A stretch of 64,000 bases of DNA from an uncultured Nitrososphaerota archaeon (GCA_963718895.1 CAVRAG010000008.1:640001-704000); one strand, 5' to 3'; numbered from the stretch's first letter, positions 1 through 64,000 are shown. The notes: a model not told the origin generated them from the letters alone. Numbers and translations are program-made.

Positions 1-42
1 GGAGACGATGCCCGCCTTGAGAGAGCTCAGGAAAGGCGCAGC

Positions 43-1239
43 TCAGACGCCTCCCATGTGGTAGAGCCCCAGGGAGACGACCAGCAGCGCCATGAACAGG
101 TTCGCGAAGCTAAGCACCATCAGTCTGGACCAGCCCCCGCGCAGGAGTGTGTCTATCCTTACCCTCGGAAGCACGCCCCTTGGGAGCATCATGAGCAGCA
201 TCACGATGAACGTCTTCAGGACGAACCAGAACGCCGGAGGGATGGGCCCGGGCCCGTACCACCCGCCGAGGAAGAAAGCGGTGAAGACCCCAGCGAGAGC
301 GTAGAACTTGATGTAGGTGGCGAGCTGGAAGATGCCGAAGGTCATCCCCGAGTACTCGGTCTGCCAGCCTGCGACGAGCTCGGAGTCAGCCTCTGGGAGG
401 TCGAAAGGTATCCTCTCGAGCTCTGCAAGGACAGCTATGAAGAAGACGATTGCGCCCAGTGGTTGCAGGAGGATGAACCAGACGCTGCTCTGCGCCTCCA
501 CGACGCCCAGGAGGCTCAGGGAGCCCGAGAGGACGACGACGCCCAGCGCCGAGATGATCATCGGGATCTCGTAGGCCACCATCTGGTGGAGGGCCCTCAG
601 TCCTCCTAACAGCGAGTACTTGTTGTTGCTCGCCCAGCCGGCCAGGAGCGCGATTATCGGACTGAACCCGATCAGCCCGAAGACGAAGACCACGCCGACC
701 GAGGGGTTGGCGATGTAGGTCGAAGGACCGACCGGTACTAGCGCCAGGAGGGCGCCCGAGACGAACATCAAGGCCAGAGGGACGGCCAGGAAGACTCTCT
801 TGTCTGCCTTGTCGGGCACTATGATCTCCTTGAAGAGGAGCTTGAAGAGGTCGGCGAAGTTCTGCAGGACTCCTTCGTATCTTCCGGCGTACTGCGGGCC
901 CACCCGGAGCTGCATCTTGGCGACGAACTTCCTCTCCACCCAGATCATGAACACCGTCGAGAAGACCGCAGCAAAGGTGAACCCCGGGAAGGTCGTGAAC
1001 ATGAAGAGGCTCTTGGTCGGTTCGCTCTGGGTCGTCTGCATGAGGTAGGTCATCAGGCCCTGCGGGTCGGTCACCGAGACAGCGATGACGTGCAGGAGGT
1101 CAATCCCGAGGAAGAACCTCAGGATGAAGTACGCCGGTATCGATGCGATTCCTATCAGAAGGACGACCCATGGGATGAGAAGAAGGACGTGCTTCACAAA
1201 CCCCCGAAAGGTTGTGATTGTCTTTGGCACGTCACGCAA
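43..1239 (-). CDS. nuoH: NADH-quinone oxidoreductase subunit H
   Basis: ERKFVAKMQLRVGP, ADLFKLLFKE, GWASNNKYSLLGGLRA, RIPFDLPEADSELVAGWQTEYSG and PRVRID motifs; multiple TM helices. Confidence 0.97.
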   Translation of the reverse strand: MRDVPKTITTFRGFVKHVLLLIPWVVLLIGIASIPAYFILRFFLGIDLLHVIAVSVTDPQGLMTYLMQTTQSEPTKSLFMFTTFPGFTFAAVFSTVFMIWVERKFVAKMQLRVGPQYAGRYEGVLQNFADLFKLLFKEIIVPDKADKRVFLAVPLALMFVSGALLALVPVGPSTYIANPSVGVVFVFGLIGFSPIIALLAGWASNNKYSLLGGLRALHQMVAYEIPMIISALGVVVLSGSLSLLGVVEAQSSVWFILLQPLGAIVFFIAVLAELERIPFDLPEADSELVAGWQTEYSGMTFGIFQLATYIKFYALAGVFTAFFLGGWYGPGPIPPAFWFVLKTFIVMLLMMLPRGVLPRVRIDTLLRGGWSRLMVLSFANLFMALLVVSLGLYHMGGV

Positions 1240-1300
1240 CCAATAGGCGACGCGAAGCCTTAGTTTATTTGAACCTTGTCATTGAAGAGCGCGGGTTCTG

Positions 1301-2956
1301 CTATGCGAGGCCGGCGGCGTACTCCTCAAGCCTCTGCCTGTAGACGCTCCGCGGCGGGAAGCCCATCCCCGTCAGGTATGTGGAGAACTTCACCCTCTTC
1401 TTGGGATCGGTGAGCCTCTCCTCGATTTCCCTTATCTCCTCGCCCACGACCGCGTAGCACGTGGCGTATCCGGGGAACATACCCTCGTGTGCGGGGAAGA
1501 GGTTGTAGTACATGTCCCTGCGAGGGACGGTGGTGTACTTCAGGGCCCAGTCCAGGAACTCAAAGAGGCCCTGCTTGTTGGTGTTTATCCTGACGTCGCC
1601 TACGACCCTCAGGAACCTTATCAGCCTGAACTTGCGGGTTCCGAGCTCGATCTCCATGTTAAGCAGGTCGAACCCGCCATGCTTCTCCAGGAGAGCCACG
1701 TAGCTCTTCTCAGCTTTGGTGAGAGTCGGTTTGCCCTTCAGCGCGAGCGAGGCTTCCAGGAACTCCCTCTCCCGGTTGAACGAGAGCCCCTCGGTGATCG
1801 GTCCGGAGAGCAGAGTGGGCAGCAGTTCGAGCTCGGTCGCCTTCCCGCCGAATCTGAACGCGCTGTTCGAGTGGTTGACGCAGTGCCCGTACTCTTCGTG
1901 GACCAGGAGATTGATGAGCTGGGAGACGGACTTGGCGGGGTTGCGCTTGGGGTCGGTCGTTAGGTAGTAGAGCTGGAACGGCTTCTTGGTGAAAGTGTCG
2001 AAGAACCCCGCAGCACCGGTGGGAAGCGTCGCCGAGAGGAAAGGCGGCGTCTCGATCACCTTGGTCCTGTAACGCTTGTTTATCTTCACCACCGACTCGT
2101 TCGCAAACTCCTGTATAACCCGACGTAGCGAGTTGGTCGTCCGGAGAAGGTGCTCCGGCTTGAGCTGTTGTCTCTCGACGACCTTCCTCTCGACTGCCTC
2201 GGGCGTAGCGTCGCATTTGTAGTATTTCGCCAACCGGTTCACCACGTCTCTGTACCTGGGGAGCTCCTCGTCGATCCACCCGAGGGCTTTCTGCTCGAGC
2301 TCGTCCGGAGTCTCGCTGTAGTCGAACCCTCCCTCGAGGGCGACGCGATAGAACTTCTCCCTGCCGAGCGAGAACTTCTGCTTCTGGAACACCTTCTCCA
2401 CCTCCTCGAAGGTGCCAGACCCGAAACCCTCAAGCTCGAAGAGCGTGACGAACTTCCTGACCTTCTCGGCGAGGCGGTCGCAGTCCTCCTTCAGCTTCTT
2501 GCTCTTGGTCGAGCGCTTCACGGAGTCGAGGATCTCGAGCACGCCGTCAAGCCTGTACAAGGTGAGCGCCTTCACGGCCGTCGGAACCTTTGCGCCCCTG
2601 AATCTCTTCTGAGAGACATCGATAGCCTTCGAGGCTCCAGAGATAAGCGCGGTGAGGTTCTTCTCGTTCACGCCCTCTTTGGTGAGGTGGGCGAACATCG
2701 CGCCCACTATGTCGTCCAGTATGGCCTGAGGCTCAGGGAAGAGGAGCGTGACCTCCATGCTGTCGAGGGCCTTCGCCTGCACGTCGTTCTCGGCGCGCCG
2801 CCTGAGCGCCCGCACCCTCTGCAGGGCGTCCTTGATGTTCTGGTCACTGGGCAGGAACAGCCTCCCGGCATAGCCGTCCCATCCCAGGATGTAGGCCCCC
2901 GACGGGCTCAGGTCCTTCCAGAGTTCCACTATGTCGGCGTCCAGGGACTTGTACAA
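1301..2956 (-). CDS. DUF885-like putative metallopeptidase
   Basis: 551 aa; LLVHEEYGH followed by ITEGLS, and a C-terminal PGYATCY resembling DUF885 motifs. Confidence 0.65.
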   Translation of the reverse strand: MYKSLDADIVELWKDLSPSGAYILGWDGYAGRLFLPSDQNIKDALQRVRALRRRAENDVQAKALDSMEVTLLFPEPQAILDDIVGAMFAHLTKEGVNEKNLTALISGASKAIDVSQKRFRGAKVPTAVKALTLYRLDGVLEILDSVKRSTKSKKLKEDCDRLAEKVRKFVTLFELEGFGSGTFEEVEKVFQKQKFSLGREKFYRVALEGGFDYSETPDELEQKALGWIDEELPRYRDVVNRLAKYYKCDATPEAVERKVVERQQLKPEHLLRTTNSLRRVIQEFANESVVKINKRYRTKVIETPPFLSATLPTGAAGFFDTFTKKPFQLYYLTTDPKRNPAKSVSQLINLLVHEEYGHCVNHSNSAFRFGGKATELELLPTLLSGPITEGLSFNREREFLEASLALKGKPTLTKAEKSYVALLEKHGGFDLLNMEIELGTRKFRLIRFLRVVGDVRINTNKQGLFEFLDWALKYTTVPRRDMYYNLFPAHEGMFPGYATCYAVVGEEIREIEERLTDPKKRVKFSTYLTGMGFPPRSVYRQRLEEYAAGLA

Positions 2957-2957
2957 G

Positions 2958-4427
2958 CTACTCCGCCACCTCTATGGGCTTGAAGCGCTCCGTCGTCTCG
3001 TCTATCTCCGCCAGGAGCGTCTTCTGCCAGCCGACGAAACCAGCCGGGGTCGTGGGGTAGGCCAGGTTGTGTTGCACGAGCGTCTGGCTCTTCTTGGCGG
3101 TGTACCTGAGCCCCTTGGCGAGGTCGTACTCGCTCAGCGCCCTGAGGAGGAGGATGGGGTTGACCATCTGGGTCCTGTTGAACTCCGGATGACGTCTCTC
3201 GCTTATCGCCCTTACGTCTTCCTCCGAAAGGAAGTGCTTCATCCCGTAGTTAATCTGTTCGTTCGTGAGCGTCTGGAGGTATCTCCTGAGAACTTCGAAG
3301 CTGGCCATCTGGTAGCCGTGAGTCGTCATGTACTCGACGTTGTACGCCCAGAGCGATTCCTGGCTGTAGTCCTTCGCCTCGAGGGCGTGGGCAACGACCT
3401 TTCCGAGGATCACGCCCGCGTACATCGACGGGCCTATCCCTCCTGCGTCGAGCGGCCTGGGGAGCCAAGCCGCGTCGCCGACCACCGCGAACCCGTTCGC
3501 GACCATGCAGTCGTTGTGCCTCCTGACCGGGACCTGCCAGTTCCCCTTAGAATTGCCGTCGAACTCAGGACCGGTGGCCAGCCGCCAGGTCTTGATGGCA
3601 GGATTGTCCTTCACGTACTTGTCTATGAGACTCTGGAGGTTATCGTTAAGCTTGAACTTCTTGTTGCGGCGGGAGAGGCCGGACTTTGAGACCCCCAGCC
3701 CTATGTTGACCCTGCTCTTCCCTTTCGGAAAAACCCAGGCGTATCCAGCCGGTGCTATGAACTGGTCTAGATGGATCAGGCAGTAGTCGGGGGTGAAGAA
3801 CGTCTCGTCTTGCTTTCCTTGGTCGAAATCGAGGATGTATCGGCCCGTCGCCTCGATGTCGTCCATGTCTATCTCCTTCTCGATGTAGCTCTCTATCGGC
3901 AGAAACTTCCTGAGGACCGAAGAGGAGCCCGTCGCGTCGACCACGATCTTGGCGGTCGCCTTGAAGGGCGTCCCGTCGTCCGCCCGGCCCGTGACGCCGG
4001 TGACGTACCCGTCCTCGGATAGGAGCCTCTCCGCGGTCAGGTTGAACTTGAACTCCACGTCGAAGCTCCTCGCGTCCCGCACCTGCCTCTGGGGGAGAAT
4101 CTTCCTGTTCAGGATGTAGCCTTCGCCTTCGAACCTGACCTTGGTCTTGTGGTCAGGGGAGTAGACCAGCACTCCCTTGACCGGATGTTCAAGCTCGGGC
4201 GATTCGTATTTGATCCCGATATTCTTCTCTAGGAACCGAAGGCTGTTCAGGCTAGTTGCGTCCCCGCACGTCCAGCCGTTGTTCGTCTTCTTTCCAGCCT
4301 CCTCGGGCGGGTTCCTGTCCATCACCAGGATTCTCGCCGTCTTCTTGGAGTAAAAACCGATAGCAGACGCAGTGATCAGCCCCGCCATGCCGCCGCCTGC
4401 GATTATGACGTCATAGTCGGTCTTCAA
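2958..4427 (-). CDS. Geranylgeranyl reductase family FAD oxidoreductase (digeranylgeranylglycerophospholipid reductase-like)
   Basis: N-terminal GGGMAG FAD motif, CGDA, VVDATG, GYAWVFPKG, VGDAA...GGGI-like motif. Confidence 0.88.
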   Translation of the reverse strand: MKTDYDVIIAGGGMAGLITASAIGFYSKKTARILVMDRNPPEEAGKKTNNGWTCGDATSLNSLRFLEKNIGIKYESPELEHPVKGVLVYSPDHKTKVRFEGEGYILNRKILPQRQVRDARSFDVEFKFNLTAERLLSEDGYVTGVTGRADDGTPFKATAKIVVDATGSSSVLRKFLPIESYIEKEIDMDDIEATGRYILDFDQGKQDETFFTPDYCLIHLDQFIAPAGYAWVFPKGKSRVNIGLGVSKSGLSRRNKKFKLNDNLQSLIDKYVKDNPAIKTWRLATGPEFDGNSKGNWQVPVRRHNDCMVANGFAVVGDAAWLPRPLDAGGIGPSMYAGVILGKVVAHALEAKDYSQESLWAYNVEYMTTHGYQMASFEVLRRYLQTLTNEQINYGMKHFLSEEDVRAISERRHPEFNRTQMVNPILLLRALSEYDLAKGLRYTAKKSQTLVQHNLAYPTTPAGFVGWQKTLLAEIDETTERFKPIEVAE

Positions 4428-4666
4428 ACGTCACGACCCTCTCGGTTCCGCTTAAAAAGGCAAGCATGAGGGAGATGGGTTGTTTCAGGCCCAAGCGGAA
4501 GCTCGGTCACGACGCGATGCCTGCCCCCGGGCACCTTGAGACATCCTGTGGATGTCTGCCTCGTCCTCGACTGAGCGGTCGAGGCCCGACGCAACTAACA
4601 TCCGGTGATTATTCGAAGTGCACTGAGTATAAGTTAGCAGGGCAGGCGAACCTCCTCTGAAGCAAG

Positions 4667-5659
4667 ATGACCAGGACCATTGAAACGGAAGGTCTGACAA
4701 AGGTATACCCACCGTCGTTCCGGGCGGTCGACGGAATCTCATTCAGTGTTGAGAAAGGCGAGATCTTCGGCTTTCTTGGCCCGAACGGCGCTGGAAAGAC
4801 CACGACCATCAAGATGCTCACGACCCTCGCCTCGATAAGCGAGGGGAGGTGCAGAGTGGCCGGGTTCGACGTCCAGAAGGACACAGACGAGGTCCGGAGG
4901 AAGATCGGGCTCGTGCCTCAGGACGCAGCCGCCGACGGCGACCTGACTGGAATGGAGAACCTCCTGCTGAGCGCAAAACTGTACAGGGTCCCAGACCAGA
5001 CGGCGAAGGAGAAGGCCAAGGAGTTGATCGCCCTGGTAGGGCTCGAGGAGGCCGCGGGAAGGCTGGCGAGGACCTACTCCGGTGGGATGAGAAAGAGGCT
5101 TGAGCTGATCTCCGGACTGATCAACGAGCCCGAGGTTCTCTTCCTCGACGAACCGACGCTCGGGCTCGACATCCAGACGAGGAAGGCGATGTGGGATTAC
5201 ATCCGCGGCATCAACCGCGAGAGGAGGATGACGATCTTTCTGACCACTCACTACCTCGAGGAGGCAGACTCCCTGTGTGACCGGGTGGCCATAATCGACC
5301 ATGGGCAGCTCAAGGTCTCGGGTTCGCCAAAGGAGCTCGAATCGAAGCTGGGTGGAGATGCTCTCCAGATCCAGGTACCAGAGGGACCGGACCTGACCGG
5401 TGCGCTCACATCGATGGCCGGCGTGAGCGAAGTCGTCCGGTCTGGTTCCACCTACACACTCAGGATGCCGAACAACGGGTCCTCTGTCCAGGACGTCTTC
5501 GGTGGCCTCTCGAGGATGGGCGTGAGGGTGGTCGATACCAGGCTGACGAAGGCAAGCCTGGAAGAGGTCTTCCTCAGTGTCACGGGCCGCTCGATCCGGG
5601 ATGAGGTCGTCAACCCGGCGAGCGCGTTCGCAGTTCAGGCCAAGGCGAGGGGGCGCTAG
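4667..5659 (+). CDS. ABC transporter ATP-binding protein (DrrA/NodI type)
   Basis: Walker A GPNGAGKT, signature YSGGM, Walker B LFLDEPT, H-loop TTHY. Confidence 0.96.
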   Translation: MTRTIETEGLTKVYPPSFRAVDGISFSVEKGEIFGFLGPNGAGKTTTIKMLTTLASISEGRCRVAGFDVQKDTDEVRRKIGLVPQDAAADGDLTGMENLLLSAKLYRVPDQTAKEKAKELIALVGLEEAAGRLARTYSGGMRKRLELISGLINEPEVLFLDEPTLGLDIQTRKAMWDYIRGINRERRMTIFLTTHYLEEADSLCDRVAIIDHGQLKVSGSPKELESKLGGDALQIQVPEGPDLTGALTSMAGVSEVVRSGSTYTLRMPNNGSSVQDVFGGLSRMGVRVVDTRLTKASLEEVFLSVTGRSIRDEVVNPASAFAVQAKARGR

Positions 5660-5661
5660 AC

Positions 5662-6489
5662 TTGATCTCCGAGACCTGGCAGCTCGTGATCCGGGACCTG
5701 AAGAAGTGGTATCGGACCCCCGCATGGATGGCCGCATCCCTGGTGCAGCCGGTACTATGGCTGGCCCTCTTCGGCAACGCCTTCAATCTTGCGAGCATGG
5801 TACCTGGAGGAGCGGGTGTGAAGGCCCTGATGCTGGCGGACTTCGGGGGCGCGGCCAACTACATCACCTTCCTCACCGGAGGCATGCTCTGCTTCCTGGT
5901 GGTCACAGGCGCGATGTGGGCCGGAGGGCCTCTGGTGATGGACAGGTCCCTCGGATACCTGAACAAGCTCCTGGCGACGCCCATCCCGCGGACGGCGCTG
6001 ACCCTCTCGCTTCTAGTCTCGAACATCATTAAGGGGCTCATCATGTCGGCCATCCTGCTGCTCGTGGCTCTCGTCCTTCCGGGAGGGCTCGTCCTCGGCG
6101 CGAGCTTCGGCGTGCTGGACCTCCTGGGAGTCTTCTCGACCCTCGTCCTGCTATCGGTGGGCTTCCTCTGGCTCTTCATGTTGGTGGCGGTAAGGGCCAC
6201 AAAGTTCGAGACGCTGGCGGCGATCGGCAGCACGCTCGGCCTCCCTCTGCTCTTCGCAAGCAGCGCCCTGCTCCCGGTCGCCTCAATGCCAGGTTGGCTC
6301 CGCTCGGTCGCAGACATCAACCCGATCTCGAAGGCGGCTGACGCAATCAGATATCTCATCATACAGGGGACGCTGAACGGCTCGGCAGTCACCGCGGTCA
6401 CGAACGACCTCCTCTACCTCGGAGCCTTCGCAGCTGCCTGTACGGCCATCGGCGTCTACGCGTCGCGGCACGGACTGCGCATGGAGTGA
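5662..6489 (+). CDS. ABC-2 type permease
   Basis: About 6 TM segments, LLATPI and MPGWL...INPIS motifs; directly follows the ATPase. Confidence 0.93.
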   Translation: MISETWQLVIRDLKKWYRTPAWMAASLVQPVLWLALFGNAFNLASMVPGGAGVKALMLADFGGAANYITFLTGGMLCFLVVTGAMWAGGPLVMDRSLGYLNKLLATPIPRTALTLSLLVSNIIKGLIMSAILLLVALVLPGGLVLGASFGVLDLLGVFSTLVLLSVGFLWLFMLVAVRATKFETLAAIGSTLGLPLLFASSALLPVASMPGWLRSVADINPISKAADAIRYLIIQGTLNGSAVTAVTNDLLYLGAFAAACTAIGVYASRHGLRME

Positions 6490-6608
6490 CGAGGCATGAA
6501 TCCAGGCAACGCGCCGGCTCCGGTCGTGGACCCGGTTCGAGTCCCCCAGTGGGACATCTGTGGGGCGCTAACGCGAAGTGAGCGAACCTTATACGAAGGG
6601 GGGAGCAG

Positions 6609-7861
6609 GTGGTGCTAATGACAGACCAGGTCGTGAAGCGCGGCGAGACGGTCAAGCTGGGACGCGTCGAAGGAGACCTGCACGTCGGTCGCAAGGCCAC
6701 GATCAAGGCAGATTCGGGCGGGAAGGTCGTCGTGACGGGAGACATCGTCTTCGACGGGGGCGCGACGGTCGACTGCTCTCTCGAGTGCAACGCAGTCGAC
6801 GTGAGGGCTGCCCCTCACACTGGTGGGACGATCGAAGATCGGAGGCAACCTCACAGTCCACCAGACGGTGGACGTGGCTGACTCCTTGGAGGTGGTGGGG
6901 ACGTCCTCGGCGGAGGACATAGATGTCGGCGGTCACTTCGGGACCGCCTCGGTCGTCGCAAAGCGCGTCCGCGTCGGCGGTCATCTCAGGGTCAAGGAGT
7001 CCCTTGAAGCAGACATCGTCGACGTGGCGGGTCACCTCTCAGCGCTGGGGAAGGTCAAGGTTGTTGACCTCTATGTCGGGGGACACGCAGAAGTCGGAGG
7101 AGGGGCCATAAGCGGCAGCATCCAGGTGCGCGGTCATATCGAGGCGATATCGAGCCTCGAGTACGGCCAGCTCCAGACTTTCGGGCACGTCTCCCTCCCT
7201 GCCAACAGCAGGGGTGACCGTTTGTCCGTGCTGGGCAGGGTGGAGCTCGGAAGGGGTTCTTCGTGCAGGGTGATAGAAGTGAAGGGAGTGGCTGAAGCGA
7301 AGGGCGACCTGAGCTGCGACGAGGTCGATGTCTCGGGCAAGCTTCGCGTCTCGGGATCCCTGAAGGTGACGAAGGAACTCAAGGTCCTCGGGCTGTCGGA
7401 AGTCGAGGGGCGCGTGGACTGTCAGAAGCTCACTCTGGAGGGAAGACTTAACGCCGACAAAGTCTTCGCCGTCGAAGCCGACATCAGCGGCGAGCTGAGC
7501 ACCTCCGGCGGGATGAGGGCCAGCACGATAACCGTGAGAAGGGGCGCGAAGGTGACTGGTCTCTTGGTCGGGGACTCGGTCGAGGTCGGCGAAAAACCGG
7601 GTTTTGGGCAGTGGCCCTCCGTCTGGTCGGACGTTCGGCAGAGGATCGGGCAGATGACGAACGTGGAGGACGTGTACGGGCGGACAGTCACTGTAGGCAG
7701 CTACTCGCAGGCGAAGAGAGTGTTCGCAGAAGAAGTACGGATGGAGGCCGGGAGCGTGGCCAACCAGGTGACGTACACCAAGGACCTCAAATTGGCGCCG
7801 AGGAACTACCTGCACCAACCGCCACAGAAAACGGCGAAGCTGCCAGATCCACCGATTCTAG
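6609..7861 (+). CDS. Repetitive beta-helix protein, bactofilin/polymer-forming cytoskeletal-like (frameshifted in this sequence)
   Basis: V/I-x-G-x-L/V-x-V repeats run across ORFs 6609..6881 and 6823..7980; removing one base near 6834 joins them (TIKIGGNLTV); an out-of-frame TAG at 7859-7861 is the probable true stop. Confidence 0.6.
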
Positions 7862-7889
7862 GATGTGTTGGTGGTGAGAGGGGGCGCCG

Positions 7890-8177
7890 ATGGGCCGTAG
7901 GAGCGCCAAGAGGTCGAAGGTGGACATCTACGCCGAGGTCCTCGAGGTCATTACGCGGTATCCGGAGGGAGTCAGGATAACCAGGCTGTCGTACGGCGTC
8001 GGCGTCCCGGTCGACAGGCTCAAGAAAATGGTAGAGGCCCTGTGCTCGAACGGGCTGGTCAGAAAGTCGACGAACGAAGACGATGTCGCCTACGGCGCAA
8101 CTTCGCGTGGTTTGGAGTTTCTAGAGACCTACTGGAAGATGAAGAGTTTCTTCGAAATCCTTGGTGGGGCTCCGTGA
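7890..8177 (+). CDS. Winged helix-turn-helix protein (archaeal HTH_45-like)
   Basis: RSKVDIYAEVL...ITRLSYG...YGATSRGLEFL pattern, 95 aa. Confidence 0.85.
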   Translation: MGRRSAKRSKVDIYAEVLEVITRYPEGVRITRLSYGVGVPVDRLKKMVEALCSNGLVRKSTNEDDVAYGATSRGLEFLETYWKMKSFFEILGGAP

Positions 8178-8406
8178 CACGACATCTCTGGTCCACCGGG
8201 ACCTGCTCCCATTTGGAGCCCCGCCGCTCATCCTGAGCTGACCCAGACCGGTTCTCCCGGCTTCCAGGCTAGCCCACCCTCCTCATGAGAGCGCTCGTCG
8301 CTACCACACCTGCCTGAAATCAGAATCCTCTGCTGGCCGCCTCGGGAAGACAGAGAGGACTGGCAGTGCACAAGGCGTTTATACCCGCAGGCGTCATTCC
8401 AGCCAA

Positions 8407-10698
8407 ATGAGGGCCTGGACCAAGAGGGTCATCTCGGCATCCCTGGTCATGATCTTCGTCTCGATGGTATCACCCGGTATCGCCCACGCTTCGAGCCAGG
8501 CTTCGGCGCCGAAGCTGGTCCCTACCACGACCTGCGGCACATCGCAGGCAGTGGGGGTCGCCACAGCCAGCGCGCTGCTGAGGGGGCACCAGCCCCCGGC
8601 ATCGTCCGCCGCTTACGACGAACAGCTGGGCATGACCTTCACCCAGAGCTTCTCCGCGCTGGAGTACAACGTGACGGCTGTCGTCCAGACGGACTCGGTG
8701 CTAGACACCGGGCCAGGTTATCTACTGAACGGGCTCGCGAACACGGGCTACTGGTATCAGGTAGGGCTATCGTGGAACTGGTCGCCCGGACAGGTTCCGG
8801 GTACGGGTTTCGCCATGAACTATGAGGTCTTCGACACATCTCAGAACTCGATATTCCCAACCAACGGAGGGGGCGGGGTCCAAGCCTTCTCCGGGAGCGT
8901 CAATCAGGGCGACACGGTCCTGCTGAACCTCTACTTCGCAAACTCGAGTGACGTCGTGATGGCGGCCAAGGACTTGAACACCGGGTCCTTCGCCCTGGAG
9001 ACCTACAGCGCACTCTCGGGAACGTGTTTCGTCGGTTCGCCCAGCTCTCCCTCGAATTCCAACGGGTATTTCACGGGTCTCATGACCGAATGGTATCACG
9101 GCGACCCATACTTCGCGAACGGGAAGCAGGTCACGTACACAGACAACGCGTTCCCACTCTCCTCGGCGTGGATGTGGATGGATGAGTTCAACTCAAACAC
9201 CCTGCGTTCGGTCTTCTCTGCGAACACTCCGTCCCCTGTGGGCTACGGCACTCCGACCAAACTGCAGGAGTTCTCCTACAACGGCACGAACGTCTTCAGC
9301 AGCGCATACGAGTTCCTGACGGGGAACGCGACGAGCACGGCTCCTCCGACGGAGATCCCGCTTACGCTCAGCTATTCGGTCCTAGGGACGGGGACGGGGT
9401 ACGCCGCCCCTGTCCTGACCTACGTCACGAACGGAGTCCAGCTGACGGCGGCCCTGAACACCACGGCCTCCACGGTCGACCTCGACCAGGGGAGCGCGTG
9501 GAGCGTCTCGCAGACCCTCACCGGGTCCTCGACGACTCAGAGGTGGGAGACGGAGCAGACAACGACAGGGGTCGCGAACTCGGCGCAGACCATAACCCTC
9601 CAGTATTATCATCAATACCAGATCGGGTTCTCCTTCGGCGTAACGGGAGGCGGGACAGGCTTCACCGCGCCCGCCGTGACCTATCAGTCGTTCGGGTCCC
9701 CTCAGACCCTCGGCGGTCTGGGAGCTCAGCTCCCTTCAGGGGGCGTCTGGGCGGACGCAGCGTCGCGATACAGCTACACCAATCCTCTCTCGGGCTCGTC
9801 TGCCGGCGGAAGATGGTACTCGGTCGATCCCACGGGCATGGTGAGTGCTTCGGGAATGGTCGTCGCTACGTACTATCATCAATATGCGGTCGCCGTGGAT
9901 GCCTCTTTCACAGGTAGCGGGATATTCCCCTCGGTCGCGCTGAGGTCCACGGCCGCAGGCTCGCCCTTCCTCGGCACTGTGATCCAGGGGGCGATCTCCT
10001 TCTGGCTGGACGCGAACGCGTCGTACTCCTTGCCTCAGACGATATCGCTCTCCCAGGGTGAACGGTGGGCGACGAACTCGTCCGGGACAGGGAGCGTCTC
10101 CGCCGAGCTCTCGATCTCGATGGACTACCAGTACCAGTACTACGTCTCGACAGGGGTGAACAGCGTCGATGGGGGCACGATATCCACGACCTCCGGATGG
10201 TATCCGTCTGGCACGAGCCTGCAGTTGACCGCATCGCCCAGTTCAGGCTGGAAGTTTGAGGGATGGAGCGGCCTGGGTGAGACAGCCCCTTCAGCCGCCC
10301 TTTCTCTCCTTCTCTCCGCTCCCGTCAACCTGACCGCGCTCTTCTACCCGGGTATCACGGTGACCGCGACCGGTCCTTTGACGATCTCCTATCAGGACGG
10401 ATCCGCTTCGGGGAACGTCCCGGCTGGGACCAGCACGGTCGTCTATGCGGCTCCGTCTTCGACGCTCTCCTTGAGAGCCTCGTCGCCTCCTTTCCTCTAT
10501 TCGTTCACAGGGTGGAACGGGGCGAGCTCCTCGACCGCATCCGACATCTCCCTCACGGTCAACGGACCCGAGGCAGTCACGGCGAACTCATCGTACAACT
10601 ACCTCGACATCGTGATCATACTGGTCGCTGCGATCTTGATAGTCATGGGCGCCCTCCTAGCCGTGAGGAGACCCAAGAAACCAGTTGCAGGGATTTAG
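8407..10698 (+). CDS. Secreted, C-terminally membrane-anchored surface protein with beta-rich repeat domains
   Basis: Signal peptide, Ser/Thr/Gly-rich, repeated YYHQY and W..G.W motifs, GWKFEGWSG (B-repeat-like), C-terminal TM plus RRPKK; TATA-like TTTATA about 29 nt upstream. Confidence 0.8.
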   Translation: MRAWTKRVISASLVMIFVSMVSPGIAHASSQASAPKLVPTTTCGTSQAVGVATASALLRGHQPPASSAAYDEQLGMTFTQSFSALEYNVTAVVQTDSVLDTGPGYLLNGLANTGYWYQVGLSWNWSPGQVPGTGFAMNYEVFDTSQNSIFPTNGGGGVQAFSGSVNQGDTVLLNLYFANSSDVVMAAKDLNTGSFALETYSALSGTCFVGSPSSPSNSNGYFTGLMTEWYHGDPYFANGKQVTYTDNAFPLSSAWMWMDEFNSNTLRSVFSANTPSPVGYGTPTKLQEFSYNGTNVFSSAYEFLTGNATSTAPPTEIPLTLSYSVLGTGTGYAAPVLTYVTNGVQLTAALNTTASTVDLDQGSAWSVSQTLTGSSTTQRWETEQTTTGVANSAQTITLQYYHQYQIGFSFGVTGGGTGFTAPAVTYQSFGSPQTLGGLGAQLPSGGVWADAASRYSYTNPLSGSSAGGRWYSVDPTGMVSASGMVVATYYHQYAVAVDASFTGSGIFPSVALRSTAAGSPFLGTVIQGAISFWLDANASYSLPQTISLSQGERWATNSSGTGSVSAELSISMDYQYQYYVSTGVNSVDGGTISTTSGWYPSGTSLQLTASPSSGWKFEGWSGLGETAPSAALSLLLSAPVNLTALFYPGITVTATGPLTISYQDGSASGNVPAGTSTVVYAAPSSTLSLRASSPPFLYSFTGWNGASSSTASDISLTVNGPEAVTANSSYNYLDIVIILVAAILIVMGALLAVRRPKKPVAGI

Positions 10699-10779
10699 AA
10701 AGGACCGAGGTAGAGTCAAGAAAAACGGGATTGAGACAGCCCGGTTGCGTAATAATGCAACCGGACCGCCTCTAGCAGC

Positions 10780-11418
10780 CTAACTGCTGTAGACGGACTC
10801 GTTCGAAGCCGAGGGTATCTCGGGGAACGAGTCGCTCATGCGCTTCTCGGCGACCGCTGCCGCTTCGGCCATGATCTTGTCCGCCTCTTCGCTGCTCTCT
10901 GGAGTGAAGAAGTTGCCTCCGCTGAGTCCGCCGACGTCGGACATCAGCCCGCTGAGGGACGCGCCGATGTCTCCGAGCGCCGATTGGGCGTCGGGCATCG
11001 CGGTGCCGAGCGTAGTGCGGACGTTCTTAATCACGCCGATCGCAGGTGCGAGGGTGGCCGTGAAGTCGCCGATGTCGGTGACCGTCTGCAGCCTCGTGGT
11101 TATCTGTTCGAGCGCGATCTTGGACTGGGTGACTATCTTCGCCATCTTCCTGACCTCGGCGAGCTCGTTCGAGTAGGCCTTGCTGGTCTGCTCGTCGTGC
11201 TGCTGGACGGCGGTGACCGTCTTCTTGAATATTGCCTGCTCCCTCTGCTTCAGGCGGTCCATCGAGCGGTCCAGGCGGGTTATCTCCTGCTGGAGCTGGC
11301 TCGTGGCCTTCTGGATCTGAGGCCTCATGGGCTGCGCGCCCCTGACGGCCTCTCTTGTCTTCTGGCCGAAAGATCCCTGACTTTGTTGCGGCTTCCAGTT
11401 CTTTTCGAACTTACTCAA
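10780..11418 (-). CDS. ESCRT-III/Snf7 family (CdvB-like) cell-division protein
   Basis: Coiled coil; YSNELAEVRKM...ALEQITTRLQTVTDIGD and EEADKIMAEAAAVAE typical of archaeal CdvB paralogs; probable TTG start at 11418. Confidence 0.88.
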   Translation of the reverse strand: MSKFEKNWKPQQSQGSFGQKTREAVRGAQPMRPQIQKATSQLQQEITRLDRSMDRLKQREQAIFKKTVTAVQQHDEQTSKAYSNELAEVRKMAKIVTQSKIALEQITTRLQTVTDIGDFTATLAPAIGVIKNVRTTLGTAMPDAQSALGDIGASLSGLMSDVGGLSGGNFFTPESSEEADKIMAEAAAVAEKRMSDSFPEIPSASNESVYSS

Positions 11419-11568
11419 TGTAATCTCGCGGTATCTCGTGCAGGGTGATACGATGATACCAGCGTCAGACAACAATTCTTGACATCTTGCTCAAAGTGAC
11501 ACGAATCTCACGTCTCAAGGCGAGTACAGCATCTCTTTTTTAGTCGCGGACAAGGCGGGCGGTCTGGC

Positions 11569-12249
11569 TTGGCTCTTGACCCGGCGATCTTTCTTGCCGC
11601 CCTGGGGATTACAGTGCTCGAGTTCACTGAAGCCGCGGCCGTCGGGCTGGCCTTGTACGCCGACTCTGGAAGGCACGCGGCGTTTCTCTACGTCTCGCTT
11701 GGCGCCCTAGCCGTGCTCATTCCCACCGTTCTCGTCGGCTCTCTGATCGGCCTCCTCCCCAGCGTCTACGTCAGGCTCGTCGCGGGAGTCCTCCTGCTCT
11801 ACTTCGGGCTCAGACTCGCGGGGAGCGCGAGGAGGTCCGTGCTCAGGGCGAGGAAGGGCGGGGAGCACGCCGAGCACTTCGAGAAGGGGATAATGGCAAC
11901 GGGGTTCTCCGTCGGGGCGATAGAGGCTTTCGAGGCTGCGATAGTCCTCGTCGGTCTCCTTCCGAACGGCTTTGTCGCGACCCTCGGGGGCATGGGCGTC
12001 GGCATTCTGCTGGTCGTGGTGGCAACCTACCTCCTGCGGTCGCAGGTCAGGAAGGTGAAGCAGGCAGACTCGAAGGTCGTCGTCTCGGCTCTTCTACTTT
12101 CGTTCGCGGGCTTCTGGTTCGCTGAGGCCTTCCTTTCGCCCCCGGACCTAACCCTGATCCCTCTGTTTGCCGGGTTCGCGCTTGTCGTATATTTCATCGC
12201 CAACCGACCATCGCCTGTTCCCGTGGCAAGCGCCTCGGCAGGCAACTAG
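11569..12249 (+). CDS. Uncharacterised membrane protein (COG4280/GDT1-like)
   Basis: Two internal repeats with E-x-x-EAA motif; 6-7 TM helices. Confidence 0.65.
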   Translation: MALDPAIFLAALGITVLEFTEAAAVGLALYADSGRHAAFLYVSLGALAVLIPTVLVGSLIGLLPSVYVRLVAGVLLLYFGLRLAGSARRSVLRARKGGEHAEHFEKGIMATGFSVGAIEAFEAAIVLVGLLPNGFVATLGGMGVGILLVVVATYLLRSQVRKVKQADSKVVVSALLLSFAGFWFAEAFLSPPDLTLIPLFAGFALVVYFIANRPSPVPVASASAGN

Positions 12250-12293
12250 CGGGTCCACGCGCGCTCAGGAGAGCCTTGAGATCACTTGCCTGC

Positions 12294-13022
12294 TCACAAC
12301 CTCGCAAGCTCCTCTCGAAGCAACCTCTCCATCGCCCTCACGTTCGCCTGGATGATCCTGCGCCCCACCTCAGCGGAGGCGTGCAGCCTAGGATCCAAAC
12401 CCATGATCCCGACGGGCCACTCCTTTGGATTTGTTGGAAGGTTTTCCATCCTGACGAGGTCCGGGTCGGTCGCGAGCATGATTGAGGTCTCGTTGGCCCC
12501 GGCGTGGTCAATCATGAATCCGAGTTCCTTCTCCGCCACGATTCCCTGCAGCGTGAGGACCCTCAGCCCGTACTTTGACTCCCAAGCCTTTCCGTGGACG
12601 GCGAAGAAGTCTGTCGACGGACCGTGACCGTGACCCACGAGGATCCGGACTCCTGCTCGGCTGAGCTGCTTGAGCATGCTGTCTGCATACTCCTCAAAGA
12701 CGCGCGCGTCCGCGTAGTATGCGCTCCCAGGAAGTCGCCTCGGCCCCTCCCCCTCGACTAGGAATTCGAAATCCATCCCGTAGAAGACCCTGCCGTCGAC
12801 GACCGTCTCCTCATCAGGTCCCAAGGACAGTGCAGGCAGGACGACTCCACCCACGCTCCTAGCCAGCTCGGCGTAGAGGCCTGTCGGCTGCAACATGTCA
12901 GAGCCCAGCGGCAGATGGGGCCCGTGGTACTCGAGTGTTCCGAGAGGCAGGTACGCCACTGGAGCTTCCCGAAGCCTCTCGAGGAGCACGTCCGGAGTCA
13001 GTCGTTGGTAGAGTATCTCCAT
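12294..13022 (-). CDS. Creatininase/creatinine amidohydrolase family protein
   Basis: PLGTLEYHGPHLPLGSD, GHG and DHAGANETS motifs. Confidence 0.9.
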   Translation of the reverse strand: MEILYQRLTPDVLLERLREAPVAYLPLGTLEYHGPHLPLGSDMLQPTGLYAELARSVGGVVLPALSLGPDEETVVDGRVFYGMDFEFLVEGEGPRRLPGSAYYADARVFEEYADSMLKQLSRAGVRILVGHGHGPSTDFFAVHGKAWESKYGLRVLTLQGIVAEKELGFMIDHAGANETSIMLATDPDLVRMENLPTNPKEWPVGIMGLDPRLHASAEVGRRIIQANVRAMERLLREELARL

Positions 13023-13152
13023 CGGGTCACCTCTTTCACGTCGTCTTACTTAGCCGTTAACGCGCCTCCGCCGGACAAATGGATCAACTGGAGCTCAATT
13101 CTCGTCAAGGCCGACATCAAAGAATAAATTCGGTCGCGACAAAGAATCACTC

Positions 13153-14265
13153 GTGCGAGACGGGACCAGAATCGTTAGAGCAGGTCTGCCGAAGGCCGCC
13201 CAGGGGGAGCCGTTCCTTCCCGGCCCGACGTTTGCGGGCACGTACGGGTTCAGCGGCGAGGTGGGAACTTCGGCCTACACCTACGGCAGATATCATAATC
13301 CGACGTGGACCCGCTACGAGGAGGCACTAGGCGACCTTGAAGGCGGACCTTCACTGGTCTTCTCGTCGGGCATGGCAGCTGTCGCCGCGGTCCTCACGTC
13401 GGTGCTCACTCCGAGCGCTGCCGGCAGCGTCCTCGTAATGCCCTCCGACGGCTACTACACGGCGCGTATGCTCGCCGAAGGGTACTTCGCATCGCTCGGA
13501 GTCAAGGTTCGCAAGGCCCCGACCGCGGGAAACGCCCAGGCCGCCCACCTGGAGGGAGCGACCCTGCTCTGGCTGGAGACCCCGAGCAACCCAGGCCTTG
13601 AGACCTGTGACATCTCAGAGCTCGTCGAGAAGGCGCACAGCAGGAATGTCCTGGTCGCGGTCGACAACACGACGGCGACGGCGCTGGGTCAGCAACCCCT
13701 GAAGCTCGGGGCGGACTTCTCCGTATCAAGCGATTCCAAGGGGCTCACGGGCCACAGCGACCTGATCCTGGGCCACGTCGCGACCCGCGGACGAGATTGG
13801 TCGGAGCGCCTGAGAACCTTCAGGACGCAACAGGGAGCCGTACCCGGACCGATGGAGGTCTGGTTGGCGCACCGGTCACTCGCAACCCTCGAGCTGCGGA
13901 TTCAGAGGCAGTGCGAGAACGCCATGAGGGTTGCGAGTCACCTCGCGGCCCTACCGGAGGTGCAGGCCGTGAGATATCCAGGACTCCCACGAGACCCGTC
14001 CCATGGAATAGCCGCCAGGCAGATGAAGTACTATGGTCCGATAGTGAGCTTCGTCCTCGGGACGCAGGAGAAGGCTGAGCGGTTCCTCGGCGCCTGCAAC
14101 CTCGTGACGACGGCTACGAGCTTCGGCGGGCTGAACTCCACCGCGGAGCGCCGGGCGCGCTGGGGAGGGGACGCCATACCACCAGGGTTCATCCGCTTCA
14201 GCGCCGGGTGCGAAGACGGGGAGGACCTGGTGGAGGACATCTCACAGGCCCTGGGCTCGATCTAG
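13153..14265 (+). CDS. Cystathionine gamma-lyase/synthase family PLP enzyme
   Basis: YGRYHNPT, FSSGMAA, ETPSNP, VDNT, SDSKGLTGHSD and TSFGG motifs. Confidence 0.93.
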   Translation: MRDGTRIVRAGLPKAAQGEPFLPGPTFAGTYGFSGEVGTSAYTYGRYHNPTWTRYEEALGDLEGGPSLVFSSGMAAVAAVLTSVLTPSAAGSVLVMPSDGYYTARMLAEGYFASLGVKVRKAPTAGNAQAAHLEGATLLWLETPSNPGLETCDISELVEKAHSRNVLVAVDNTTATALGQQPLKLGADFSVSSDSKGLTGHSDLILGHVATRGRDWSERLRTFRTQQGAVPGPMEVWLAHRSLATLELRIQRQCENAMRVASHLAALPEVQAVRYPGLPRDPSHGIAARQMKYYGPIVSFVLGTQEKAERFLGACNLVTTATSFGGLNSTAERRARWGGDAIPPGFIRFSAGCEDGEDLVEDISQALGSI

Positions 14266-14378
14266 GCAGACAGGGCCCCGAACGCAGCCTGGGAGTGCAG
14301 CCAGGAGAGGGGTCCACCGATCTCGATGGGCCGACCCGCCACAGATTATAACCGGCAGTAACCTCCCGTGGACTCGAT

Positions 14379-15416
14379 TTGGCATCGACGAGAATCATCG
14401 TTGAGGAGAAGTACGCGGGGGCCCAGGTAGCCGTCCTCGAGAACGAGCACCTGCGGGTGAAGGTCGTGCCCGAGAAGGGCTCAGACATAGTCGAGATCTT
14501 CCACAAGAAACAAAATCTGAACCTCCTGTACGAGTCCCCCATCGGTTTTAGGCGCTTCGGCTCCGTCTCCGCTCCCTCGATGACCGCAGACTCCAGCTTC
14601 CTGGACTTCTACGAGGGCGGCTGGCAGGACATCGTACCCAACCCGGGGCTCGTCTCCTCGAACAGGGGAGCTTCGTGGGGGATGCACGGGGAGAGCTCGC
14701 TGGTCCCCTGGAAAGCGGCCGTCGCAGACGATGGTGAGGACGCGCACCTCGACCTGTCTACCTCGCTTATGCGGTACCCCCTGAAGCTCGAGAAGACACT
14801 CACGCTCACCGAGGGCAGCTCGGTCCTCAAGATCGACGAGGTGGTAAGGAACCTCGGCGAGCAGGACATCGAGTTCGCCTGGCTTCAGCACATCGTCTTC
14901 GGGAGACCGATCGTCGGTCCGGGGATGGCGGTGGACATGCGAGCAGGCGCGTGTACCGCGGGAGCCTACAAGCAGACGCGCCTGAAGCCCGGAGTCGAGT
15001 TCGAATGGCCCGGCGCTCCGGCCGTGGGCGGATCCACCATCGACATGAGCGGCGCTCCGCCTTCCGGGGCGAGATACGAGGACAACCTCTACGTCACGAT
15101 GAAGGAGCCGTGGTACGCTATAAGGAACACCACGGCCGGGCTCACCGTGGGCGTCTCCTGGGACCTGAAGGTCTTCCCCTCACTCTGGTACTGGCTCAAC
15201 AACGGGGCGATAGACTATCCCTGGTGGGGACGGTCGTACAACCTCGGCCTCGAGCCATCGAGCAGCATCACCGAGCTCGGCATGCAGGAGTACCTCGGGA
15301 AAGGGAACGCGCTCAAGCTCGGCGAGGGCGGGTCGATGAACCTAGGAATCAGGTACGCGGTCGCAGAAGGAGCAGCGAGGGTCCGCGGGGTGGACAGCGA
15401 AGGCAGGCTCCTGTAG
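14379..15416 (+). CDS. Galactose mutarotase-like (aldose 1-epimerase/DUF4432) protein
   Basis: LENEHLRVKVVPEKGSDI, YEGGWQDIVP, HGE...PW, FPSLWYW, LGLEP. Confidence 0.8.
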   Translation: MASTRIIVEEKYAGAQVAVLENEHLRVKVVPEKGSDIVEIFHKKQNLNLLYESPIGFRRFGSVSAPSMTADSSFLDFYEGGWQDIVPNPGLVSSNRGASWGMHGESSLVPWKAAVADDGEDAHLDLSTSLMRYPLKLEKTLTLTEGSSVLKIDEVVRNLGEQDIEFAWLQHIVFGRPIVGPGMAVDMRAGACTAGAYKQTRLKPGVEFEWPGAPAVGGSTIDMSGAPPSGARYEDNLYVTMKEPWYAIRNTTAGLTVGVSWDLKVFPSLWYWLNNGAIDYPWWGRSYNLGLEPSSSITELGMQEYLGKGNALKLGEGGSMNLGIRYAVAEGAARVRGVDSEGRLL

Positions 15417-15631
15417 CACCCGGCGTCCGCTGAACCCTGATCGTTTCTTCATTCATGTCGGCGAGACCGACACTTCGGCCGCCCATCCTCTCGGCAGCCC
15501 GAACTGGCGCCCCAGCTACCAGACTCGGTTCGGGTCAATCTCGGGCAACCTCCCCGCCCAAGCCAGGCACGCCGTCTCGTTCTGCTGGCTGGAACAAAGA
15601 GCAGGACTGGAAGCGGTGGTCTCTCCCTAGG

Positions 15632-15823
15632 TCAGGGAGGAGGAATCGGACGCGGACTACCGATCTCTCCCTGCTCGAGCTCTTTCATTCGGATGATGTA
15701 CATCCGAATCGCCTCGTCGACGATTTCGGCTCTGCTTCTGTATCCCCATGCGCTCCCAAAACTGTCGAGGGTCTTGGCGAGCTCCTCTGGGATTTTCACC
15801 GTCGCGTATCTTCCCCTGGGCAT
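15632..15823 (-). CDS. Ribbon-helix-helix (CopG/NikR-like) regulator
   Basis: YATVKIPEEL...GYRSRAEIVDEAIR. Confidence 0.85.
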   Translation of the reverse strand: MPRGRYATVKIPEELAKTLDSFGSAWGYRSRAEIVDEAIRMYIIRMKELEQGEIGSPRPIPPP

Positions 15824-15961
15824 CTTCTCATCTCAAAGAAATAGGGAAGAGTTGGGTCTTCACCCAAACTCTCACGTCCCGAAGCCGTCGTACCTGGACA
15901 CAGGTCTGCCCCGAGGGCCGCTGCGTTCTGTGAGCCATGGCGAGGCACCTGCCGGGAGCCC

Positions 15962-16579
15962 TTACTTCGTCCTGGTTCTGAGGAGGAACCCGACACCGCC
16001 GAGCACAGCGCCCAAGGTCGCCAGGATGACGAGTGCGCCTATTGGCTCAACCAGCTGGCCGAGGTAGTTCACGTGGATCTGTCCGGATGTGTAGCCGAGC
16101 CCTCCAGATGAGACCGCCGCGCCCGCGTAGCCGGCCATGTAGCCGCCCCAGATCATCAGTATCATGGCGCCGGCGACCCCCACGTTCATGAGGACGTATT
16201 GGCCCCAAGCGAGGTAGTTCGACAGGCCGTGATACACCTTACCCCGGATTCCCTCGATGTAGAAGTACATCATCGCGGTGCCCGCGACCGCGACCACTCC
16301 TACGAGCAGGTAGAGGACGTAGCCTGTGAACATCCACGTCCCTCCGCCTCCCCCTGCAATCACCTTCGAGGGGCTGAAGTACCAGTTGATGTTGAAGATG
16401 CTCAGTGGCTCGACTATGAGCAGAGTGATTGCCGCGACTATCGCTCCCTGAATCACGGCTGCCCACATCCATCTTCCAGCCCATCTTCCATGCGCGCTCG
16501 AGACGAATCCCGCCAGACCAGACGAGGACCCGATCGATACGGCCTCGATTCCTTTCTCCACCTTTACTGATTCTGTCAT
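15962..16579 (-). CDS. Hypothetical 4-TM membrane protein
   Basis: Four hydrophobic helices, host-like codon bias; probable ATG at 16579. Confidence 0.7.
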   Translation of the reverse strand: MTESVKVEKGIEAVSIGSSSGLAGFVSSAHGRWAGRWMWAAVIQGAIVAAITLLIVEPLSIFNINWYFSPSKVIAGGGGGTWMFTGYVLYLLVGVVAVAGTAMMYFYIEGIRGKVYHGLSNYLAWGQYVLMNVGVAGAMILMIWGGYMAGYAGAAVSSGGLGYTSGQIHVNYLGQLVEPIGALVILATLGAVLGGVGFLLRTRTK

Positions 16580-16817
16580 GTTTTGTGCTTCCTGTGAACT
16601 ACTGGTGAGGCACTGAATAAGAAGGCGTCCGTGCACTTGCACGCGATTGCGAACACGGTCGAGCTGTGTCGCAGCGTTGATCAGGCGGTTAGGTGCGGCC
16701 TATGCAGCTGTTGTACAGAGATAGACGATAAGTCGCAATCTCTGTGCTAGCTCGTTCAGCCTCCCGTTCCAAGGAGCGAGAATCACGGCAGAATATGGGG
16801 GCAGAAGACGCCAAGGG

Positions 16818-17216
16818 CTATAGTGGGGCCTGCGCATCGAGAAGCTGAATCCCCCTGATCTTTGATTCGAGGTATCTCCTTCCGAGCACTGGTTCAAACT
16901 TCCTGAGGATCTCTATGGCGCCGACATGGAGGAGCTTCGTCTCCTTTTCGGAGAGCGGCGCCGACGCCTCTCGGTTTAGGAGCGTCGATTCGAAGAGCGC
17001 AAAGACGATGTAGTCCTTCTCCCCCTCGTTGAGCCGCCTCCCGCTGTCCATCGTCCTCTCAACGATCCGCGCTGCGTCCAGCAGCGAATCGAGTTGTGCC
17101 TTCTCCAGTTCGCTGCAGTCGCGGTAGTACTTCCCGCTCGGCAACCGTTTCTCGTCGGTCAGGTTTGCCTCACAGTCCCTTACTAGGGAGCGAACGCCTC
17201 TGGCCCTCAAGAGCAC
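16818..17216 (-). CDS. Hypothetical protein
   Basis: 132-aa helical-looking ORF with plausible composition; start uncertain; no recognisable motif. Confidence 0.45.
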   Translation of the reverse strand: MLLRARGVRSLVRDCEANLTDEKRLPSGKYYRDCSELEKAQLDSLLDAARIVERTMDSGRRLNEGEKDYIVFALFESTLLNREASAPLSEKETKLLHVGAIEILRKFEPVLGRRYLESKIRGIQLLDAQAPL

Positions 17217-17463
17217 CGTTGAGACAAAGCCGGTCCTTGAATATCATGGTTTGCTCATCATGTCTGGAGCAATGTCAGATAGCACTCCTCTGTTCTGGCA
17301 ATACAGGACCCAAAAAAACGCATGAATTGAGCCGTCATCGTCAAAGAGCCGGACCTCTGCACGTCCGGAGGAGAAGTTGGAGTCCACGCAAATCCCCGTG
17401 GCAAAGACCTTTTAAGTCAGGGTGAGGCTTGGACCACATCGAAACAGGAGCCCGAGATGAAGA

Positions 17464-17949
17464 ATGCCCCAGAGAACAGCTCGAAGAAGGCTCACCGGCA
17501 CGGAAAGAAAGATTCTCAAGGCTTTGCTTGAAAGAGACGGGACACTGAACACCACGGCATTGGCGGAACGGATAGGGGTTCCCCGGAGCACCGTGGAAAG
17601 GAGGCGGAGATACCTCGAGGCCAACATCCTGAGATCATACTACCACCTGGATGTCACGAAGCTCGGTTTCAGACGCGTCGACTTCCTCATTGAGACCGGA
17701 AGCGGGTTCACCAGGCGCATAGCGAAGCAGCTCATGCGCTTACCACAGGTCATCGCCGTGGCCCAGACCATAGGGGAGCACACCATCGACCTGATAGCCG
17801 AATTGATAGTGAGGGACAACGGCGAGATCCTCTCCTTGAGCGAGAGGGTCAAAGCGATGCGGGGAGTAAAGGACGTGACCTGGACCGAGGTAATCGAAGA
17901 AGAGAGGAAGAATAAGACAGTCCCGGATTACATCATAGACGAACTCTGA
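17464..17949 (+). CDS. Lrp/AsnC family transcriptional regulator
   Basis: N-terminal HTH (LAERIGVPRSTVERR) plus C-terminal RAM domain (QTIGEHTIDL). Confidence 0.9.
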   Translation: MPQRTARRRLTGTERKILKALLERDGTLNTTALAERIGVPRSTVERRRRYLEANILRSYYHLDVTKLGFRRVDFLIETGSGFTRRIAKQLMRLPQVIAVAQTIGEHTIDLIAELIVRDNGEILSLSERVKAMRGVKDVTWTEVIEEERKNKTVPDYIIDEL

Positions 17950-18107
17950 TCAGTCAGAAGAACCCGGCTCGACTCGAGGCATTCACTATACAGGGCCATG
18001 AAAGCGGTGAGAGTGTGCGAACTGCATCGCCAGAACGAGCGAATTACCCAGCTTTACGAAACAAACGGTGAGCTTATATACGAACATAACAATTGTTATC
18101 TCTCGTC

Positions 18108-18587
18108 ATGTCTTATCGAGGACGGGCCCCCAGGATACTCGTCATAGACGATGAAGAAGACGTGACCCAGCTTCTGAGACTCGGGCTGGAACGTTATGGG
18201 TTCGAGGTTGACGCCTACAACGATCCCGTGGAAGCCGTCTCCGAGTTTCTACCAGGAACCTACGATCTCGCAGTCCTGGACATCAGGATGCCGCGCATGA
18301 ACGGCTTTCTGGTCTATCGTGCGATGAAGAAGGCCGACAAGGAGGTCGAGGTGTGCTTCCTCACCGCGTTCGAGATGTACGAGAACGAGTTCAAGAAGCT
18401 CTTCCCCGACGTGAACGTACAGAGGTTCCTGAAGAAGCCGATAACCATGGAGGACCTCGCCCGCGAAGTGAACCGGCTCCTCGCGAAGAAGCGGGGGAGC
18501 CCACTGGACATGCCCGAAGCCCCCACACCCACTTCTAAGTGGAAGGACGCGTCCAACGCTGACAAGAAGCGAGGAAAAGCCGGATAG
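18108..18587 (+). CDS. Single-domain response regulator (REC)
   Basis: ILVIDDE, LDIRMPRMNG, FLTA and KKP motifs; TATA-like CTTATATA at 18073-18080. Confidence 0.93.
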   Translation: MSYRGRAPRILVIDDEEDVTQLLRLGLERYGFEVDAYNDPVEAVSEFLPGTYDLAVLDIRMPRMNGFLVYRAMKKADKEVEVCFLTAFEMYENEFKKLFPDVNVQRFLKKPITMEDLAREVNRLLAKKRGSPLDMPEAPTPTSKWKDASNADKKRGKAG

Positions 18588-18725
18588 GCGCCCACCGCCG
18601 GGACGATGGTCGATCCCTGAAGGCGTGATATGTAAGGGAACCCGGTCCCGGCGAGTGGCGCGGCGAAGGTAAGCTGTGCGAGACCCCCTCATCAGAAGCT
18701 CTGGGTTCTGTGGCCAGGTGGGCGT
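18588..18725 (+). ncRNA. Candidate compact multi-stem structured RNA of unknown family
   Basis: Closing stem GCGCCCACC/GGTGGGCGT; long inner stem GCCGGGAC/GTCCCGGC with TCCCT/AGGGA; hairpin GCGCGGC/GCTGTGC; G-U pairs favour the + strand. Confidence 0.35.
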
Positions 18726-18758
18726 GGTGGCTAAAGAGGCTTTCCAAATCTAGGGGGA

Positions 18759-19916
18759 ATGAGCGCAGGACGGAAGCAGCCGGAAAGGATCGAGACTTCT
18801 GCGAACCTGAAGTGGCCCCCGACTAGGGACGACCTCGAGCGGATGTACCTGAACGAGCACCTCTCCGCGATGAAGATCTCGGCCCAGTACGGTCTGAAGT
18901 ACGAGAACCCGAAGTGCGGCGAAACACTGATCCTCTATCACCTGAGGCACAGGGGGATCGCAAGGAGAGGATGCGCCGACCACGTGAGGAAGGTGACCAA
19001 GGAGATGGTCGACGAATGGGCCAGGAGGTATGAGTCAGGGGAGTCGCTGAACCAGATAGCCGCAGGCGAACTGTCTCCGGTGACGGTCTTCTCGCATCTG
19101 AGGAAGCGAGGCATGAAGCTGAGGGACAAGGTCGAGGCGCAAATCAAGGCCGTTACAAAACATCAGAAGAGGCCGTTTAGCGGTGACCCGCTCGAGAAAT
19201 CGTACATGCTTGGCTATGCGAGAGGGGATTTGTGGATCGGGACTCACGGAAGGGCGATTAGGGCGCGGACTAGCACCACCCATCCAGCCATGCTGGAAGT
19301 GTTTACGGAACTCTTCAGCAAATATGGGCCAATCTACGAATATCCAAGGAAGTGTGAACTCACCGGATTCGAATGGAGCGTGGATGCGGATTTGGACACG
19401 ACCTTCGAATTCCTCAAGCAACGCCCGGAAGAATGGCTTTCAGACAAATCCAAGTTCCTATCCTTCTTGGCCGGCTTCTTCGACGCGGAAGGGTCGATCC
19501 TGTACCACAAGAAAGGCCTGGATGGAGCTTTTGAGCTTATGCTGCCAAACCTGGAAGTCGGGCTTCTTCAGACGATTGCTGGCAAGCTGAATTCTTATGG
19601 ATTGCATCCGAAATTGCGACTCCAACCCAGGAAGAACGACCTACGGGTGATCAACGGATATGTAGTAAGAGCATCCGGACAGATTTGGAGAATCGAAATC
19701 ACTCGATACGCAGAGGTCAAACAACTCCTTCAAGAATTGCCTTTGCGGCATAGAGAGAAAGTCCACAAAGCGGCCATCGCGCTCAAGATGCCCTATGAAG
19801 CCTCAAGTTCGGAACGAGCGGGTGTGTTGAGGTCCTGGAGCGAACTCATTCAAAGGATTGAGGATGAGGTGCGAGCGTCAATACGAACTGCTGCTGAACT
19901 TTGTTTAGATTTATAG
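18759..19916 (+). mobile_element. Free-standing LAGLIDADG endonuclease with N-terminal HTH-like repeats
   Basis: YMLGYARGDL and FLAGFFDAEGSI motifs; N-terminal RMYLNEHLSAMKIS and YESGESLNQIA; increasingly AT-rich towards the 3' end. Confidence 0.85.
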
Positions 19917-19986
19917 CAATAGTCGTATTCTAAATTCATTCTGCAAGGCATAAAATGGCCTTTGATTAAGAAAAGAAGTCTATTTC

Positions 19987-21135
19987 TTACCGGTCGGCCG
20001 AAACAGGCCACAGATTCATCCCCCAATACACGAGCGGGATGTCTGCGACGTGCACGCCCTTCAGTAGCTCCCTCAGGACTATCATGTTTCTGAAGCTGGG
20101 GTCCTCCATCTTCAACCTGTAGGGCCTGGGCGAGCCGTCGGAGACCAGGTGGTAGGCCCGCTCCCCGTGCGCGGCCTCGGTCCGGAAGTATGACTCGCCC
20201 GCGGGGACCCTCGGCTGCGGCCCCAGCTTGAGCCGGACCGGCCCCGACGGGATCTGCCTGAACGCCTGCCGCAATATGCGCATGGACTGCTTCAGCTCCT
20301 CGACGGCCACCCAGGCCCGTGCCCAGCAGTCGCCGTCGTGTGAGAACGGGACATCGAACTCAAAGTCGGGGTAGGCGCTATAGGGCTCCGCCTTGCGGAT
20401 GTCGTGCCTCACCCCCGAGGCCCTCAGGACCGTCCCGGTCGCGCCGAACCTCACTGCGTCGCTGCGGCTCAGGACTCCCACGCCCTTCGTCCTCTGCTCG
20501 AAGACCGGGTTGTACAGCCAGACCTTCTCGTACTCATCGATGCGCTTCTCGAACCAGTCGAAGGTCCTGAAGGCGCGGTCGGCCAGTCCCTCGGGCATGT
20601 CGTTCCTCACGCCCCCTGGGACGAGGTAAGCGAATGTGACGCGGGCGCCCCCGATCCTCTCGGCGAGGTCTATGAAGAGGTCCCTGTCGCCGAGGCCCCA
20701 GGTTACCATCGTCGTGTGCCCACCGAAGAGCCCGTAGATCCCGAGGAAGTACATGTGGGAGATTATCCTGTTGAGCTCGGCCATGATCACCCGGAGGTAT
20801 CTGGCCCTGGGCGGGACCTTGGTCCCCATCAGCTCGTCGACAGCCTCGACGTAGGGGAAGAGGATTCCGGAGCTATCAAGGATCGCGGGCCGCTCGAGGT
20901 GCGGGATGTTCTGTATGTAGTTGCGGTACTCTGCCATCTTCTCCTCGCCTCTGTGGACGTACCCCGGGTCGGGGTCGGCCCTGACGACGTAGTCGCCGTC
21001 TAGCCAGAGCCTGATGCGGAAGTGGCCGGAGCCCGGGTGCTGAGGGCCCAGCGAGACGGCCATGACCTTGTCCGGGTCCGGGGAGTACTCGGTCTGGCTC
21101 GGCTCTGGGACCCCTGTGCTCTCTGAGGAGGTCAC
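19987..21135 (-). CDS. nuoD: NADH-quinone oxidoreductase subunit D
   Basis: LGPQHPGSGH, GYVHRGEEK, RARYLRVIMAELNRI, PGGVRND, LRASGV; no NiFe CxxC motifs. Confidence 0.97.
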   Translation of the reverse strand: MTSSESTGVPEPSQTEYSPDPDKVMAVSLGPQHPGSGHFRIRLWLDGDYVVRADPDPGYVHRGEEKMAEYRNYIQNIPHLERPAILDSSGILFPYVEAVDELMGTKVPPRARYLRVIMAELNRIISHMYFLGIYGLFGGHTTMVTWGLGDRDLFIDLAERIGGARVTFAYLVPGGVRNDMPEGLADRAFRTFDWFEKRIDEYEKVWLYNPVFEQRTKGVGVLSRSDAVRFGATGTVLRASGVRHDIRKAEPYSAYPDFEFDVPFSHDGDCWARAWVAVEELKQSMRILRQAFRQIPSGPVRLKLGPQPRVPAGESYFRTEAAHGERAYHLVSDGSPRPYRLKMEDPSFRNMIVLRELLKGVHVADIPLVYWGMNLWPVSADR

Positions 21136-21139
21136 CGCG

Positions 21140-21664
21140 TCATCTCCCCGGCGACCGGAAGTCCTTGCGGAGGGGGGGAATGTCGTCCCAGTCCTCCGGG
21201 AGCAGGATGCGTCTAAGGTCGGGGTGGCCGGTGAAGGTGACTCCGAGCATCTCGAAGGTCTCGCGCTCGTGGTATTCGGCAGCGGGCCAGAGCCCTACGA
21301 GCGAGGGGACGACTGGGCGGTCCCGGGGCACCCTAGTGGCGACCGCCACCACCAGGTCCTCCATACCCGGCTTCACCGACCCGACGAAGTAGATCACCTC
21401 GATCTCGTGCTTGGCCATGTAGTCGGTCCCTGAGACGGTCGCGAGGTGGTCGAAGCCCAGCTCGTCGCGCGCGAAGAGAGCGGCGCTCACCAGCAGGTCG
21501 GGCGTGACCGTGAACTTCAGCCGCCGGGGCTTGGCGTACTCGACCCTGGCGGAGGGGAAGCGGGACGCGACCTTGTCGGACATCTCTTTCGTCCTCGTGT
21601 CCGCCGGGTGCGGGTAGGAATCTGACGGTGGGTGCCCTGGAGGGTGCGCGGTCACCGAGGTCAT
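21140..21664 (-). CDS. nuoC: NADH-quinone oxidoreductase subunit C
   Basis: ERETFEMLGVTFTGHPDLRRILLP...PLRKDF; ATG overlaps the nuoB stop (TGATG). Confidence 0.96.
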   Translation of the reverse strand: MTSVTAHPPGHPPSDSYPHPADTRTKEMSDKVASRFPSARVEYAKPRRLKFTVTPDLLVSAALFARDELGFDHLATVSGTDYMAKHEIEVIYFVGSVKPGMEDLVVAVATRVPRDRPVVPSLVGLWPAAEYHERETFEMLGVTFTGHPDLRRILLPEDWDDIPPLRKDFRSPGR

Positions 21665-23322
21665 CACTTTCCGCCGATGGTACCCGACTTGCGTATCTTG
21701 TCCTGTAGGAGGACGATGCCCTGGAGGAGCGCCTCGACCCTCGGCGGGCAGCCCGGGACGTAGACGTCGACGGGGATGAGGTCGTCGATTCCGCGGAGGA
21801 CGTTGTAGGAGTCGAAGTAGAGGCCGCCTGTGATCGCACACGCGCCCATTGCGATGGTCCAGCGAGGTTCTGCCATCTGGTCGTAGATCAGCTTGAGGCG
21901 AGGGGCGAGCTTTCGAGTCACCGTCCCCATGACTATCAGGAGGTCGCACTGCCTCAGGGAGCCGAAGGCCTCGAGGACCCCGAACCGTTCCATGTCGAAG
22001 CGCGCGCCACCAGCTGCCCCGACCTCGACCGAGCAGTTGTGGACGACGGCGTTCGAGACAAGATATGTACTGTCTGCGGTCTCAAGATTGTTGACACGTC
22101 CCGAATATGGAACTTTGGATATGCTCCGGATCGGAACTGCGATGAAGTCAGGTTGAACTTCAAAACCTGAGCACTTCCGTTCGGAGGTCATGAGCCAGAT
22201 CTCATACGAATCGTGTGTGTTCACCGACCGGCCCATTATCACCGATTGCCCTCCCTTGTGACCCAAGGCGATGCGAGCGAACATACCGAGTCGGGCATAC
22301 GCCAGCTGGATCTGGAGGGCCAGAACTCTTGATGTCGTATCGGCCCTGTCGTAGACTGGACCCCTCGCGTCTACTGTCTCACTGCCATCGCCTTCGAGAT
22401 ATCCTGAGATGAACGCCTTCAGAATATCGATGTTCTTGTGGTACAGGATGAACTCAGGCATCCTCTTGTTCTCGGCCCCATGACCACACCATTTGCGGAG
22501 TGCTCTCGCCAGTATGCTGGATGAGAATCTTACATTGAGTCCAGTCTCTCGCGCCTTGATGAATGGCGAATAGCCGAGCGACTCCACTAATCTTGTGATA
22601 CGCCGGGCTAACGATCCCTCATCATGGTCTAAGGCGAAGAAGACATCGTGATTCTCGGTGGTCCAGCCCTCTGCCACGTAGACTCCCAGGAGCCAAGCCG
22701 TCTCGACATTGAGTGGCAACTCAAGCGGAGGATCTTCTCCCCTGCCCCTGACTATGTTCAATCCGCGTCGCGATGCATAGTCATCGAGCTTGATTGATGT
22801 AGGGCTCAAGGATCCCGTTAGCCTCGGTATCAACAGACAGTCATGTCGTCCCGTCGGATAGAGATGGTGTCCGTTCTTCTTTACGGGGGGCGAGCGGATG
22901 AGATCCGCCGCCTGCTTCCAAATCTGTACGTCCGAGTAGGTTCCCTTACCACTACGCATGTCCCGCTCTACAGTTAGAATCGGATGCTCAGGCGTCACGC
23001 GGAATGGCAGCATGCCTCTTCCGCTTATCTGGAGAAGATCTCCATCAAAGTTTCTGGCGAATGTTTCTGTGACCCTCACATGCCCACTTGCGCTTACAAC
23101 CCTGTCGCCCGCCTGGTAGGCCGAGATGGGCTTGTTGTCACCTAGGATGACGGTGTCAGGGGGGGTGCAGCACGCGGTTTCTAGGTGGACGGGCCACAGA
23201 CTGTAGAGCCTCCCCCAGTTCACGATGTACCTCACCGGAGCTCCGACCGAGTCCTGCAAGACCTCGCTCGCCTTCCCGACCAGGGCGTCAAACGCTCCGG
23301 TCTTCTGCTGGGCGGCTACCAG
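21664..23322 (-). CDS. nuoB: NADH-quinone oxidoreductase subunit B precursor containing an intein
   Basis: WGRLYSLWPVHLETAC|intein|CSVE...DMERFG...MGACAITGG...PVDVYVPGCPP; spliced product about 174 aa; start (CTG 23322) uncertain. Confidence 0.95.
   Translation of the reverse strand: MVAAQQKTGAFDALVGKASEVLQDSVGAPVRYIVNWGRLYSLWPVHLETACCTPPDTVILGDNKPISAYQAGDRVVSASGHVRVTETFARNFDGDLLQISGRGMLPFRVTPEHPILTVERDMRSGKGTYSDVQIWKQAADLIRSPPVKKNGHHLYPTGRHDCLLIPRLTGSLSPTSIKLDDYASRRGLNIVRGRGEDPPLELPLNVETAWLLGVYVAEGWTTENHDVFFALDHDEGSLARRITRLVESLGYSPFIKARETGLNVRFSSSILARALRKWCGHGAENKRMPEFILYHKNIDILKAFISGYLEGDGSETVDARGPVYDRADTTSRVLALQIQLAYARLGMFARIALGHKGGQSVIMGRSVNTHDSYEIWLMTSERKCSGFEVQPDFIAVPIRSISKVPYSGRVNNLETADSTYLVSNAVVHNCSVEVGAAGGARFDMERFGVLEAFGSLRQCDLLIVMGTVTRKLAPRLKLIYDQMAEPRWTIAMGACAITGGLYFDSYNVLRGIDDLIPVDVYVPGCPPRVEALLQGIVLLQDKIRKSGTIGGK
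22036..23169 (-). mobile_element. LAGLIDADG-containing intein (378 aa) in NuoB
   Basis: Starts Cys (CTPPDT), block B TPEHPIL, endonuclease blocks LLGVYVAEG and FISGYLEGDG, block F VNNLET, ends VVHN with +1 Cys; visibly more AT-rich than the exteins. Confidence 0.96.
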
Positions 23323-23687
23323 ATCTCCCGCCGTCCCGCCATGTAGACCGTGAAGCCCATCGGGAGGAGCAGCCCTGCGATGAAGATCGTCATCATCCAG
23401 CCCGAGAGGTTGCCCAGGCCGAGGGGCTGGTAGGCCGCAGCCCAGGCGTAGAGGAACATCGCCATGACGTCGAAGACGACGAACATGAGGAGGTAGGCGT
23501 AGTACTGCATCATGAAGTGCATCTTGCCCTTCCCGACGGGGACCTGGCCGCACTCGTAGGGGGCGTTCTTTATGGGGTTCGGCCTGCGCGGGGCCAGGAG
23601 CCTGGGTACGACCAGAGCCGGGACTGCGAACCCCACGCCTAGGAGACCCATCACGAAGACCGCGCCGATATCCCCGAACAGGACCAA
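23316..23687 (-). CDS. nuoA: NADH-quinone oxidoreductase subunit A
   Basis: KNAPYECG and YYAYLLMFVVFDV motifs; 3 TM helices. Confidence 0.96.
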   Translation of the reverse strand: MVLFGDIGAVFVMGLLGVGFAVPALVVPRLLAPRRPNPIKNAPYECGQVPVGKGKMHFMMQYYAYLLMFVVFDVMAMFLYAWAAAYQPLGLGNLSGWMMTIFIAGLLLPMGFTVYMAGRREIW

Positions 23688-23951
23688 GGCTATCTGGCCT
23701 CAGGGCGGCTCCGGTTCATAAAGGCTTGTTATGACGACCTGCCTTGCTAGGTCACCGGAGTGACAGGCTCCGGCATTCCAAAATCGTCCTGATTGCCAAA
23801 CCTCTCCTTCGCTCAAGTGGATTAACCTGCTGTCAATGGGGACCCGCATTAGGTCGCATCACCGGGATTCATTCGACGCGGGAACCGGAATGGGCTCCTC
23901 TCGGTTCCAGCGGTCCAACGCTGGTCGGTGTAAGATCCAGGCCGCTTCTTC

Positions 23952-24425
23952 TCAAGCCTTCCTGCTCGCAGGCTCCTCTTCTAGCTCTGCAATCTCCCTA
24001 AGGTTCTTCAGACTCTCTACGACGTTTTGCTTGACCAACCTGTGTACGACGAGAGCGCTCGCCGTCTTGCCAAGATAGCCCGCGTGCGCCTCATACTCCA
24101 CGCTCTCGGTCAACCTAGTACCTTTCTTTGTCTGCTCCAGGACTATCGAGCACAGGTACTTATCAAGGAAGCCGTCCGGCATGTGTTTGTAGGAGAACTT
24201 CTTGTTAGGGACGATCTCAGTGGCTACCAAAGAGGCCAGCATCCTCCGACCGGCGATCTTCGCGGTTATCGTCACGCTCTTGCCGACGGTGGCGATACGT
24301 GAATGGCCTGGGGTCACCGCGATGATGTGAGGGTACAGCTTGGGCACGAACGAGGGGTCCGCAACGATGCTCCAGACGACCTCTGGCGGCGCAGCTATCT
24401 CAATGCTCTTCTGAAGTTTTGGCAT
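23952..24425 (-). CDS. SRPBCC/START-like (polyketide cyclase/CoxG) protein
   Basis: SIEIAAPPEVVWSIVAD...GTRL...SLKNLRE pattern; probable ATG at 24425. Confidence 0.85.
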   Translation of the reverse strand: MPKLQKSIEIAAPPEVVWSIVADPSFVPKLYPHIIAVTPGHSRIATVGKSVTITAKIAGRRMLASLVATEIVPNKKFSYKHMPDGFLDKYLCSIVLEQTKKGTRLTESVEYEAHAGYLGKTASALVVHRLVKQNVVESLKNLREIAELEEEPASRKA

Positions 24426-24747
24426 GGAGGTCGTGGCTGGTTTGGCCGCATATAAAACCAAAGGCGCCCGTGGTGCGGGCGCCAATAACGGGTTCCTCCA
24501 GCCGTTGCATCCTCAACAGAAAGAGCACGATCGTCTCCTATGACTGACGTCCTTCGACCCCCAGCGCCGGTATGCGCGCCTCAGCGCAGCAAGTCATCGC
24601 ACCTGACCATTCGGGACGCGAAGACCAGTAGGCGCCGACTAATCGGTCAGATGGACCGGTCCACCCTAAGGATTCAGTCGGCGATGGCCGCCGACAGCCC
24701 AGCCCTGTGGAAAGCTTAAGACCGAATCCGGCCGCGTTTGTGGACAC

Positions 24748-25269
24748 TTGGCAGTGGACTTCTCGGAGCTCACTAACTTCCTCGCTGCGATCAGCTCCGT
24801 GGCGGTCATCGCTGGGGCAGGGTTCGTGGTCCTGCAGCTTCGCCAGAACGCGGGCATCCTCAGGGCGACGCTTCGTCAGGAGAGGTCGAACTCGGCGTTC
24901 TCCATGCTCGAGAAAATCACCCACGAGTCGTTCGCCAAGAGGAGGGCCCGGATGTACGAGATCGAGAGGAAGGCCCAGGCATCGAACTGGGAAGGGTTCG
25001 ACAATTCAGAGGACGACTTCGAGGCGAGGAACTTCGCCTACATCTACGAGCTCTACGGCGTCCTCGTCCGGGAGGAGATACTGGAGTTCCGCCTCACCGC
25101 GGAGACGCTCAAGTACCTCGTGGTCAACGACTGGGCGACCTTCAAACCTCACTCCGAGCACATCATGAAGACCTACGGGCTGAAGGTGAACCCGTGGGAG
25201 GATTTCGAGTGGCTCGCGGCGAAGGTCAGCGAACACATGCAGGAGAAGGAGAAGGCTGCGCTGGCCTAG
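24748..25269 (+). CDS. Hypothetical protein with N-terminal TM (DUF4760-like)
   Basis: N-terminal TM followed by QLR; YELYGVLVREE and WEDFEWLA motifs. Confidence 0.65.
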   Translation: MAVDFSELTNFLAAISSVAVIAGAGFVVLQLRQNAGILRATLRQERSNSAFSMLEKITHESFAKRRARMYEIERKAQASNWEGFDNSEDDFEARNFAYIYELYGVLVREEILEFRLTAETLKYLVVNDWATFKPHSEHIMKTYGLKVNPWEDFEWLAAKVSEHMQEKEKAALA

Positions 25270-25278
25270 CGAAGGCCC

Positions 25279-26341
25279 TCATGCCGCTTCCAGATCGAGC
25301 CAGCGGCCCTCCCGGGCGGAGGCGTAGGCCTTGTCCATGATCGCGTTCACCAGCCTGCCGTCCTCGAAGCTCTCCGAGGGTTGTCTCCCCGTTGATATCG
25401 AACCGACGAAGTGACGGAGCTCCGCGAGGTACCCGTTGTTGATGAACTCGTTCCATGCTGGGTAGAGCCATCCCTGCTTGGCGTCCGCCTTCTCGACGAT
25501 GTAACCCGTCTTCTCATCGGACGCGATCGTGAAGACCTTGATGCCGGTCTCCCTGGTCGTGTCGATGAAGAGAGAACCCTCGGTCCCGAAGACCTCCAGA
25601 CGCACGTCAAGCCCTCCCCTCGCCGTCCAGCTGTTCTCACACTGGCCGAGCCCGCCCCCTTCGTAACGCAACAGCACCAGGCTGTTGTCCTCCAGCGTGG
25701 TCTTGTGGCCCAGTGTCGCAATCCAGCCGCTGGCCGCCTCAGGTCTCAGCCCGAAGAGGTACCTGGTGACCTCTATCGAATGACAGCCCATGTCCAGCAG
25801 GACGCCCCCTCCCGCCCGCGCCGGGTCCCAGAACCACCGGCTGTGGGGACCTGAATGCGCCTCCCTCGATCTTATCCAGGTAACCTTGCCGAGCACGCCG
25901 CTCCCTATGAACGACTTGGCTCTTGAAATCTGCGGGATGAAAATCTGGTTCTCGGCGTAGCAATGAACCACCTTCTCCTTCCTCACTACCCGCAGCGCCT
26001 CGTCCGCCTCGACTAGATTTCTACCCAGAGGCTTCTCGCAGATGATGTCTTTCCCGTTCTCGGCTGCCGCCGTAATCGCAGGCAGGTGGAGGTCGTTGGG
26101 CAGCGCGACTATCACCGCGTCGACCCCCGGGTCTCTGCAGAGGCGTTCTATCGATCCTTCCCCGTGGTAGGCTTTCTTGATCCCCCACCTGCGCGGCGAA
26201 CGCGCCGGTCCTTCCGCCTGTCCTCCCGGCTACCGCGACCACGCGCGCTTCAGGAATCTCTCGGAGCGCTGGCATGTGGAAATCGTTCAGAATGAACCCG
26301 GTACCCAGCAACCCGACATTCACCGGTCTCGAGGCGGCCAT
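25279..26341 (-). CDS. Gfo/Idh/MocA family oxidoreductase (one frameshift near 26193)
   Basis: GLLGTGFI N-terminus (ORF 26021..26341) joins the ICEKP...GGGVLLDMGCH frame (25279..26115) after removing one base. Confidence 0.88.
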
Positions 26342-26494
26342 CTTGCCTCTTTGGCGAGCATCGTCTTATAACGATTCGGAACGATTACGCGGAGAAGCCG
26401 TTCTAGTGCAGGCGCCGAACCACGTCCGAAGAGAGGCCCAGAAGAGCATTAGTAAACTGAGAGGAGTCGGCCGGGCTCCCGGAGAAGGCAGCCC

Positions 26495-27604
26495 CTACTG
26501 CGAGCTGCCCCGTTGTCCCATCGGGATGTAGACGGCGTCCCGCAGCCCCACGTACTCGGCAATAGGCCTGATTATCCTGTTGTCCGAGTACTGCTCCATC
26601 ACGTGGGCGAGCCAACCGGGGGTCCTTCCCATCGCAAAGATCGGCGTGAAGAGATACGTAGGTATCTTGAGGTGGTGGAGGACGAACCCGGAGTAGAAGT
26701 CGAGGTTCGGGTAGATGCCCTTCTCCCGGATCATCAGCGCGGCAAGGTAATCGAGGATTGCCAGGTTCTTCCGTTCCTCGTCCGTGGAGACTACCGCGCC
26801 CGCGTACGCCCTCATAATCGTCGCGCGGGGGTCATGGCCTTTGTAGATGCGGTGGCCGAACCCCATGACCTTCTCCTTGCGAGCGAGCTTCTCCCGCAGG
26901 TACCACTCGGCGCGGTCGAGCGACCGGATCTCCTCCACCATCGCGACGACCGCCTCGTTAGCCCCGCCATGAAGAGGCCCCTTCAGCGCCGCCACGGCGG
27001 CCGTGACGCTTGAGTAGACGTCCGAGAGGGTCGATGCGACCACGCGGGCGGTAAACGTGGAGGCGTTCAGCTCGTGGTCGGCGTGTAGAACGAGAATCGC
27101 GTTCATCAGTCTCTCGGAGGCCTTGTCTGGCTCCTCACCGTTAAGCATGTAGAGGAAGTTGGCTGCGAAGCTGAGGTCATCCCTGGGCTCCAGATGCGGG
27201 AGGAGGTGCTTGTGCCTGTGGATGTAGGCCACAATCGAGCCAATCTTCGAGGCGATCGACGCGGCCCTCTCGACGATGAGCATGTTCGGGTCGTCGTAGA
27301 TCCCGAGGGCGGCAATCGCCATCTCGAGGGCGTCCATCGTGTCGCAGTCGTGGGAGAGCGAGTCCAGGCTGAGCCGGACTCCGGCGGGGAGACTCCTCTT
27401 CGAGACGAGGTCCCGGTTGAAGCGCCTGAGCTCGTCGCGCTTGGGAAGGTGCTCGTGCCACAGAAGGTATGCGACCTCTTCATAGTTCGAGTGAGCGACG
27501 AGGTCGTCGATGTCGTAACCCCGGTATGAGAGACGGCCTCGGGCGCCGTCGATGAACGTGATGCTGGTCGGACCCGCGACAACGTCCTCCAGTCCCTTCG
27601 ACAA
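26495..27604 (-). CDS. gltA: Citrate synthase
   Basis: GLEDV, YRGY, HADHELNAST, GPLHGGANE, GFGHRIYK, YPNLDFYSG. Confidence 0.96.
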   Translation of the reverse strand: MSKGLEDVVAGPTSITFIDGARGRLSYRGYDIDDLVAHSNYEEVAYLLWHEHLPKRDELRRFNRDLVSKRSLPAGVRLSLDSLSHDCDTMDALEMAIAALGIYDDPNMLIVERAASIASKIGSIVAYIHRHKHLLPHLEPRDDLSFAANFLYMLNGEEPDKASERLMNAILVLHADHELNASTFTARVVASTLSDVYSSVTAAVAALKGPLHGGANEAVVAMVEEIRSLDRAEWYLREKLARKEKVMGFGHRIYKGHDPRATIMRAYAGAVVSTDEERKNLAILDYLAALMIREKGIYPNLDFYSGFVLHHLKIPTYLFTPIFAMGRTPGWLAHVMEQYSDNRIIRPIAEYVGLRDAVYIPMGQRGSSQ

Positions 27605-27770
27605 ACGACGAGCCCACGCAACAGGCCGGAATTTATCCCTTCTTGTCGGGTGTTGCGATTGAGGTCACAGACATAGGACGGGAGCGGGCTCCCGACCCAC
27701 CAGGATGTTGCACGGGAGACAACGAGAGCAGAAAAGGTTTAGAAGCGTCGGCGGGTCCGGCCTGAGAATC

Positions 27771-28775
27771 TTGAAGATCGCGATCGTCGGCGCGGGAGTC
27801 GCGGGATCCTACCTGCTGAACAGGCTGGATGGCCACCAGGTAGAGTGCTTCGAGATGCGTACCCAGGACAAGTGGTACACGGTCTGCGCCTGGGGGACGA
27901 GCGAGCCCTACATCTCAGAGATGGTAAAGAGGGCGGGCTTCAACTTCGAGGACTACGTTCTTCACAGAGGCAAGAAGATGACGGTCGACTCGGGCCATGG
28001 GACGTTCGACCTCCCGCTCAAGGGGCTGGTAAGCTACGACAAGCACCGGCTCTGTGAGGACATGCTCAAGGGGCACACAGTCCACTGGGGCACCCAGGTG
28101 AAGGAGCTCGACGGAAAGTTCAGCGACTTTGACATCGTCGTCGACGCTACGGGGATGCAGCGGGCGCTCCTCCCCAAAATCAAGGGGGACATCATCGTCC
28201 CTTGCCTCGAGTACCAGGTGAAGTCGAAGAACTTCCCCTGGGACGACTTTTACATCAAGCCGTACCACGGGCTCACGGGGTACTTGTGGTACTTCCCGCT
28301 CTGGGATGGCGTGGGCCACATCGGGGCCGGGGAGCTCCACGGCGCCTACAAGGGTGAGCTCGAGGCGATGCTCAAGAAATACGACTGCGAGGTGATAAGG
28401 AAGATCGGGAGGCCGGTCAGGATCGTGCCCCCCTCGGCCTGTCTTCCCTTCAGCGAAGGGAAGGTGGTGGGAGTTGGCGAGTCGGTGGGTACGGTCTTTC
28501 CCATGCTCGGCGAGGGGATAATACCGAGCATGCAGTGCGCGGAGATATTCATCGAGCACATCGACGACATGGCGGGGTACGAGGCCGCGGTCCTCAAGCA
28601 CACGGAGGTCTACACCAAGGGCTTCAAGTTTGTGGAGTCGAAGATGGCGGGCAAGTTCAACCTGATGACCAGCTTCCCGAGGCTCTTCTCGGTCTATCGG
28701 TTCATGGCAGGGAACGAGAAGAGGTTTGGGATGCAGACCAGGCTCTCCGACCTGATCAAGCTGTCAAAGCTATAG
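27771..28775 (+). CDS. NAD(P)/FAD-dependent oxidoreductase, geranylgeranyl reductase-like
   Basis: KIAIVGAGVAG, VVDATG, GYLWYFP, VGESVG...GEGI; probable TTG start at 27771. Confidence 0.82.
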   Translation: MKIAIVGAGVAGSYLLNRLDGHQVECFEMRTQDKWYTVCAWGTSEPYISEMVKRAGFNFEDYVLHRGKKMTVDSGHGTFDLPLKGLVSYDKHRLCEDMLKGHTVHWGTQVKELDGKFSDFDIVVDATGMQRALLPKIKGDIIVPCLEYQVKSKNFPWDDFYIKPYHGLTGYLWYFPLWDGVGHIGAGELHGAYKGELEAMLKKYDCEVIRKIGRPVRIVPPSACLPFSEGKVVGVGESVGTVFPMLGEGIIPSMQCAEIFIEHIDDMAGYEAAVLKHTEVYTKGFKFVESKMAGKFNLMTSFPRLFSVYRFMAGNEKRFGMQTRLSDLIKLSKL

Positions 28776-28824
28776 CGTGCCACCGGGCAAAACCAGATAT
28801 TGATGCTCCCACGGGCTCCGGATT

Positions 28825-28916
28825 GGGCCCGTAGCTCAGTACGGACAGAGTGGCAGCCCCCTAACCTAGACGGGGTAAGCTGTAGGCCGAGGGTTCAAAT
28901 CCCTCCGGGCCCGCCA
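28825..28916 (+). tRNA. tRNA-Arg(CCT) with 14-nt intron (28864-28877) at 37/38; encoded CCA; C at position 33
   Basis: Acceptor GGGCCCG/CGGGCCC, D-arm with A20, stem GCAGC/GCTGT, T-loop TTCAAAT, relaxed BHB (CCCC/GGGG). Confidence 0.88.
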
Positions 28917-29045
28917 AAGCATCCAAAACATTAAACGAACCAAATCAGCGGGACTCACATGCTGCTTTCCATGACTGCGGGCGAATCTCCGAAAAGGCCG
29001 CCTTCCGCTGCTTTGGACAATGAGCGAACGGAGCCCTAGGCAATC

Positions 29046-29921
29046 ATGGCAAGACAAGGGGTTGGAAACACCGCGACAGGGGCAGCAGTCTGTCGCTTGA
29101 TAGAGCAGTCGCAGCCCAAAGGGGCCCGACTCTTTGACGACGAGGTGATCAAAGTCTTGGTCGGTCCGACCATCCGGATAATGATGCGCTTCGCACCCAT
29201 GCGCAGCTTCACCATGGGACGAGCCGATGCAGTCTTGGATGGGCTTTATGGCGCCCAGGTCTGTCGCACGCGCTTCATCGATGATGCCGTCCAGGCGTCT
29301 CTGTCGCAGGGCATAGGACAGATAGTTATCCTGGGTGCCGGATTTGACACGCGCGCCTACCGCTTGCGTGGAGTGGAGCGTGTGAAGGTTCTTGAACTCG
29401 ACTTGCTTGCAGTGCAAGAAGAGAAAAAGAAAAAACTCCTAGACCACTTTGCCAGATTGCCGGAGAACGTGACCCTTGTCCCCATCGACTTCACTAGTCA
29501 GAGCGTGGAAGCCGTCTTAGCCGGGACAGTGTTTGACCCATCTAGTCCCTCAGTTTTCGTCTGGGAGGGCGTTACACAATACCTCACAGACGAAGCAGTC
29601 CACCGTACATTTGCCTTTGTTGGCAAGTCGGCTCCTGGGAGCACCCTCGTGTTCACGTATGTCTTGAAGAGCGTCATAGAACGGCGCTCTGGTATTCCGG
29701 ATGCAGACAGATTGATGGATGTGATGGCGAAGAATGGTGCACCCTGGCTCTTCGGTCTTGAGCCATCTGACGTCGCATCGTTCCTTGCACCGTACCACCT
29801 TGACTTGGTGGCGGACGTGGGAAACGCAGATTATCAAGCAACGTATCTCAAACCCCGCGGACGGAACCTACAGGTGTCTGAGTGTGAGCGGGTTGCTCAA
29901 TCGATTGTTACTCGCTCGTGA
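29046..29921 (+). CDS. SAM-dependent methyltransferase (LCM/COG3315 family)
   Basis: RTRFIDD, QIVILGAGFDTRAYRL and WEGVTQYL motifs; codon usage less GC3-biased than neighbours. Confidence 0.92.
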   Translation: MARQGVGNTATGAAVCRLIEQSQPKGARLFDDEVIKVLVGPTIRIMMRFAPMRSFTMGRADAVLDGLYGAQVCRTRFIDDAVQASLSQGIGQIVILGAGFDTRAYRLRGVERVKVLELDLLAVQEEKKKKLLDHFARLPENVTLVPIDFTSQSVEAVLAGTVFDPSSPSVFVWEGVTQYLTDEAVHRTFAFVGKSAPGSTLVFTYVLKSVIERRSGIPDADRLMDVMAKNGAPWLFGLEPSDVASFLAPYHLDLVADVGNADYQATYLKPRGRNLQVSECERVAQSIVTRS

Positions 29922-29988
29922 ATCATCTTCAGCCACGAGCTACTCGAATATCGCAGAGGACAAGTCCCTTCTCCGAAAGTGCACTAGG

Positions 29989-30008
29989 CAATTCCCTCCG
30001 GTCCCGTC
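29989..30008 (+). repeat. Degenerate direct repeat of the tRNA-Arg 3' end (att-like)
   Basis: CAATTCCCTCCGGTCCCGTC versus CAAATCCCTCCGGGCCCGCC (28896-28915): 17/20 identical. Confidence 0.6.
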
Positions 30009-30156
30009 TTCTATCACCTCAGAACGGGCTCCAGTCGGTCCGAAAGGCTCGATTCAAGAGTCCTTACGAGGGTTCATGGCCGCGAGAGCCTGGGCCGCCT
30101 CGCACCCCCTAGAGAACTATCTGGCTAAGTTCTCTGGGCGATAAAGGGGGCGAATG

Positions 30157-31476
30157 TCACCGGGCTAGACGAATCTCGTCTCCCGTCGAGAAGGCATCTT
30201 TCTCCCTGACGACGCCCACTATCTTGCCTTCCTTGTCTACCACTGGGATTGCCCTGAAGCGGTATCGTCTGAACAGGGCTTCAATCGTCCCGCGCCTCGT
30301 CCCTGGATCGACGGTGACGACATTCTTCACCATTATGTCCTCGAGTTTGCTCTCGGGATTGGCTTGGAGGAGTTCGTTGATGTCGATGACTCCTCTCAGG
30401 TGGCCATCGCTGCTCACGACGTAGATGTACATGACTACGAGGGTGCTGGGCGCTTCCTTCCTGAACCTGACAAACGCGTCCTCCACGATCAGGTCCCCCG
30501 GGAACTGCAAGAAGTGGCGGACCGCCAGAACCGACGCGGGGACGTCATGCTGCGTGAGCAGCTCCTGAACTCTGGCCGCGCGGCTCCCGCTCAGCATCTT
30601 CTGGAACTCCTCAGCTTCGTCCCTTGGCAGGACCGAGATGACGTCCGCGATCTCGACGGCGGATAGGTGGTCGAAGATCTGCGCCACGCGCTCGACGCTC
30701 GTGTCGGCAAGTATCTCTCTCTGCACCCTCGGCTCGGTGGCATCGAGGGTCGCCGCGGCCGCTTTGCTGTCAAGGTCGTTGAAGATGTGAATCCTCTCCT
30801 CTCGTCCCAGCTCTTCCAGTATGTCCGCCAGATCCTCCGGGTGTATCTCGCCAAGACGGTTCTTGGCGACGGTGAGCTTGACGTCCCCCTTGGTCGGTGT
30901 CAGGTCGGGTGCCAGGGGCTGGACGTACTTCCAGGGTATGAAGCCCTCTTCCCCAACGTCCTTCGGGCGGCCTCCGCCGAGCCTGCCGAGTCCGAGTCTC
31001 CGCAGGAGGGCGTGCCTGCTTACATCCGCGGCGACCATAAAGAGCTTGTTCTCCACCAAGAGAAGCTGAATGTCGTAGACGACCTCCACGGCGAAACCCG
31101 TCGTATCAAGCACTCGCTTGTCGAGGACCTTGTCGCGCAGCAGCAACAGATCTTCGTCAGGTCCGATCTCGGCGTAACCGCCCTCCGGAGGACTCTGCAC
31201 AGTGATTTGCTTCGGTCCGAACTCGGCGACATCGCTCCAAGAAATCTTCAGCGAAGGGTCGCCGTAGGGTCGTCCCACGATGAGATGGGTGACCTCCGCG
31301 TACTTCGGGTCGTCCCTGGCCACGAAATCCTTCAACTTGCCGAGTTTGGCGCCCGCCTTCGTCCTTACCTTCCATCCGACGACGTCGCTCAGGAGGAAGT
31401 CCTGCGCATGGCCGTTGTTCGCGTGGCCGTTCTGACGCGCGCCTCCGTTCCGCGACGGGGTTTCCGACAATTGCAC
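30157..31476 (-). CDS. MgtE-like cytoplasmic protein (PRC-barrel + MgtE_N + CBS pair, no TM domain)
   Basis: HPEDLADILEEL, YIYVV...GHLRGVI and AIPVVDKEGKIVGVV motifs. Confidence 0.87.
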   Translation of the reverse strand: MQLSETPSRNGGARQNGHANNGHAQDFLLSDVVGWKVRTKAGAKLGKLKDFVARDDPKYAEVTHLIVGRPYGDPSLKISWSDVAEFGPKQITVQSPPEGGYAEIGPDEDLLLLRDKVLDKRVLDTTGFAVEVVYDIQLLLVENKLFMVAADVSRHALLRRLGLGRLGGGRPKDVGEEGFIPWKYVQPLAPDLTPTKGDVKLTVAKNRLGEIHPEDLADILEELGREERIHIFNDLDSKAAAATLDATEPRVQREILADTSVERVAQIFDHLSAVEIADVISVLPRDEAEEFQKMLSGSRAARVQELLTQHDVPASVLAVRHFLQFPGDLIVEDAFVRFRKEAPSTLVVMYIYVVSSDGHLRGVIDINELLQANPESKLEDIMVKNVVTVDPGTRRGTIEALFRRYRFRAIPVVDKEGKIVGVVREKDAFSTGDEIRLAR

Positions 31477-31542
31477 TCCCTCCGCTCTCGGCCCGAAGGC
31501 GGAGATACGCCTATCGGAACTCTTGTTCGGAGGTGTCGCGGG

Positions 31543-31710
31543 TCACAAGATAGTGAGGAACTTGTAGGCGAGCAGGATGACCAAGACTATGAGGTATATC
31601 CTGAGCGCGAGAAGAGATAGGCTGGTTCGTCTGGAAAGCCTGATTCTGGGCGTAGCGTACGTCTTGTTGATTTCCCTTATCCTGTTGACCAGTCGCTTGA
31701 GCGGGTTCAT
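31543..31710 (-). CDS. 55-aa single-TM protein (absent from the ORF track)
   Basis: MNPLKRLVNRIREINKTYATPRIRLSRRTSLSLLALRIYLIVLVILLAYKFLTIL; starts 5 nt after the NRAMP stop, same strand as both neighbours. Confidence 0.75.
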   Translation of the reverse strand: MNPLKRLVNRIREINKTYATPRIRLSRRTSLSLLALRIYLIVLVILLAYKFLTIL

Positions 31711-31715
31711 GGCTC

Positions 31716-32990
31716 TCAACCAAAGATTCCCGGGAACAAGGTCCCTAGGCCGTAGAGCGTGGACAATATGATGATGACGACGACTATGGTTCCTGCTGTC
31801 GCATTCTGCCTCTTGGTGTTCTTGAACCTCCCCACGAGCTGCTCTTCGTTGAGAAGCAGGATTAAGAAGATGAGGGCGGCTGGCAGCAGCGTCACGGCTA
31901 TCACCTGAACGAACAGCGTGATTGTGACCAACGGGGCGCCCGGTATCAGTACTATGGAAGCGGCGAGGGTCAGGATGAAGAGGCGGAACAGTGTAAATCC
32001 TCTCGACTGGCCCTTCTTGGCGTTAAGCGAGTGCGACCAGCCGAAGACTTCGCCGAATGCCCAAGCGCTCGTCATTGAGATGGCAATGGCACCTAGGAGC
32101 CCGGCGTCGAACAGCCCGATGGCAACAAATGTCCCGATGTAGTTGTTGATCGGAATCAGTAACTTCGCGGCGTCCGCCGCAGAGTCAACGTTCCTTCCGA
32201 ACAAGAGCGTACCCGCTACTATGACGAGAACGCTGGCGGTCACGACCGTGAAGAAGGCGCCGAGGGCGGTGTCAGCGCGCTCATAGGGGATGTCCTTGGC
32301 GCGAAGGCCCTTGTCGATCACGGAGCTCTGGTGGAAGAATAACATCCAGGGCGCTACGGTGGTGCCGACATTTGCCATCAGGAGAAAGACCACCGGACCT
32401 GTGATGCCGAAGGGGAAGCCAGGAACCACGCCGGTCCAGAAGACCTTGGACAGATCGGGATGCACGAGAAAGGCGGCAGGAATGTAGATGAGGTTCACGA
32501 CGCAGAGCATCAGGACGATCTTCTCCCAGGTCCAGTATCGGCCGTTGATGACTATGGCCATGATGAAGGCGATGACGCAGATCTCCGTTATCCAAGGAGC
32601 CACACCGAATATGCTCATGGCCGCGGTCATGCCTATGAACTCGGTGACTATCGTCAGCGCATCGGTTAGCGTGAGGTCCGCCAGAGAGAACCATCCCCAG
32701 AACGGGCCAAAGGCGTCGAAGATCGATTCGGCGAAACCTCGCTTAGTTATCGCCCCCAGCCTGACGCACATCTCCTGGCAGGTATAGGCCACCGGGAAGA
32801 GCAGCAGCAGGACCCACACGAAGCTGAACCTGAACTGGGAACCGGTCACCATGTAGGTCGTAATTCCCCCGGCGTCGTTGTCCGCGACCATCACAATGAT
32901 CCCGGGACCTAGGATGACTCCAAGGATGGCTAGCTGTTTCCGGAAACGGCGATAAGTGTAGTACAGCCGTGGGACCGGTTTCGTACTAAA
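31716..32990 (-). CDS. NRAMP-family divalent metal transporter
   Basis: LGPGIIVMVADNDAGG, QEMCVRLG and GTTVAPW motifs; frame open upstream of 32894 to a stop at 33003-33005; true start uncertain. Confidence 0.88.
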   Translation of the reverse strand, partial: FSTKPVPRLYYTYRRFRKQLAILGVILGPGIIVMVADNDAGGITTYMVTGSQFRFSFVWVLLLLFPVAYTCQEMCVRLGAITKRGFAESIFDAFGPFWGWFSLADLTLTDALTIVTEFIGMTAAMSIFGVAPWITEICVIAFIMAIVINGRYWTWEKIVLMLCVVNLIYIPAAFLVHPDLSKVFWTGVVPGFPFGITGPVVFLLMANVGTTVAPWMLFFHQSSVIDKGLRAKDIPYERADTALGAFFTVVTASVLVIVAGTLLFGRNVDSAADAAKLLIPINNYIGTFVAIGLFDAGLLGAIAISMTSAWAFGEVFGWSHSLNAKKGQSRGFTLFRLFILTLAASIVLIPGAPLVTITLFVQVIAVTLLPAALIFLILLLNEEQLVGRFKNTKRQNATAGTIVVVIIILSTLYGLGTLFPGIFG

Positions 32991-33126
32991 GGACCTCCCT
33001 GATCACTCCTCTAGTAGGCTTTCTCGCCCGTTGGACTGCTCTCGCCGGTGGTTCGTTGCTCATCCAACGGGTCGCCCTTGAGTCCCGTGCCGAGAGGCCA
33101 AACGTATATACAGATATCCCCTCCCC

Positions 33127-33405
33127 ATGGATGGCATAGACTTGGCGAACCACAAGAGAAAGGACGTTGCGAGGAGGGTCGCGAGGATACACGGCCACGT
33201 TCAGGGAGTCAGCGAGATGCTCGACGAAGGCAGATCATACTCTGAGGTCGTGCATCAGATTGTGGCGATCAGATCAGCTCTGGACAGCGTGATACAGGTA
33301 ATCGTGGACGATCTGGTTGAGGACTGCGTTCAAAAGGCAGACAGAAGGGAACCGATGACGGACAGCCTGGTAGAGCTCCAGCAGATCGTTGCCAAGATAA
33401 GATGA
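33127..33405 (+). CDS. CsoR/RcnR family metal-sensing repressor
   Basis: RRVARIHGHVQGVSEML...QIVAIRSAL...VEDCV; C-tract ATATCCCCTCCCCAT at its promoter resembles family operators. Confidence 0.88.
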   Translation: MDGIDLANHKRKDVARRVARIHGHVQGVSEMLDEGRSYSEVVHQIVAIRSALDSVIQVIVDDLVEDCVQKADRREPMTDSLVELQQIVAKIR

Positions 33406-33608
33406 GGTTGGGGGCTCACAGGGGTTGGCCCGCCCCATTCCAAACGCGCCCTCGCCAGGCGGGTTATGCCCGCGAACCTGCGAGCGGGACAGGCAATCAG
33501 TCTGGTTGAAGTGACCGGAGGCTTTGGCTCAACGACCTGAGCCACATGTGTGGAGGGTAGTCGCAGCCCTCCCGGCCCATCCAGCGGGTGACTCCTCGTG
33601 TTCCGCCT

Positions 33609-34055
33609 CTAACCCGACCCGGCCTCGCCGCCGAACTCGTGAGGCCAGATCTCCTCCATGGCTTTCTGGCTGAAGTACTTGTGGCCCTTGTGAGCCTCCC
33701 TGTCGCTCTCGAAGAAGTTCTGCCTGCAGGTCATGCAGTAGAAGTCCTCGGGGACCGGCTCATGTCCGGCCTCCAGAGCGTGGACTCTCTCGGAGAACGA
33801 GATGACCGGGAAAGTCTCGACCTTTCCGCGCATGTAGAGAGGCTCCAGGTAGTCGCGCAGAGCCTCCACGCTCTCCGCTTCGAGAATGATAAAACGCGAG
33901 TGTTGTATGGGAGCGGTATAGAGCGCCAGGACCTTGACCCCAAGCCTCTCCGCCACATCAGACTGAAGGCTCCGGTAGTGCTTTTCGACGGCCTCCTCTC
34001 CCTCACGGGCGGGACAGTTCTCAAGAGTGTGCGAGTGCGCCACGAGATAGAGCAT
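33609..34055 (-). CDS. Hypothetical protein (ferredoxin-like alpha/beta domain plus C-terminal CxxC...H..H)
   Basis: HSHTLENCP N-terminus; FYCMTC...HKGH C-terminus. Confidence 0.6.
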   Translation of the reverse strand: MLYLVAHSHTLENCPAREGEEAVEKHYRSLQSDVAERLGVKVLALYTAPIQHSRFIILEAESVEALRDYLEPLYMRGKVETFPVISFSERVHALEAGHEPVPEDFYCMTCRQNFFESDREAHKGHKYFSQKAMEEIWPHEFGGEAGSG

Positions 34056-34310
34056 GGCGCCTTCAATCCGGGTCCCAGATTAATGCGTTGCGAAATCTCT
34101 CGTGAACCGTTCGTGAACGGTCTTCAAGGATGCGCAGCTAGAAAGTCGTAGAGAACCGATCGAATCCAATCCATTACAAGGATTCTTTGCAATTCCGTCC
34201 GGGCACGCTCCACAAGGCATAGTCACTTGAGGAAAGGGGGAGGTCTGAAGCCGCGGAGGCAACGGACGAGTAAGTACATATATATCTCGGCCGTACATTT
34301 TCAGAAACAG

Positions 34311-35009
34311 ATGGTCAGTTCGCCCAGTTCCGATGGTGCAGCAGAGAATCTCACCGAGGAAGACGGCCTAGACTCGATACTGCTCGCCATAGAGAACCCG
34401 GTCAGGAGGAAGATTATCAGGAGACTGAGCAGGCAGCCGAGCTACCAACTGCAGATCTCGAAGGAGTTAGGGTTCAGCCAGCAGTTGGTCGCGAAGCACC
34501 TCGACGCCATGGAGGGGACCGGTCTGGTCTCATCCCTCATGGAGAACAGCCCCCATGGACCCAGGAGGAGGGAGTATCTGCTCAACAGGAGCATTTCCCT
34601 CAGCATCGATTTTGCCCCCAATCTCTTCAGGGCGAGGCTCTTCTCGTTCGACTCGCCCGAGGCAGACACGAACGGTGACCCTAACGACCTCTTCAGGAGC
34701 CTCAACGACGTCGCCAAGCGGCCGGAGGAGAGCGGAAAGATGCGCCCCCTGGGTTCGATCATCTCCGAGATTGACAAGAGGCTTGCCAACATACAGGACG
34801 AGAGGTCTGTGCTGCTGTACGTGAGGCACCTTGCGATGAAGGAGGTCGCCAAGGCCATCAGCGGGATGCCCATGACCTGGGACGAGAAGAAGGCACTATA
34901 CCAGCTGATCAGCGAACGCGAGAACAGCGTCGAGGGAATATCGAGGACTCTCAAGCTGAGGGAGGATTGGGTCCGAGAGGTAATCTCGAACCTGCAGAGA
35001 AACCTCTAG
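34311..35009 (+). CDS. ArsR/COG1777-type wHTH regulator, Phr/HSR1-like
   Basis: IENPVRRKII...QISKELGFSQQLVAKHLDAME.TGLV...GPRRREY followed by a coiled coil. Confidence 0.82.
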   Translation: MVSSPSSDGAAENLTEEDGLDSILLAIENPVRRKIIRRLSRQPSYQLQISKELGFSQQLVAKHLDAMEGTGLVSSLMENSPHGPRRREYLLNRSISLSIDFAPNLFRARLFSFDSPEADTNGDPNDLFRSLNDVAKRPEESGKMRPLGSIISEIDKRLANIQDERSVLLYVRHLAMKEVAKAISGMPMTWDEKKALYQLISERENSVEGISRTLKLREDWVREVISNLQRNL

Positions 35010-35066
35010 GGTTAGTTTCTAAAAAGAAGAGAAGGGGTCTCTTCCACGCAGGAAGATTACAGCTGA

Positions 35067-35234
35067 TTACGCCTGGAAGGTCGTTTGTGGAACGCCGAGC
35101 TGCGCCTGAAGCGTCCTGATGCGCTCGGAGTATTCCTTCAGCCTGACCGCGTCGTTCTGGACCTTGGCAATCTTGTATGCCTTCCAAGCCTTCCTCAGTG
35201 CCCCCCACGTCTGGCCGGTTGTGTAGGTACTCAT
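35067..35234 (-). CDS. 55-aa small protein (absent from the ORF track)
   Basis: MSTYTTGQTWGALRKAWKAYKIAKVQNDAVRLKEYSERIRTLQAQLGVPQTTFQA; AT-rich upstream region and pyrimidine-tract terminator downstream. Confidence 0.7.
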   Translation of the reverse strand: MSTYTTGQTWGALRKAWKAYKIAKVQNDAVRLKEYSERIRTLQAQLGVPQTTFQA

Positions 35235-35336
35235 CTTTATTCTACCTTGTAGGACGATATCGCGCCTAGGATATTTTGGGGACGGGGTCTAGAGAACTTG
35301 AGCAGTCGATGCGAACAGATTCAACCGGGTCGGCGG

Positions 35337-35957
35337 CTACTGGGCAGCGGGAGGGTCAGTCTTGACCTCGGCACCTTGAGCCTCGGGCGCAATCTGGGTC
35401 TCTGCAGAGGGGGCCGGGGTGGCCTCTGACGTGGCTGAGGCCTGGGCCTCTACCGGCGCCGCCGGGAGCGGCTTGGTGGCGACCTTGTCCATGATTGCCT
35501 GCGAGACCTCTTCCCTTGTCATCCCCGCCGTGTTTATTCTCAGCGACCTGGCCATCTCGATTAGCATCTGGTCTGCCGACTTCGGAGGCGCGGGTGGCAC
35601 GTTCACCACCGGGGCCGGCGCACCTGGTTCAAGCGTCGAGCCGGAAGTTGGCGCGCTCGGAGCAGGACCTCCCGCCGAGGCTTTGGCTATCTCCTCCGGG
35701 GTCGGGTTCCCTGGGATTCCCGGCGATGCCGCCCCCCCGAGCAGGGCGTTGCTGAGCGTGTCGATGTTCAGGTTGCCGGAATTCATCCCCGTCTGCAACT
35801 CCTTGGTAATTCCCTGGAGCTGTTTCGTGGCTCCGTCGAACTGCTTCTTCGCCTGGGCGAGAGTCTTTGCCATCTCTGGTATCCTGTCGGGTCCATAGAT
35901 CAGGATGCCGGCGCCCATGGCCAAGATAACACCCCACTCAAGTAAATCCAAGGCCAT
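35337..35957 (-). CDS. tatA: Twin-arginine translocase TatA/B family subunit
   Basis: TM, YGPDRIPEMAKTL amphipathic helix, Pro/Ala-rich tail. Confidence 0.85.
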   Translation of the reverse strand: MALDLLEWGVILAMGAGILIYGPDRIPEMAKTLAQAKKQFDGATKQLQGITKELQTGMNSGNLNIDTLSNALLGGAASPGIPGNPTPEEIAKASAGGPAPSAPTSGSTLEPGAPAPVVNVPPAPPKSADQMLIEMARSLRINTAGMTREEVSQAIMDKVATKPLPAAPVEAQASATSEATPAPSAETQIAPEAQGAEVKTDPPAAQ

Positions 35958-36175
35958 GTAAGGTCAGATTGTTTCCGCCCGGCGCCGGTTATTTAAGGGA
36001 AGTGGCGCGAATGAGCTCCCGGAGAGACCGGCAGACCTTGTCAGGACCTCGCGCGGCTGGATACCGTAGGGAGGGACTTACCGGCCATCCCCCCGGGACG
36101 TCCTCGCTCGAATCCGCAGGTCTCTAATCCAGGCCCCTTATAGCCACAAATAGCGGAATTGTTCTGGAATGTGGG

Positions 36176-37273
36176 ATGGCGAAAGGAACACCACCGCCCA
36201 GGATTGAGCGCCTCCGCAAGGGGGTCGCCAAGAGGGGTCTGAAAGGCGTCGTGCTAGCCCCCGGTCCGAACACTGAGTACTACACCGGCGTGCGCTCGAA
36301 GCTTCTCGAGCGACCTTTCCTTCTGTTCGTACCCGCGGAGGGAGACCCTCAGCTGGTCGCCCCGACGCTCGAATCGGGGCCATACACGAGGTCGCCGGTC
36401 GATATCACCGTGCACAGCTGGGATGATGCGAGCGGGCCCTCGGGTGCTTTCGCTTCGCTCCGTAGACAGATAGACCTAACCGGTGACTGGGGGTGCGAAG
36501 GTAGGGTCCCGTTCGGCTACCTCACCCACGTGGTGGGGGAGGGCCTCGAGCTCAGCCCAGCGGACCCGATCCTGCAGTCAATCCGAGAGGTCAAGGAGGC
36601 GTCAGAGATCAGGCTCCTGAAGGAGGCCGCGAAGATACTCGGTAAGGCGTTCCTGAGGATCCCGGAGTTGATGAAGGAGGGGATGACGGAGATCGAGCTC
36701 TCGGTCGCCATCAGGGAGGAGATATTCGCGCTGGGAGGAGAGGCCGTCGACTTCTGCGACGTGCAGGCCGGAGAGGACGCGGCAGATCCGCACTGGGCAC
36801 CCTCCAAGAGAAAGATAGCGCAGGGGCTGGGGGTCGTGACGGACGTGGGATGCACGCTCTCCGGATACAACGCCGACATCACGAGGACCTTCCTCCTGGG
36901 CAAGAACCAGGAGCTTGAGGATGCGTACGGGCATGTGCTCGAGGCTCAGAGGAAGGGCATCAGGGCGATAGGTCCGGGGAAGAGGGTGGGAGAGGTCGAC
37001 GCCGCAACCAGGGGCCATCTCGAGGCCAAGGGACTCGGGAAGTACTTCTTCCACAGGACCGGGCACGGACTCGGGCTTGAGATTCACGAGGAGCCCTACA
37101 TCATCTCGGGAGGGAGGAAGGCGCTCAGGGAGGGGATGGTATTCACGGTGGAGCCTGGGGTGTACGTGGCCGGGCGGTACGGGGTGAGGATCGAGGACAA
37201 CGTAATCGTGACCCCGGGAGGATGCGACGTCATATCCAGGTCCGTCCCGAAGGAATTCGGCTGGTGGGAGTGA
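36176..37273 (+). CDS. Xaa-Pro peptidase (M24B)
   Basis: DVG...YNADITRT, HRTGHGLGLEIHE, TVEPGVY, GVRIED. Confidence 0.95.
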   Translation: MAKGTPPPRIERLRKGVAKRGLKGVVLAPGPNTEYYTGVRSKLLERPFLLFVPAEGDPQLVAPTLESGPYTRSPVDITVHSWDDASGPSGAFASLRRQIDLTGDWGCEGRVPFGYLTHVVGEGLELSPADPILQSIREVKEASEIRLLKEAAKILGKAFLRIPELMKEGMTEIELSVAIREEIFALGGEAVDFCDVQAGEDAADPHWAPSKRKIAQGLGVVTDVGCTLSGYNADITRTFLLGKNQELEDAYGHVLEAQRKGIRAIGPGKRVGEVDAATRGHLEAKGLGKYFFHRTGHGLGLEIHEEPYIISGGRKALREGMVFTVEPGVYVAGRYGVRIEDNVIVTPGGCDVISRSVPKEFGWWE

Positions 37274-38969
37274 TGCGGAACCACGACGTCGCCGAGCTGC
37301 TGGAGAGGCTCTCCCTGCTCTCGGAGGCGAGTGGCGAAGACAGGTTCAAGGCGATAGCGTACAGGAGGGCCGCGACGAGCGTAAAGAACCTGGGCGAGGA
37401 CATCGACGAGGTCCGAAAGCGCGGAGAACTGACCCAGATACAGTACATCGGTGAGGGCATCGCGAAGAAGATCGACGAGTATCTAAGGACTGGCAAGCTC
37501 GAGTTCCTGGACAGGCTCGAGAAGCAGGTCCCAGAAGGGACTCTCGAGCTGATGCAGGTGCCTGGCGTCGGGCCCCGGACCGCTCACAAGCTGTCGAAGG
37601 AGTATGGAGTGAGGAGCGTGGCTCAGCTCAGGGCCGAGCTGGGACGGGCAAGCTCAACGGACGCTCTGGGCGAGGTGATGGCCAAGAGAATCCTCGAGTC
37701 GGTCGAGAAGATGAAGACCGGACAGTCGCGGATGCTCCTGGTCGAGGCGGTCTATCTCTCCCGGGACCTTGTGGGCTACTTCGGGAGCCACGGACTGAAG
37801 GTAGACGTTGCCGGCAGCCTCCGAAGGGGTAAGAGCACGATAGGCGACCTCGACATCCTCTCAAGCGATGGCGAGGCGGCGGAGCGGCTAGTGGGATATC
37901 CCGGGGTGGACAGGGTCATCGAGAGGGGACCGACGAGGACGAGCGTCTTCCTGAAGAGCGGAGTCCAGGTCGACGTGCGGGTCCTCGCGAAGGAAGGAGT
38001 ACGGGGCAGCGCCTCCTCTACTTCACCGGCTCGAAGGAGCACAACATCATCCTGCGCAACCTCGCGATCGAGAAGGGCTGGAAGCTGAACGAGTACGGGC
38101 TCTTCGAGACGAAGACGGGCGAAGGGTCGCCGGGAAGAGCGAGACGGAAATCTACAGGAAGCTCGGGCTCGAGTTCATCCCGCCAGAGCTGAGGGAGGCG
38201 ACAGGGGAGGTAGAGGCTGCGAGAGAGGGAAGGCTTCCTCGCCTTGATCGAGGCGGGCGACCTCAGGGGAGACCTCCAGATGCACAGCACCTGGAGCGAC
38301 GGCGCCGACGAGCTGGAGCAGATGGCGAGGGCGGCGAAGGCGAAGGGATACGAGTACATCGCCGTTCACCGACCACTCGTTCTCGGTGGGGGTCGCGAAC
38401 GGCCTCTCCGAGGAGCGGTTCAGGAGGCAGTGGAAGGCGATAGACGACCTGAACGACGAGCTGAAGCCGTTCAGGATACTGAAGGGCGGTCGAGGCCGAG
38501 GTGAGGTCGGACGGAAGCCTCGACTACGACCGCCCTTTCTTCGAGAACTTCGACATGGTCGGCGCGTCAATCCATCAGGCCTACAGGCAGAGCCCCGAGA
38601 AGCTGACGGACAGGGCGGTCAAGGCACTGACCCATCCCTCGCGTCGACGTTCTCTTCCATCCCACGAACAGGCTCATCGGAAAGAGGGAGGGGAACCCGA
38701 TCGACCTTCCGAAGGTCATCGCTACGGCGAAGGACAACGGGAAGATGCTCGAGATCGACGGATCGCCGATGAGGCTCGACCTCGACGAGGTCTGGGCGAG
38801 GAAGGCGATGGAGGAGGGAGTGACGCTCCTCATCGACTCCGACGCTCACAGCACGGGCGAGCTCGAGAACGTCGAGTACGGCACGATAGTGGCCAGGAGG
38901 GCCTGGATGGAGAAGAAGAATGTCGCGAACACGCATACTCTCAAGGGTCTGATGAGGAAACTCGCATAG
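37273..38969 (+). pseudogene. polX: DNA polymerase X/PHP (PolX) broken by about 7 frameshifts, possibly sequencing errors
   Basis: AYRRAA, GVGP, GSLRR...[45 protein letters not shown] and DSDAH distributed over successive frames. Confidence 0.88.
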
Positions 38970-39059
38970 CTTCGAAACCCCCCTCTCGTAATCTGGCTGC
39001 CCGTGCAATTTCGCTGGGCCTCGTTTTCTGCATCTACTCTACGTACTACTGCACTCGCG

Positions 39060-39895
39060 CTAAGATGAGCGAGGTTTCTTCCAAGGGATAAGCATGAACC
39101 TGGCTATTTGCTTCTTCCATAGAGTGTTGCTTCTAGCCAGAACGTAAAGATCGAAACAATCCTTTTGCGCGTGAATCTTCGATCCTGGGTAGTCTTCATT
39201 TGCTTTCCTCTTGTAAATTGAGACCTCTATCCCGTAAAGAACCCCCATCGCTTCCGCAATCCTGTCAAGAAGAAAGAGATTCGAGTTGTAGAGATGCGCT
39301 CTGACAGTTCAATTCACCTCACGATAGATGCCGCCGTCGGCATCCCAGAATCCAGCGATTAGACAACGCGCGTATCTTGAGGAATCGAGAACGAAATCAA
39401 CATTCTGCCAGATCCGGGCCCCCTTTGGCGAACAGATAGCTCTTGACAAGACTGTCGAGTTACATCGAATAAGTAGCGCGCCGTTCCTTGGCACGATAAA
39501 GACGCTTCCGAAACTGCCGAGTACAGACCTAACTAACGGCTCAATGAACCTCTGTTCACGTTCTGAGACAATGGGATCTATCTCTCTCTTGTTGGTATAC
39601 CCGTCCCCGAGGACCCATCCCAGAGTATACGCCAATTCCGCGGTCAACCTGACTTGATGTTTGACAATTGACACACCGTTCTCCATCACAATTCGGGGAT
39701 GAAGGGGCGTCTCAATACTAGTTCAGTCATGATCGTCGGAGTTACTTGTGGCCGAGCTTCAACCCCAGAACGACGGAGCGTGCTGGCCACCGAACTACTG
39801 GAAATTCCCAGCTTTCGGGCAATCGAATCCCTGGACAAGCCTTCCTCAAGGTAAAGTCGCTTAACGGTTCTAGTTGGCACCACGACGCCTTTCAT
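39060..39895 (-). pseudogene. Degenerate HTH-LAGLIDADG endonuclease
   Basis: HTH (RLYLEEGLSRDSIARKLG), frameshift near 39690-39720, LGWVLGDG and IAGFWDADG, in-frame TGA at 39309-39311, then the frame continues (HLYNSNLFLL...) to 39060; AT-rich. Confidence 0.8.
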
Positions 39896-39915
39896 CGACC
39901 TAGAAGAGTCAATTC

Positions 39916-39923
39916 TTAATTAA
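39916..39923. promoter_or_regulatory. Palindromic TATA element between divergent tRNA-Leu and LAGLIDADG genes
   Basis: TTAATTAA, 23 nt before the tRNA start and 20 nt before the - strand ATG. Confidence 0.5.
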
Positions 39924-39946
39924 ACGCCAATAGGGAGGACGCGATT

Positions 39947-40056
39947 GCGGGGGTAGCTAAGCCTGGTCAACAGCTTGGGACTTAAGCACGTATCGGATAG
40001 CTCGTTGAGATATCCCATCCCCTAGGGGTTCGTGGGTTCGAATCCCACCCCCCGCA
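39947..40056 (+). tRNA. tRNA-Leu(TAA) with 25-nt BHB intron (39987-40011)
   Basis: Acceptor GCGGGGG/CCCCCGC, discriminator A, stem TGGGA/TCCCA, variable arm CCCC-TA-GGGG, canonical bulge-helix-bulge (CTTA/TGAG; ACG/CGT). Confidence 0.95.
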
Positions 40057-40157
40057 CACAACCACGATTCGCGCGGCGCCGCGACACTCCCGTCGGGATA
40101 CCCCGTGGCAGGAAGGTATATCCCCCATCGAACTAGAGAATCTCAGGAAGGCGAGCA

Positions 40158-41042
40158 GTGTTGAGCAAACTGGAAGAGAACTGGATAGCCGGCAAGACGT
40201 GCATGATTACCGGGAGCAATTCGGGAATAGGGAAGGCGACGGCGGTAGCTCTCGCGGGGATGGGGGCGTCTGTCATCATGGTCTGCAGGGATAGGACGAA
40301 GGGGGAGGCGGCGAGGCGGGACGTAATCGCAAAGAGCGGAGCGAAGGAAGAGGGCGTGTCGCTGATGTTGGCCGACCTCGCCTCGCTTAGCTCAGTGCGG
40401 CAGCTAGCAAACGACTTCCTGAGCAGGAATCAGAGGCTTCATGTGCTGATAAACAACGCAGGCTTGATTCTGGGCGAACGGACAGTGACCCAGGATGGGT
40501 TCGAGACGACCTTCGAGGTGAACTACCTCTCTCACTTCCTACTGACGAATCTCCTGCTTGACGCAATCCGGGGAGCTGCCCCCTCGAGGATAATCAACGT
40601 CAGTTCTGACGCACATCTGAGTGGACACATCGACTTTGACGACCTCCAGGGGGAGAAGAAGTACGGGGCCACCAGGTCCTATTCCCAATCCAAGCTTGCC
40701 CAGGTCCTTTTCACTCGCGAACTTGCCAGAAGACTGCAGGGGACCGGCGTGACCGTGAACTGCCTTCACCCCGGGGTCGTGGCCACGAACTGGGGACGCC
40801 ATGCCGTGGGGGCGATGAGCCTGGGGATCAGGCTGGCCAGTCCTTTCATGGCCAGTCCCGAGAAGGGTGCCTCGATCTCAATCTTCCTTGCTTCCTCGCC
40901 GGAGGTGGCAGGCGTGACTGGCAAGTACTTCGCCAAGAAGAGAGAGACGAACTCATCCGCCGAGTCCAAAGACGACGCCGAAGCGCTCAAACTGTGGAAC
41001 GTCAGCCTCGCCCTGGCGGGCGTTCCTGCCGGCGCAGCGTGA
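40158..41042 (+). CDS. SDR oxidoreductase (retinol dehydrogenase-like)
   Basis: TGSNSGIG, NNAG, NVSS, YSQSK, HPGVV. Confidence 0.94.
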   Translation: MLSKLEENWIAGKTCMITGSNSGIGKATAVALAGMGASVIMVCRDRTKGEAARRDVIAKSGAKEEGVSLMLADLASLSSVRQLANDFLSRNQRLHVLINNAGLILGERTVTQDGFETTFEVNYLSHFLLTNLLLDAIRGAAPSRIINVSSDAHLSGHIDFDDLQGEKKYGATRSYSQSKLAQVLFTRELARRLQGTGVTVNCLHPGVVATNWGRHAVGAMSLGIRLASPFMASPEKGASISIFLASSPEVAGVTGKYFAKKRETNSSAESKDDAEALKLWNVSLALAGVPAGAA

Positions 41043-41057
41043 ACGCGAGGCGGCCGC

Positions 41058-44000
41058 TCAGAAAGCCGAGGGCGCCGGTGATAGGCTGGGCTCGGCGCGC
41101 GGCCCGTTCTTCCTGAGCAGCGCGATGGTCGCGACGACAAGGGCCACGACGATTGCGAGAACGAGCACGTACACCAGGTTGGTCAGGGTCCGGAGGTTGT
41201 TCATCATCGAGCTTATCGTGCTCTGGTCAGAGCTCAGCTGAGAGTTGAGGTTCCCAATCGTGCCGTTCGCCGACGACACCTGGGAGGTCAGGGAACCGAT
41301 GGAGCTGTTGACCATCGCAAGCTTGCCCTCGGAGCTGAAGCCGATTGTCGTCGAGGCAGACATTCCGTCCAGCTGCTCTGCGACGACTCGGAGAGAGTGG
41401 ACGCCCACAGAAAGCGATGCCGAGTCCAGCGGGAACGTGTAGGAGGACGAGCCTCCGCTCAGCGTCGTCAGCTGCTTTCCGTCCAAGAAGACCGACACCG
41501 AGGTGATCTGCTGTCCGGTCACCGTGAGACTCCCCACCGTACCGTTGTAGTTCTCGTTCTGCGCAGGCGACTGGACGGAAATTATAGGGATCGAGGGAGA
41601 GATCTGTAGAACTGTCGAATCGTTCAGAGAGACTGTGGAGGCGGTGAGCTTCAGCGAGCCGAGGGTGGTCTGCTGCACCGACAGCTTGCTGTTCTGGGCG
41701 ACTATCGACCCGCCCGAAACCCCGCTGAGGGTGACGGAGGCGTCACTCAGAATCAGCGTTCCCTCGATCTGTGAGGACGATATGGTGAAAGTCCCGCCCT
41801 CGACCGTGGTCGAACCCAGGAAGAGGTCGCCTGTGAGGGTCTGGGAGCCGGAGATCGTGTCGTTCACGAAGGCGGTCTGGGAGGTCTGAGCGAGGGAAGA
41901 AAGGTGCTGGCCGGCGAGGTACAGGTAGGGCTGCACCACGAGACCCTGCTGGGTCGAGATATCTGTCGACGAGGGAACGCCGTCGGCGGAGAGCCCTGAG
42001 ACGAATATCTCGTACGGGCCGCTCAAGTAGAGCGCCCCTGGGTCTATCGACACCGTCCCGCCCGAGTTGTAAGCCGAGGGGAGGGTCACGTTCCCCGACC
42101 AGAGCCCGGTGACGGCGTCATACCAGAGCGGAACCTGTATGGTCTGGGTGAGTGCGTTGTACGAGTTCTGGAGGTCTTTGGGATAGACGGCGGCCGAGTA
42201 CATTCCGTACTTCACACTGCTCCCGTTCGCGTAGTCTATCTTCGCAGAGACTCCAACCACCTGTCCCTCGAAGAGAGTCGGAGAAGATACCGTGATGCTC
42301 GGGCTGGACTCCGAGGGCCCGACGTAGACTTGGCCGAAGTAGTACCCGTCAATGGTCTTGCCCAGCGTGTACGAGTCGAAGGACGAGCGCATAATGACGT
42401 CGTAGAGGCCTGGCGCTGTGCCGCGAGGAACCGTCAATGCGCCCTGAATTCCTTGGACCGTCGAGAGGAAGCTGTTCTCGTAGATCGGCTCGATCGCCAC
42501 TGTCTTCCCGGACTGGCTGACAAGGGAGACGGTGACGTTCGACCCGACCTCGATGTCATAGTAGACCGGGAGACCAGTCTCCAGCGACAGGACATCAGGT
42601 ACGTTTGCCGGCGCGGCCAAGGTCGCGAGGACGAACAGAGACTGGCCGGGAGCGACGACGCCGGGCTCGGCCAAGACCGAGGTCTCGATGAAGGTCGACT
42701 GCATCCCGACCCCGTTTATGAAAGGCAGGTAGCCGTAGACTCCGTCGTTTCCGCTGAAGACCATGGGGCCATCGGCGTAGGCTCCCAGGAGCGTCCCGCT
42801 CCAGAAGCTCCCGATCGCGCCGCTGGTCTTGCCAGCCAGGGTCGCCGCCTTCGCGTAGGTGTTGGAGGCCAACGAGTACGTGGAGGCGGTGAAACTGAAG
42901 GTGGCAGGACCCGCAGGCGTACCGTCAAGGGCCGTGATGTTCGCGACCAGCAGGATGCCGAACTGCGAGTCGTATGGCGCGTCCGGCGAGGGCGTGGTGA
43001 AGTCTGCCAGATAGCCGGTGAAGACACCCGCGAAGCCGGTCCCGGAGACTCCTCCCGAACTCCCGATCACGGTGATGTACGCAAGCCCTGATGCGTTCTG
43101 CGGGGACACTAGCTGACCAACCCAGGACCCGCTCGAGGAGCTGAACGTGAGAGGGACCTTTGCGAGGGTTCCCGTCAGCGTATCCAGCTCTGCGCTGAAG
43201 CTTCCGGTGGAGACCGCCGATGGCCCACTAGCGACGGTCGCGCTCACGGCGAGGGTCGCTCCCGGCATGACATCGGAAGGAGGAAGACCGTTCTCGGTCA
43301 CGGTGACGTTGACCGCCAGGGCCTTCGTGGAGACCGCGCCGAGGCCGTAGTGTGCCATCTCGCCGATGTTGGGGGCGCCCCAACCCGTCGCCATGTTGTA
43401 GCCTGGTTGCGAGACCCATGGGATGATGTATCCGAACGTGATCGGATGGTAGACCTTCGGGTACACCGAGGGGCTCTGGGCGAGGGCGTAGAGGCTGGGG
43501 TTGATCAGGCCAAGCTCCGATCTGGCCGACGCCATGAGCAGCGTGAGCAGTCCAGCTAGGAGGGGTGAGGCCTCGCTCGTTCCTCCGGACACCTCTGTCA
43601 AGTTTCCGGGGACGACCACGGTCACTCCGGGATAGACGTTGGCGTTGAGCGAGAGGTCGGGAACCTCCCTGCCCTGGGCGAACCCGGAGGGGGCCGTGAG
43701 CCCCGCCTGGTACCACGGCAACGGCTCGAGGTCGCTCACGCCACCCGTTCCTCCTCCGTAGTTTACACCGGCGGGGACGAAGCCGTAGTTCGACCACGCC
43801 GTCTGATCGAAGGACGAGACCCGCGACCCGTCGAACGTCAGGTAGGTCGTCGTCCCGCCGACCGCGACGACATAGGGAGAGGTCGAGGGATAGCCCACCG
43901 TGCCCTCCGGCCCGCCGGCGTATCCGCTGCCTCCGACGTCTCCCGTCGACGAGATGAACGTGATGCCCTCTGCGGAGCCGAGCATGTAGTATTGATCAGT

Positions 44001-45134
44001 CAACACGATGTTGAGGTCGAACGAGCTCGCTGTGACGGAGGAGAGCGTGGACTCTGGGAAGCCGAAACTCTGCGAGAGGTCCCCGACCTTGTCCTGGGCA
44101 ACTATCGCCGCGATCGCCGCTGAGAGCGGGAGCGCGCCGTTGGCGACGTAGAGGTCGATGGTCGCCCCGGGGGCCATCGTGTGGGCGGACTCCACGTCCA
44201 GGCTGATCTCAGGCGCCCATCCCTCCGCTGTGCCCAGGCTAGGGTTGTACGCTTCGATCGGAATGACGTTCAGGGGGGAGTTGGGCAGGCCGTACAGCAG
44301 ATCAAAGTAGGCCAGCTGCTGCGCGATATAGGGATCGCCGTAGAAGTCGAGTATCCCAGCGGTGTAGCCCTTCCCGGTGTCCCCCTTCGAGTAGAGCGAG
44401 GTAGCGTTGTAGACGGACTGGAGGTCCGTCAGAGGGTAGGCCTCACCAGGTGCGGTCTGGTTGCTCTCCGAGGACCTCGAGTCGAGGGCCGAGACCATCT
44501 TCTGCGTCACAAGGTCTGGAGGACGGCTGAGAAGGACGGCGGTAACGTTCGAGGCATCGACGTACGCTCCGGGGATGGGGGAGACGCCGGACGCGCTGTA
44601 GTACGAGCTCGTGCCGTTCGAGTACAGCTCGAATCTCAGACCCATGGTCTGAGACACCTGGGACGCGGTTCCCTCGGCCGTGATGATCGAGTCGAGGCTG
44701 CTGCTCATGACCTTGAGGCCTCGCTGCTCGAGGTAGGCGAGGGCCGCTTCGTATTGCGAGGTGGGCAGGAAACTCTGGACCTGGGCCTGTGAGAGGAACT
44801 GGTGGTAGAGTGGCGAGCCTGGCATGGAGATCTGCTGGGTGAGGTACTCGAGAGACTGCACGTTCTGCAGGGGAATCCCCACGGTCACGATCACCGGAGT
44901 CGAGGGTGAGAGAAGACCCGCAGGTCTGTAGCCCGCGAGGAGGGTAGGCTTAACCTGCGCCGGGATGGGAGCAGACAAGGCTCCGGGGCTCGCCGGCGTG
45001 GCCTCGGCGGAGCCGTGCACCGGAATCGAGACTATCAGGGAGAGCGCGAGAAGGAAGACCACCAGCGACGAGAGGAAGAACGCTCGGAGACGCTTCTCGC
45101 CGGGAGGAATCAACGGCGTTTTGAGCCAGGCCAC
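41058..45134 (-). CDS. Membrane-anchored S53 (sedolisin/kumamolisin) peptidase with pro-domain
   Basis: Signal/TM, pro-domain (PGSPLYHQFLS), EISLDVE, STGD, GGTSEASP, YNMATGWG; long C-terminal extension, coiled coil and TM. Confidence 0.92.
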   Translation of the reverse strand: MAWLKTPLIPPGEKRLRAFFLSSLVVFLLALSLIVSIPVHGSAEATPASPGALSAPIPAQVKPTLLAGYRPAGLLSPSTPVIVTVGIPLQNVQSLEYLTQQISMPGSPLYHQFLSQAQVQSFLPTSQYEAALAYLEQRGLKVMSSSLDSIITAEGTASQVSQTMGLRFELYSNGTSSYYSASGVSPIPGAYVDASNVTAVLLSRPPDLVTQKMVSALDSRSSESNQTAPGEAYPLTDLQSVYNATSLYSKGDTGKGYTAGILDFYGDPYIAQQLAYFDLLYGLPNSPLNVIPIEAYNPSLGTAEGWAPEISLDVESAHTMAPGATIDLYVANGALPLSAAIAAIVAQDKVGDLSQSFGFPESTLSSVTASSFDLNIVLTDQYYMLGSAEGITFISSTGDVGGSGYAGGPEGTVGYPSTSPYVVAVGGTTTYLTFDGSRVSSFDQTAWSNYGFVPAGVNYGGGTGGVSDLEPLPWYQAGLTAPSGFAQGREVPDLSLNANVYPGVTVVVPGNLTEVSGGTSEASPLLAGLLTLLMASARSELGLINPSLYALAQSPSVYPKVYHPITFGYIIPWVSQPGYNMATGWGAPNIGEMAHYGLGAVSTKALAVNVTVTENGLPPSDVMPGATLAVSATVASGPSAVSTGSFSAELDTLTGTLAKVPLTFSSSSGSWVGQLVSPQNASGLAYITVIGSSGGVSGTGFAGVFTGYLADFTTPSPDAPYDSQFGILLVANITALDGTPAGPATFSFTASTYSLASNTYAKAATLAGKTSGAIGSFWSGTLLGAYADGPMVFSGNDGVYGYLPFINGVGMQSTFIETSVLAEPGVVAPGQSLFVLATLAAPANVPDVLSLETGLPVYYDIEVGSNVTVSLVSQSGKTVAIEPIYENSFLSTVQGIQGALTVPRGTAPGLYDVIMRSSFDSYTLGKTIDGYYFGQVYVGPSESSPSITVSSPTLFEGQVVGVSAKIDYANGSSVKYGMYSAAVYPKDLQNSYNALTQTIQVPLWYDAVTGLWSGNVTLPSAYNSGGTVSIDPGALYLSGPYEIFVSGLSADGVPSSTDISTQQGLVVQPYLYLAGQHLSSLAQTSQTAFVNDTISGSQTLTGDLFLGSTTVEGGTFTISSSQIEGTLILSDASVTLSGVSGGSIVAQNSKLSVQQTTLGSLKLTASTVSLNDSTVLQISPSIPIISVQSPAQNENYNGTVGSLTVTGQQITSVSVFLDGKQLTTLSGGSSSYTFPLDSASLSVGVHSLRVVAEQLDGMSASTTIGFSSEGKLAMVNSSIGSLTSQVSSANGTIGNLNSQLSSDQSTISSMMNNLRTLTNLVYVLVLAIVVALVVATIALLRKNGPRAEPSLSPAPSAF

Positions 45135-45203
45135 GTTATTTAAGTCTCAGTCCAATTGTCACTTTGCATGACCACGGCACCGGGCCGCTGCAGACCCGGC
45201 TGG

Positions 45204-46394
45204 TCACCCGACGGTCGAGATGTCGTATCTGCTCTTCAGAAGCCTACCCGAACTGAACCGGTTCAGCCCGAAGACCGAGACGTCGTAGTCTGAGAACCGC
45301 CCGTCGATGACGAGCGAGGCCATGAGCCTGCCGAACTCGGGACACAGTTTGAACCCGTGCCCGCTGAGACCAACCAGGCAGTGGACTCCCGGATAGCCAT
45401 AGCCGGAGAGCTCGTCGATGATCGGCTGCTGGTCTGGGGTGTTGTCGTAGAGACCGCTGTACCCGCGCTCGTACTTCCCCCTCGACGCCATGACGGGGTA
45501 GAGCCCCGCCGTCCACTCGGAGTACTTCTGGACCTCTTCGAAAGTCACTCCCTCATTGTAATCGTCGGGGTCAGCGGCGGCGCTTGACGCGTCGAGCTGC
45601 GCCTCCATCGACCCGACAAAGAGCAGGTCTCTCCCCTCGGCCTTGCAGTAGGCTGAACGGGTGAAGTCGAAGACGGCTGGACGGGTCCCCTGGAACTCAT
45701 CTGGGCGCCCGAAGATCGCGACGGGGTGCCTGACCGGCTTGATCGGCACCGTAATCCCCAAGGCTTCGAAGATTGGGCCGGACCAGACTCCCGTGGCGAG
45801 CACGACCTTGCGCGCCTGCACCTCGCCGGCGGTCGTTTGGAGCGAGTACCCGTCGCCGGCCTTGCTGACATTGAGCAGGAAGGTCCCCGTCAGCACTCTG
45901 CCTCCGAGGGTAGCGGCCGCCGCCGCGAACGAGCCCGCAGTCGTGGATGGCTCTGCGTAGCCCATGTGCGGCTCGTAGACGACCGAGCTGAAACGGTCGG
46001 TGTCGAGAAGCGGCTCGATGCGCCTGGCCTCCTCCTTGTCCACGAAGTCCGACGTTATCCCCATCCGCCTGAACATCTCGAGGTTCTCGCGCACCAGCCC
46101 CTCCGAGCGTCCATCGACCCCTATCAGCAGCCCCGTCTCCCGGTATCCGGCGGTGTGTCCGGGGAGGACCTCACCGAAATCTCTGAAGAAGCGGTAGCTG
46201 AGCAGTGCCATCTTCGCGACCACGGGGACGCTGTAGTGGGTCCTGACGAGAGCGGTGGATCGGCTGGTCTGTCCGGAGGCGATCCCCGCCCCCCTCTCGA
46301 TCAGGAGAGGGCTAGGCGAGCCTCGCTTGGCGAGGTGATAGAGGATGCTGGATCCGGTGGAACCCCCTCCGATCACGGCGACCTCTGTTCGCAT
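45204..46394 (-). CDS. FAD-dependent oxidoreductase (DAO/sarcosine oxidase beta-like)
   Basis: IGGGSTG, QTSRS, YDNTPDQQPII, GLSGHGFKL. Confidence 0.92.
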   Translation of the reverse strand: MRTEVAVIGGGSTGSSILYHLAKRGSPSPLLIERGAGIASGQTSRSTALVRTHYSVPVVAKMALLSYRFFRDFGEVLPGHTAGYRETGLLIGVDGRSEGLVRENLEMFRRMGITSDFVDKEEARRIEPLLDTDRFSSVVYEPHMGYAEPSTTAGSFAAAAATLGGRVLTGTFLLNVSKAGDGYSLQTTAGEVQARKVVLATGVWSGPIFEALGITVPIKPVRHPVAIFGRPDEFQGTRPAVFDFTRSAYCKAEGRDLLFVGSMEAQLDASSAAADPDDYNEGVTFEEVQKYSEWTAGLYPVMASRGKYERGYSGLYDNTPDQQPIIDELSGYGYPGVHCLVGLSGHGFKLCPEFGRLMASLVIDGRFSDYDVSVFGLNRFSSGRLLKSRYDISTVG

Positions 46395-46404
46395 GCGAGT
46401 CGCT

Positions 46405-47208
46405 CTAGGCGGGTATCGAGGCGGCTCTTGTCTGGTTGAAGATGTCGGAGGCTTCTTTGACGGTTGCGCCCTCGTGGACCAGGGACCTGACCCCCTTTAT
46501 CATCGCGACCGGGTGGTCGTTCTGCCAGATGTTCCTTCCCATGTCGACGCCGATTGCTCCCGCCTGGAGAGCGTCGTATGTGAGCTGGAACGCGTCCACC
46601 TCGGTGTTGAGTTTGGGACCGCCTGCGACGACAAGTGGAACGGGGCAGCCTTCGACCACTTTTGAGAATCCTTCGCAGTAGTACGTCTTGACGATGTGGG
46701 CGCCTATCTCGGCCGCTATCCTGCAGGCGAGGCCCAGGTACCTCGCGTCCCTCTTTTCGAGCTCCTTCCCCACGGCGGTGATCGCGACGACCGGCATCCC
46801 ACGTTCCTCTCCTTCGTCGACAAGCTTAGCGAGGTTCAGGAGGGTCTGCCTCTCGTGGGCGGTTCCGACGAAGATCGAGATCGAGACAGCAGAGGCGTTC
46901 AATCGCAGGGCGTCCTTCATCCGCACGGTTAGTCCCTCGTCGCTGAGGTCGTTCTGGAGCACGCTCGTGCCTCCGGAGACGCGGAGAAGTATGGGGACCT
47001 CCCAGGTGGGGTCGACCGACGTCCTGAGGACGCCCCTGGTGACCGAGAGCGCGTCGGCGTACGGTACGAGGGGCTCGAAGGTCCTCCGGGGGACCTCGAG
47101 CTTGCGCGTCGGACCCATGAAGTAGCCGTGATCGCAGGCGAGCATTACGGTCCGGCCGTCGGAAGGCTTGATCATCCGGGCAAGCCTGTTCTTTAGACCC
47201 CAGTCCAT
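46405..47208 (-). CDS. lsrF: 3-hydroxy-5-phosphonooxypentane-2,4-dione thiolase LsrF-like
   Basis: MDWGLKNRL, DHGYFMGPT, RDARYLGLACRIAAEIGA.IVKTYY, AGGPK, GVDMGRNIWQ. Confidence 0.88.
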   Translation of the reverse strand: MDWGLKNRLARMIKPSDGRTVMLACDHGYFMGPTRKLEVPRRTFEPLVPYADALSVTRGVLRTSVDPTWEVPILLRVSGGTSVLQNDLSDEGLTVRMKDALRLNASAVSISIFVGTAHERQTLLNLAKLVDEGEERGMPVVAITAVGKELEKRDARYLGLACRIAAEIGAHIVKTYYCEGFSKVVEGCPVPLVVAGGPKLNTEVDAFQLTYDALQAGAIGVDMGRNIWQNDHPVAMIKGVRSLVHEGATVKEASDIFNQTRAASIPA

Positions 47209-47307
47209 CTCTCCAATTACACCCTGGATGCGTTTCCAACGAGTACGTGATATACGTTATGCTTCTCCCATCAACGTTTAAAAAACCGCGGCAGAGAATT
47301 CGAAGCC

Positions 47308-47808
47308 ATGGCAGGGGCCAGAGCGAAGGTTCCACCGGGCATGAAGATCACCCAGGTGGCTGTCGTCGCCAAGGATCTGAGGAAGACGATGGAGAACTAC
47401 CACAGGGTCATGGGATGGAGGCCGTGGAGCGTCTACGAGCACAAGCCTCCGGTGCTCCATCATACCGAGGTGAGGGGAAAGCCCGTCCGCTACACCATGC
47501 TGGGCGCGGAGGTCCACTGCGACCCCATCGACTTTGAGATCCTGCAGCCGGTCGAGGGCCCGAGCATATACAAGGAGTTCCTCAGGGAGAAGGGAGAGGG
47601 CCTACACCACGTCTCGGTCGTGAACCCCGCCGAGGACGTCCACAGGGCTCTCTTGGAATTCAAGAAGGACGGGATAGAGGTCCTGATGAGCGGGAGGCTC
47701 GAGGGCATCGAGTTCTACTACATGGACACGGAACCAGTCCTGAAGATGGTCGCGGAGACGGTCAGCGGCCACGCGATCTCGCTAAAGCCGAGCTATACGT
47801 ATCCCTAG
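47308..47808 (+). CDS. VOC (glyoxalase/methylmalonyl-CoA epimerase-like) protein
   Basis: ITQVAVVAKDL, FEILQPVEGPSIYKEFL...GEGLHHV. Confidence 0.88.
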   Translation: MAGARAKVPPGMKITQVAVVAKDLRKTMENYHRVMGWRPWSVYEHKPPVLHHTEVRGKPVRYTMLGAEVHCDPIDFEILQPVEGPSIYKEFLREKGEGLHHVSVVNPAEDVHRALLEFKKDGIEVLMSGRLEGIEFYYMDTEPVLKMVAETVSGHAISLKPSYTYP

Positions 47809-49373
47809 GTCCCGGCGGCGCGCCAGAGCGGTCTCACGAGGCCTTCGTCCACCATGGCCAGGGATCGCTCATAGACCTCGAGCCAGTTTGAGTAGAGGCC
47901 CCGGTAGAGCTCGTAGTTCGTGCGTGAGGGCTCGATCTTCTTCTCGGTTTTTGCGAGGCCGACCGCGGCCTCCTGCACGTCACCGTACCATCCTGCGCCT
48001 TTCCCGGCGCAGATCGCGGTCCCCAACGAGGTGCTCTCTTTGACGACCGGAATCTTCACCTCGACACCCAGGACGTCCGAGACGACCTGCGGCCATAGGC
48101 TCCCCTTGGAAGCGCCTCCCGTTAGGGTGACCTGCCGCGTGCGACCCCTAGTAATCTCCTCTATGATATTCAGGTGGCCCAGGGCCACGTAGGCCGCGGC
48201 CTCCTCGATGGCGCGGACGCACTCCTTCTTGCCCGATCGGCTCGGGTTGCCGACGTCGAACTGCATCAGAGCAGGGGAGGCGTGAATCCAGCGCTTTGAG
48301 TTCATCATGTTGGAGAAGATACCCAGTACGCCCTCCGAGCCAGGCGGGACCGAGCGCGCCGAGTCCTCCATTATGGTGTAGGCGTCGGTCCCGTGGCGCC
48401 TCGCCTCCTCCTTCTCGCTCTGGCAGAACCCGTCCCTGAACCACCTCATCGTCAGGCCGCAGTAGAAGCCTATCCCTTCCATCATCCACTGTCCCGGGAT
48501 AGCGTGGCAGAGGGTCCTGAGCCTCATCTTCCGGTCTATCCGCGCCGTGTCCATCAGCACCGTCGTCTGCCAGAAGCTTCCTCCCACTATCGTGATTCTG
48601 TTCGGACCGCCCGCGCCTATCCCGACGAGCCCCATCTGGGTGTCCCCGCCCCCTGTGACGACGGGAGTCCCAGGGGCCAGGCCGGTCTCGAGGGCTGCCT
48701 TAGGCGTGACTGCGCCAATCTCGTTCCCCGACTCGACCACCTCCGGGAAGATGTCTCTTTCAAGGCTGCAGAGTTCGGCTATCGCGGGAGACCATCTTCT
48801 CCGCTTAAGGTCGAACATCGCCGAGCTCGAGCCCACCGAAGGGTCGGTCACGAACCGACCCGAGAGCCGATAAAGTATCCAGTCACTCAGCATTCCCATG
48901 TGCGCGACCTTCCTGAAGATCTCGGGCCTGTTTCGCTGGATCCAGAGGAACCTCGGAGGGGCGGTTATCGAGACCCAGTCTCCGCTCTCAAAGTAGATCT
49001 TCTCGGCCGCGCCGTCCCTGACCATCATGCGGGCCTCCTCCAAGGCACGGGAATCGACGTTCGGACAGGCCCAGATCTCCCTGCCCCTGGCGTCGTAGAG
49101 GACCATGCCCTCCCTCATACTGCTTGCGCTCACGGCGCCGATCTGAGAAGGTTCAATCGACCCCGCGAACAGCGCCTCCCTGATGCAGTGTGAGATAAGC
49201 TTCCAGTTCCGTCTTGTCTCGAAGACCTGGGACCCCGGAACCCCGGGCACCGGCCGGTGGGTCCACTCGTGCTGTGCTATCGAGAGCTGGTGGCCCAGTC
49301 TGTCGAAGACCGTCGCCCGGCAGCTTCCCGTCCCCGCGTCTATCGCCATTACGTACTGCGGCAAACACGTCAC
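47805..49373 (-). CDS. lsrK: Autoinducer-2 kinase LsrK-like (FGGY family)
   Basis: AIDAGTGSCR, SMREGMVLY...IWACPNVDSRA, GGGDTQ, GGSFWQ, GGASKG.LWPQ, C-terminal LWRAAG. Confidence 0.85.
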   Translation of the reverse strand: MTCLPQYVMAIDAGTGSCRATVFDRLGHQLSIAQHEWTHRPVPGVPGSQVFETRRNWKLISHCIREALFAGSIEPSQIGAVSASSMREGMVLYDARGREIWACPNVDSRALEEARMMVRDGAAEKIYFESGDWVSITAPPRFLWIQRNRPEIFRKVAHMGMLSDWILYRLSGRFVTDPSVGSSSAMFDLKRRRWSPAIAELCSLERDIFPEVVESGNEIGAVTPKAALETGLAPGTPVVTGGGDTQMGLVGIGAGGPNRITIVGGSFWQTTVLMDTARIDRKMRLRTLCHAIPGQWMMEGIGFYCGLTMRWFRDGFCQSEKEEARRHGTDAYTIMEDSARSVPPGSEGVLGIFSNMMNSKRWIHASPALMQFDVGNPSRSGKKECVRAIEEAAAYVALGHLNIIEEITRGRTRQVTLTGGASKGSLWPQVVSDVLGVEVKIPVVKESTSLGTAICAGKGAGWYGDVQEAAVGLAKTEKKIEPSRTNYELYRGLYSNWLEVYERSLAMVDEGLVRPLWRAAGT

Positions 49374-50413
49374 CTCAGGGTCTCGGGGTTGACGACTGTC
49401 TCGAGCGGTTCGCCCTCCAGGTATCGCTCCACCTGCTTCGCGACTATCATGGCACCCTTGGTCGTTGTCTCGAAGGTCGCCCCGCCGATGTGGGGCATGA
49501 CTATGGTGTTGTCCATCTCGATGAGCGGGTTGACCGGCCTCGACGGGTCATAGCGGACCACGTCCATCCCGGCGCCGGCAAGTCGACCCTCCCTGAGCGC
49601 AGAGCACAGGGCCCCCTCATCCACCATGCTGGGCCTGGAGGTGTTGATGAAGAAGGCCCCTCGCTTCATCATCGAGAACTGTCCCGATCCCATGAGGTTC
49701 TCGTTCTCCTTCGACTCCCGCGCATGAAGGGATACAAAGTCGGACCTTGTGAGCACCTCCTCGAGGCCGGCGACACGCACGCCTTCGGACTCGATCTTCG
49801 ACCTGTCGACGTAGGGGTCGTAGACCAGCACCGCCATCCCGAACCCTATGGCCCGCTTGGCTACCCGGGAGCCGACCCTGCCGAACCCGATCAGACCGAG
49901 TGTCTTCCCATCCAGCTCGTGCCCGAAGAACTGGTTCCCCTCGTAGTTGTCTTTCCCCGCAACCCGGGTCGTTCTCACATGCGTATAGGCGCGGACGAGG
50001 TTCCGAGAGAGCATGACCATGAGGGCGACGGTGAGCTCCGCCACTGCCTCGGCGTTCTTCCCCGGAGCGGTGATGACCGGGATGCGCCTCGCGCTGGCTG
50101 CCGCCACGTCGACGTTCACGGGTCCACCGCGGGCGCAGCAGAGTACCTTCAGGTTCCTTCCTGCGGCGAGGACCTCCTCCGAGACCGGCGCGCCGTGCAC
50201 GACGAGGACCTCGGCGTCACCAACCTCCGAGATGAGCTGGCGGTTGGATCCGAGATACTCTCGCAACGACTTCTCGGAGGCGCTCCCAGGCACGAGCTTC
50301 TCGTCCTCGTCGAGTTTCAGGAACCTGACCTCGTTGGCCTTCGCTATCCCCTCGAAAGCCTCCCTGAAGTAGTCCAGCGTGATGAAGCTGTCCCCGACGA
50401 TGAGCATCCTCAA
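49370..50413 (-). CDS. D-isomer-specific 2-hydroxyacid dehydrogenase
   Basis: PGKNAEAVAE, GLIGFGRVG, INTSR, PHIGGAT; stop overlaps the lsrK start. Confidence 0.92.
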   Translation of the reverse strand: MRMLIVGDSFITLDYFREAFEGIAKANEVRFLKLDEDEKLVPGSASEKSLREYLGSNRQLISEVGDAEVLVVHGAPVSEEVLAAGRNLKVLCCARGGPVNVDVAAASARRIPVITAPGKNAEAVAELTVALMVMLSRNLVRAYTHVRTTRVAGKDNYEGNQFFGHELDGKTLGLIGFGRVGSRVAKRAIGFGMAVLVYDPYVDRSKIESEGVRVAGLEEVLTRSDFVSLHARESKENENLMGSGQFSMMKRGAFFINTSRPSMVDEGALCSALREGRLAGAGMDVVRYDPSRPVNPLIEMDNTIVMPHIGGATFETTTKGAMIVAKQVERYLEGEPLETVVNPETLR

Positions 50414-50419
50414 GGAGCC

Positions 50420-51175
50420 TTACCTCATCCCCCTGCCGCCGGCGACTGTGAGCACTTCTCCCGTTATCCAGTCGGCTTCGTCTGAAGCGAGGAAGGTCGC
50501 GGCGGCTGCCGTGTCGTAGGTTCTGCCCAGCCGCTTGAGGAAGGTCTCGCCCGCTATGAGGAGCTTCGTCTCCTGTGGCATCGAGGCGAGTATGTCAGTC
50601 TCCGTCGTTCCGGGGCAAATCGCGTTCACTGTGATCTCGGGTCCGAGCCTGACCGCGAGCGACCGGGTAAGCCCGATCATCCCGGCCTTTGACGAGACGT
50701 AGTCAGGATATCTCAGGGCCGAGGGCTGCGCGAGGGCCGAGACAGAGGAGATGTTGATGATCTTCCCCTTCTTCTGGGTGAGCATGAGGGGCGCGACCTC
50801 CCTGCAGCACAGGTAGGCTCCCTTGAGGTTCACGTCCAGCACGCGGTCCCAGTCCTCGTCCGTCGAGTCGAGGAAGTCCTTCGCGACTAATACCCCGGCG
50901 TTGTTGACCAGTATATCCACTCGACCGAACTTCCCGACGGTCTTGGAGACCATCCGCTTGACCTCGGGCGACTTCGAGACGTCAGCCTTCACGAGCAGAG
51001 ATCTGCCGCCTTCTCTCTTGATCTCCTCTACGACGTTCTTCGCCTCCTCCTCGGAGCTCCGGTAGTTCACCACCACCCTCGCACCCTCGGAGGCGTACAT
51101 TCTCGCGATCGCTGCGCCGATCCCCTTACTTGCGCCCGTCACTATAGCCACCTTTCCCCTGAGACGCTGCGCCAT
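50420..51175 (-). CDS. SDR (FabG-like) oxidoreductase
   Basis: TGASKGIG, NNAG, YVSSK, VNAICPG. Confidence 0.94.
   Translation of the reverse strand: MAQRLRGKVAIVTGASKGIGAAIARMYASEGARVVVNYRSSEEEAKNVVEEIKREGGRSLLVKADVSKSPEVKRMVSKTVGKFGRVDILVNNAGVLVAKDFLDSTDEDWDRVLDVNLKGAYLCCREVAPLMLTQKKGKIINISSVSALAQPSALRYPDYVSSKAGMIGLTRSLAVRLGPEITVNAICPGTTETDILASMPQETKLLIAGETFLKRLGRTYDTAAAATFLASDEADWITGEVLTVAGGRGMR
50745..50830 (-). repeat. 86-bp perfect inverted repeat, copy 1
   Basis: Reverse complement is identical to 53319-53404. Confidence 0.95.
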
Positions 51176-51223
51176 GGCTGCTCGGCCCACGCGGCAGATG
51201 CCCGTAATATAGGTTCAGACCGA

Positions 51224-52813
51224 TTACTCTGGCGGAATCTCTTGGAGGACCGCGCCTAGGTTGATGCCCTTGCCCTTGAAGTAGTAGTACCTGGCGACGT
51301 AGATGATTATGCCAGACCCGAAGATGGTCGCGAGGAGGGCGTCAGCGGCAGGGGTAGCAGGCCCGATAGCCGGGGTCGTGACCGCGAAGTAGAGGGTTAT
51401 CGCCATTGCGACGACCGAGAGAAACCCGAATATCTGGAGCACGCGGGGACCACCGGAAAGTCCCTTTGCCAGCTCCTTCCTCCGAATGGGGAAGACTATG
51501 GCAGATATCCCGACTATAATCCAGACGATCGACCAGATGGTGGTGGTGTTGAGGACCTGCCCGATGTAGCTCGTGTACGCGGTGAAGGCCACGAGGATGG
51601 CTCCAACTACAAGCGTGAGTATCGTGGCCTTGATCGGGATGTGCAACCTCTCGTTGATGTCCGCGAAGGTCGAGGGGAGTATCCTGTCGAAGGAGAACGC
51701 GAAGACGTACCTCGAGGCGCTCAGGACTAGTCCGCATGCCCACCAGGGGAAGAACACCAGGAACGAGAACTGAACGAAGGTCGCTAGGTACGCGTTCCCC
51801 AGAATCGCCGGTACAAAGACGGCCAGCCAGGGGGCGACACCGAGGGAGAGTTGGCCCGAACCGAAGAGCGAGAACGCGGCCTGATTGAACGGGTAGGAGA
51901 GCATGCGCATGGCGAAGAAGAGGCCGACAATGTCGATGATCGCGCATATCGCGAGCGCAATCACGACACCCCAGAGCATGCTGTACTTCGCGTTCTTGAC
52001 CTCACCCGAGATGTAGACCGAGTAGTTGAATCCGTTGAAGAGAAGGACCCCGAAGGGGATGCTGAGAAGAGTCGCGCTGGTCGTGATGGGGAGATAGGGG
52101 AAGTTGTTGCTCGCAGCCGCGGACAACACGCCGTTGTAGGTCACGCTCGGAGCGCCCGATGTGCCACTGAAGAAGTTCGTGAAGTCGGTTGCGAACGAGG
52201 CGTTGGACGTCCCTATCACGAACGCGAGCATTATGAAGGTCCCGAGGAAGACTATAATCGCCAAGGTTATCATGACCTTGCTGTAGATCTTCGCGCCCAG
52301 GCTCGTTATGATGACACCGAAAATTACCACCCCTAGCATCCCCGACAGGAAGACGTTGTTGGGGGTAACGAAACTTGTGGCCCAGTTGATCAACCCCACG
52401 TTGTGCCAGGTGTAACCCATCGTGAGCGCGAAGTCGGGTACTACGACCGAACCCCAGGCGCCCGCGCCGCCCGAGAGCAGCGCGACGAAGGACAGCCACA
52501 TAGCCCATCCCGCGACGAAGCCGACGCTCGGGTGAAGACTTCTGCCCATCCAGATGTAGTCGCCTCCGGAGCGAGGCATCTGAGTGGCAAAGATGTAGTA
52601 CATTATCCCGAGCGGGACCATGAAGAGGACGCCGATGATCGCGGAGATGGTGAACTCGGCTCCAGGGTCGGACGGTGCGATGTAGCCAATCTGGGAAGCG
52701 ATTCCGAAGTACGTGGGACCGGTGACGGCGAGACTTACGATGAGAGCGTCGTACCAGCTGAATGACCTTACTAGACCAGTAGCGTCCCGCATGAAAGCGG
52801 ACTTGCTAGCCAA
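51224..52813 (-). CDS. APC-family amino acid permease
   Basis: FMRDATGLVR, MPRSGGDY, GEVKN, SRYVFAFSFDRILP; about 12 TM helices. Confidence 0.93.
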   Translation of the reverse strand: MASKSAFMRDATGLVRSFSWYDALIVSLAVTGPTYFGIASQIGYIAPSDPGAEFTISAIIGVLFMVPLGIMYYIFATQMPRSGGDYIWMGRSLHPSVGFVAGWAMWLSFVALLSGGAGAWGSVVVPDFALTMGYTWHNVGLINWATSFVTPNNVFLSGMLGVVIFGVIITSLGAKIYSKVMITLAIIVFLGTFIMLAFVIGTSNASFATDFTNFFSGTSGAPSVTYNGVLSAAASNNFPYLPITTSATLLSIPFGVLLFNGFNYSVYISGEVKNAKYSMLWGVVIALAICAIIDIVGLFFAMRMLSYPFNQAAFSLFGSGQLSLGVAPWLAVFVPAILGNAYLATFVQFSFLVFFPWWACGLVLSASRYVFAFSFDRILPSTFADINERLHIPIKATILTLVVGAILVAFTAYTSYIGQVLNTTTIWSIVWIIVGISAIVFPIRRKELAKGLSGGPRVLQIFGFLSVVAMAITLYFAVTTPAIGPATPAADALLATIFGSGIIIYVARYYYFKGKGINLGAVLQEIPPE

Positions 52814-52976
52814 TATGAGTTCACCTCTGGGTTAAGTTTACTATTTAACCTTTGAAAACCCAGGGATTCATCCAGCTTTTGTATCTTTTCATCTCTTAAC
52901 CTCTTAGTTCTTGTCGTATTTCCGGTCAGGTTCGCCGGTAGGGACAAGGCTTTAGGGGCCTCGAGAGAAAGCGGCT

Positions 52977-53729
52977 GTGATGCGCCTAAATGGCAGGGTA
53001 ACGATAGTGACGGGAGCTTCTCGAGGAATCGGCAGGGCGATCGCAAAACGCTTCGCCAAGGAAGGCGCGAAGGTCGTGATAAATTACAACCACTCCAGGT
53101 CCCAGGCAGCGAAGCTTCTCAGGGAGATACAGGGCGCGGGAGGCGAGGCGATCATAGTCAAGGCTGACGTCTCCAACCCCCGCGACGTCAAGAGGCTCGT
53201 GAAGAAAGCAGTTGAGGCTTACGGGCGGGTCGACGTGCTGGTCAACAACGCGGGAGTCTTGTTCCAAGAGACTTTCCTCGACGCGCCGGAAGACGTCTGG
53301 GACAAGACGATTGACATCAACCTCAAGGGAGCCTACCTGTGCTGCAGGGAGGTCGCGCCCCTCATGCTCACCCAGAAGAAGGGGAAGATCATCAACATCT
53401 CCTCGAACTCCGGAGCGTATCACCCTTCGGCGATGAGGCTTGTGGAGTACACCACCTCGAAGGCAGGAATGAACGGGCTGACCAAGGCCCTCGCTCTGAA
53501 GCTGGGACCGTACGTCACCGTCAATGCGATCCTACCCGGCAGGATAGAGACGGACATGACCGCCGGAGTCTCCCCGGAGTCTTCGAGGGCCGTCGTGGAC
53601 GAGACGCCCCTGAAGAGGTTGGGTACGCCCGACGAGGTGGCGAACGCCGCCGTTTACCTCGCTTCGGACGATTCGGACTTCGTTACGGGCGAACTGCATA
53701 TGGTCACCGGTGGCCGAGGCATGCACTGA
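52977..53729 (+). CDS. SDR (FabG-like) oxidoreductase
   Basis: TGASRGIG, NNAG, YTTSK, VNAILPG. Confidence 0.94.
   Translation: MMRLNGRVTIVTGASRGIGRAIAKRFAKEGAKVVINYNHSRSQAAKLLREIQGAGGEAIIVKADVSNPRDVKRLVKKAVEAYGRVDVLVNNAGVLFQETFLDAPEDVWDKTIDINLKGAYLCCREVAPLMLTQKKGKIINISSNSGAYHPSAMRLVEYTTSKAGMNGLTKALALKLGPYVTVNAILPGRIETDMTAGVSPESSRAVVDETPLKRLGTPDEVANAAVYLASDDSDFVTGELHMVTGGRGMH
53319..53404 (+). repeat. 86-bp perfect inverted repeat, copy 2
   Basis: AACCTCAAGGGAGCC...ATCAACATCTCCTC, identical to the reverse complement of 50745-50830. Confidence 0.95.
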
Positions 53730-53791
53730 CCACGTGGACCCTGACCACCGACAACCATAAACAAGAGGACGGCCCGCCGGAAGCCTAAGGC

Positions 53792-54778
53792 ATGTCTGTC
53801 TCAAGACGGCGCAAAGACCGCGCGATACCCGCGGAAGAAAAAGTCAATGCACCGATGACCGAGGCCGAGTTCGACCAGCTCTTTCACGACGTCTCGAACT
53901 GGGGCCGCTGGGGCGAAGCGGACGAGAGGGGGACCCTCAACTACCTGACCCCCGAACACGTGAAGAACGCCGCCTCGCTGGTCCGCTCAGGTCGGTCCAT
54001 CTCGCTGTCGAGGGAGGTCGACTCGGTTCCGGAGGTCGACAACCCTAATCCGGCGATTCACCTTATGATCAGGGGCTACGACGTTCCCGCGAGCGGTGGC
54101 GAACCACAGTTCGTCTCAGACTACCTCGGTTGCGGCTGCCACGGGAATGCCCACTCTCACGTTGATGCGCTCTGCCACGTCGCCTACAAGGGGAGGCTCT
54201 ACAACAACAGACCGCTCAGCACTGTGACCACCCAGGGTGCGAACGCCATGGACATCACGACCTACGCCAACGGGATCGTGGGCCGGGGAGTACTCCTGGA
54301 CATACCGAAGGTGAGAGGGACCAGGTGGCTGGAACCTGGCGACGCGGTCACATCAGAGGACCTACTGGCCGCGGAACACAAGCAGGGGGTGCGCCTCGGC
54401 GAGGGAGACATCTTCGTGTTTCGCGTCGGCCATCCTCTGCGTCGTAAGGAGGTCGGGCCCTGGAACATCGAACACGGGGGCCAAGGCAGGGCGGGTCTCC
54501 ACCCGACGGCGATGCGCCTTCTGCACGAACGGAAGATAGCGGCGTTCCTCCCGGACGGGGACGGTGAGACCGTTCCGAGCAATGTCACGGGCGTGCTCCA
54601 TCCAGTCCACGCGCTTCAGATCGGCGCAATGGGCCTGGCGTGCGGCGACAGCCTGCAGTTCGAGGAGCTTGCAAAGGTCTGCGAGGAGGAGAGACGGTGG
54701 GAGTTCATGGTCACCCTCGCGCCGCTAAGGCTGCCCCACGGGACAGGCTCTCTCGTCAACCCGATCGCGATATTCTGA
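53792..54778 (+). CDS. Cyclase family metal-dependent hydrolase
   Basis: NWGRWG...GTLN, HGNAHSHVDALCH, GRGVLLD, GTGSLVNP. Confidence 0.9.
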   Translation: MSVSRRRKDRAIPAEEKVNAPMTEAEFDQLFHDVSNWGRWGEADERGTLNYLTPEHVKNAASLVRSGRSISLSREVDSVPEVDNPNPAIHLMIRGYDVPASGGEPQFVSDYLGCGCHGNAHSHVDALCHVAYKGRLYNNRPLSTVTTQGANAMDITTYANGIVGRGVLLDIPKVRGTRWLEPGDAVTSEDLLAAEHKQGVRLGEGDIFVFRVGHPLRRKEVGPWNIEHGGQGRAGLHPTAMRLLHERKIAAFLPDGDGETVPSNVTGVLHPVHALQIGAMGLACGDSLQFEELAKVCEEERRWEFMVTLAPLRLPHGTGSLVNPIAIF

Positions 54779-54839
54779 ACATCCGTCCAGGCCGAGGGCA
54801 AGTTCAATACTCGGACGTTGGGGTAGACGGACGAGGAAA

Positions 54840-55928
54840 ATGAACATCGACGAGCTACCTACTCCGGCGGTCGTCATCGACCTCGACGCGGTCGAGCGGA
54901 ACATCAAGAAGATGCAGGACTTTGTGAACTCGAGGGGTTGCGGCGTCAGGCCGCACGCCAAGTCGCACAAGAGTCCGTTCATCGCGAGGAAGCAGATGGA
55001 CGCTGGCGCCGTGGGCCAGTGCTGCCAGACGATAGTCGAGGCGGAGGCGTTGATGCTGAACGGGATTGACCACGTGCTCCTCACGACCAACCTGGCGAGC
55101 CAGGGTTCCATCGAGAGGTTCCTAAACCTCGGCAGGAACGGGGACATCAAGATCATAGTAGACGGAAAGGAGAACGCTGAGATGCTCGCCAGGGCTGCCC
55201 GGCACAGAGGGATGACAGCGGACGTGGTGGTCGACCTGGACGTTGGGGGGAACAAGACGGGACAGCAGCCCGGGGAACCGGCCGCGAGGTTCGCCAAGTG
55301 GATAATCGAGACGGACGGACTGCGCTTCAGAGGAATCCAGGGGTACGAGGGGCACCTACAGATCAGCACGCCAGACTTTGAGGAGAGGAAGACCAAGACC
55401 ATGGAGGCGCTCGGGAAGATCACGGCTACCATCGAGGCGCTCAAGGCGCTCGGGATCACCCCTGAGATAGTCACCTGCGGCGGGACCGGGACCTACAACA
55501 TCTCCGCGGGATATCCTGGCGTGACGGACATCCAGCCTGGTTCGTACATCTATATGGACCGGCGGTACGGAGAGATTGGGTCTGCCGGGACAGACTTCGA
55601 GAAATCGATGTCCGTCGTCGCCACGGTCATCAGCGCCCCCACCCCAACCAGGGCGGTGACCGATCTGGGCTGGAAAGGAGTCGGCATCGAGTACGAGGCA
55701 ATCGGGTTCGGAGGAATGCCCACCCCGCTGCTCCCGGGCCTCAAGTACAGTCCCGGGGGCGACGAGCACGGGATCCTCACAGCGCAGGAGCCCAGATATC
55801 GGCCGAACGTCGGCGACAGGGTGAGGTTCCTACCCGCACACTGTGACACTACGCTGAACCTCTACGGATTCTTCTACGGGGTCAGGGGAGACAGGGTAGA
55901 GGTCGTCGGCCCTGTCGCCCGACGCTGA
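54840..55928 (+). CDS. DSD1/D-threonine aldolase family PLP enzyme
   Basis: TPAVVIDL, RPHAKSHK, YEGH, GGTGT, QPGSYIYMD, DEHG, PAHCD. Confidence 0.92.
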   Translation: MNIDELPTPAVVIDLDAVERNIKKMQDFVNSRGCGVRPHAKSHKSPFIARKQMDAGAVGQCCQTIVEAEALMLNGIDHVLLTTNLASQGSIERFLNLGRNGDIKIIVDGKENAEMLARAARHRGMTADVVVDLDVGGNKTGQQPGEPAARFAKWIIETDGLRFRGIQGYEGHLQISTPDFEERKTKTMEALGKITATIEALKALGITPEIVTCGGTGTYNISAGYPGVTDIQPGSYIYMDRRYGEIGSAGTDFEKSMSVVATVISAPTPTRAVTDLGWKGVGIEYEAIGFGGMPTPLLPGLKYSPGGDEHGILTAQEPRYRPNVGDRVRFLPAHCDTTLNLYGFFYGVRGDRVEVVGPVARR

Positions 55929-55940
55929 GGCGACTCGTGG

Positions 55941-56783
55941 TTGAAGTTCGGGCTGGCCGTCTCCGGCAGAGGCAATCTGAAGGTGATAGAGAAGATGGCG
56001 CTGAAGGCCGACGAGGTAGGGTACGACAGTTTCCTTGTCACGGATCACTTCCTTCACCCAGTGAGCAACGACCACATCGACGTCTGGTCCTTCCTGCCCT
56101 ACCTCGCCGGGAAGACCAACAGGATAAGGCTCGGGACGTGCGTAACTCCGCTTCCGCTCCGTCAGCCGGCGGTCCTTGCCAAGACGATAGCCTCCTGCGA
56201 CGTCCTGTCCGGGGGGAGGATGATCCTGGGCGCCGGCTTCGGCTGGTACAGGCCTGAGTTCGATGCGTTCTCAAAGTGGCTTGAGACCGGAGAGAGGATC
56301 GCCTACAGCAGGGAGGCGCTAGAGCTGATGCTCCGCCTCTGGCACGAGAAGGAGCCGTTCGACTTTCACGGGAGGTTCATCGAGGCCAAGGGGGTGGTTG
56401 TAGAGCCGAGACCAGTGCAGAAACCGCACCCGAGCATCCTCTGGGGTGGCCATCTGTCTGCCTCGCTAAGAACGGCCGGACGGTACGCAGATGGGTGGAT
56501 GCCCATCGGGCCGAGGTGGTTCGACGACGAGTATCCCAGACCCCAGGAGTACGCCGTGATGAGGGAGAAGATCCTCGGGGAGATGAAGAGGCTCGGACGC
56601 CCTACATCTGGGTTCATCTTCACCAATATCATCAACATGGCAGATACCAAGATAGTGCGGGCGGACCTTGAGCGGTATGTCCAGTCGGGCGTCAACTACT
56701 TCACCCTGGGCGACAAGGCCAAAGACGAAGCGTCGGTAAGAGAGATAGAGAGGGTCGCAAGGGAAGTCGGGGGGTCGTTCTGA
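55941..56783 (+). CDS. LLM-class flavin/F420-dependent oxidoreductase
   Basis: GYDS...DH, IRLGTCV, DVLSGGR..LGAG.GW, PVQKPHP. Confidence 0.92.
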   Translation: MKFGLAVSGRGNLKVIEKMALKADEVGYDSFLVTDHFLHPVSNDHIDVWSFLPYLAGKTNRIRLGTCVTPLPLRQPAVLAKTIASCDVLSGGRMILGAGFGWYRPEFDAFSKWLETGERIAYSREALELMLRLWHEKEPFDFHGRFIEAKGVVVEPRPVQKPHPSILWGGHLSASLRTAGRYADGWMPIGPRWFDDEYPRPQEYAVMREKILGEMKRLGRPTSGFIFTNIINMADTKIVRADLERYVQSGVNYFTLGDKAKDEASVREIERVAREVGGSF

Positions 56784-56784
56784 A

Positions 56785-57669
56785 ATGGGAACGGAGGCCC
56801 GCTGGAAGATATCGTTCATACCCTACTACATGACCGCGACCGCAAAGTGGAGCTCGCCGCCCGCGAGTGAGGCGATCAAGGTCCTGAAGGGAGCCGGCTA
56901 CGACGGGGTCGAATGGATGCTCGGGCAGCACTTCAGGAACACGAGGGAGCTCGGAGAGCTCACGGCCAGGACGCGGCAGAGCGGCCTGGCGGTCTCGAAC
57001 ATCATGTGCTGGAAGGATCTCGCGACCCGCGACCAAGATGCCAGGAAGGCGAGCGTGAAGACTCTTCAGGGGATGCTCACGGCGGCGGGCGACTTGGGCA
57101 TCCCGGTAATGAACACCTTCACCGGACCGATGACCTGGAACCCTGGCGCGGCCAGGGTTGGGAAGGACATCTCGGAAGGAGAAGCGTGGAAGGTCGTCAC
57201 CGAGTCGCTATCCTCTGTCGTCGAGACGGCCGAGAGGGCCAAGGTCGTCGTTACGGTGGAGCCGGTCTTCGGCATGCTCGTGCACGACTACTACACTCTC
57301 AAGGAGTTGCTCAGGCAGCTCGACTCCAGATATCTCGGGGTCAACCTGGATCCGTCGCACTTCGCCCTCTACGGGAACGACACGGCATGGGCGGTCCGGA
57401 TGCTAGGCGGCAAGGTCAGGCACGTCCACGTGAAGGACGTCTTCGGGAGACCGGGCGTCTTCGGCGAGACGTTCACCTTCCCGTTCCTGGGGGAGGGAGT
57501 CATCGACTGGCAAGGCTTCTTTGGAGCGCTGAAGGAGATCGACTATCAGGGGTTCCTCTCGCTCGAGTTCGAGAACGACAGATACCTCAATAACGTCTGC
57601 GACGGAGACTGGGCCAAGGCCGCGGTCCAGCTCAGGGAGAGGGCAGACGAGCTTCTTCCAAGACGGTGA
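56785..57669 (+). CDS. Sugar phosphate isomerase/epimerase (AP endonuclease 2 TIM barrel)
   Basis: GYDGVE, VEP, NLDPSH, HVHVKD, GEGVIDW, SLEFE. Confidence 0.92.
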   Translation: MGTEARWKISFIPYYMTATAKWSSPPASEAIKVLKGAGYDGVEWMLGQHFRNTRELGELTARTRQSGLAVSNIMCWKDLATRDQDARKASVKTLQGMLTAAGDLGIPVMNTFTGPMTWNPGAARVGKDISEGEAWKVVTESLSSVVETAERAKVVVTVEPVFGMLVHDYYTLKELLRQLDSRYLGVNLDPSHFALYGNDTAWAVRMLGGKVRHVHVKDVFGRPGVFGETFTFPFLGEGVIDWQGFFGALKEIDYQGFLSLEFENDRYLNNVCDGDWAKAAVQLRERADELLPRR

Positions 57670-57738
57670 GGGCAGGGCCGCACGCCCGCGGGAGACTGGA
57701 AAAAAGGATAAGGCCCGCCCCCTGCAGGCGTTCAGAAA

Positions 57739-58644
57739 GTGATCGCCTCCAAGGTCTCCGAAGGGGTCTACATCATCGACACGTTCGCGCTCGGCCAACC
57801 CGGTTCCGTCGCTGCCTACGTCCTCAAGGGGTCCAAGGTCGCCCTCGTCGACTGCGGCTACGCAACATCATCGAAGACGGTGCTGGAAGGATTGAAGGAG
57901 CTCGGGATCCCTCCATCCGGGGTCGACTTCATCGTACCGACGCACGTCCATCTGGACCACGCCGGCGGCGCTGGAGAGCTCGCCAGACAGATGACCGGGG
58001 CCACCGTCCTAGCCCAAGAGCGGGGCGTCCCCCATCTCGTCGACCCGACCCGCCTGATCCAGAGCGCGACCAGCGTGTTCGGGGAGGCGACGATCAATGC
58101 CTACGGGAGGCCTACCGGCATAGACAGAGAGAGAATCATCCCAGTCGGGGAGGAGCTGCACGTCGAGCTCGGAGGGCTCTCTTTCACGGCTCTGCACTCG
58201 CCCGGACACGCCCCTCACCAGATCTCGGTCTTCATCGAGGAGACCAAGGTCCTCATCACGGCCGACGCGGTCGGGGCGGTCTATCCCACCGTGCCCATCG
58301 TGATGCCGGTGACCCCTCCGCCGAGCCTCGACCCGTCTGAGCTCGGCAGGACCACCGATCATCTGGGACAGCTTGGCGCTCGGACGCTGCTCGCGCCCCA
58401 CTTCGGGGTCAGGGCAGACGTCGACCATGTCCTGGAGGCGACGAAGAGGAAGACCAGCGAGTGGGTCGCCAGCCTGAGACCTCTCAGGCAGGCCGGAGCC
58501 TCGCTCGACGAAGCGGCCGCTTTGCTGAAGAGAATGGTGTCCAGCGAATCCGGGATTCGCGAGAAGGACTTCCCCTCGTATGCCGACACCTCAATCAGGG
58601 TCAGCGCGATGGGGATCCTCCACTACCTCGAGAAGAACCCCTAG
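57739..58644 (+). CDS. MBL-fold metallo-hydrolase
   Basis: THVHLDHAGG, PGHAPH, TADA, PHFG. Confidence 0.92.
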   Translation: MIASKVSEGVYIIDTFALGQPGSVAAYVLKGSKVALVDCGYATSSKTVLEGLKELGIPPSGVDFIVPTHVHLDHAGGAGELARQMTGATVLAQERGVPHLVDPTRLIQSATSVFGEATINAYGRPTGIDRERIIPVGEELHVELGGLSFTALHSPGHAPHQISVFIEETKVLITADAVGAVYPTVPIVMPVTPPPSLDPSELGRTTDHLGQLGARTLLAPHFGVRADVDHVLEATKRKTSEWVASLRPLRQAGASLDEAAALLKRMVSSESGIREKDFPSYADTSIRVSAMGILHYLEKNP

Positions 58645-58679
58645 AGAACTTTAAGTGACTTTCGGGAGCTTGCTCGGCC

Positions 58680-59201
58680 ATGGCCACGGAGAGGAGGTTC
58701 GCAGCATTCAGCAAGAAGGCCGTCCCGCCGAGGATGAGGAAGATGCCCGATGGGGGGATGTGCATCTCGGCGTTCGTGATCATCTCGAAACGCAGCGAAC
58801 CGGGCAGCGTGCTCATGGGCAAGATAGACAAGAACGCGAACTGGGACCACATCGGCGCCCTGGACCCCAAGAGGGTCGAGCGCCTGAGGACAGGATGGAT
58901 GCTCCCGTCCTCCCACCTTATGCTCTACGAGACCCCCGAGGGAGCCGCCCGGAGGATACTGAGGGAGCAGCTGAACATCCGCGGGATGAAGCTCGACGGC
59001 CCCCTGACGTTCGTGGACACCTCCGGCACCGAGAACCACTGGGACATCGGATTCATCTACACCGGGACCCGCGATCTGCCTCCCAAGAGCCCCGCCTGGC
59101 GCGAGCTCCGCTTCGTGAGGCCCGGCGAGCTCAAGAGCGAGGAGGTCGTCCGTTCCCAGGTCGACGTCCTGGCCTACGCCGGGAAGCGCAAGACCCAGTA
59201 G
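58680..59201 (+). CDS. NUDIX-like hydrolase
   Basis: WMLPSSHL..YETPEGAARRILREQL (degenerate Nudix box). Confidence 0.7.
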   Translation: MATERRFAAFSKKAVPPRMRKMPDGGMCISAFVIISKRSEPGSVLMGKIDKNANWDHIGALDPKRVERLRTGWMLPSSHLMLYETPEGAARRILREQLNIRGMKLDGPLTFVDTSGTENHWDIGFIYTGTRDLPPKSPAWRELRFVRPGELKSEEVVRSQVDVLAYAGKRKTQ

Positions 59202-59250
59202 CGGGCGGGTTCAGGAAGCCTTATGCGGACCCGGGAGGCGCCAGGCCCGT

Positions 59251-60519
59251 TTGCGCAGCGCCCCTCCCGTCGACAAGTGGCGAGTCTTGGCGTTCACGTC
59301 CCTGGGTCACATGATAAACGACGGGTGGACCATGTTCCTACCCCTCGTCGCCGACATCGTCTCCAACGAGAAGCAGACCCTGCCCATCGTCGTAACGCTG
59401 ATCCTCGTCTCCTTCTACTCCTCATCGGCGCTCCTGAACTTCCTCGTGGGCCACCTGGCAGACCGGGGAGGTTCCCAGGGAAGTATCCTCGCGAGGGGCA
59501 TCGCCATCCTCTCGTTGGCGTTTCTCGGCTTCGCCCTGGCACTCGTCGCGCCGAGCAACGGCCTCCTCTACTTTCTCGTCGCAGCGGTCGCGATACTCGT
59601 GGGGCTGGGCAGCGCGTCATTCCACCCCATAGGAGCCGCGATACTGCAGACCTCCTTTGGGCCGGGGGACAGCGGGAAAGCGCTGGGTTTCAATGGGGCC
59701 CTCGGTCAGATAGGATCCGCTGTCTTCCCTCCCCTCTTCTTCGCGTTGGTGATAGTCTTCGGGGAGGACGGGGCGCTCGGGATCGACCAGGAGTACGCGC
59801 TAGCGCTCGTGACCATGTCCGTCATCGGGCTCGCCGCGGCATCGATAATCTGGAGGGGCATGCGAGGCTACGGGGTCCCCGGCGACCAGGCCGAGGGCCG
59901 GAGACGCAGCAGCATGAGGGCGGCCCTCACCAGGGGCATCGTGGTGCTCACTGTGATAACGGCCGTGCGCTCGATCGCCAACACCGGGATCTCGGCGTGG
60001 CTGCCCACGTACATCACGAAGGTCAAGGGGGAGGGGGTCGGCTCGCTCCTGGGCATAACGCTCGCCGTGATGTACCTCGGAGCGATCCCGGGCCAGCTCG
60101 TCTTCGGAACGCTGGTCGAGAGGCTCGACAAGAGATACGTCCTCGGGGTGAGCTCAGCGGGAGCCGCCCTCGGGATACTGGGCTACATCAACACCACGGG
60201 CTACCTAGCCATGGGGTTCATCGCGGTCTTCGGGTTCTTCTGCTTCAGCTCCTTCCCGACGCTCCTCAGCCTCGCCTCCGACTACGTCCCGCGCTCGTCG
60301 TGGTCGGCCGCGAACGGGTTCGTCTGGGGGCTGGGGATAATGGGAGGTAACGTCTTCGGGCCCGCGCTGACTCAGGTGATCATAGGTGAGGACTACTCGC
60401 GGCTGACCTTCGCATTCATCGTATTGGCGGCAATCGGTCTTGTAGGGGCCTTGGTGACGCCGCTGCTCGCCAACCCGAAGAGAACGCCCGAGGCGCCCTC
60501 AGAAAAAAGAGGTGGATGA
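59251..60519 (+). CDS. MFS transporter (Fsr-like)
   Basis: HMIND, GHLADR, SASFHP; about 12 TM helices. Confidence 0.92.
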   Translation: MRSAPPVDKWRVLAFTSLGHMINDGWTMFLPLVADIVSNEKQTLPIVVTLILVSFYSSSALLNFLVGHLADRGGSQGSILARGIAILSLAFLGFALALVAPSNGLLYFLVAAVAILVGLGSASFHPIGAAILQTSFGPGDSGKALGFNGALGQIGSAVFPPLFFALVIVFGEDGALGIDQEYALALVTMSVIGLAAASIIWRGMRGYGVPGDQAEGRRRSSMRAALTRGIVVLTVITAVRSIANTGISAWLPTYITKVKGEGVGSLLGITLAVMYLGAIPGQLVFGTLVERLDKRYVLGVSSAGAALGILGYINTTGYLAMGFIAVFGFFCFSSFPTLLSLASDYVPRSSWSAANGFVWGLGIMGGNVFGPALTQVIIGEDYSRLTFAFIVLAAIGLVGALVTPLLANPKRTPEAPSEKRGG

Positions 60520-60550
60520 TCCCACGACCGGCGTGGGATCGAGGCGGGAC

Positions 60551-62218
60551 CTACTCGAAGTCGCCGCCGCCCATGCCGCCCATTCCTCCTCCGCCGGGCG
60601 GCCCGGATGGGCCCTTGGACTTGCCGGAAGCGATGACGTCGTCGATCCTTAGTATCATGCATGCGGCCTCTGTGGCCGACCTGATGATCTGCTCCTTCAC
60701 GGCGAGCGGCTCGATGACGTTCTCTCTGTGCATGTCCATCACCTTGGCTTGCTTCGCTTCGATTCCGAACCACTTCCCGCCCTCGGCGTGCTTCGCCCTT
60801 ATCTCGACCATCGTGTCGATAGGGTCGAGGCCGGCATTGGTCGCAAGCGCGATCGGAATCGTCTCCAGGGCCTCCGCGAACTTCTGGGCTGCGAGCTGCT
60901 CCCTGCCCGAGAGGGTGTCCGTCCACTTCAGGATTCTCGTGGCCATCTCCGCCTCGGGGGCGCCTCCGCCCGCGACTATCGCAGGCTTCTCGATGACATC
61001 CTTGGTCACCATGAGCGCATCGTGCAGCGAGCGGTCAGCCTCATCGACGATCCTCTGTGTCCCTCCCCTGACGAGGATGGTTACCGCCTTCGGGTTCTTG
61101 GTGCCCTCGATAAAGACCCACTTGTCCTGCTCCACCTTGCGCTCTTCGACCAGGGCTGCGAAGCCCAGGTCCTTCGAGGAGAGGTCCTCGAAGTTGTTCG
61201 CGATGCGAGCTCCGGTTGCCTTTGCGAGGTTGGTCATGTCGCTCTCCTTGACACGCCTCACGGCGAGGATCCCTGCCTTGGAGAGGTAGTGTTGGGCGAT
61301 GTCGTCGAGGCCCTTCTGACAGATCAGCACGTTGGCACCGATGGCCACGACCTTGTCCACCATCTCCTTCAGCATGTGCGTCTCCTCGTCGAGGAACTTC
61401 TTCATCATCGAGGGGTCGCTGATGTTCAGCTTCGCGTCGAACTCGGTCTTCTCGATCTCGAAGGCCGCGTTTACAATCGCGATCTTTGCGTTCTCGATGC
61501 GCCTCGGCATGCCCGAGTGAGCGACTTCCTTGTCGAGCACGAAGCCCATGACGAGCTTGGTGTCCTTGAGAGAGCCCCCGGGCTTCTTCTCCACCTTGAT
61601 GTTGCTGATGTCCACCTTGTAGGTCGTACCCGTCTTCTCAGCTACCTGAGTGGCGGCGGCGACTACTATCTCCGCAAGGTCCTGCGCCTCGCGTGACACC
61701 AGCTTGGTCTGCATGCTGGTCCTTGCTATCTTGATGAGCCATTCCTTGTTGGTCGGAGGGATCTTCTCTGCGAACTCTTCCAAGAATTCGACGGCCTTCC
61801 GGGCCGCCTTGTTGTATCCCTCGACGATCACGGTGGGGTGGACGCCCTTGTCAATCAGCTCCTCGGCCTTCTCGAGCAGCGCTCCTGCGAGTATGACCGC
61901 AGAGGTGGTCCCGTCACCGACCTCGTTGTCGGTCGCCTTCGAGACCTCGACGAGCATCTTGGCGGCGGGGTGCTGGACGTCGATCTCCTTGAGCATGGTC
62001 GCGCCGTCGTTGGTGATGGTCACGTCGCCCAGCGAGTCGACGAGCATCTTGTCCATGCCGCGGGGACCCACCGAGGTCTTGACGATCTCGGCGATCAGCT
62101 TCGCTGCCGCGATGTTGTTCCGCTGTGCTTCCTTGCCCGACGACTTGTTGCTCCCTTCCTTCAGTATGAGAACGGGGGTGCCCCCAGAAGTCATTGCGGG
62201 AATAGCTGTTGTTGACAT
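60551..62218 (-). CDS. Thermosome (group II chaperonin) subunit
   Basis: GPRGMDKM, TNDGATM, GDGTTS, GGGAPE, ILRIDD, GGM tail. Confidence 0.98.
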   Translation of the reverse strand: MSTTAIPAMTSGGTPVLILKEGSNKSSGKEAQRNNIAAAKLIAEIVKTSVGPRGMDKMLVDSLGDVTITNDGATMLKEIDVQHPAAKMLVEVSKATDNEVGDGTTSAVILAGALLEKAEELIDKGVHPTVIVEGYNKAARKAVEFLEEFAEKIPPTNKEWLIKIARTSMQTKLVSREAQDLAEIVVAAATQVAEKTGTTYKVDISNIKVEKKPGGSLKDTKLVMGFVLDKEVAHSGMPRRIENAKIAIVNAAFEIEKTEFDAKLNISDPSMMKKFLDEETHMLKEMVDKVVAIGANVLICQKGLDDIAQHYLSKAGILAVRRVKESDMTNLAKATGARIANNFEDLSSKDLGFAALVEERKVEQDKWVFIEGTKNPKAVTILVRGGTQRIVDEADRSLHDALMVTKDVIEKPAIVAGGGAPEAEMATRILKWTDTLSGREQLAAQKFAEALETIPIALATNAGLDPIDTMVEIRAKHAEGGKWFGIEAKQAKVMDMHRENVIEPLAVKEQIIRSATEAACMILRIDDVIASGKSKGPSGPPGGGGMGGMGGGDFE

Positions 62219-62243
62219 ATTGTTCCTATAACACCACGCCAAC

Positions 62244-62270
62244 TATACAACTTCGAGTTGTATATAAAAA
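62244..62270 (-). promoter_or_regulatory. Thermosome promoter: TATA box overlapping a 9-bp-arm palindrome
   Basis: TATACAACT-TCG-AGTTGTATA (62244-62264); - strand TTTTTATATA (62261-62270) preceded by BRE-like CCGAA. Confidence 0.7.
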
Positions 62271-62358
62271 ATTCGGATTGAGCTCACCTCGGGCGTATGG
62301 GGGCCACGCTCGGGCGGGACCAGACCCTAATAATGCCCTTCCCGCCTGACCGCGCCGC

Positions 62359-63660
62359 TTGAGTTTCGGCACCATCCAATCCTATGTCGCCCTTGTCATC
62401 TTTGGTGCCACCTACGCAGCCCTGATCCTCAGAAACGTGCGGAGGACCCCGGTGCCGATCTGGCTGATCTTCCTCGCGGGGGCCGCTGCCATGGTTCTCT
62501 CAGGTTCGATCGGGGTGTCCGACGCCTACGCCGCGGTGAACCTTCAGGTGATAGTCTTCCTGTTCAGCATGTTCGTCCTGGTGACCGCCCTGGACATCTC
62601 CGGCGCACTGGAGGCGTTCGCAGGTAGTATACTCCGCAGGGCGAGGAGACCGCAGGACGTCCTCTACCTCAGCTTCTTCGGGTTCGCTCTGCTCTCCATG
62701 GTTCTCATGAACGATACGCTGGCGCTGATGGGGACGCCGATCATGATCTCTCTCGCAAAGAGGATGAAGATGAACGCAAAGCCGCTCCTGCTGACGCTGG
62801 CCTTCGCCGTTACCGCGGGCAGCGCCGCGACCCCGATGGGCAACCCGCAGAACCTCCTGATTGCCGTCTCAAGCGGTCTCAGCGCTCCGGTGCTCCAGTT
62901 CGCCTACTATCTTCTGATCCCAGTCCTGATTGACCTCGTTCTGACCGCCCTGGCGCTCAGGTTCATCTTTAGGAAGGAGATCGATAACCTCTCCGTCCCC
63001 GCCCCTGCCGGACTAGGAGAATCGGGGGACGCCCGGAGAGATGTTCCCCTCGCCCGGAAGGCAACGGGAGTGGTGATTCTCACGATGTCGGGGATACTCC
63101 TCGTCAACGCCGTTGCCATCTTCGGCGTCCATGAGCCCTTCGGCATTAGCGAGGTGTCGCTCTTCGGAGCCGTCCTGCTCCTCGGGATCAGCGGGAAGGG
63201 GCGAGAGATCCTCGAGAGGCTCGACTGGGGGATTCTTGTCCTCTTCGCGGCCCTCTTCGTGCTCATGCAGGCGGTCTCTGACAACGGAATAATATCCTAC
63301 GTCGCCGGTTATCTCCCGTCGATAAGTGCTGCACACCCTGCGGCCGCAGTGGCTTCTATTCTTTCAACGTCGGTCGTCCTGAGTCAGATCCTCAGCAACG
63401 TGCCGATGGTCGCTCTGTATCTTCCGCTGATGAAGACGCTCGGGTTCACTTCAAGCTCCGCCTATGCGTGGGCCTCCCTCGCCGGTGGGAGCACGCTGGC
63501 GGGCAATCTGACACTTCTGGGTGCCGCGAGCAACCTGATAATCGCGCAGGGAGCGGAGAAGCACGGCTACCGACTCGGATTCTTCGAATTCATGAAGGTG
63601 GGAGCGCTGCTCACCGTGTTGGATGTGGCCGTCCTGTACGTCTACCTGCTGATCGTCTGA
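62359..63660 (+). CDS. SLC13/ArsB-NhaD family anion permease
   Basis: MNDT, GSAATPMGNPQNLLI, SNVP, STLAGNLTLLGAASNLI. Confidence 0.9.
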   Translation: MSFGTIQSYVALVIFGATYAALILRNVRRTPVPIWLIFLAGAAAMVLSGSIGVSDAYAAVNLQVIVFLFSMFVLVTALDISGALEAFAGSILRRARRPQDVLYLSFFGFALLSMVLMNDTLALMGTPIMISLAKRMKMNAKPLLLTLAFAVTAGSAATPMGNPQNLLIAVSSGLSAPVLQFAYYLLIPVLIDLVLTALALRFIFRKEIDNLSVPAPAGLGESGDARRDVPLARKATGVVILTMSGILLVNAVAIFGVHEPFGISEVSLFGAVLLLGISGKGREILERLDWGILVLFAALFVLMQAVSDNGIISYVAGYLPSISAAHPAAAVASILSTSVVLSQILSNVPMVALYLPLMKTLGFTSSSAYAWASLAGGSTLAGNLTLLGAASNLIIAQGAEKHGYRLGFFEFMKVGALLTVLDVAVLYVYLLIV

Positions 63661-63665
63661 CCGAG

Positions 63666-63956
63666 TCAGTCTGTCTTCTTCAGTTGCTTCTCGATCGCGG
63701 TCGCGAGCTTGATGTCGAGCGGTGTCACCCCGCCTTCGTCGTGCGTCTGGATCTCGAGGCGGACGGCCGTCCACCGGATGTGGATGTCTGGGTGGTGCTC
63801 GAGCTTCTCGGCGATGGCGGCGATCTCGTTCACAAACTCGATCCCGCCCATGAACTCGTCGAACTCGAAGGTCTTCGTGATGAAGCGGCCCTTCCTCTTC
63901 CATCCCGGGAGCGCGCGAATATTCTCGTCGACTTGGACCGCCGTCAGTCGCGTCAT
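63666..63956 (-). CDS. phhB: Pterin-4-alpha-carbinolamine dehydratase
   Basis: AEKLEHHPDI, THDEGGVT.LDI.LA. Confidence 0.93.
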   Translation of the reverse strand: MTRLTAVQVDENIRALPGWKRKGRFITKTFEFDEFMGGIEFVNEIAAIAEKLEHHPDIHIRWTAVRLEIQTHDEGGVTPLDIKLATAIEKQLKKTD

Positions 63957-64000
63957 GGACCTTGCGCTTCGGGGGAGAGATTAAAGGCAATCGGAAGGCA

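Follow-up and report, generated by a model that had tools for sequence, protein, structure and literature searches.

An LsrK-type kinase in an accessory gene island beside the resident LsrF-type gene of a Nitrososphaerota archaeon

Genes for an LsrK-type kinase and an LsrF-type aldolase-fold enzyme lie close together in a 64,000-nucleotide stretch of DNA (the window) from an uncultured Nitrososphaerota archaeon (GCA_963718895.1, CAVRAG010000008.1:640001-704000), which raises the question of whether such a pair marks the consumption of the bacterial quorum signal AI-2, as an earlier note on this DNA had proposed. The archaeal host named there was supported by a thermosome in the window and by the nearest kinase homologues, labelled Nitrososphaerota or Thaumarchaeota archaeon by their sources; a search of the genome for archaeal amoA gave no match. 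Both genes were intact and encoded 522 aa (47805–49373, minus strand, GTG start at 49373) and 267 aa (46405–47208, minus strand). The translations contained the motifs quoted earlier, namely SMREG, IWACPNVD, GGSFWQ and a C-terminal LWRA in the kinase and DHG, KTYY and DMGRN in the aldolase-fold protein. The spacing, given as 600 bp, was measured as 596 bp, and this gap is taken up by a gene absent from the earlier note, coding for a VOC/glyoxalase-fold protein of 166 aa (47308–47808, plus strand).

The kinase and the aldolase-fold protein had been correctly assigned to the sequence families of LsrK and LsrF, with matches far beyond chance. The kinase scored 625.3 bits against the LsrK model NF008187 (NCBIfam equivalog, cut-off 528), possessed the FGGY N- and C-terminal domains (Pfam PF00370 and PF02782), matched the E. 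coli LsrK structure 5ya0 (E 1.9e-142) and was 43% identical to E. coli K-12 LsrK in tblastn. Its public protein model has 514 aa, spanning 98% of the 522-aa query, and these archaeal kinases are publicly annotated as 'autoinducer-2 kinase'. The LsrF-type enzyme, a class I aldolase-fold member of the P-HPD thiolase family, scored 381.3 bits against NF006081 (NCBIfam equivalog, NCBI title 'P-HPD thiolase', cut-off 297), matched E. coli LsrF structure 3gkf (E 2.5e-79) and was 49.6% identical to the E. coli K-12 protein (tblastn). For E. coli LsrF, the available part of PMC2728841 describes Lys203 as the Schiff-base residue, Asp57, a phosphate site formed by His58, Gly226, Gly227, Gly253 and Arg254, and an LsrF-specific Asp251. 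All eight active-site positions checked were the same in the archaeal protein (D26, H27, K174, G196, G197, D222, G224 and R225, corresponding to E. coli D57, H58, K203, G226, G227, D251, G253 and R254). H58 and D251 were missing from the ADH-synthase and FBA-like paralogues; the paralogue from the same genome has Q58 and A251 and ADH synthase has T251. A class comparison of LsrFs from canonical lsr loci and from the cassettes described below found no pocket residue separating them that would hint at another substrate. Because the residues are conserved and no class-specific change was seen, the enzyme is predicted to cleave P-HPD in a CoA-dependent manner to DHAP and acetyl-CoA.

In the kinase tree, which was rooted by very long outgroup branches, E. 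coli LsrK and all transporter-linked LsrKs formed a canonical clade of 21 rows (SH-aLRT 100, stem length 0.81). The window kinase was placed outside it, in a separate Nitrososphaerales clade of four rows, and had the non-canonical state at each of the 18 positions fixed differently between the classes; 118 columns were identical and conserved in both the canonical and the cassette class. The earlier note had held that its proposal would fall if the kinase belonged to another FGGY clade, and the observed placement comes near to this. The LsrK model cut-off was also exceeded by kinases from unrelated pentulose-type clusters without LsrF. It is not discriminating, since one kinase of 661.9 bits is located in an LsrF-less cluster beside an AraD-like epimerase, two Zn-ADHs and a sugar ABC importer. 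According to the available part of PMC5983913, there is no DPD-bound LsrK structure on which a binding pocket could be mapped. Activity of the archaeal kinase on DPD, or a use of AI-2, is possible.

In this order, LsrF is a resident gene present in single copy, and it was not co-acquired with the kinase. Of 201 genomes from the order, 168, among them ammonia oxidisers without LsrK, encoded a protein over the NF006081 cut-off; because most of these genomes lack LsrK, such a score does not imply AI-2 processing. The window gene is the sole copy over the cut-off in its genome, and one copy each was present in all six fully listed genomes (G000 included). Its product was 87% identical to the LsrF of G427, a genome of the same genus without LsrK, and archaeal LsrF was only 53–54% identical to a bacterial cassette LsrF. 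LsrF repeatedly has a dehydrogenase for a neighbour, a Zn-ADH at 23 of the 29 loci examined in the order and a 2-hydroxyacid dehydrogenase (2HADH) in G477. Ten bp downstream of the window gene lies a gene for an FAD-dependent oxidoreductase of the DAO family (45204–46394, minus strand; Pfam DAO). This gene was syntenic in 8 of 8 searched cassette loci of the same genus (L011–L013, L015–L018; L021 and L017 are one contig) and in G427, where it remains beside LsrF without the kinase segment, and was found in only 1 of the 42 type-B loci defined below. This genome and those of ammonia oxidisers also encode ADH synthase, a DhnA-fold paralogue, and DHQ synthase II.

The kinase gene is part of an accessory island. 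Its start is overlapped by 4 bp by the stop of a gene encoding a PGDH-like D-isomer-specific 2HADH of 347 aa (49370–50413, minus strand; Pfam 2-Hacid_dh and 2-Hacid_dh_C), which matched PDB PGDH 1wwk (E 8.9e-51) and was over the cut-off of no NCBIfam model (best PGDH, 245 bits vs 454). SDR oxidoreductase 1 (50420–51190, minus strand; 249.3 bits against the glucose 1-dehydrogenase subfamily model NF005559, cut-off 215) and an amino-acid-type permease of the APC superfamily (51224–52813, minus strand; Pfam AA_permease_2) complete a minus-strand unit APC-SDR1-2HADH-LsrK, with the permease as the first gene. The divergent plus-strand unit starts with SDR oxidoreductase 2 (52977–53729; NF005559, 248.8 bits vs 215), followed by a cyclase-family (PF04199) metal hydrolase (53792–54778; Pfam Cyclase), the sole PDB relative of which, 5ibz, is uncharacterised. 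The next gene encodes a D-threonine-aldolase-like PLP enzyme (54840–55928, plus strand), related to D-threonine aldolase 7dib (E 5.2e-72) and D-3-hydroxyaspartate aldolase 6qkb (E 4.2e-62). Two looser members, assigned by Pfam, are a luciferase-like monooxygenase (55941–56783, plus strand), syntenic in loci of the genus, and a xylose-isomerase-like TIM-barrel protein (PF01261; 56785–57669, plus strand), whose family occurred in 4 of 42 type-B loci. The GC content of the island (0.61–0.63, vs 0.54–0.65 over the window) revealed no compositional anomaly. The runs listed for positions 46405–52813, with partial shares, were soil and peat DNA runs only, with no RNA run among them.

The VOC gene is convergent with that of the kinase and their stops overlap by 4 bp. 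The protein (Pfam Glyoxalase_4) had a single PDB lead, the nearest structure being 3gm5, a protein without assigned function (E 1.7e-18), and its matches in the ESM Atlas were generic VOC clusters only. Among 44 cassette-linked VOC homologues, 37 positions were at least 95% identical, E77, H101 and E150 included, and the protein is a candidate metal-dependent isomerase in place of LsrG. A TATA-box-like element, TTTAAAAAA (47277–47285, plus strand), was read in the 99-bp divergent spacer between the LsrF and VOC genes; roughly 27 nt lie between its centre and the VOC ATG downstream, and it may serve as a promoter element.

The island was compared with the 80 best LsrK loci of species genomes and three loci chosen in this analysis. 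Adjacency of 2HADH and LsrK was present in 43 of them and seven further loci had a VOC gene. Loci with 2HADH directly upstream of LsrK were defined as type B; VOC genes were found in 39 of 42 such loci vs 0 of 15 canonical ones. Among the 29 full-length type-B loci (each of at least 19 kb, neighbours counted within 10 kb), VOC was present in 27, SDR in 25, LsrF and the D-threonine-aldolase-like enzyme in 24 each, the APC permease in 20, the cyclase and a SorC regulator in 14 each, DUF4432 in 11 and an Rpe-like gene in 10. None of the VOC, 2HADH, D-threonine-aldolase-like, cyclase, SDR and APC families occurred in the 15 canonical lsr loci. One Chloroflexota locus carries all genes in one direction, in the order LsrF-Rpe-SorC-APC-DUF4432-DTA-SDR-cyclase-VOC-2HADH-LsrK. 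The APC permeases of different loci, often just 22–24% identical, belong to the same family and need not be orthologues. The window locus has the type-B layout, with 2HADH upstream, VOC and LsrF adjacent and the APC, SDR, D-threonine-aldolase-like and cyclase genes within 10 kb. The cassette, widespread among bacteria of the soil (Actinomycetota, Chloroflexota and others), never includes an AI-2 transporter. No publication on it was found in the literature on lsrK/lsrF and archaea or on LsrK/LsrF homologues, none of the latter dealt with other functions of LsrF-like or LsrK-like proteins, and searches on glucosaminate and D-threonine aldolase returned nothing usable.

The distribution of LsrK among the archaea was patchy, with the gene found in 2 of 401 genomes of the phylum, 9 of 97 of the family and 8 of 23 of the genus. 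The window gene order is maintained in genus relatives. G436 has an eroded LsrK with an in-frame TGA and is missing 2HADH, APC and SDR2, and G427 has the order DAO-LsrF-cyclase with about 200 bp at the site of the kinase segment. The archaeal island contacts LsrF in two different gene orders, and G477 carries, together with the island, an LsrF of the type of genus g1 and not that of its own genus. The segment comprising VOC, LsrK, the PGDH-like dehydrogenase, SDR, APC and SDR was most likely acquired horizontally; a direction of transfer is provisional, because it draws on a patchy distribution and a tree with very long outgroup branches.

These observations are best explained by an accessory catabolic island that feeds the resident LsrF a DPD-like phospho-sugar, yielding DHAP and acetyl-CoA, a reading given a probability of roughly 0.55. 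Its substrates and the order of its steps are our inference. The APC permease would import an amino-acid-like (zwitterionic) sugar derivative, which the PLP aldolase, the SDRs and the hydrolase may cut down to a small keto-sugar. The LsrK-type kinase would then phosphorylate a C5 keto-diol of the DPD or 1-deoxypentulose type at its terminal CH2OH; the dehydrogenase and the VOC metalloenzyme could set the carbonyl pattern, the job of LsrG in E. coli, to give 3-hydroxy-2,4-pentanedione 5-phosphate or a close analogue. The LsrF-type enzyme would finally cleave the phosphorylated dione, through its Schiff-base lysine, to DHAP and acetyl-CoA. The Rpe-like and AraD-like epimerases of the cassettes suggest pentulose-phosphate-like intermediates. 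Against this explanation, no known compound was found that accounts for every island gene; Amadori compounds, S-ribosylhomocysteine, 2-amino-2-deoxy-aldonates and 1-deoxy-D-xylulose were considered as substrates and each left some genes without a role. The D-threonine-aldolase-like step is without a clear link to a C5 deoxy-sugar. Moreover, the adjacency of the island and LsrF could be historical and not functional, because in most of the order LsrF does its work in the absence of LsrK.

That last point underlies one alternative, in which the neighbours share no function, LsrF being an order-wide housekeeping enzyme and the LsrK segment a pentulose/pentitol-type route into the pentose phosphate pathway. 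At least 159 of the sampled genomes have a functioning LsrF and no LsrK, and in Bathyarchaeia and other lineages members of this kinase family are found beside AraD-like epimerases and Zn-ADHs with no LsrF. However, 24 of the 29 full-length bacterial loci have LsrF inside the cassette, and the two archaeal gene orders that bring the island into contact with LsrF, together with the foreign LsrF type that accompanies it in G477, make this alternative improbable. Similarly low is the probability of an acid-sugar (tetronate-type) route, in which an aldose would be converted through a lactone to an aldonate, 2HADH would form a 2-oxo acid isosteric with DPD, LsrK would phosphorylate it, VOC would move the keto group and LsrF would act as a Schiff-base decarboxylase releasing DHAP and CO2. 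2-Hydroxyacid dehydrogenases act on 2-hydroxy acids and usually work on carboxylic acids, so that on this point the acid-sugar route fits better than a deoxypentulose. Both SDRs exceeded the glucose 1-dehydrogenase subfamily cut-off, hydrolase candidates are present, and the D-threonine-aldolase-like enzyme could, in our view, free a tetrose from a 2-amino-2-deoxy-hexonate. The genes also map one-to-one onto the dehydrogenase, OtnI, OtnK and OtnC of the known tetronate pathway, for which the available parts of PMC12994016 and PMC13753588 give four steps ending in DHAP. The NCBIfam models did not bear this out beside the kinase, and the route is kept as a minor rival. The class II aldolase-family proteins adjacent to LsrK in LsrF-less clusters are AraD-like epimerases: three of seven (type-C loci and L032) were over the NF005123 cut-off, and the kinase-adjacent ones scored 73–90 bits on the OtnC model (cut-off 250). 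Those of type-B loci L042 and L046 gave 57 bits or no OtnC match at E <= 1e-10; on the OtnI model, an L039 protein reached 60.8 bits vs 325 and the window PF01261 protein had no match at E <= 1e-10. The Rpe and AraD-like epimerases instead suggest pentulose phosphates, and cassette LsrFs are without a conserved basic residue for carboxylate binding.

Scavenging or quenching of AI-2 would require DPD to enter by another route, LsrK to trap it as phospho-DPD, VOC to replace LsrG and LsrF to cleave the product. It is favoured by the scores of both proteins over the equivalog cut-offs, their identities to the E. coli enzymes, the conserved LsrF residues and the 118 shared kinase columns, and DPD can arise from ribulose-5-phosphate without LuxS, according to the available part of PMC2443158. 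The genomic context is contrary. The absence of luxS, lsrR and lsrABCD, noted earlier for the window, extended to the whole 3.13-Mb assembly: with E. coli K-12 proteins in tblastn, LsrB, LsrC, LsrD and LsrR had no genome match at E <= 1e-3 and LsrA matched only generic ABC ATPases, and LuxS was not found either; these absences are provisional because the assembly is 80.5% complete. LsrG had neither a PF03992 nor a tblastn match in the genome, and was absent within 10 kb of LsrK in all 83 loci; since none of the 15 canonical loci sampled carries it within that distance either, its absence is weakly diagnostic and LsrG need not be present as a marker. None of 5 bacterial genomes with the cassette encoded LuxS. 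The transporter that accompanies the kinase is a permease of amino-acid type, AI-2 processing has no place for seven other conserved gene families, and the permease and six other enzyme families of the cassette occur in no true lsr operon. Also against it stand the position of the kinase outside the transporter-linked clade, pentulose-type clusters that pass its HMM cut-off without LsrF, and an order-wide LsrF that G427 retains at the equivalent site although it lacks the kinase segment. The AI-2 reading is thus weakly supported and we consider it unlikely, if less so than the two alternatives above. Of the earlier proposal that the archaeon might consume or quench AI-2 or a DPD-like sugar, the DPD-like sugar fits the data and the AI-2 headline was not borne out by the context. 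The gene pair is poor evidence of eavesdropping on bacteria, because LsrF is order-wide and LsrK belongs to a sugar-breakdown island shared with soil bacteria.

A wider and more tentative reading is that LsrF-type enzymes originally end a widespread, undescribed 'dehydrogenase plus thiolase' route from deoxy-pentulose phosphates to DHAP and acetyl-CoA. Its sources could be 5-deoxyribose from radical-SAM enzymes, or DPD from ribulose-5-phosphate or sugar-amine adducts, and it would be housekeeping across Nitrososphaerales, ammonia oxidisers included, as a Zn-ADH-LsrF pair; the LsrK cassette would add external substrates and the enterobacterial AI-2 Lsr system would be a late offshoot. We regard this combination as possible but less likely than not. 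If it is true, the archaeon could also burn DPD or AI-2 as a side activity. Metagenome surveys count such LsrK/LsrF matches as archaeal quorum sensing: 'lsrF' in all marine ammonia oxidisers was interpreted as AI-2 processing (PMC11442133) and AI-2 genes were counted in 78% of archaeal MAGs (PMC12781772). Both HMM cut-offs take in enzymes from quite different genomic settings, and a signalling-gene reading is disfavoured because LsrF is found order-wide with a dehydrogenase and LsrK stands in a catabolic cassette with an amino-acid-type permease. The data instead suggest that carbon is processed by an uncharacterised route in heterotrophic Thaumarchaeota as in abundant bacteria of the soil, and that LsrF has a core function in ammonia oxidisers.

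Compared with the Lsr system of E. coli and Salmonella, the locus has a homologous kinase and cleavage enzyme with identical checked LsrF catalytic residues. Common ground between that system and the bacterial cassettes extends to a regulator of the SorC/LsrR type and an Rpe-like epimerase; the Salmonella system includes the Rpe-like LsrE. Unlike that system, the archaeal genome lacks the ABC importer, LsrR and LsrG, its kinase is not canonical, its LsrF is a resident order-wide gene, and VOC, the PGDH-like dehydrogenase, the APC permease, SDRs, the D-threonine-aldolase-like PLP enzyme and the cyclase-family hydrolase are extra. With the bacterial type-B cassette it shares gene families and core order, with kinase identities of 48–66% to type-B loci overall and 52–62% to bacterial ones. 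It differs in its archaeal host, an LsrF from the resident archaeal lineage with an FAD oxidoreductase beside it, and the lack of the SorC regulator and Rpe-like gene. The L-threonate/D-erythronate pathway (Ltn2D or Den2D, OtnI, OtnK, OtnC) likewise runs through a dehydrogenase, a keto-shifting isomerase, a kinase and C-C cleavage to DHAP, whereas its four enzymes all come from other families. In the DHAP shunt (5-deoxyribose) and the methanogen DKFP/ADH-synthase route, deoxy-pentulose phosphates are split to DHAP by class II aldolases or ADH synthase. The proposed archaeal route resembles them in leading from deoxy-pentulose phosphates to DHAP, and the genome has an ADH synthase paralogue, but the archaeal pairing is of a dehydrogenase and an LsrF-type enzyme that carries Asp251.

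Both genes of the pair are real. The LsrK-type kinase is encoded by an intact ORF of 522 aa (47805-49373, minus strand) and the LsrF-type aldolase-fold protein by an intact ORF of 267 aa on the same strand (46405-47208). All motifs quoted in the earlier note were present in the corresponding translations (SMREG, IWACPNVD, GGSFWQ and LWRA in the kinase; DHG, KTYY and DMGRN in LsrF), and the family assignment made there was borne out. The kinase scored 625.3 bits on NCBIfam model NF008187 'autoinducer-2 kinase' (cut-off 528), with xylulokinase as the runner-up NCBIfam model (209 bits), whereas LsrF scored 381.3 bits on NF006081, the model of the LsrF thiolase acting on 3-hydroxy-2,4-pentanedione 5-phosphate (P-HPD; cut-off 297), and 196 bits on the ADH synthase model. 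The E. coli structures 5ya0 (LsrK, E 1.9e-142) and 3gkf (LsrF, E 2.5e-79) were matched, and the identity to the E. coli K-12 proteins in tblastn was 43% for LsrK and 49.6% for LsrF. Public records already name such genes autoinducer-2 kinase.

The spacing of about 600 bp noted earlier between the two genes was correct (596 bp), but the interval is not empty, as it is filled by a gene encoding a 166-aa VOC/glyoxalase-fold protein (47308-47808, plus strand). In the divergent LsrF/VOC spacer, TTTAAAAAA was located about 27 nt ahead of the VOC ATG, a position like that of an archaeal TATA box, and may act as a promoter. Upstream of LsrK, three genes follow on the same strand with overlaps or gaps of 4 to 33 bp, encoding a PGDH-like D-2-hydroxyacid dehydrogenase (2HADH; 49370-50413), an SDR (50420-51190) and an APC-family permease (51224-52813), all on the minus strand. 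Five genes are divergent from the permease gene and encode an SDR, a cyclase-family hydrolase, a PLP enzyme with D-threonine aldolase (DTA) as its nearest relative (7dib, E 5e-72), a luciferase-like monooxygenase and a xylose-isomerase-like TIM-barrel protein. An FAD oxidoreductase gene (DAO) comes after LsrF. The adjacent region (41058-45134, minus strand) encodes a protein of 1358 aa, secreted or anchored, that has a pro-kumamolisin (S53 peptidase) activation domain; at 58-78% identity, it is conserved beside the DAO and LsrF genes in every relative examined from the genus.

The locus belongs to an archaeal host. A thermosome and a geranylgeranyl-reductase-like protein are encoded in the same window, and the closest kinase homologues carry the source labels Nitrososphaerota, Thaumarchaeota or Nitrososphaerales archaeon. 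The assembly comprises 3.13 Mb in 11 contigs (completeness 80.5%, contamination 5.4%). Archaeal amoA was not found in this genome and was found in three genomes from other families of the order. A 629-aa ORF elsewhere in the window (21664-23553, minus strand), with a C-terminal Oxidored_q6 domain (NADH dehydrogenase 20-kDa subunit) and a LAGLIDADG-type domain upstream of it, has the appearance of a NuoB-like gene carrying an intein.

Searching species-representative genomes with an alignment of LsrK sequences revealed 593 relatives, of which the best 80 loci were retained and combined with three of our own, giving 83. Loci of the cultured genera Nocardiopsis and Pseudogracilibacillus were among the hits. 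Neighbourhoods were typed by tblastn with the window genes and E. coli Lsr proteins at thresholds chosen by us; ORF calling was crude in high-GC loci and the MAGs are incomplete. Type A (15 loci, mostly Bacillota) was characterized by canonical lsrR-lsrK with lsrACDB and usually lsrF. Type B (43 loci, and 7 more with VOC and without an adjacent 2HADH gene) had the arrangement VOC-2HADH-LsrK, usually followed by LsrF, and occurred in Actinomycetota, Chloroflexota, Dormibacterota, Eisenbacteria, Acidobacteriota, Pseudomonadota and Nitrososphaerales. Type C (6 loci from Bathyarchaeia, Spirochaetota and Anaerolineae) combined LsrK with a class II aldolase-family gene, and 12 loci were undecided.

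In the maximum-likelihood tree of the 83 kinases, E. coli LsrK and all type-A kinases formed one clade (SH-aLRT 100) with a long stem (0.81). The phylogenetic check proposed in the earlier note went against an LsrK of the E. coli kind, as the window kinase was placed outside this clade, in a four-member clade of Nitrososphaerales that lies among type-B and type-C sequences. The trees were quick ones with SH-aLRT as the only support measure, and the root of the kinase tree is unsure because the outgroup branches are very long. Among alignment columns with at least 90% conservation in each kinase class, 118 were identical and 18 different; the window kinase had the type-B residue at all 18 differing columns, and type C mostly did likewise. 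Several of the 18 presumably adjoin the substrate-binding motifs of glycerol kinase.

The NF008187 cut-off does not separate the kinase classes. A Thermoproteota kinase (G339) reached 661.9 bits. Its flanking genes encode two Zn-ADHs, a sugar ABC importer and a class II aldolase-family protein, and LsrF was not found in the 20-kb locus searched. Six loci, this one included (L019, L022, L027, L063, L064 and L072), from Bathyarchaeia, another Thermoproteota lineage, Spirochaetota and Anaerolineae, encode kinases over the 'autoinducer-2 kinase' equivalog cut-off next to AraD-like class II aldolase-family genes, Zn-ADHs and sugar ABC importers, mostly without LsrF. Such clusters resemble catabolic loci for pentitols or pentuloses, and the NCBIfam name therefore over-predicts AI-2 kinases.

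The earlier statement that luxS, lsrR and lsrABCD are missing from the window holds and extends to the whole assembly. At E <= 1e-3, tblastn gave no match for E. coli LsrR, LsrC, LsrD, LsrB or LsrG, the LsrA query retrieved generic ABC ATPases only, and HMM searches with working positive controls detected neither LuxS nor an ABM-fold protein; since the genome is 80.5% complete, these genes are described as not found rather than absent. LuxS was found in 0 of 5 bacterial type-B genomes. The absence of LsrG says little because LsrG was not found in any of the 83 LsrK loci, type A included.

Counted over the 29 type-B loci that span at least 19 kb, the cassette comprised VOC (27 loci), SDR (25), LsrF (24), a DTA-like PLP enzyme (24), an APC-family permease (20, counted by family and not by orthology), a cyclase-family hydrolase (14), a SorC/LsrR-like regulator (14), DUF4432 (11) and an Rpe-like epimerase (10). 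VOC, 2HADH, DTA-like, cyclase, SDR and APC genes were detected in 0 of the 15 type-A loci. One Chloroflexota locus (L045) carried the full co-directional set (LsrF, Rpe, SorC, APC, DUF4432, DTA-like, SDR, cyclase, VOC, 2HADH and LsrK), with its Rpe-like gene barely at the rpe equivalog cut-off (212.8 vs 212.6 bits). Residues E77, H101 and E150 of the VOC protein, together with other acidic and histidine residues, were kept in at least 95% of 44 sequences, which is compatible with a metal site; its sole structural relative has no known function. Three tandem DTA-like paralogues adjoin the cassette in three Chloroflexia loci (L034, L051 and L076), a possible sign of several substrates that are stereoisomers or otherwise related. 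A protein of the DUF4432 family is encoded in the window as well (14379-15416, plus strand), 30 kb from the island.

The kinase and LsrF differed strongly in their distribution. LsrK was present in 2 of 401 sampled phylum genomes, 9 of 97 family genomes (8 of them over the cut-off) and 8 of 23 genus genomes, the window's own included, whereas 168 of the 201 genomes sampled from the order (the unpublished G584 among them) had a protein over the NF006081 cut-off. In each of two families (f2 and f4), LsrF was matched at E <= 1e-10 in 40 of 40 genomes, and archaeal amoA was present in the members checked. The six genomes listed fully (the window's and five others) each had exactly one LsrF over the cut-off, accompanied by weaker DhnA paralogues. 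The signature D57, H58, K203, G226, G227, D251, G253 and R254 was present in all examined copies (residue roles as in Diaz et al. 2009, PMC2728841); position 251 is Thr in the ADH-synthase paralogue, and the FBA-like paralogue of the window genome has Gln58 and Ala251. The window LsrF showed 87% identity to the copy of a congener without LsrK (G427), 63-65% to ammonia-oxidiser and sister-genus copies and 50% to E. coli LsrF, which is itself closer to the ammonia-oxidiser and sister-genus copies (55-60%) than to Firmicutes LsrFs of true lsr operons (47-54%).

G427 (locus L119) keeps the flanking SDR, S53 peptidase, DAO and LsrF genes, with the cyclase gene about 200 bp after LsrF, and cleanly lacks the segment VOC-LsrK-2HADH-SDR-APC-SDR between the two. 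In another congener (G436, L018), the segment is eroding: LsrK has an in-frame TGA, and 2HADH, APC and the second SDR are gone. In a sister-genus genome (G477), the island has a different order (VOC, LsrK, 2HADH, LsrF), its LsrF is 79% identical to the window genus type vs 64-65% to the type of its own genus, and no flanking genes are shared with two genomes of that genus; the island therefore moved there together with an LsrF. We conclude that LsrF at 46405-47208 is a resident gene of the lineage and the kinase segment an accessory island lying against LsrF, in two different gene orders. As most bacterial cassettes include LsrF, its position next to the island points to a possible functional link.

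Of 29 loci taken from well-assembled genomes of the order, 23 encode a threonine-dehydrogenase-like Zn-ADH within the roughly 1.5 kb covered on each side of the LsrF-type gene; in nearly all of these the two genes abut, with the Zn-ADH gene mostly upstream and on the same strand. The LsrF-type loci examined from other genomes of the order were L105, L106, L121, L122 and L127-L153. A true ADH synthase is also encoded in ammonia oxidisers (330 bits, cut-off 299). Outside the window (contig C8, 436028-437838), the genome has DHQ synthase II directly downstream of an ADH-synthase-like gene split over two frames (436028-436564 and 436575-436811), through either a frameshift or an assembly error. 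The ADH synthase step of aromatic amino acid synthesis in archaea is therefore not the role of LsrF. The pairing of LsrF with a dehydrogenase recurs, with Zn-ADH in the order at large and 2HADH in the cassette. The usual LsrF substrate, P-HPD or an analogue, would thus generally come from oxidation of a deoxy-pentulose phosphate, the phospho-DPD route via LsrG being a special case, and the order-wide pair may form a dehydrogenase-plus-thiolase route for deoxy-pentulose phosphates. According to a published survey, 'lsrF' occurs in every marine ammonia-oxidiser genome, and it is interpreted there as processing the AI-2 signal (PMC11442133). Although the gene is real, its occurrence throughout the order without LsrK and beside a dehydrogenase argues for core metabolism.

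We favour, with a probability of roughly 0.55, a catabolic island that would act with the resident LsrF to convert a sugar derivative to DHAP and acetyl-CoA. The APC permease would import an amino-acid-like sugar derivative, to be trimmed by the PLP aldolase, SDRs and hydrolase; the kinase would phosphorylate a C5 keto-sugar resembling DPD, carbonyls would be adjusted by the VOC protein and the dehydrogenase, and LsrF would cleave the product. Gene content, conservation and residues are what was directly observed; we infer all substrates, and no single compound was found to account for all island genes. Consumption of AI-2, as proposed in the earlier note, retains the similarity to Lsr enzymes and the conserved LsrF site in its favour, yet it is unlikely given the tree position of the kinase, its 18 fixed differences, the missing importer and seven partner families left unexplained, and the locus is weak evidence for archaeal AI-2 consumption.

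More doubtful still is an acid-sugar (tetronate-like) route. It would suit the 2-hydroxyacid dehydrogenase and the aldose-dehydrogenase-type SDRs and could be mapped onto the known dehydrogenase/OtnI/OtnK/OtnC route, as outlined in PMC12994016 and PMC13753588. However, it failed when tested directly: the kinase partners from the class II aldolase family were AraD-like epimerases (NF005123 cut-off passed by 3 of 7) that reached only 73-90 bits on the OtnC model (cut-off 250), and cassette LsrFs had no class-specific pocket change. LsrF plainly works elsewhere without LsrK, so the two could be neighbours that do not work together, for which we see an equally slim chance.

Literature searches found no description of the cassette or of an archaeal LsrK. 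The locus points to a carbon route that is widespread but uncharacterised, and to an unexplained core pairing of LsrF with a dehydrogenase in Thaumarchaeota, ammonia oxidisers included. Compared with the Lsr system, the Lsr-like lower pathway seen here has different partners and no signal importer, and the archaeal host provides its own LsrF.
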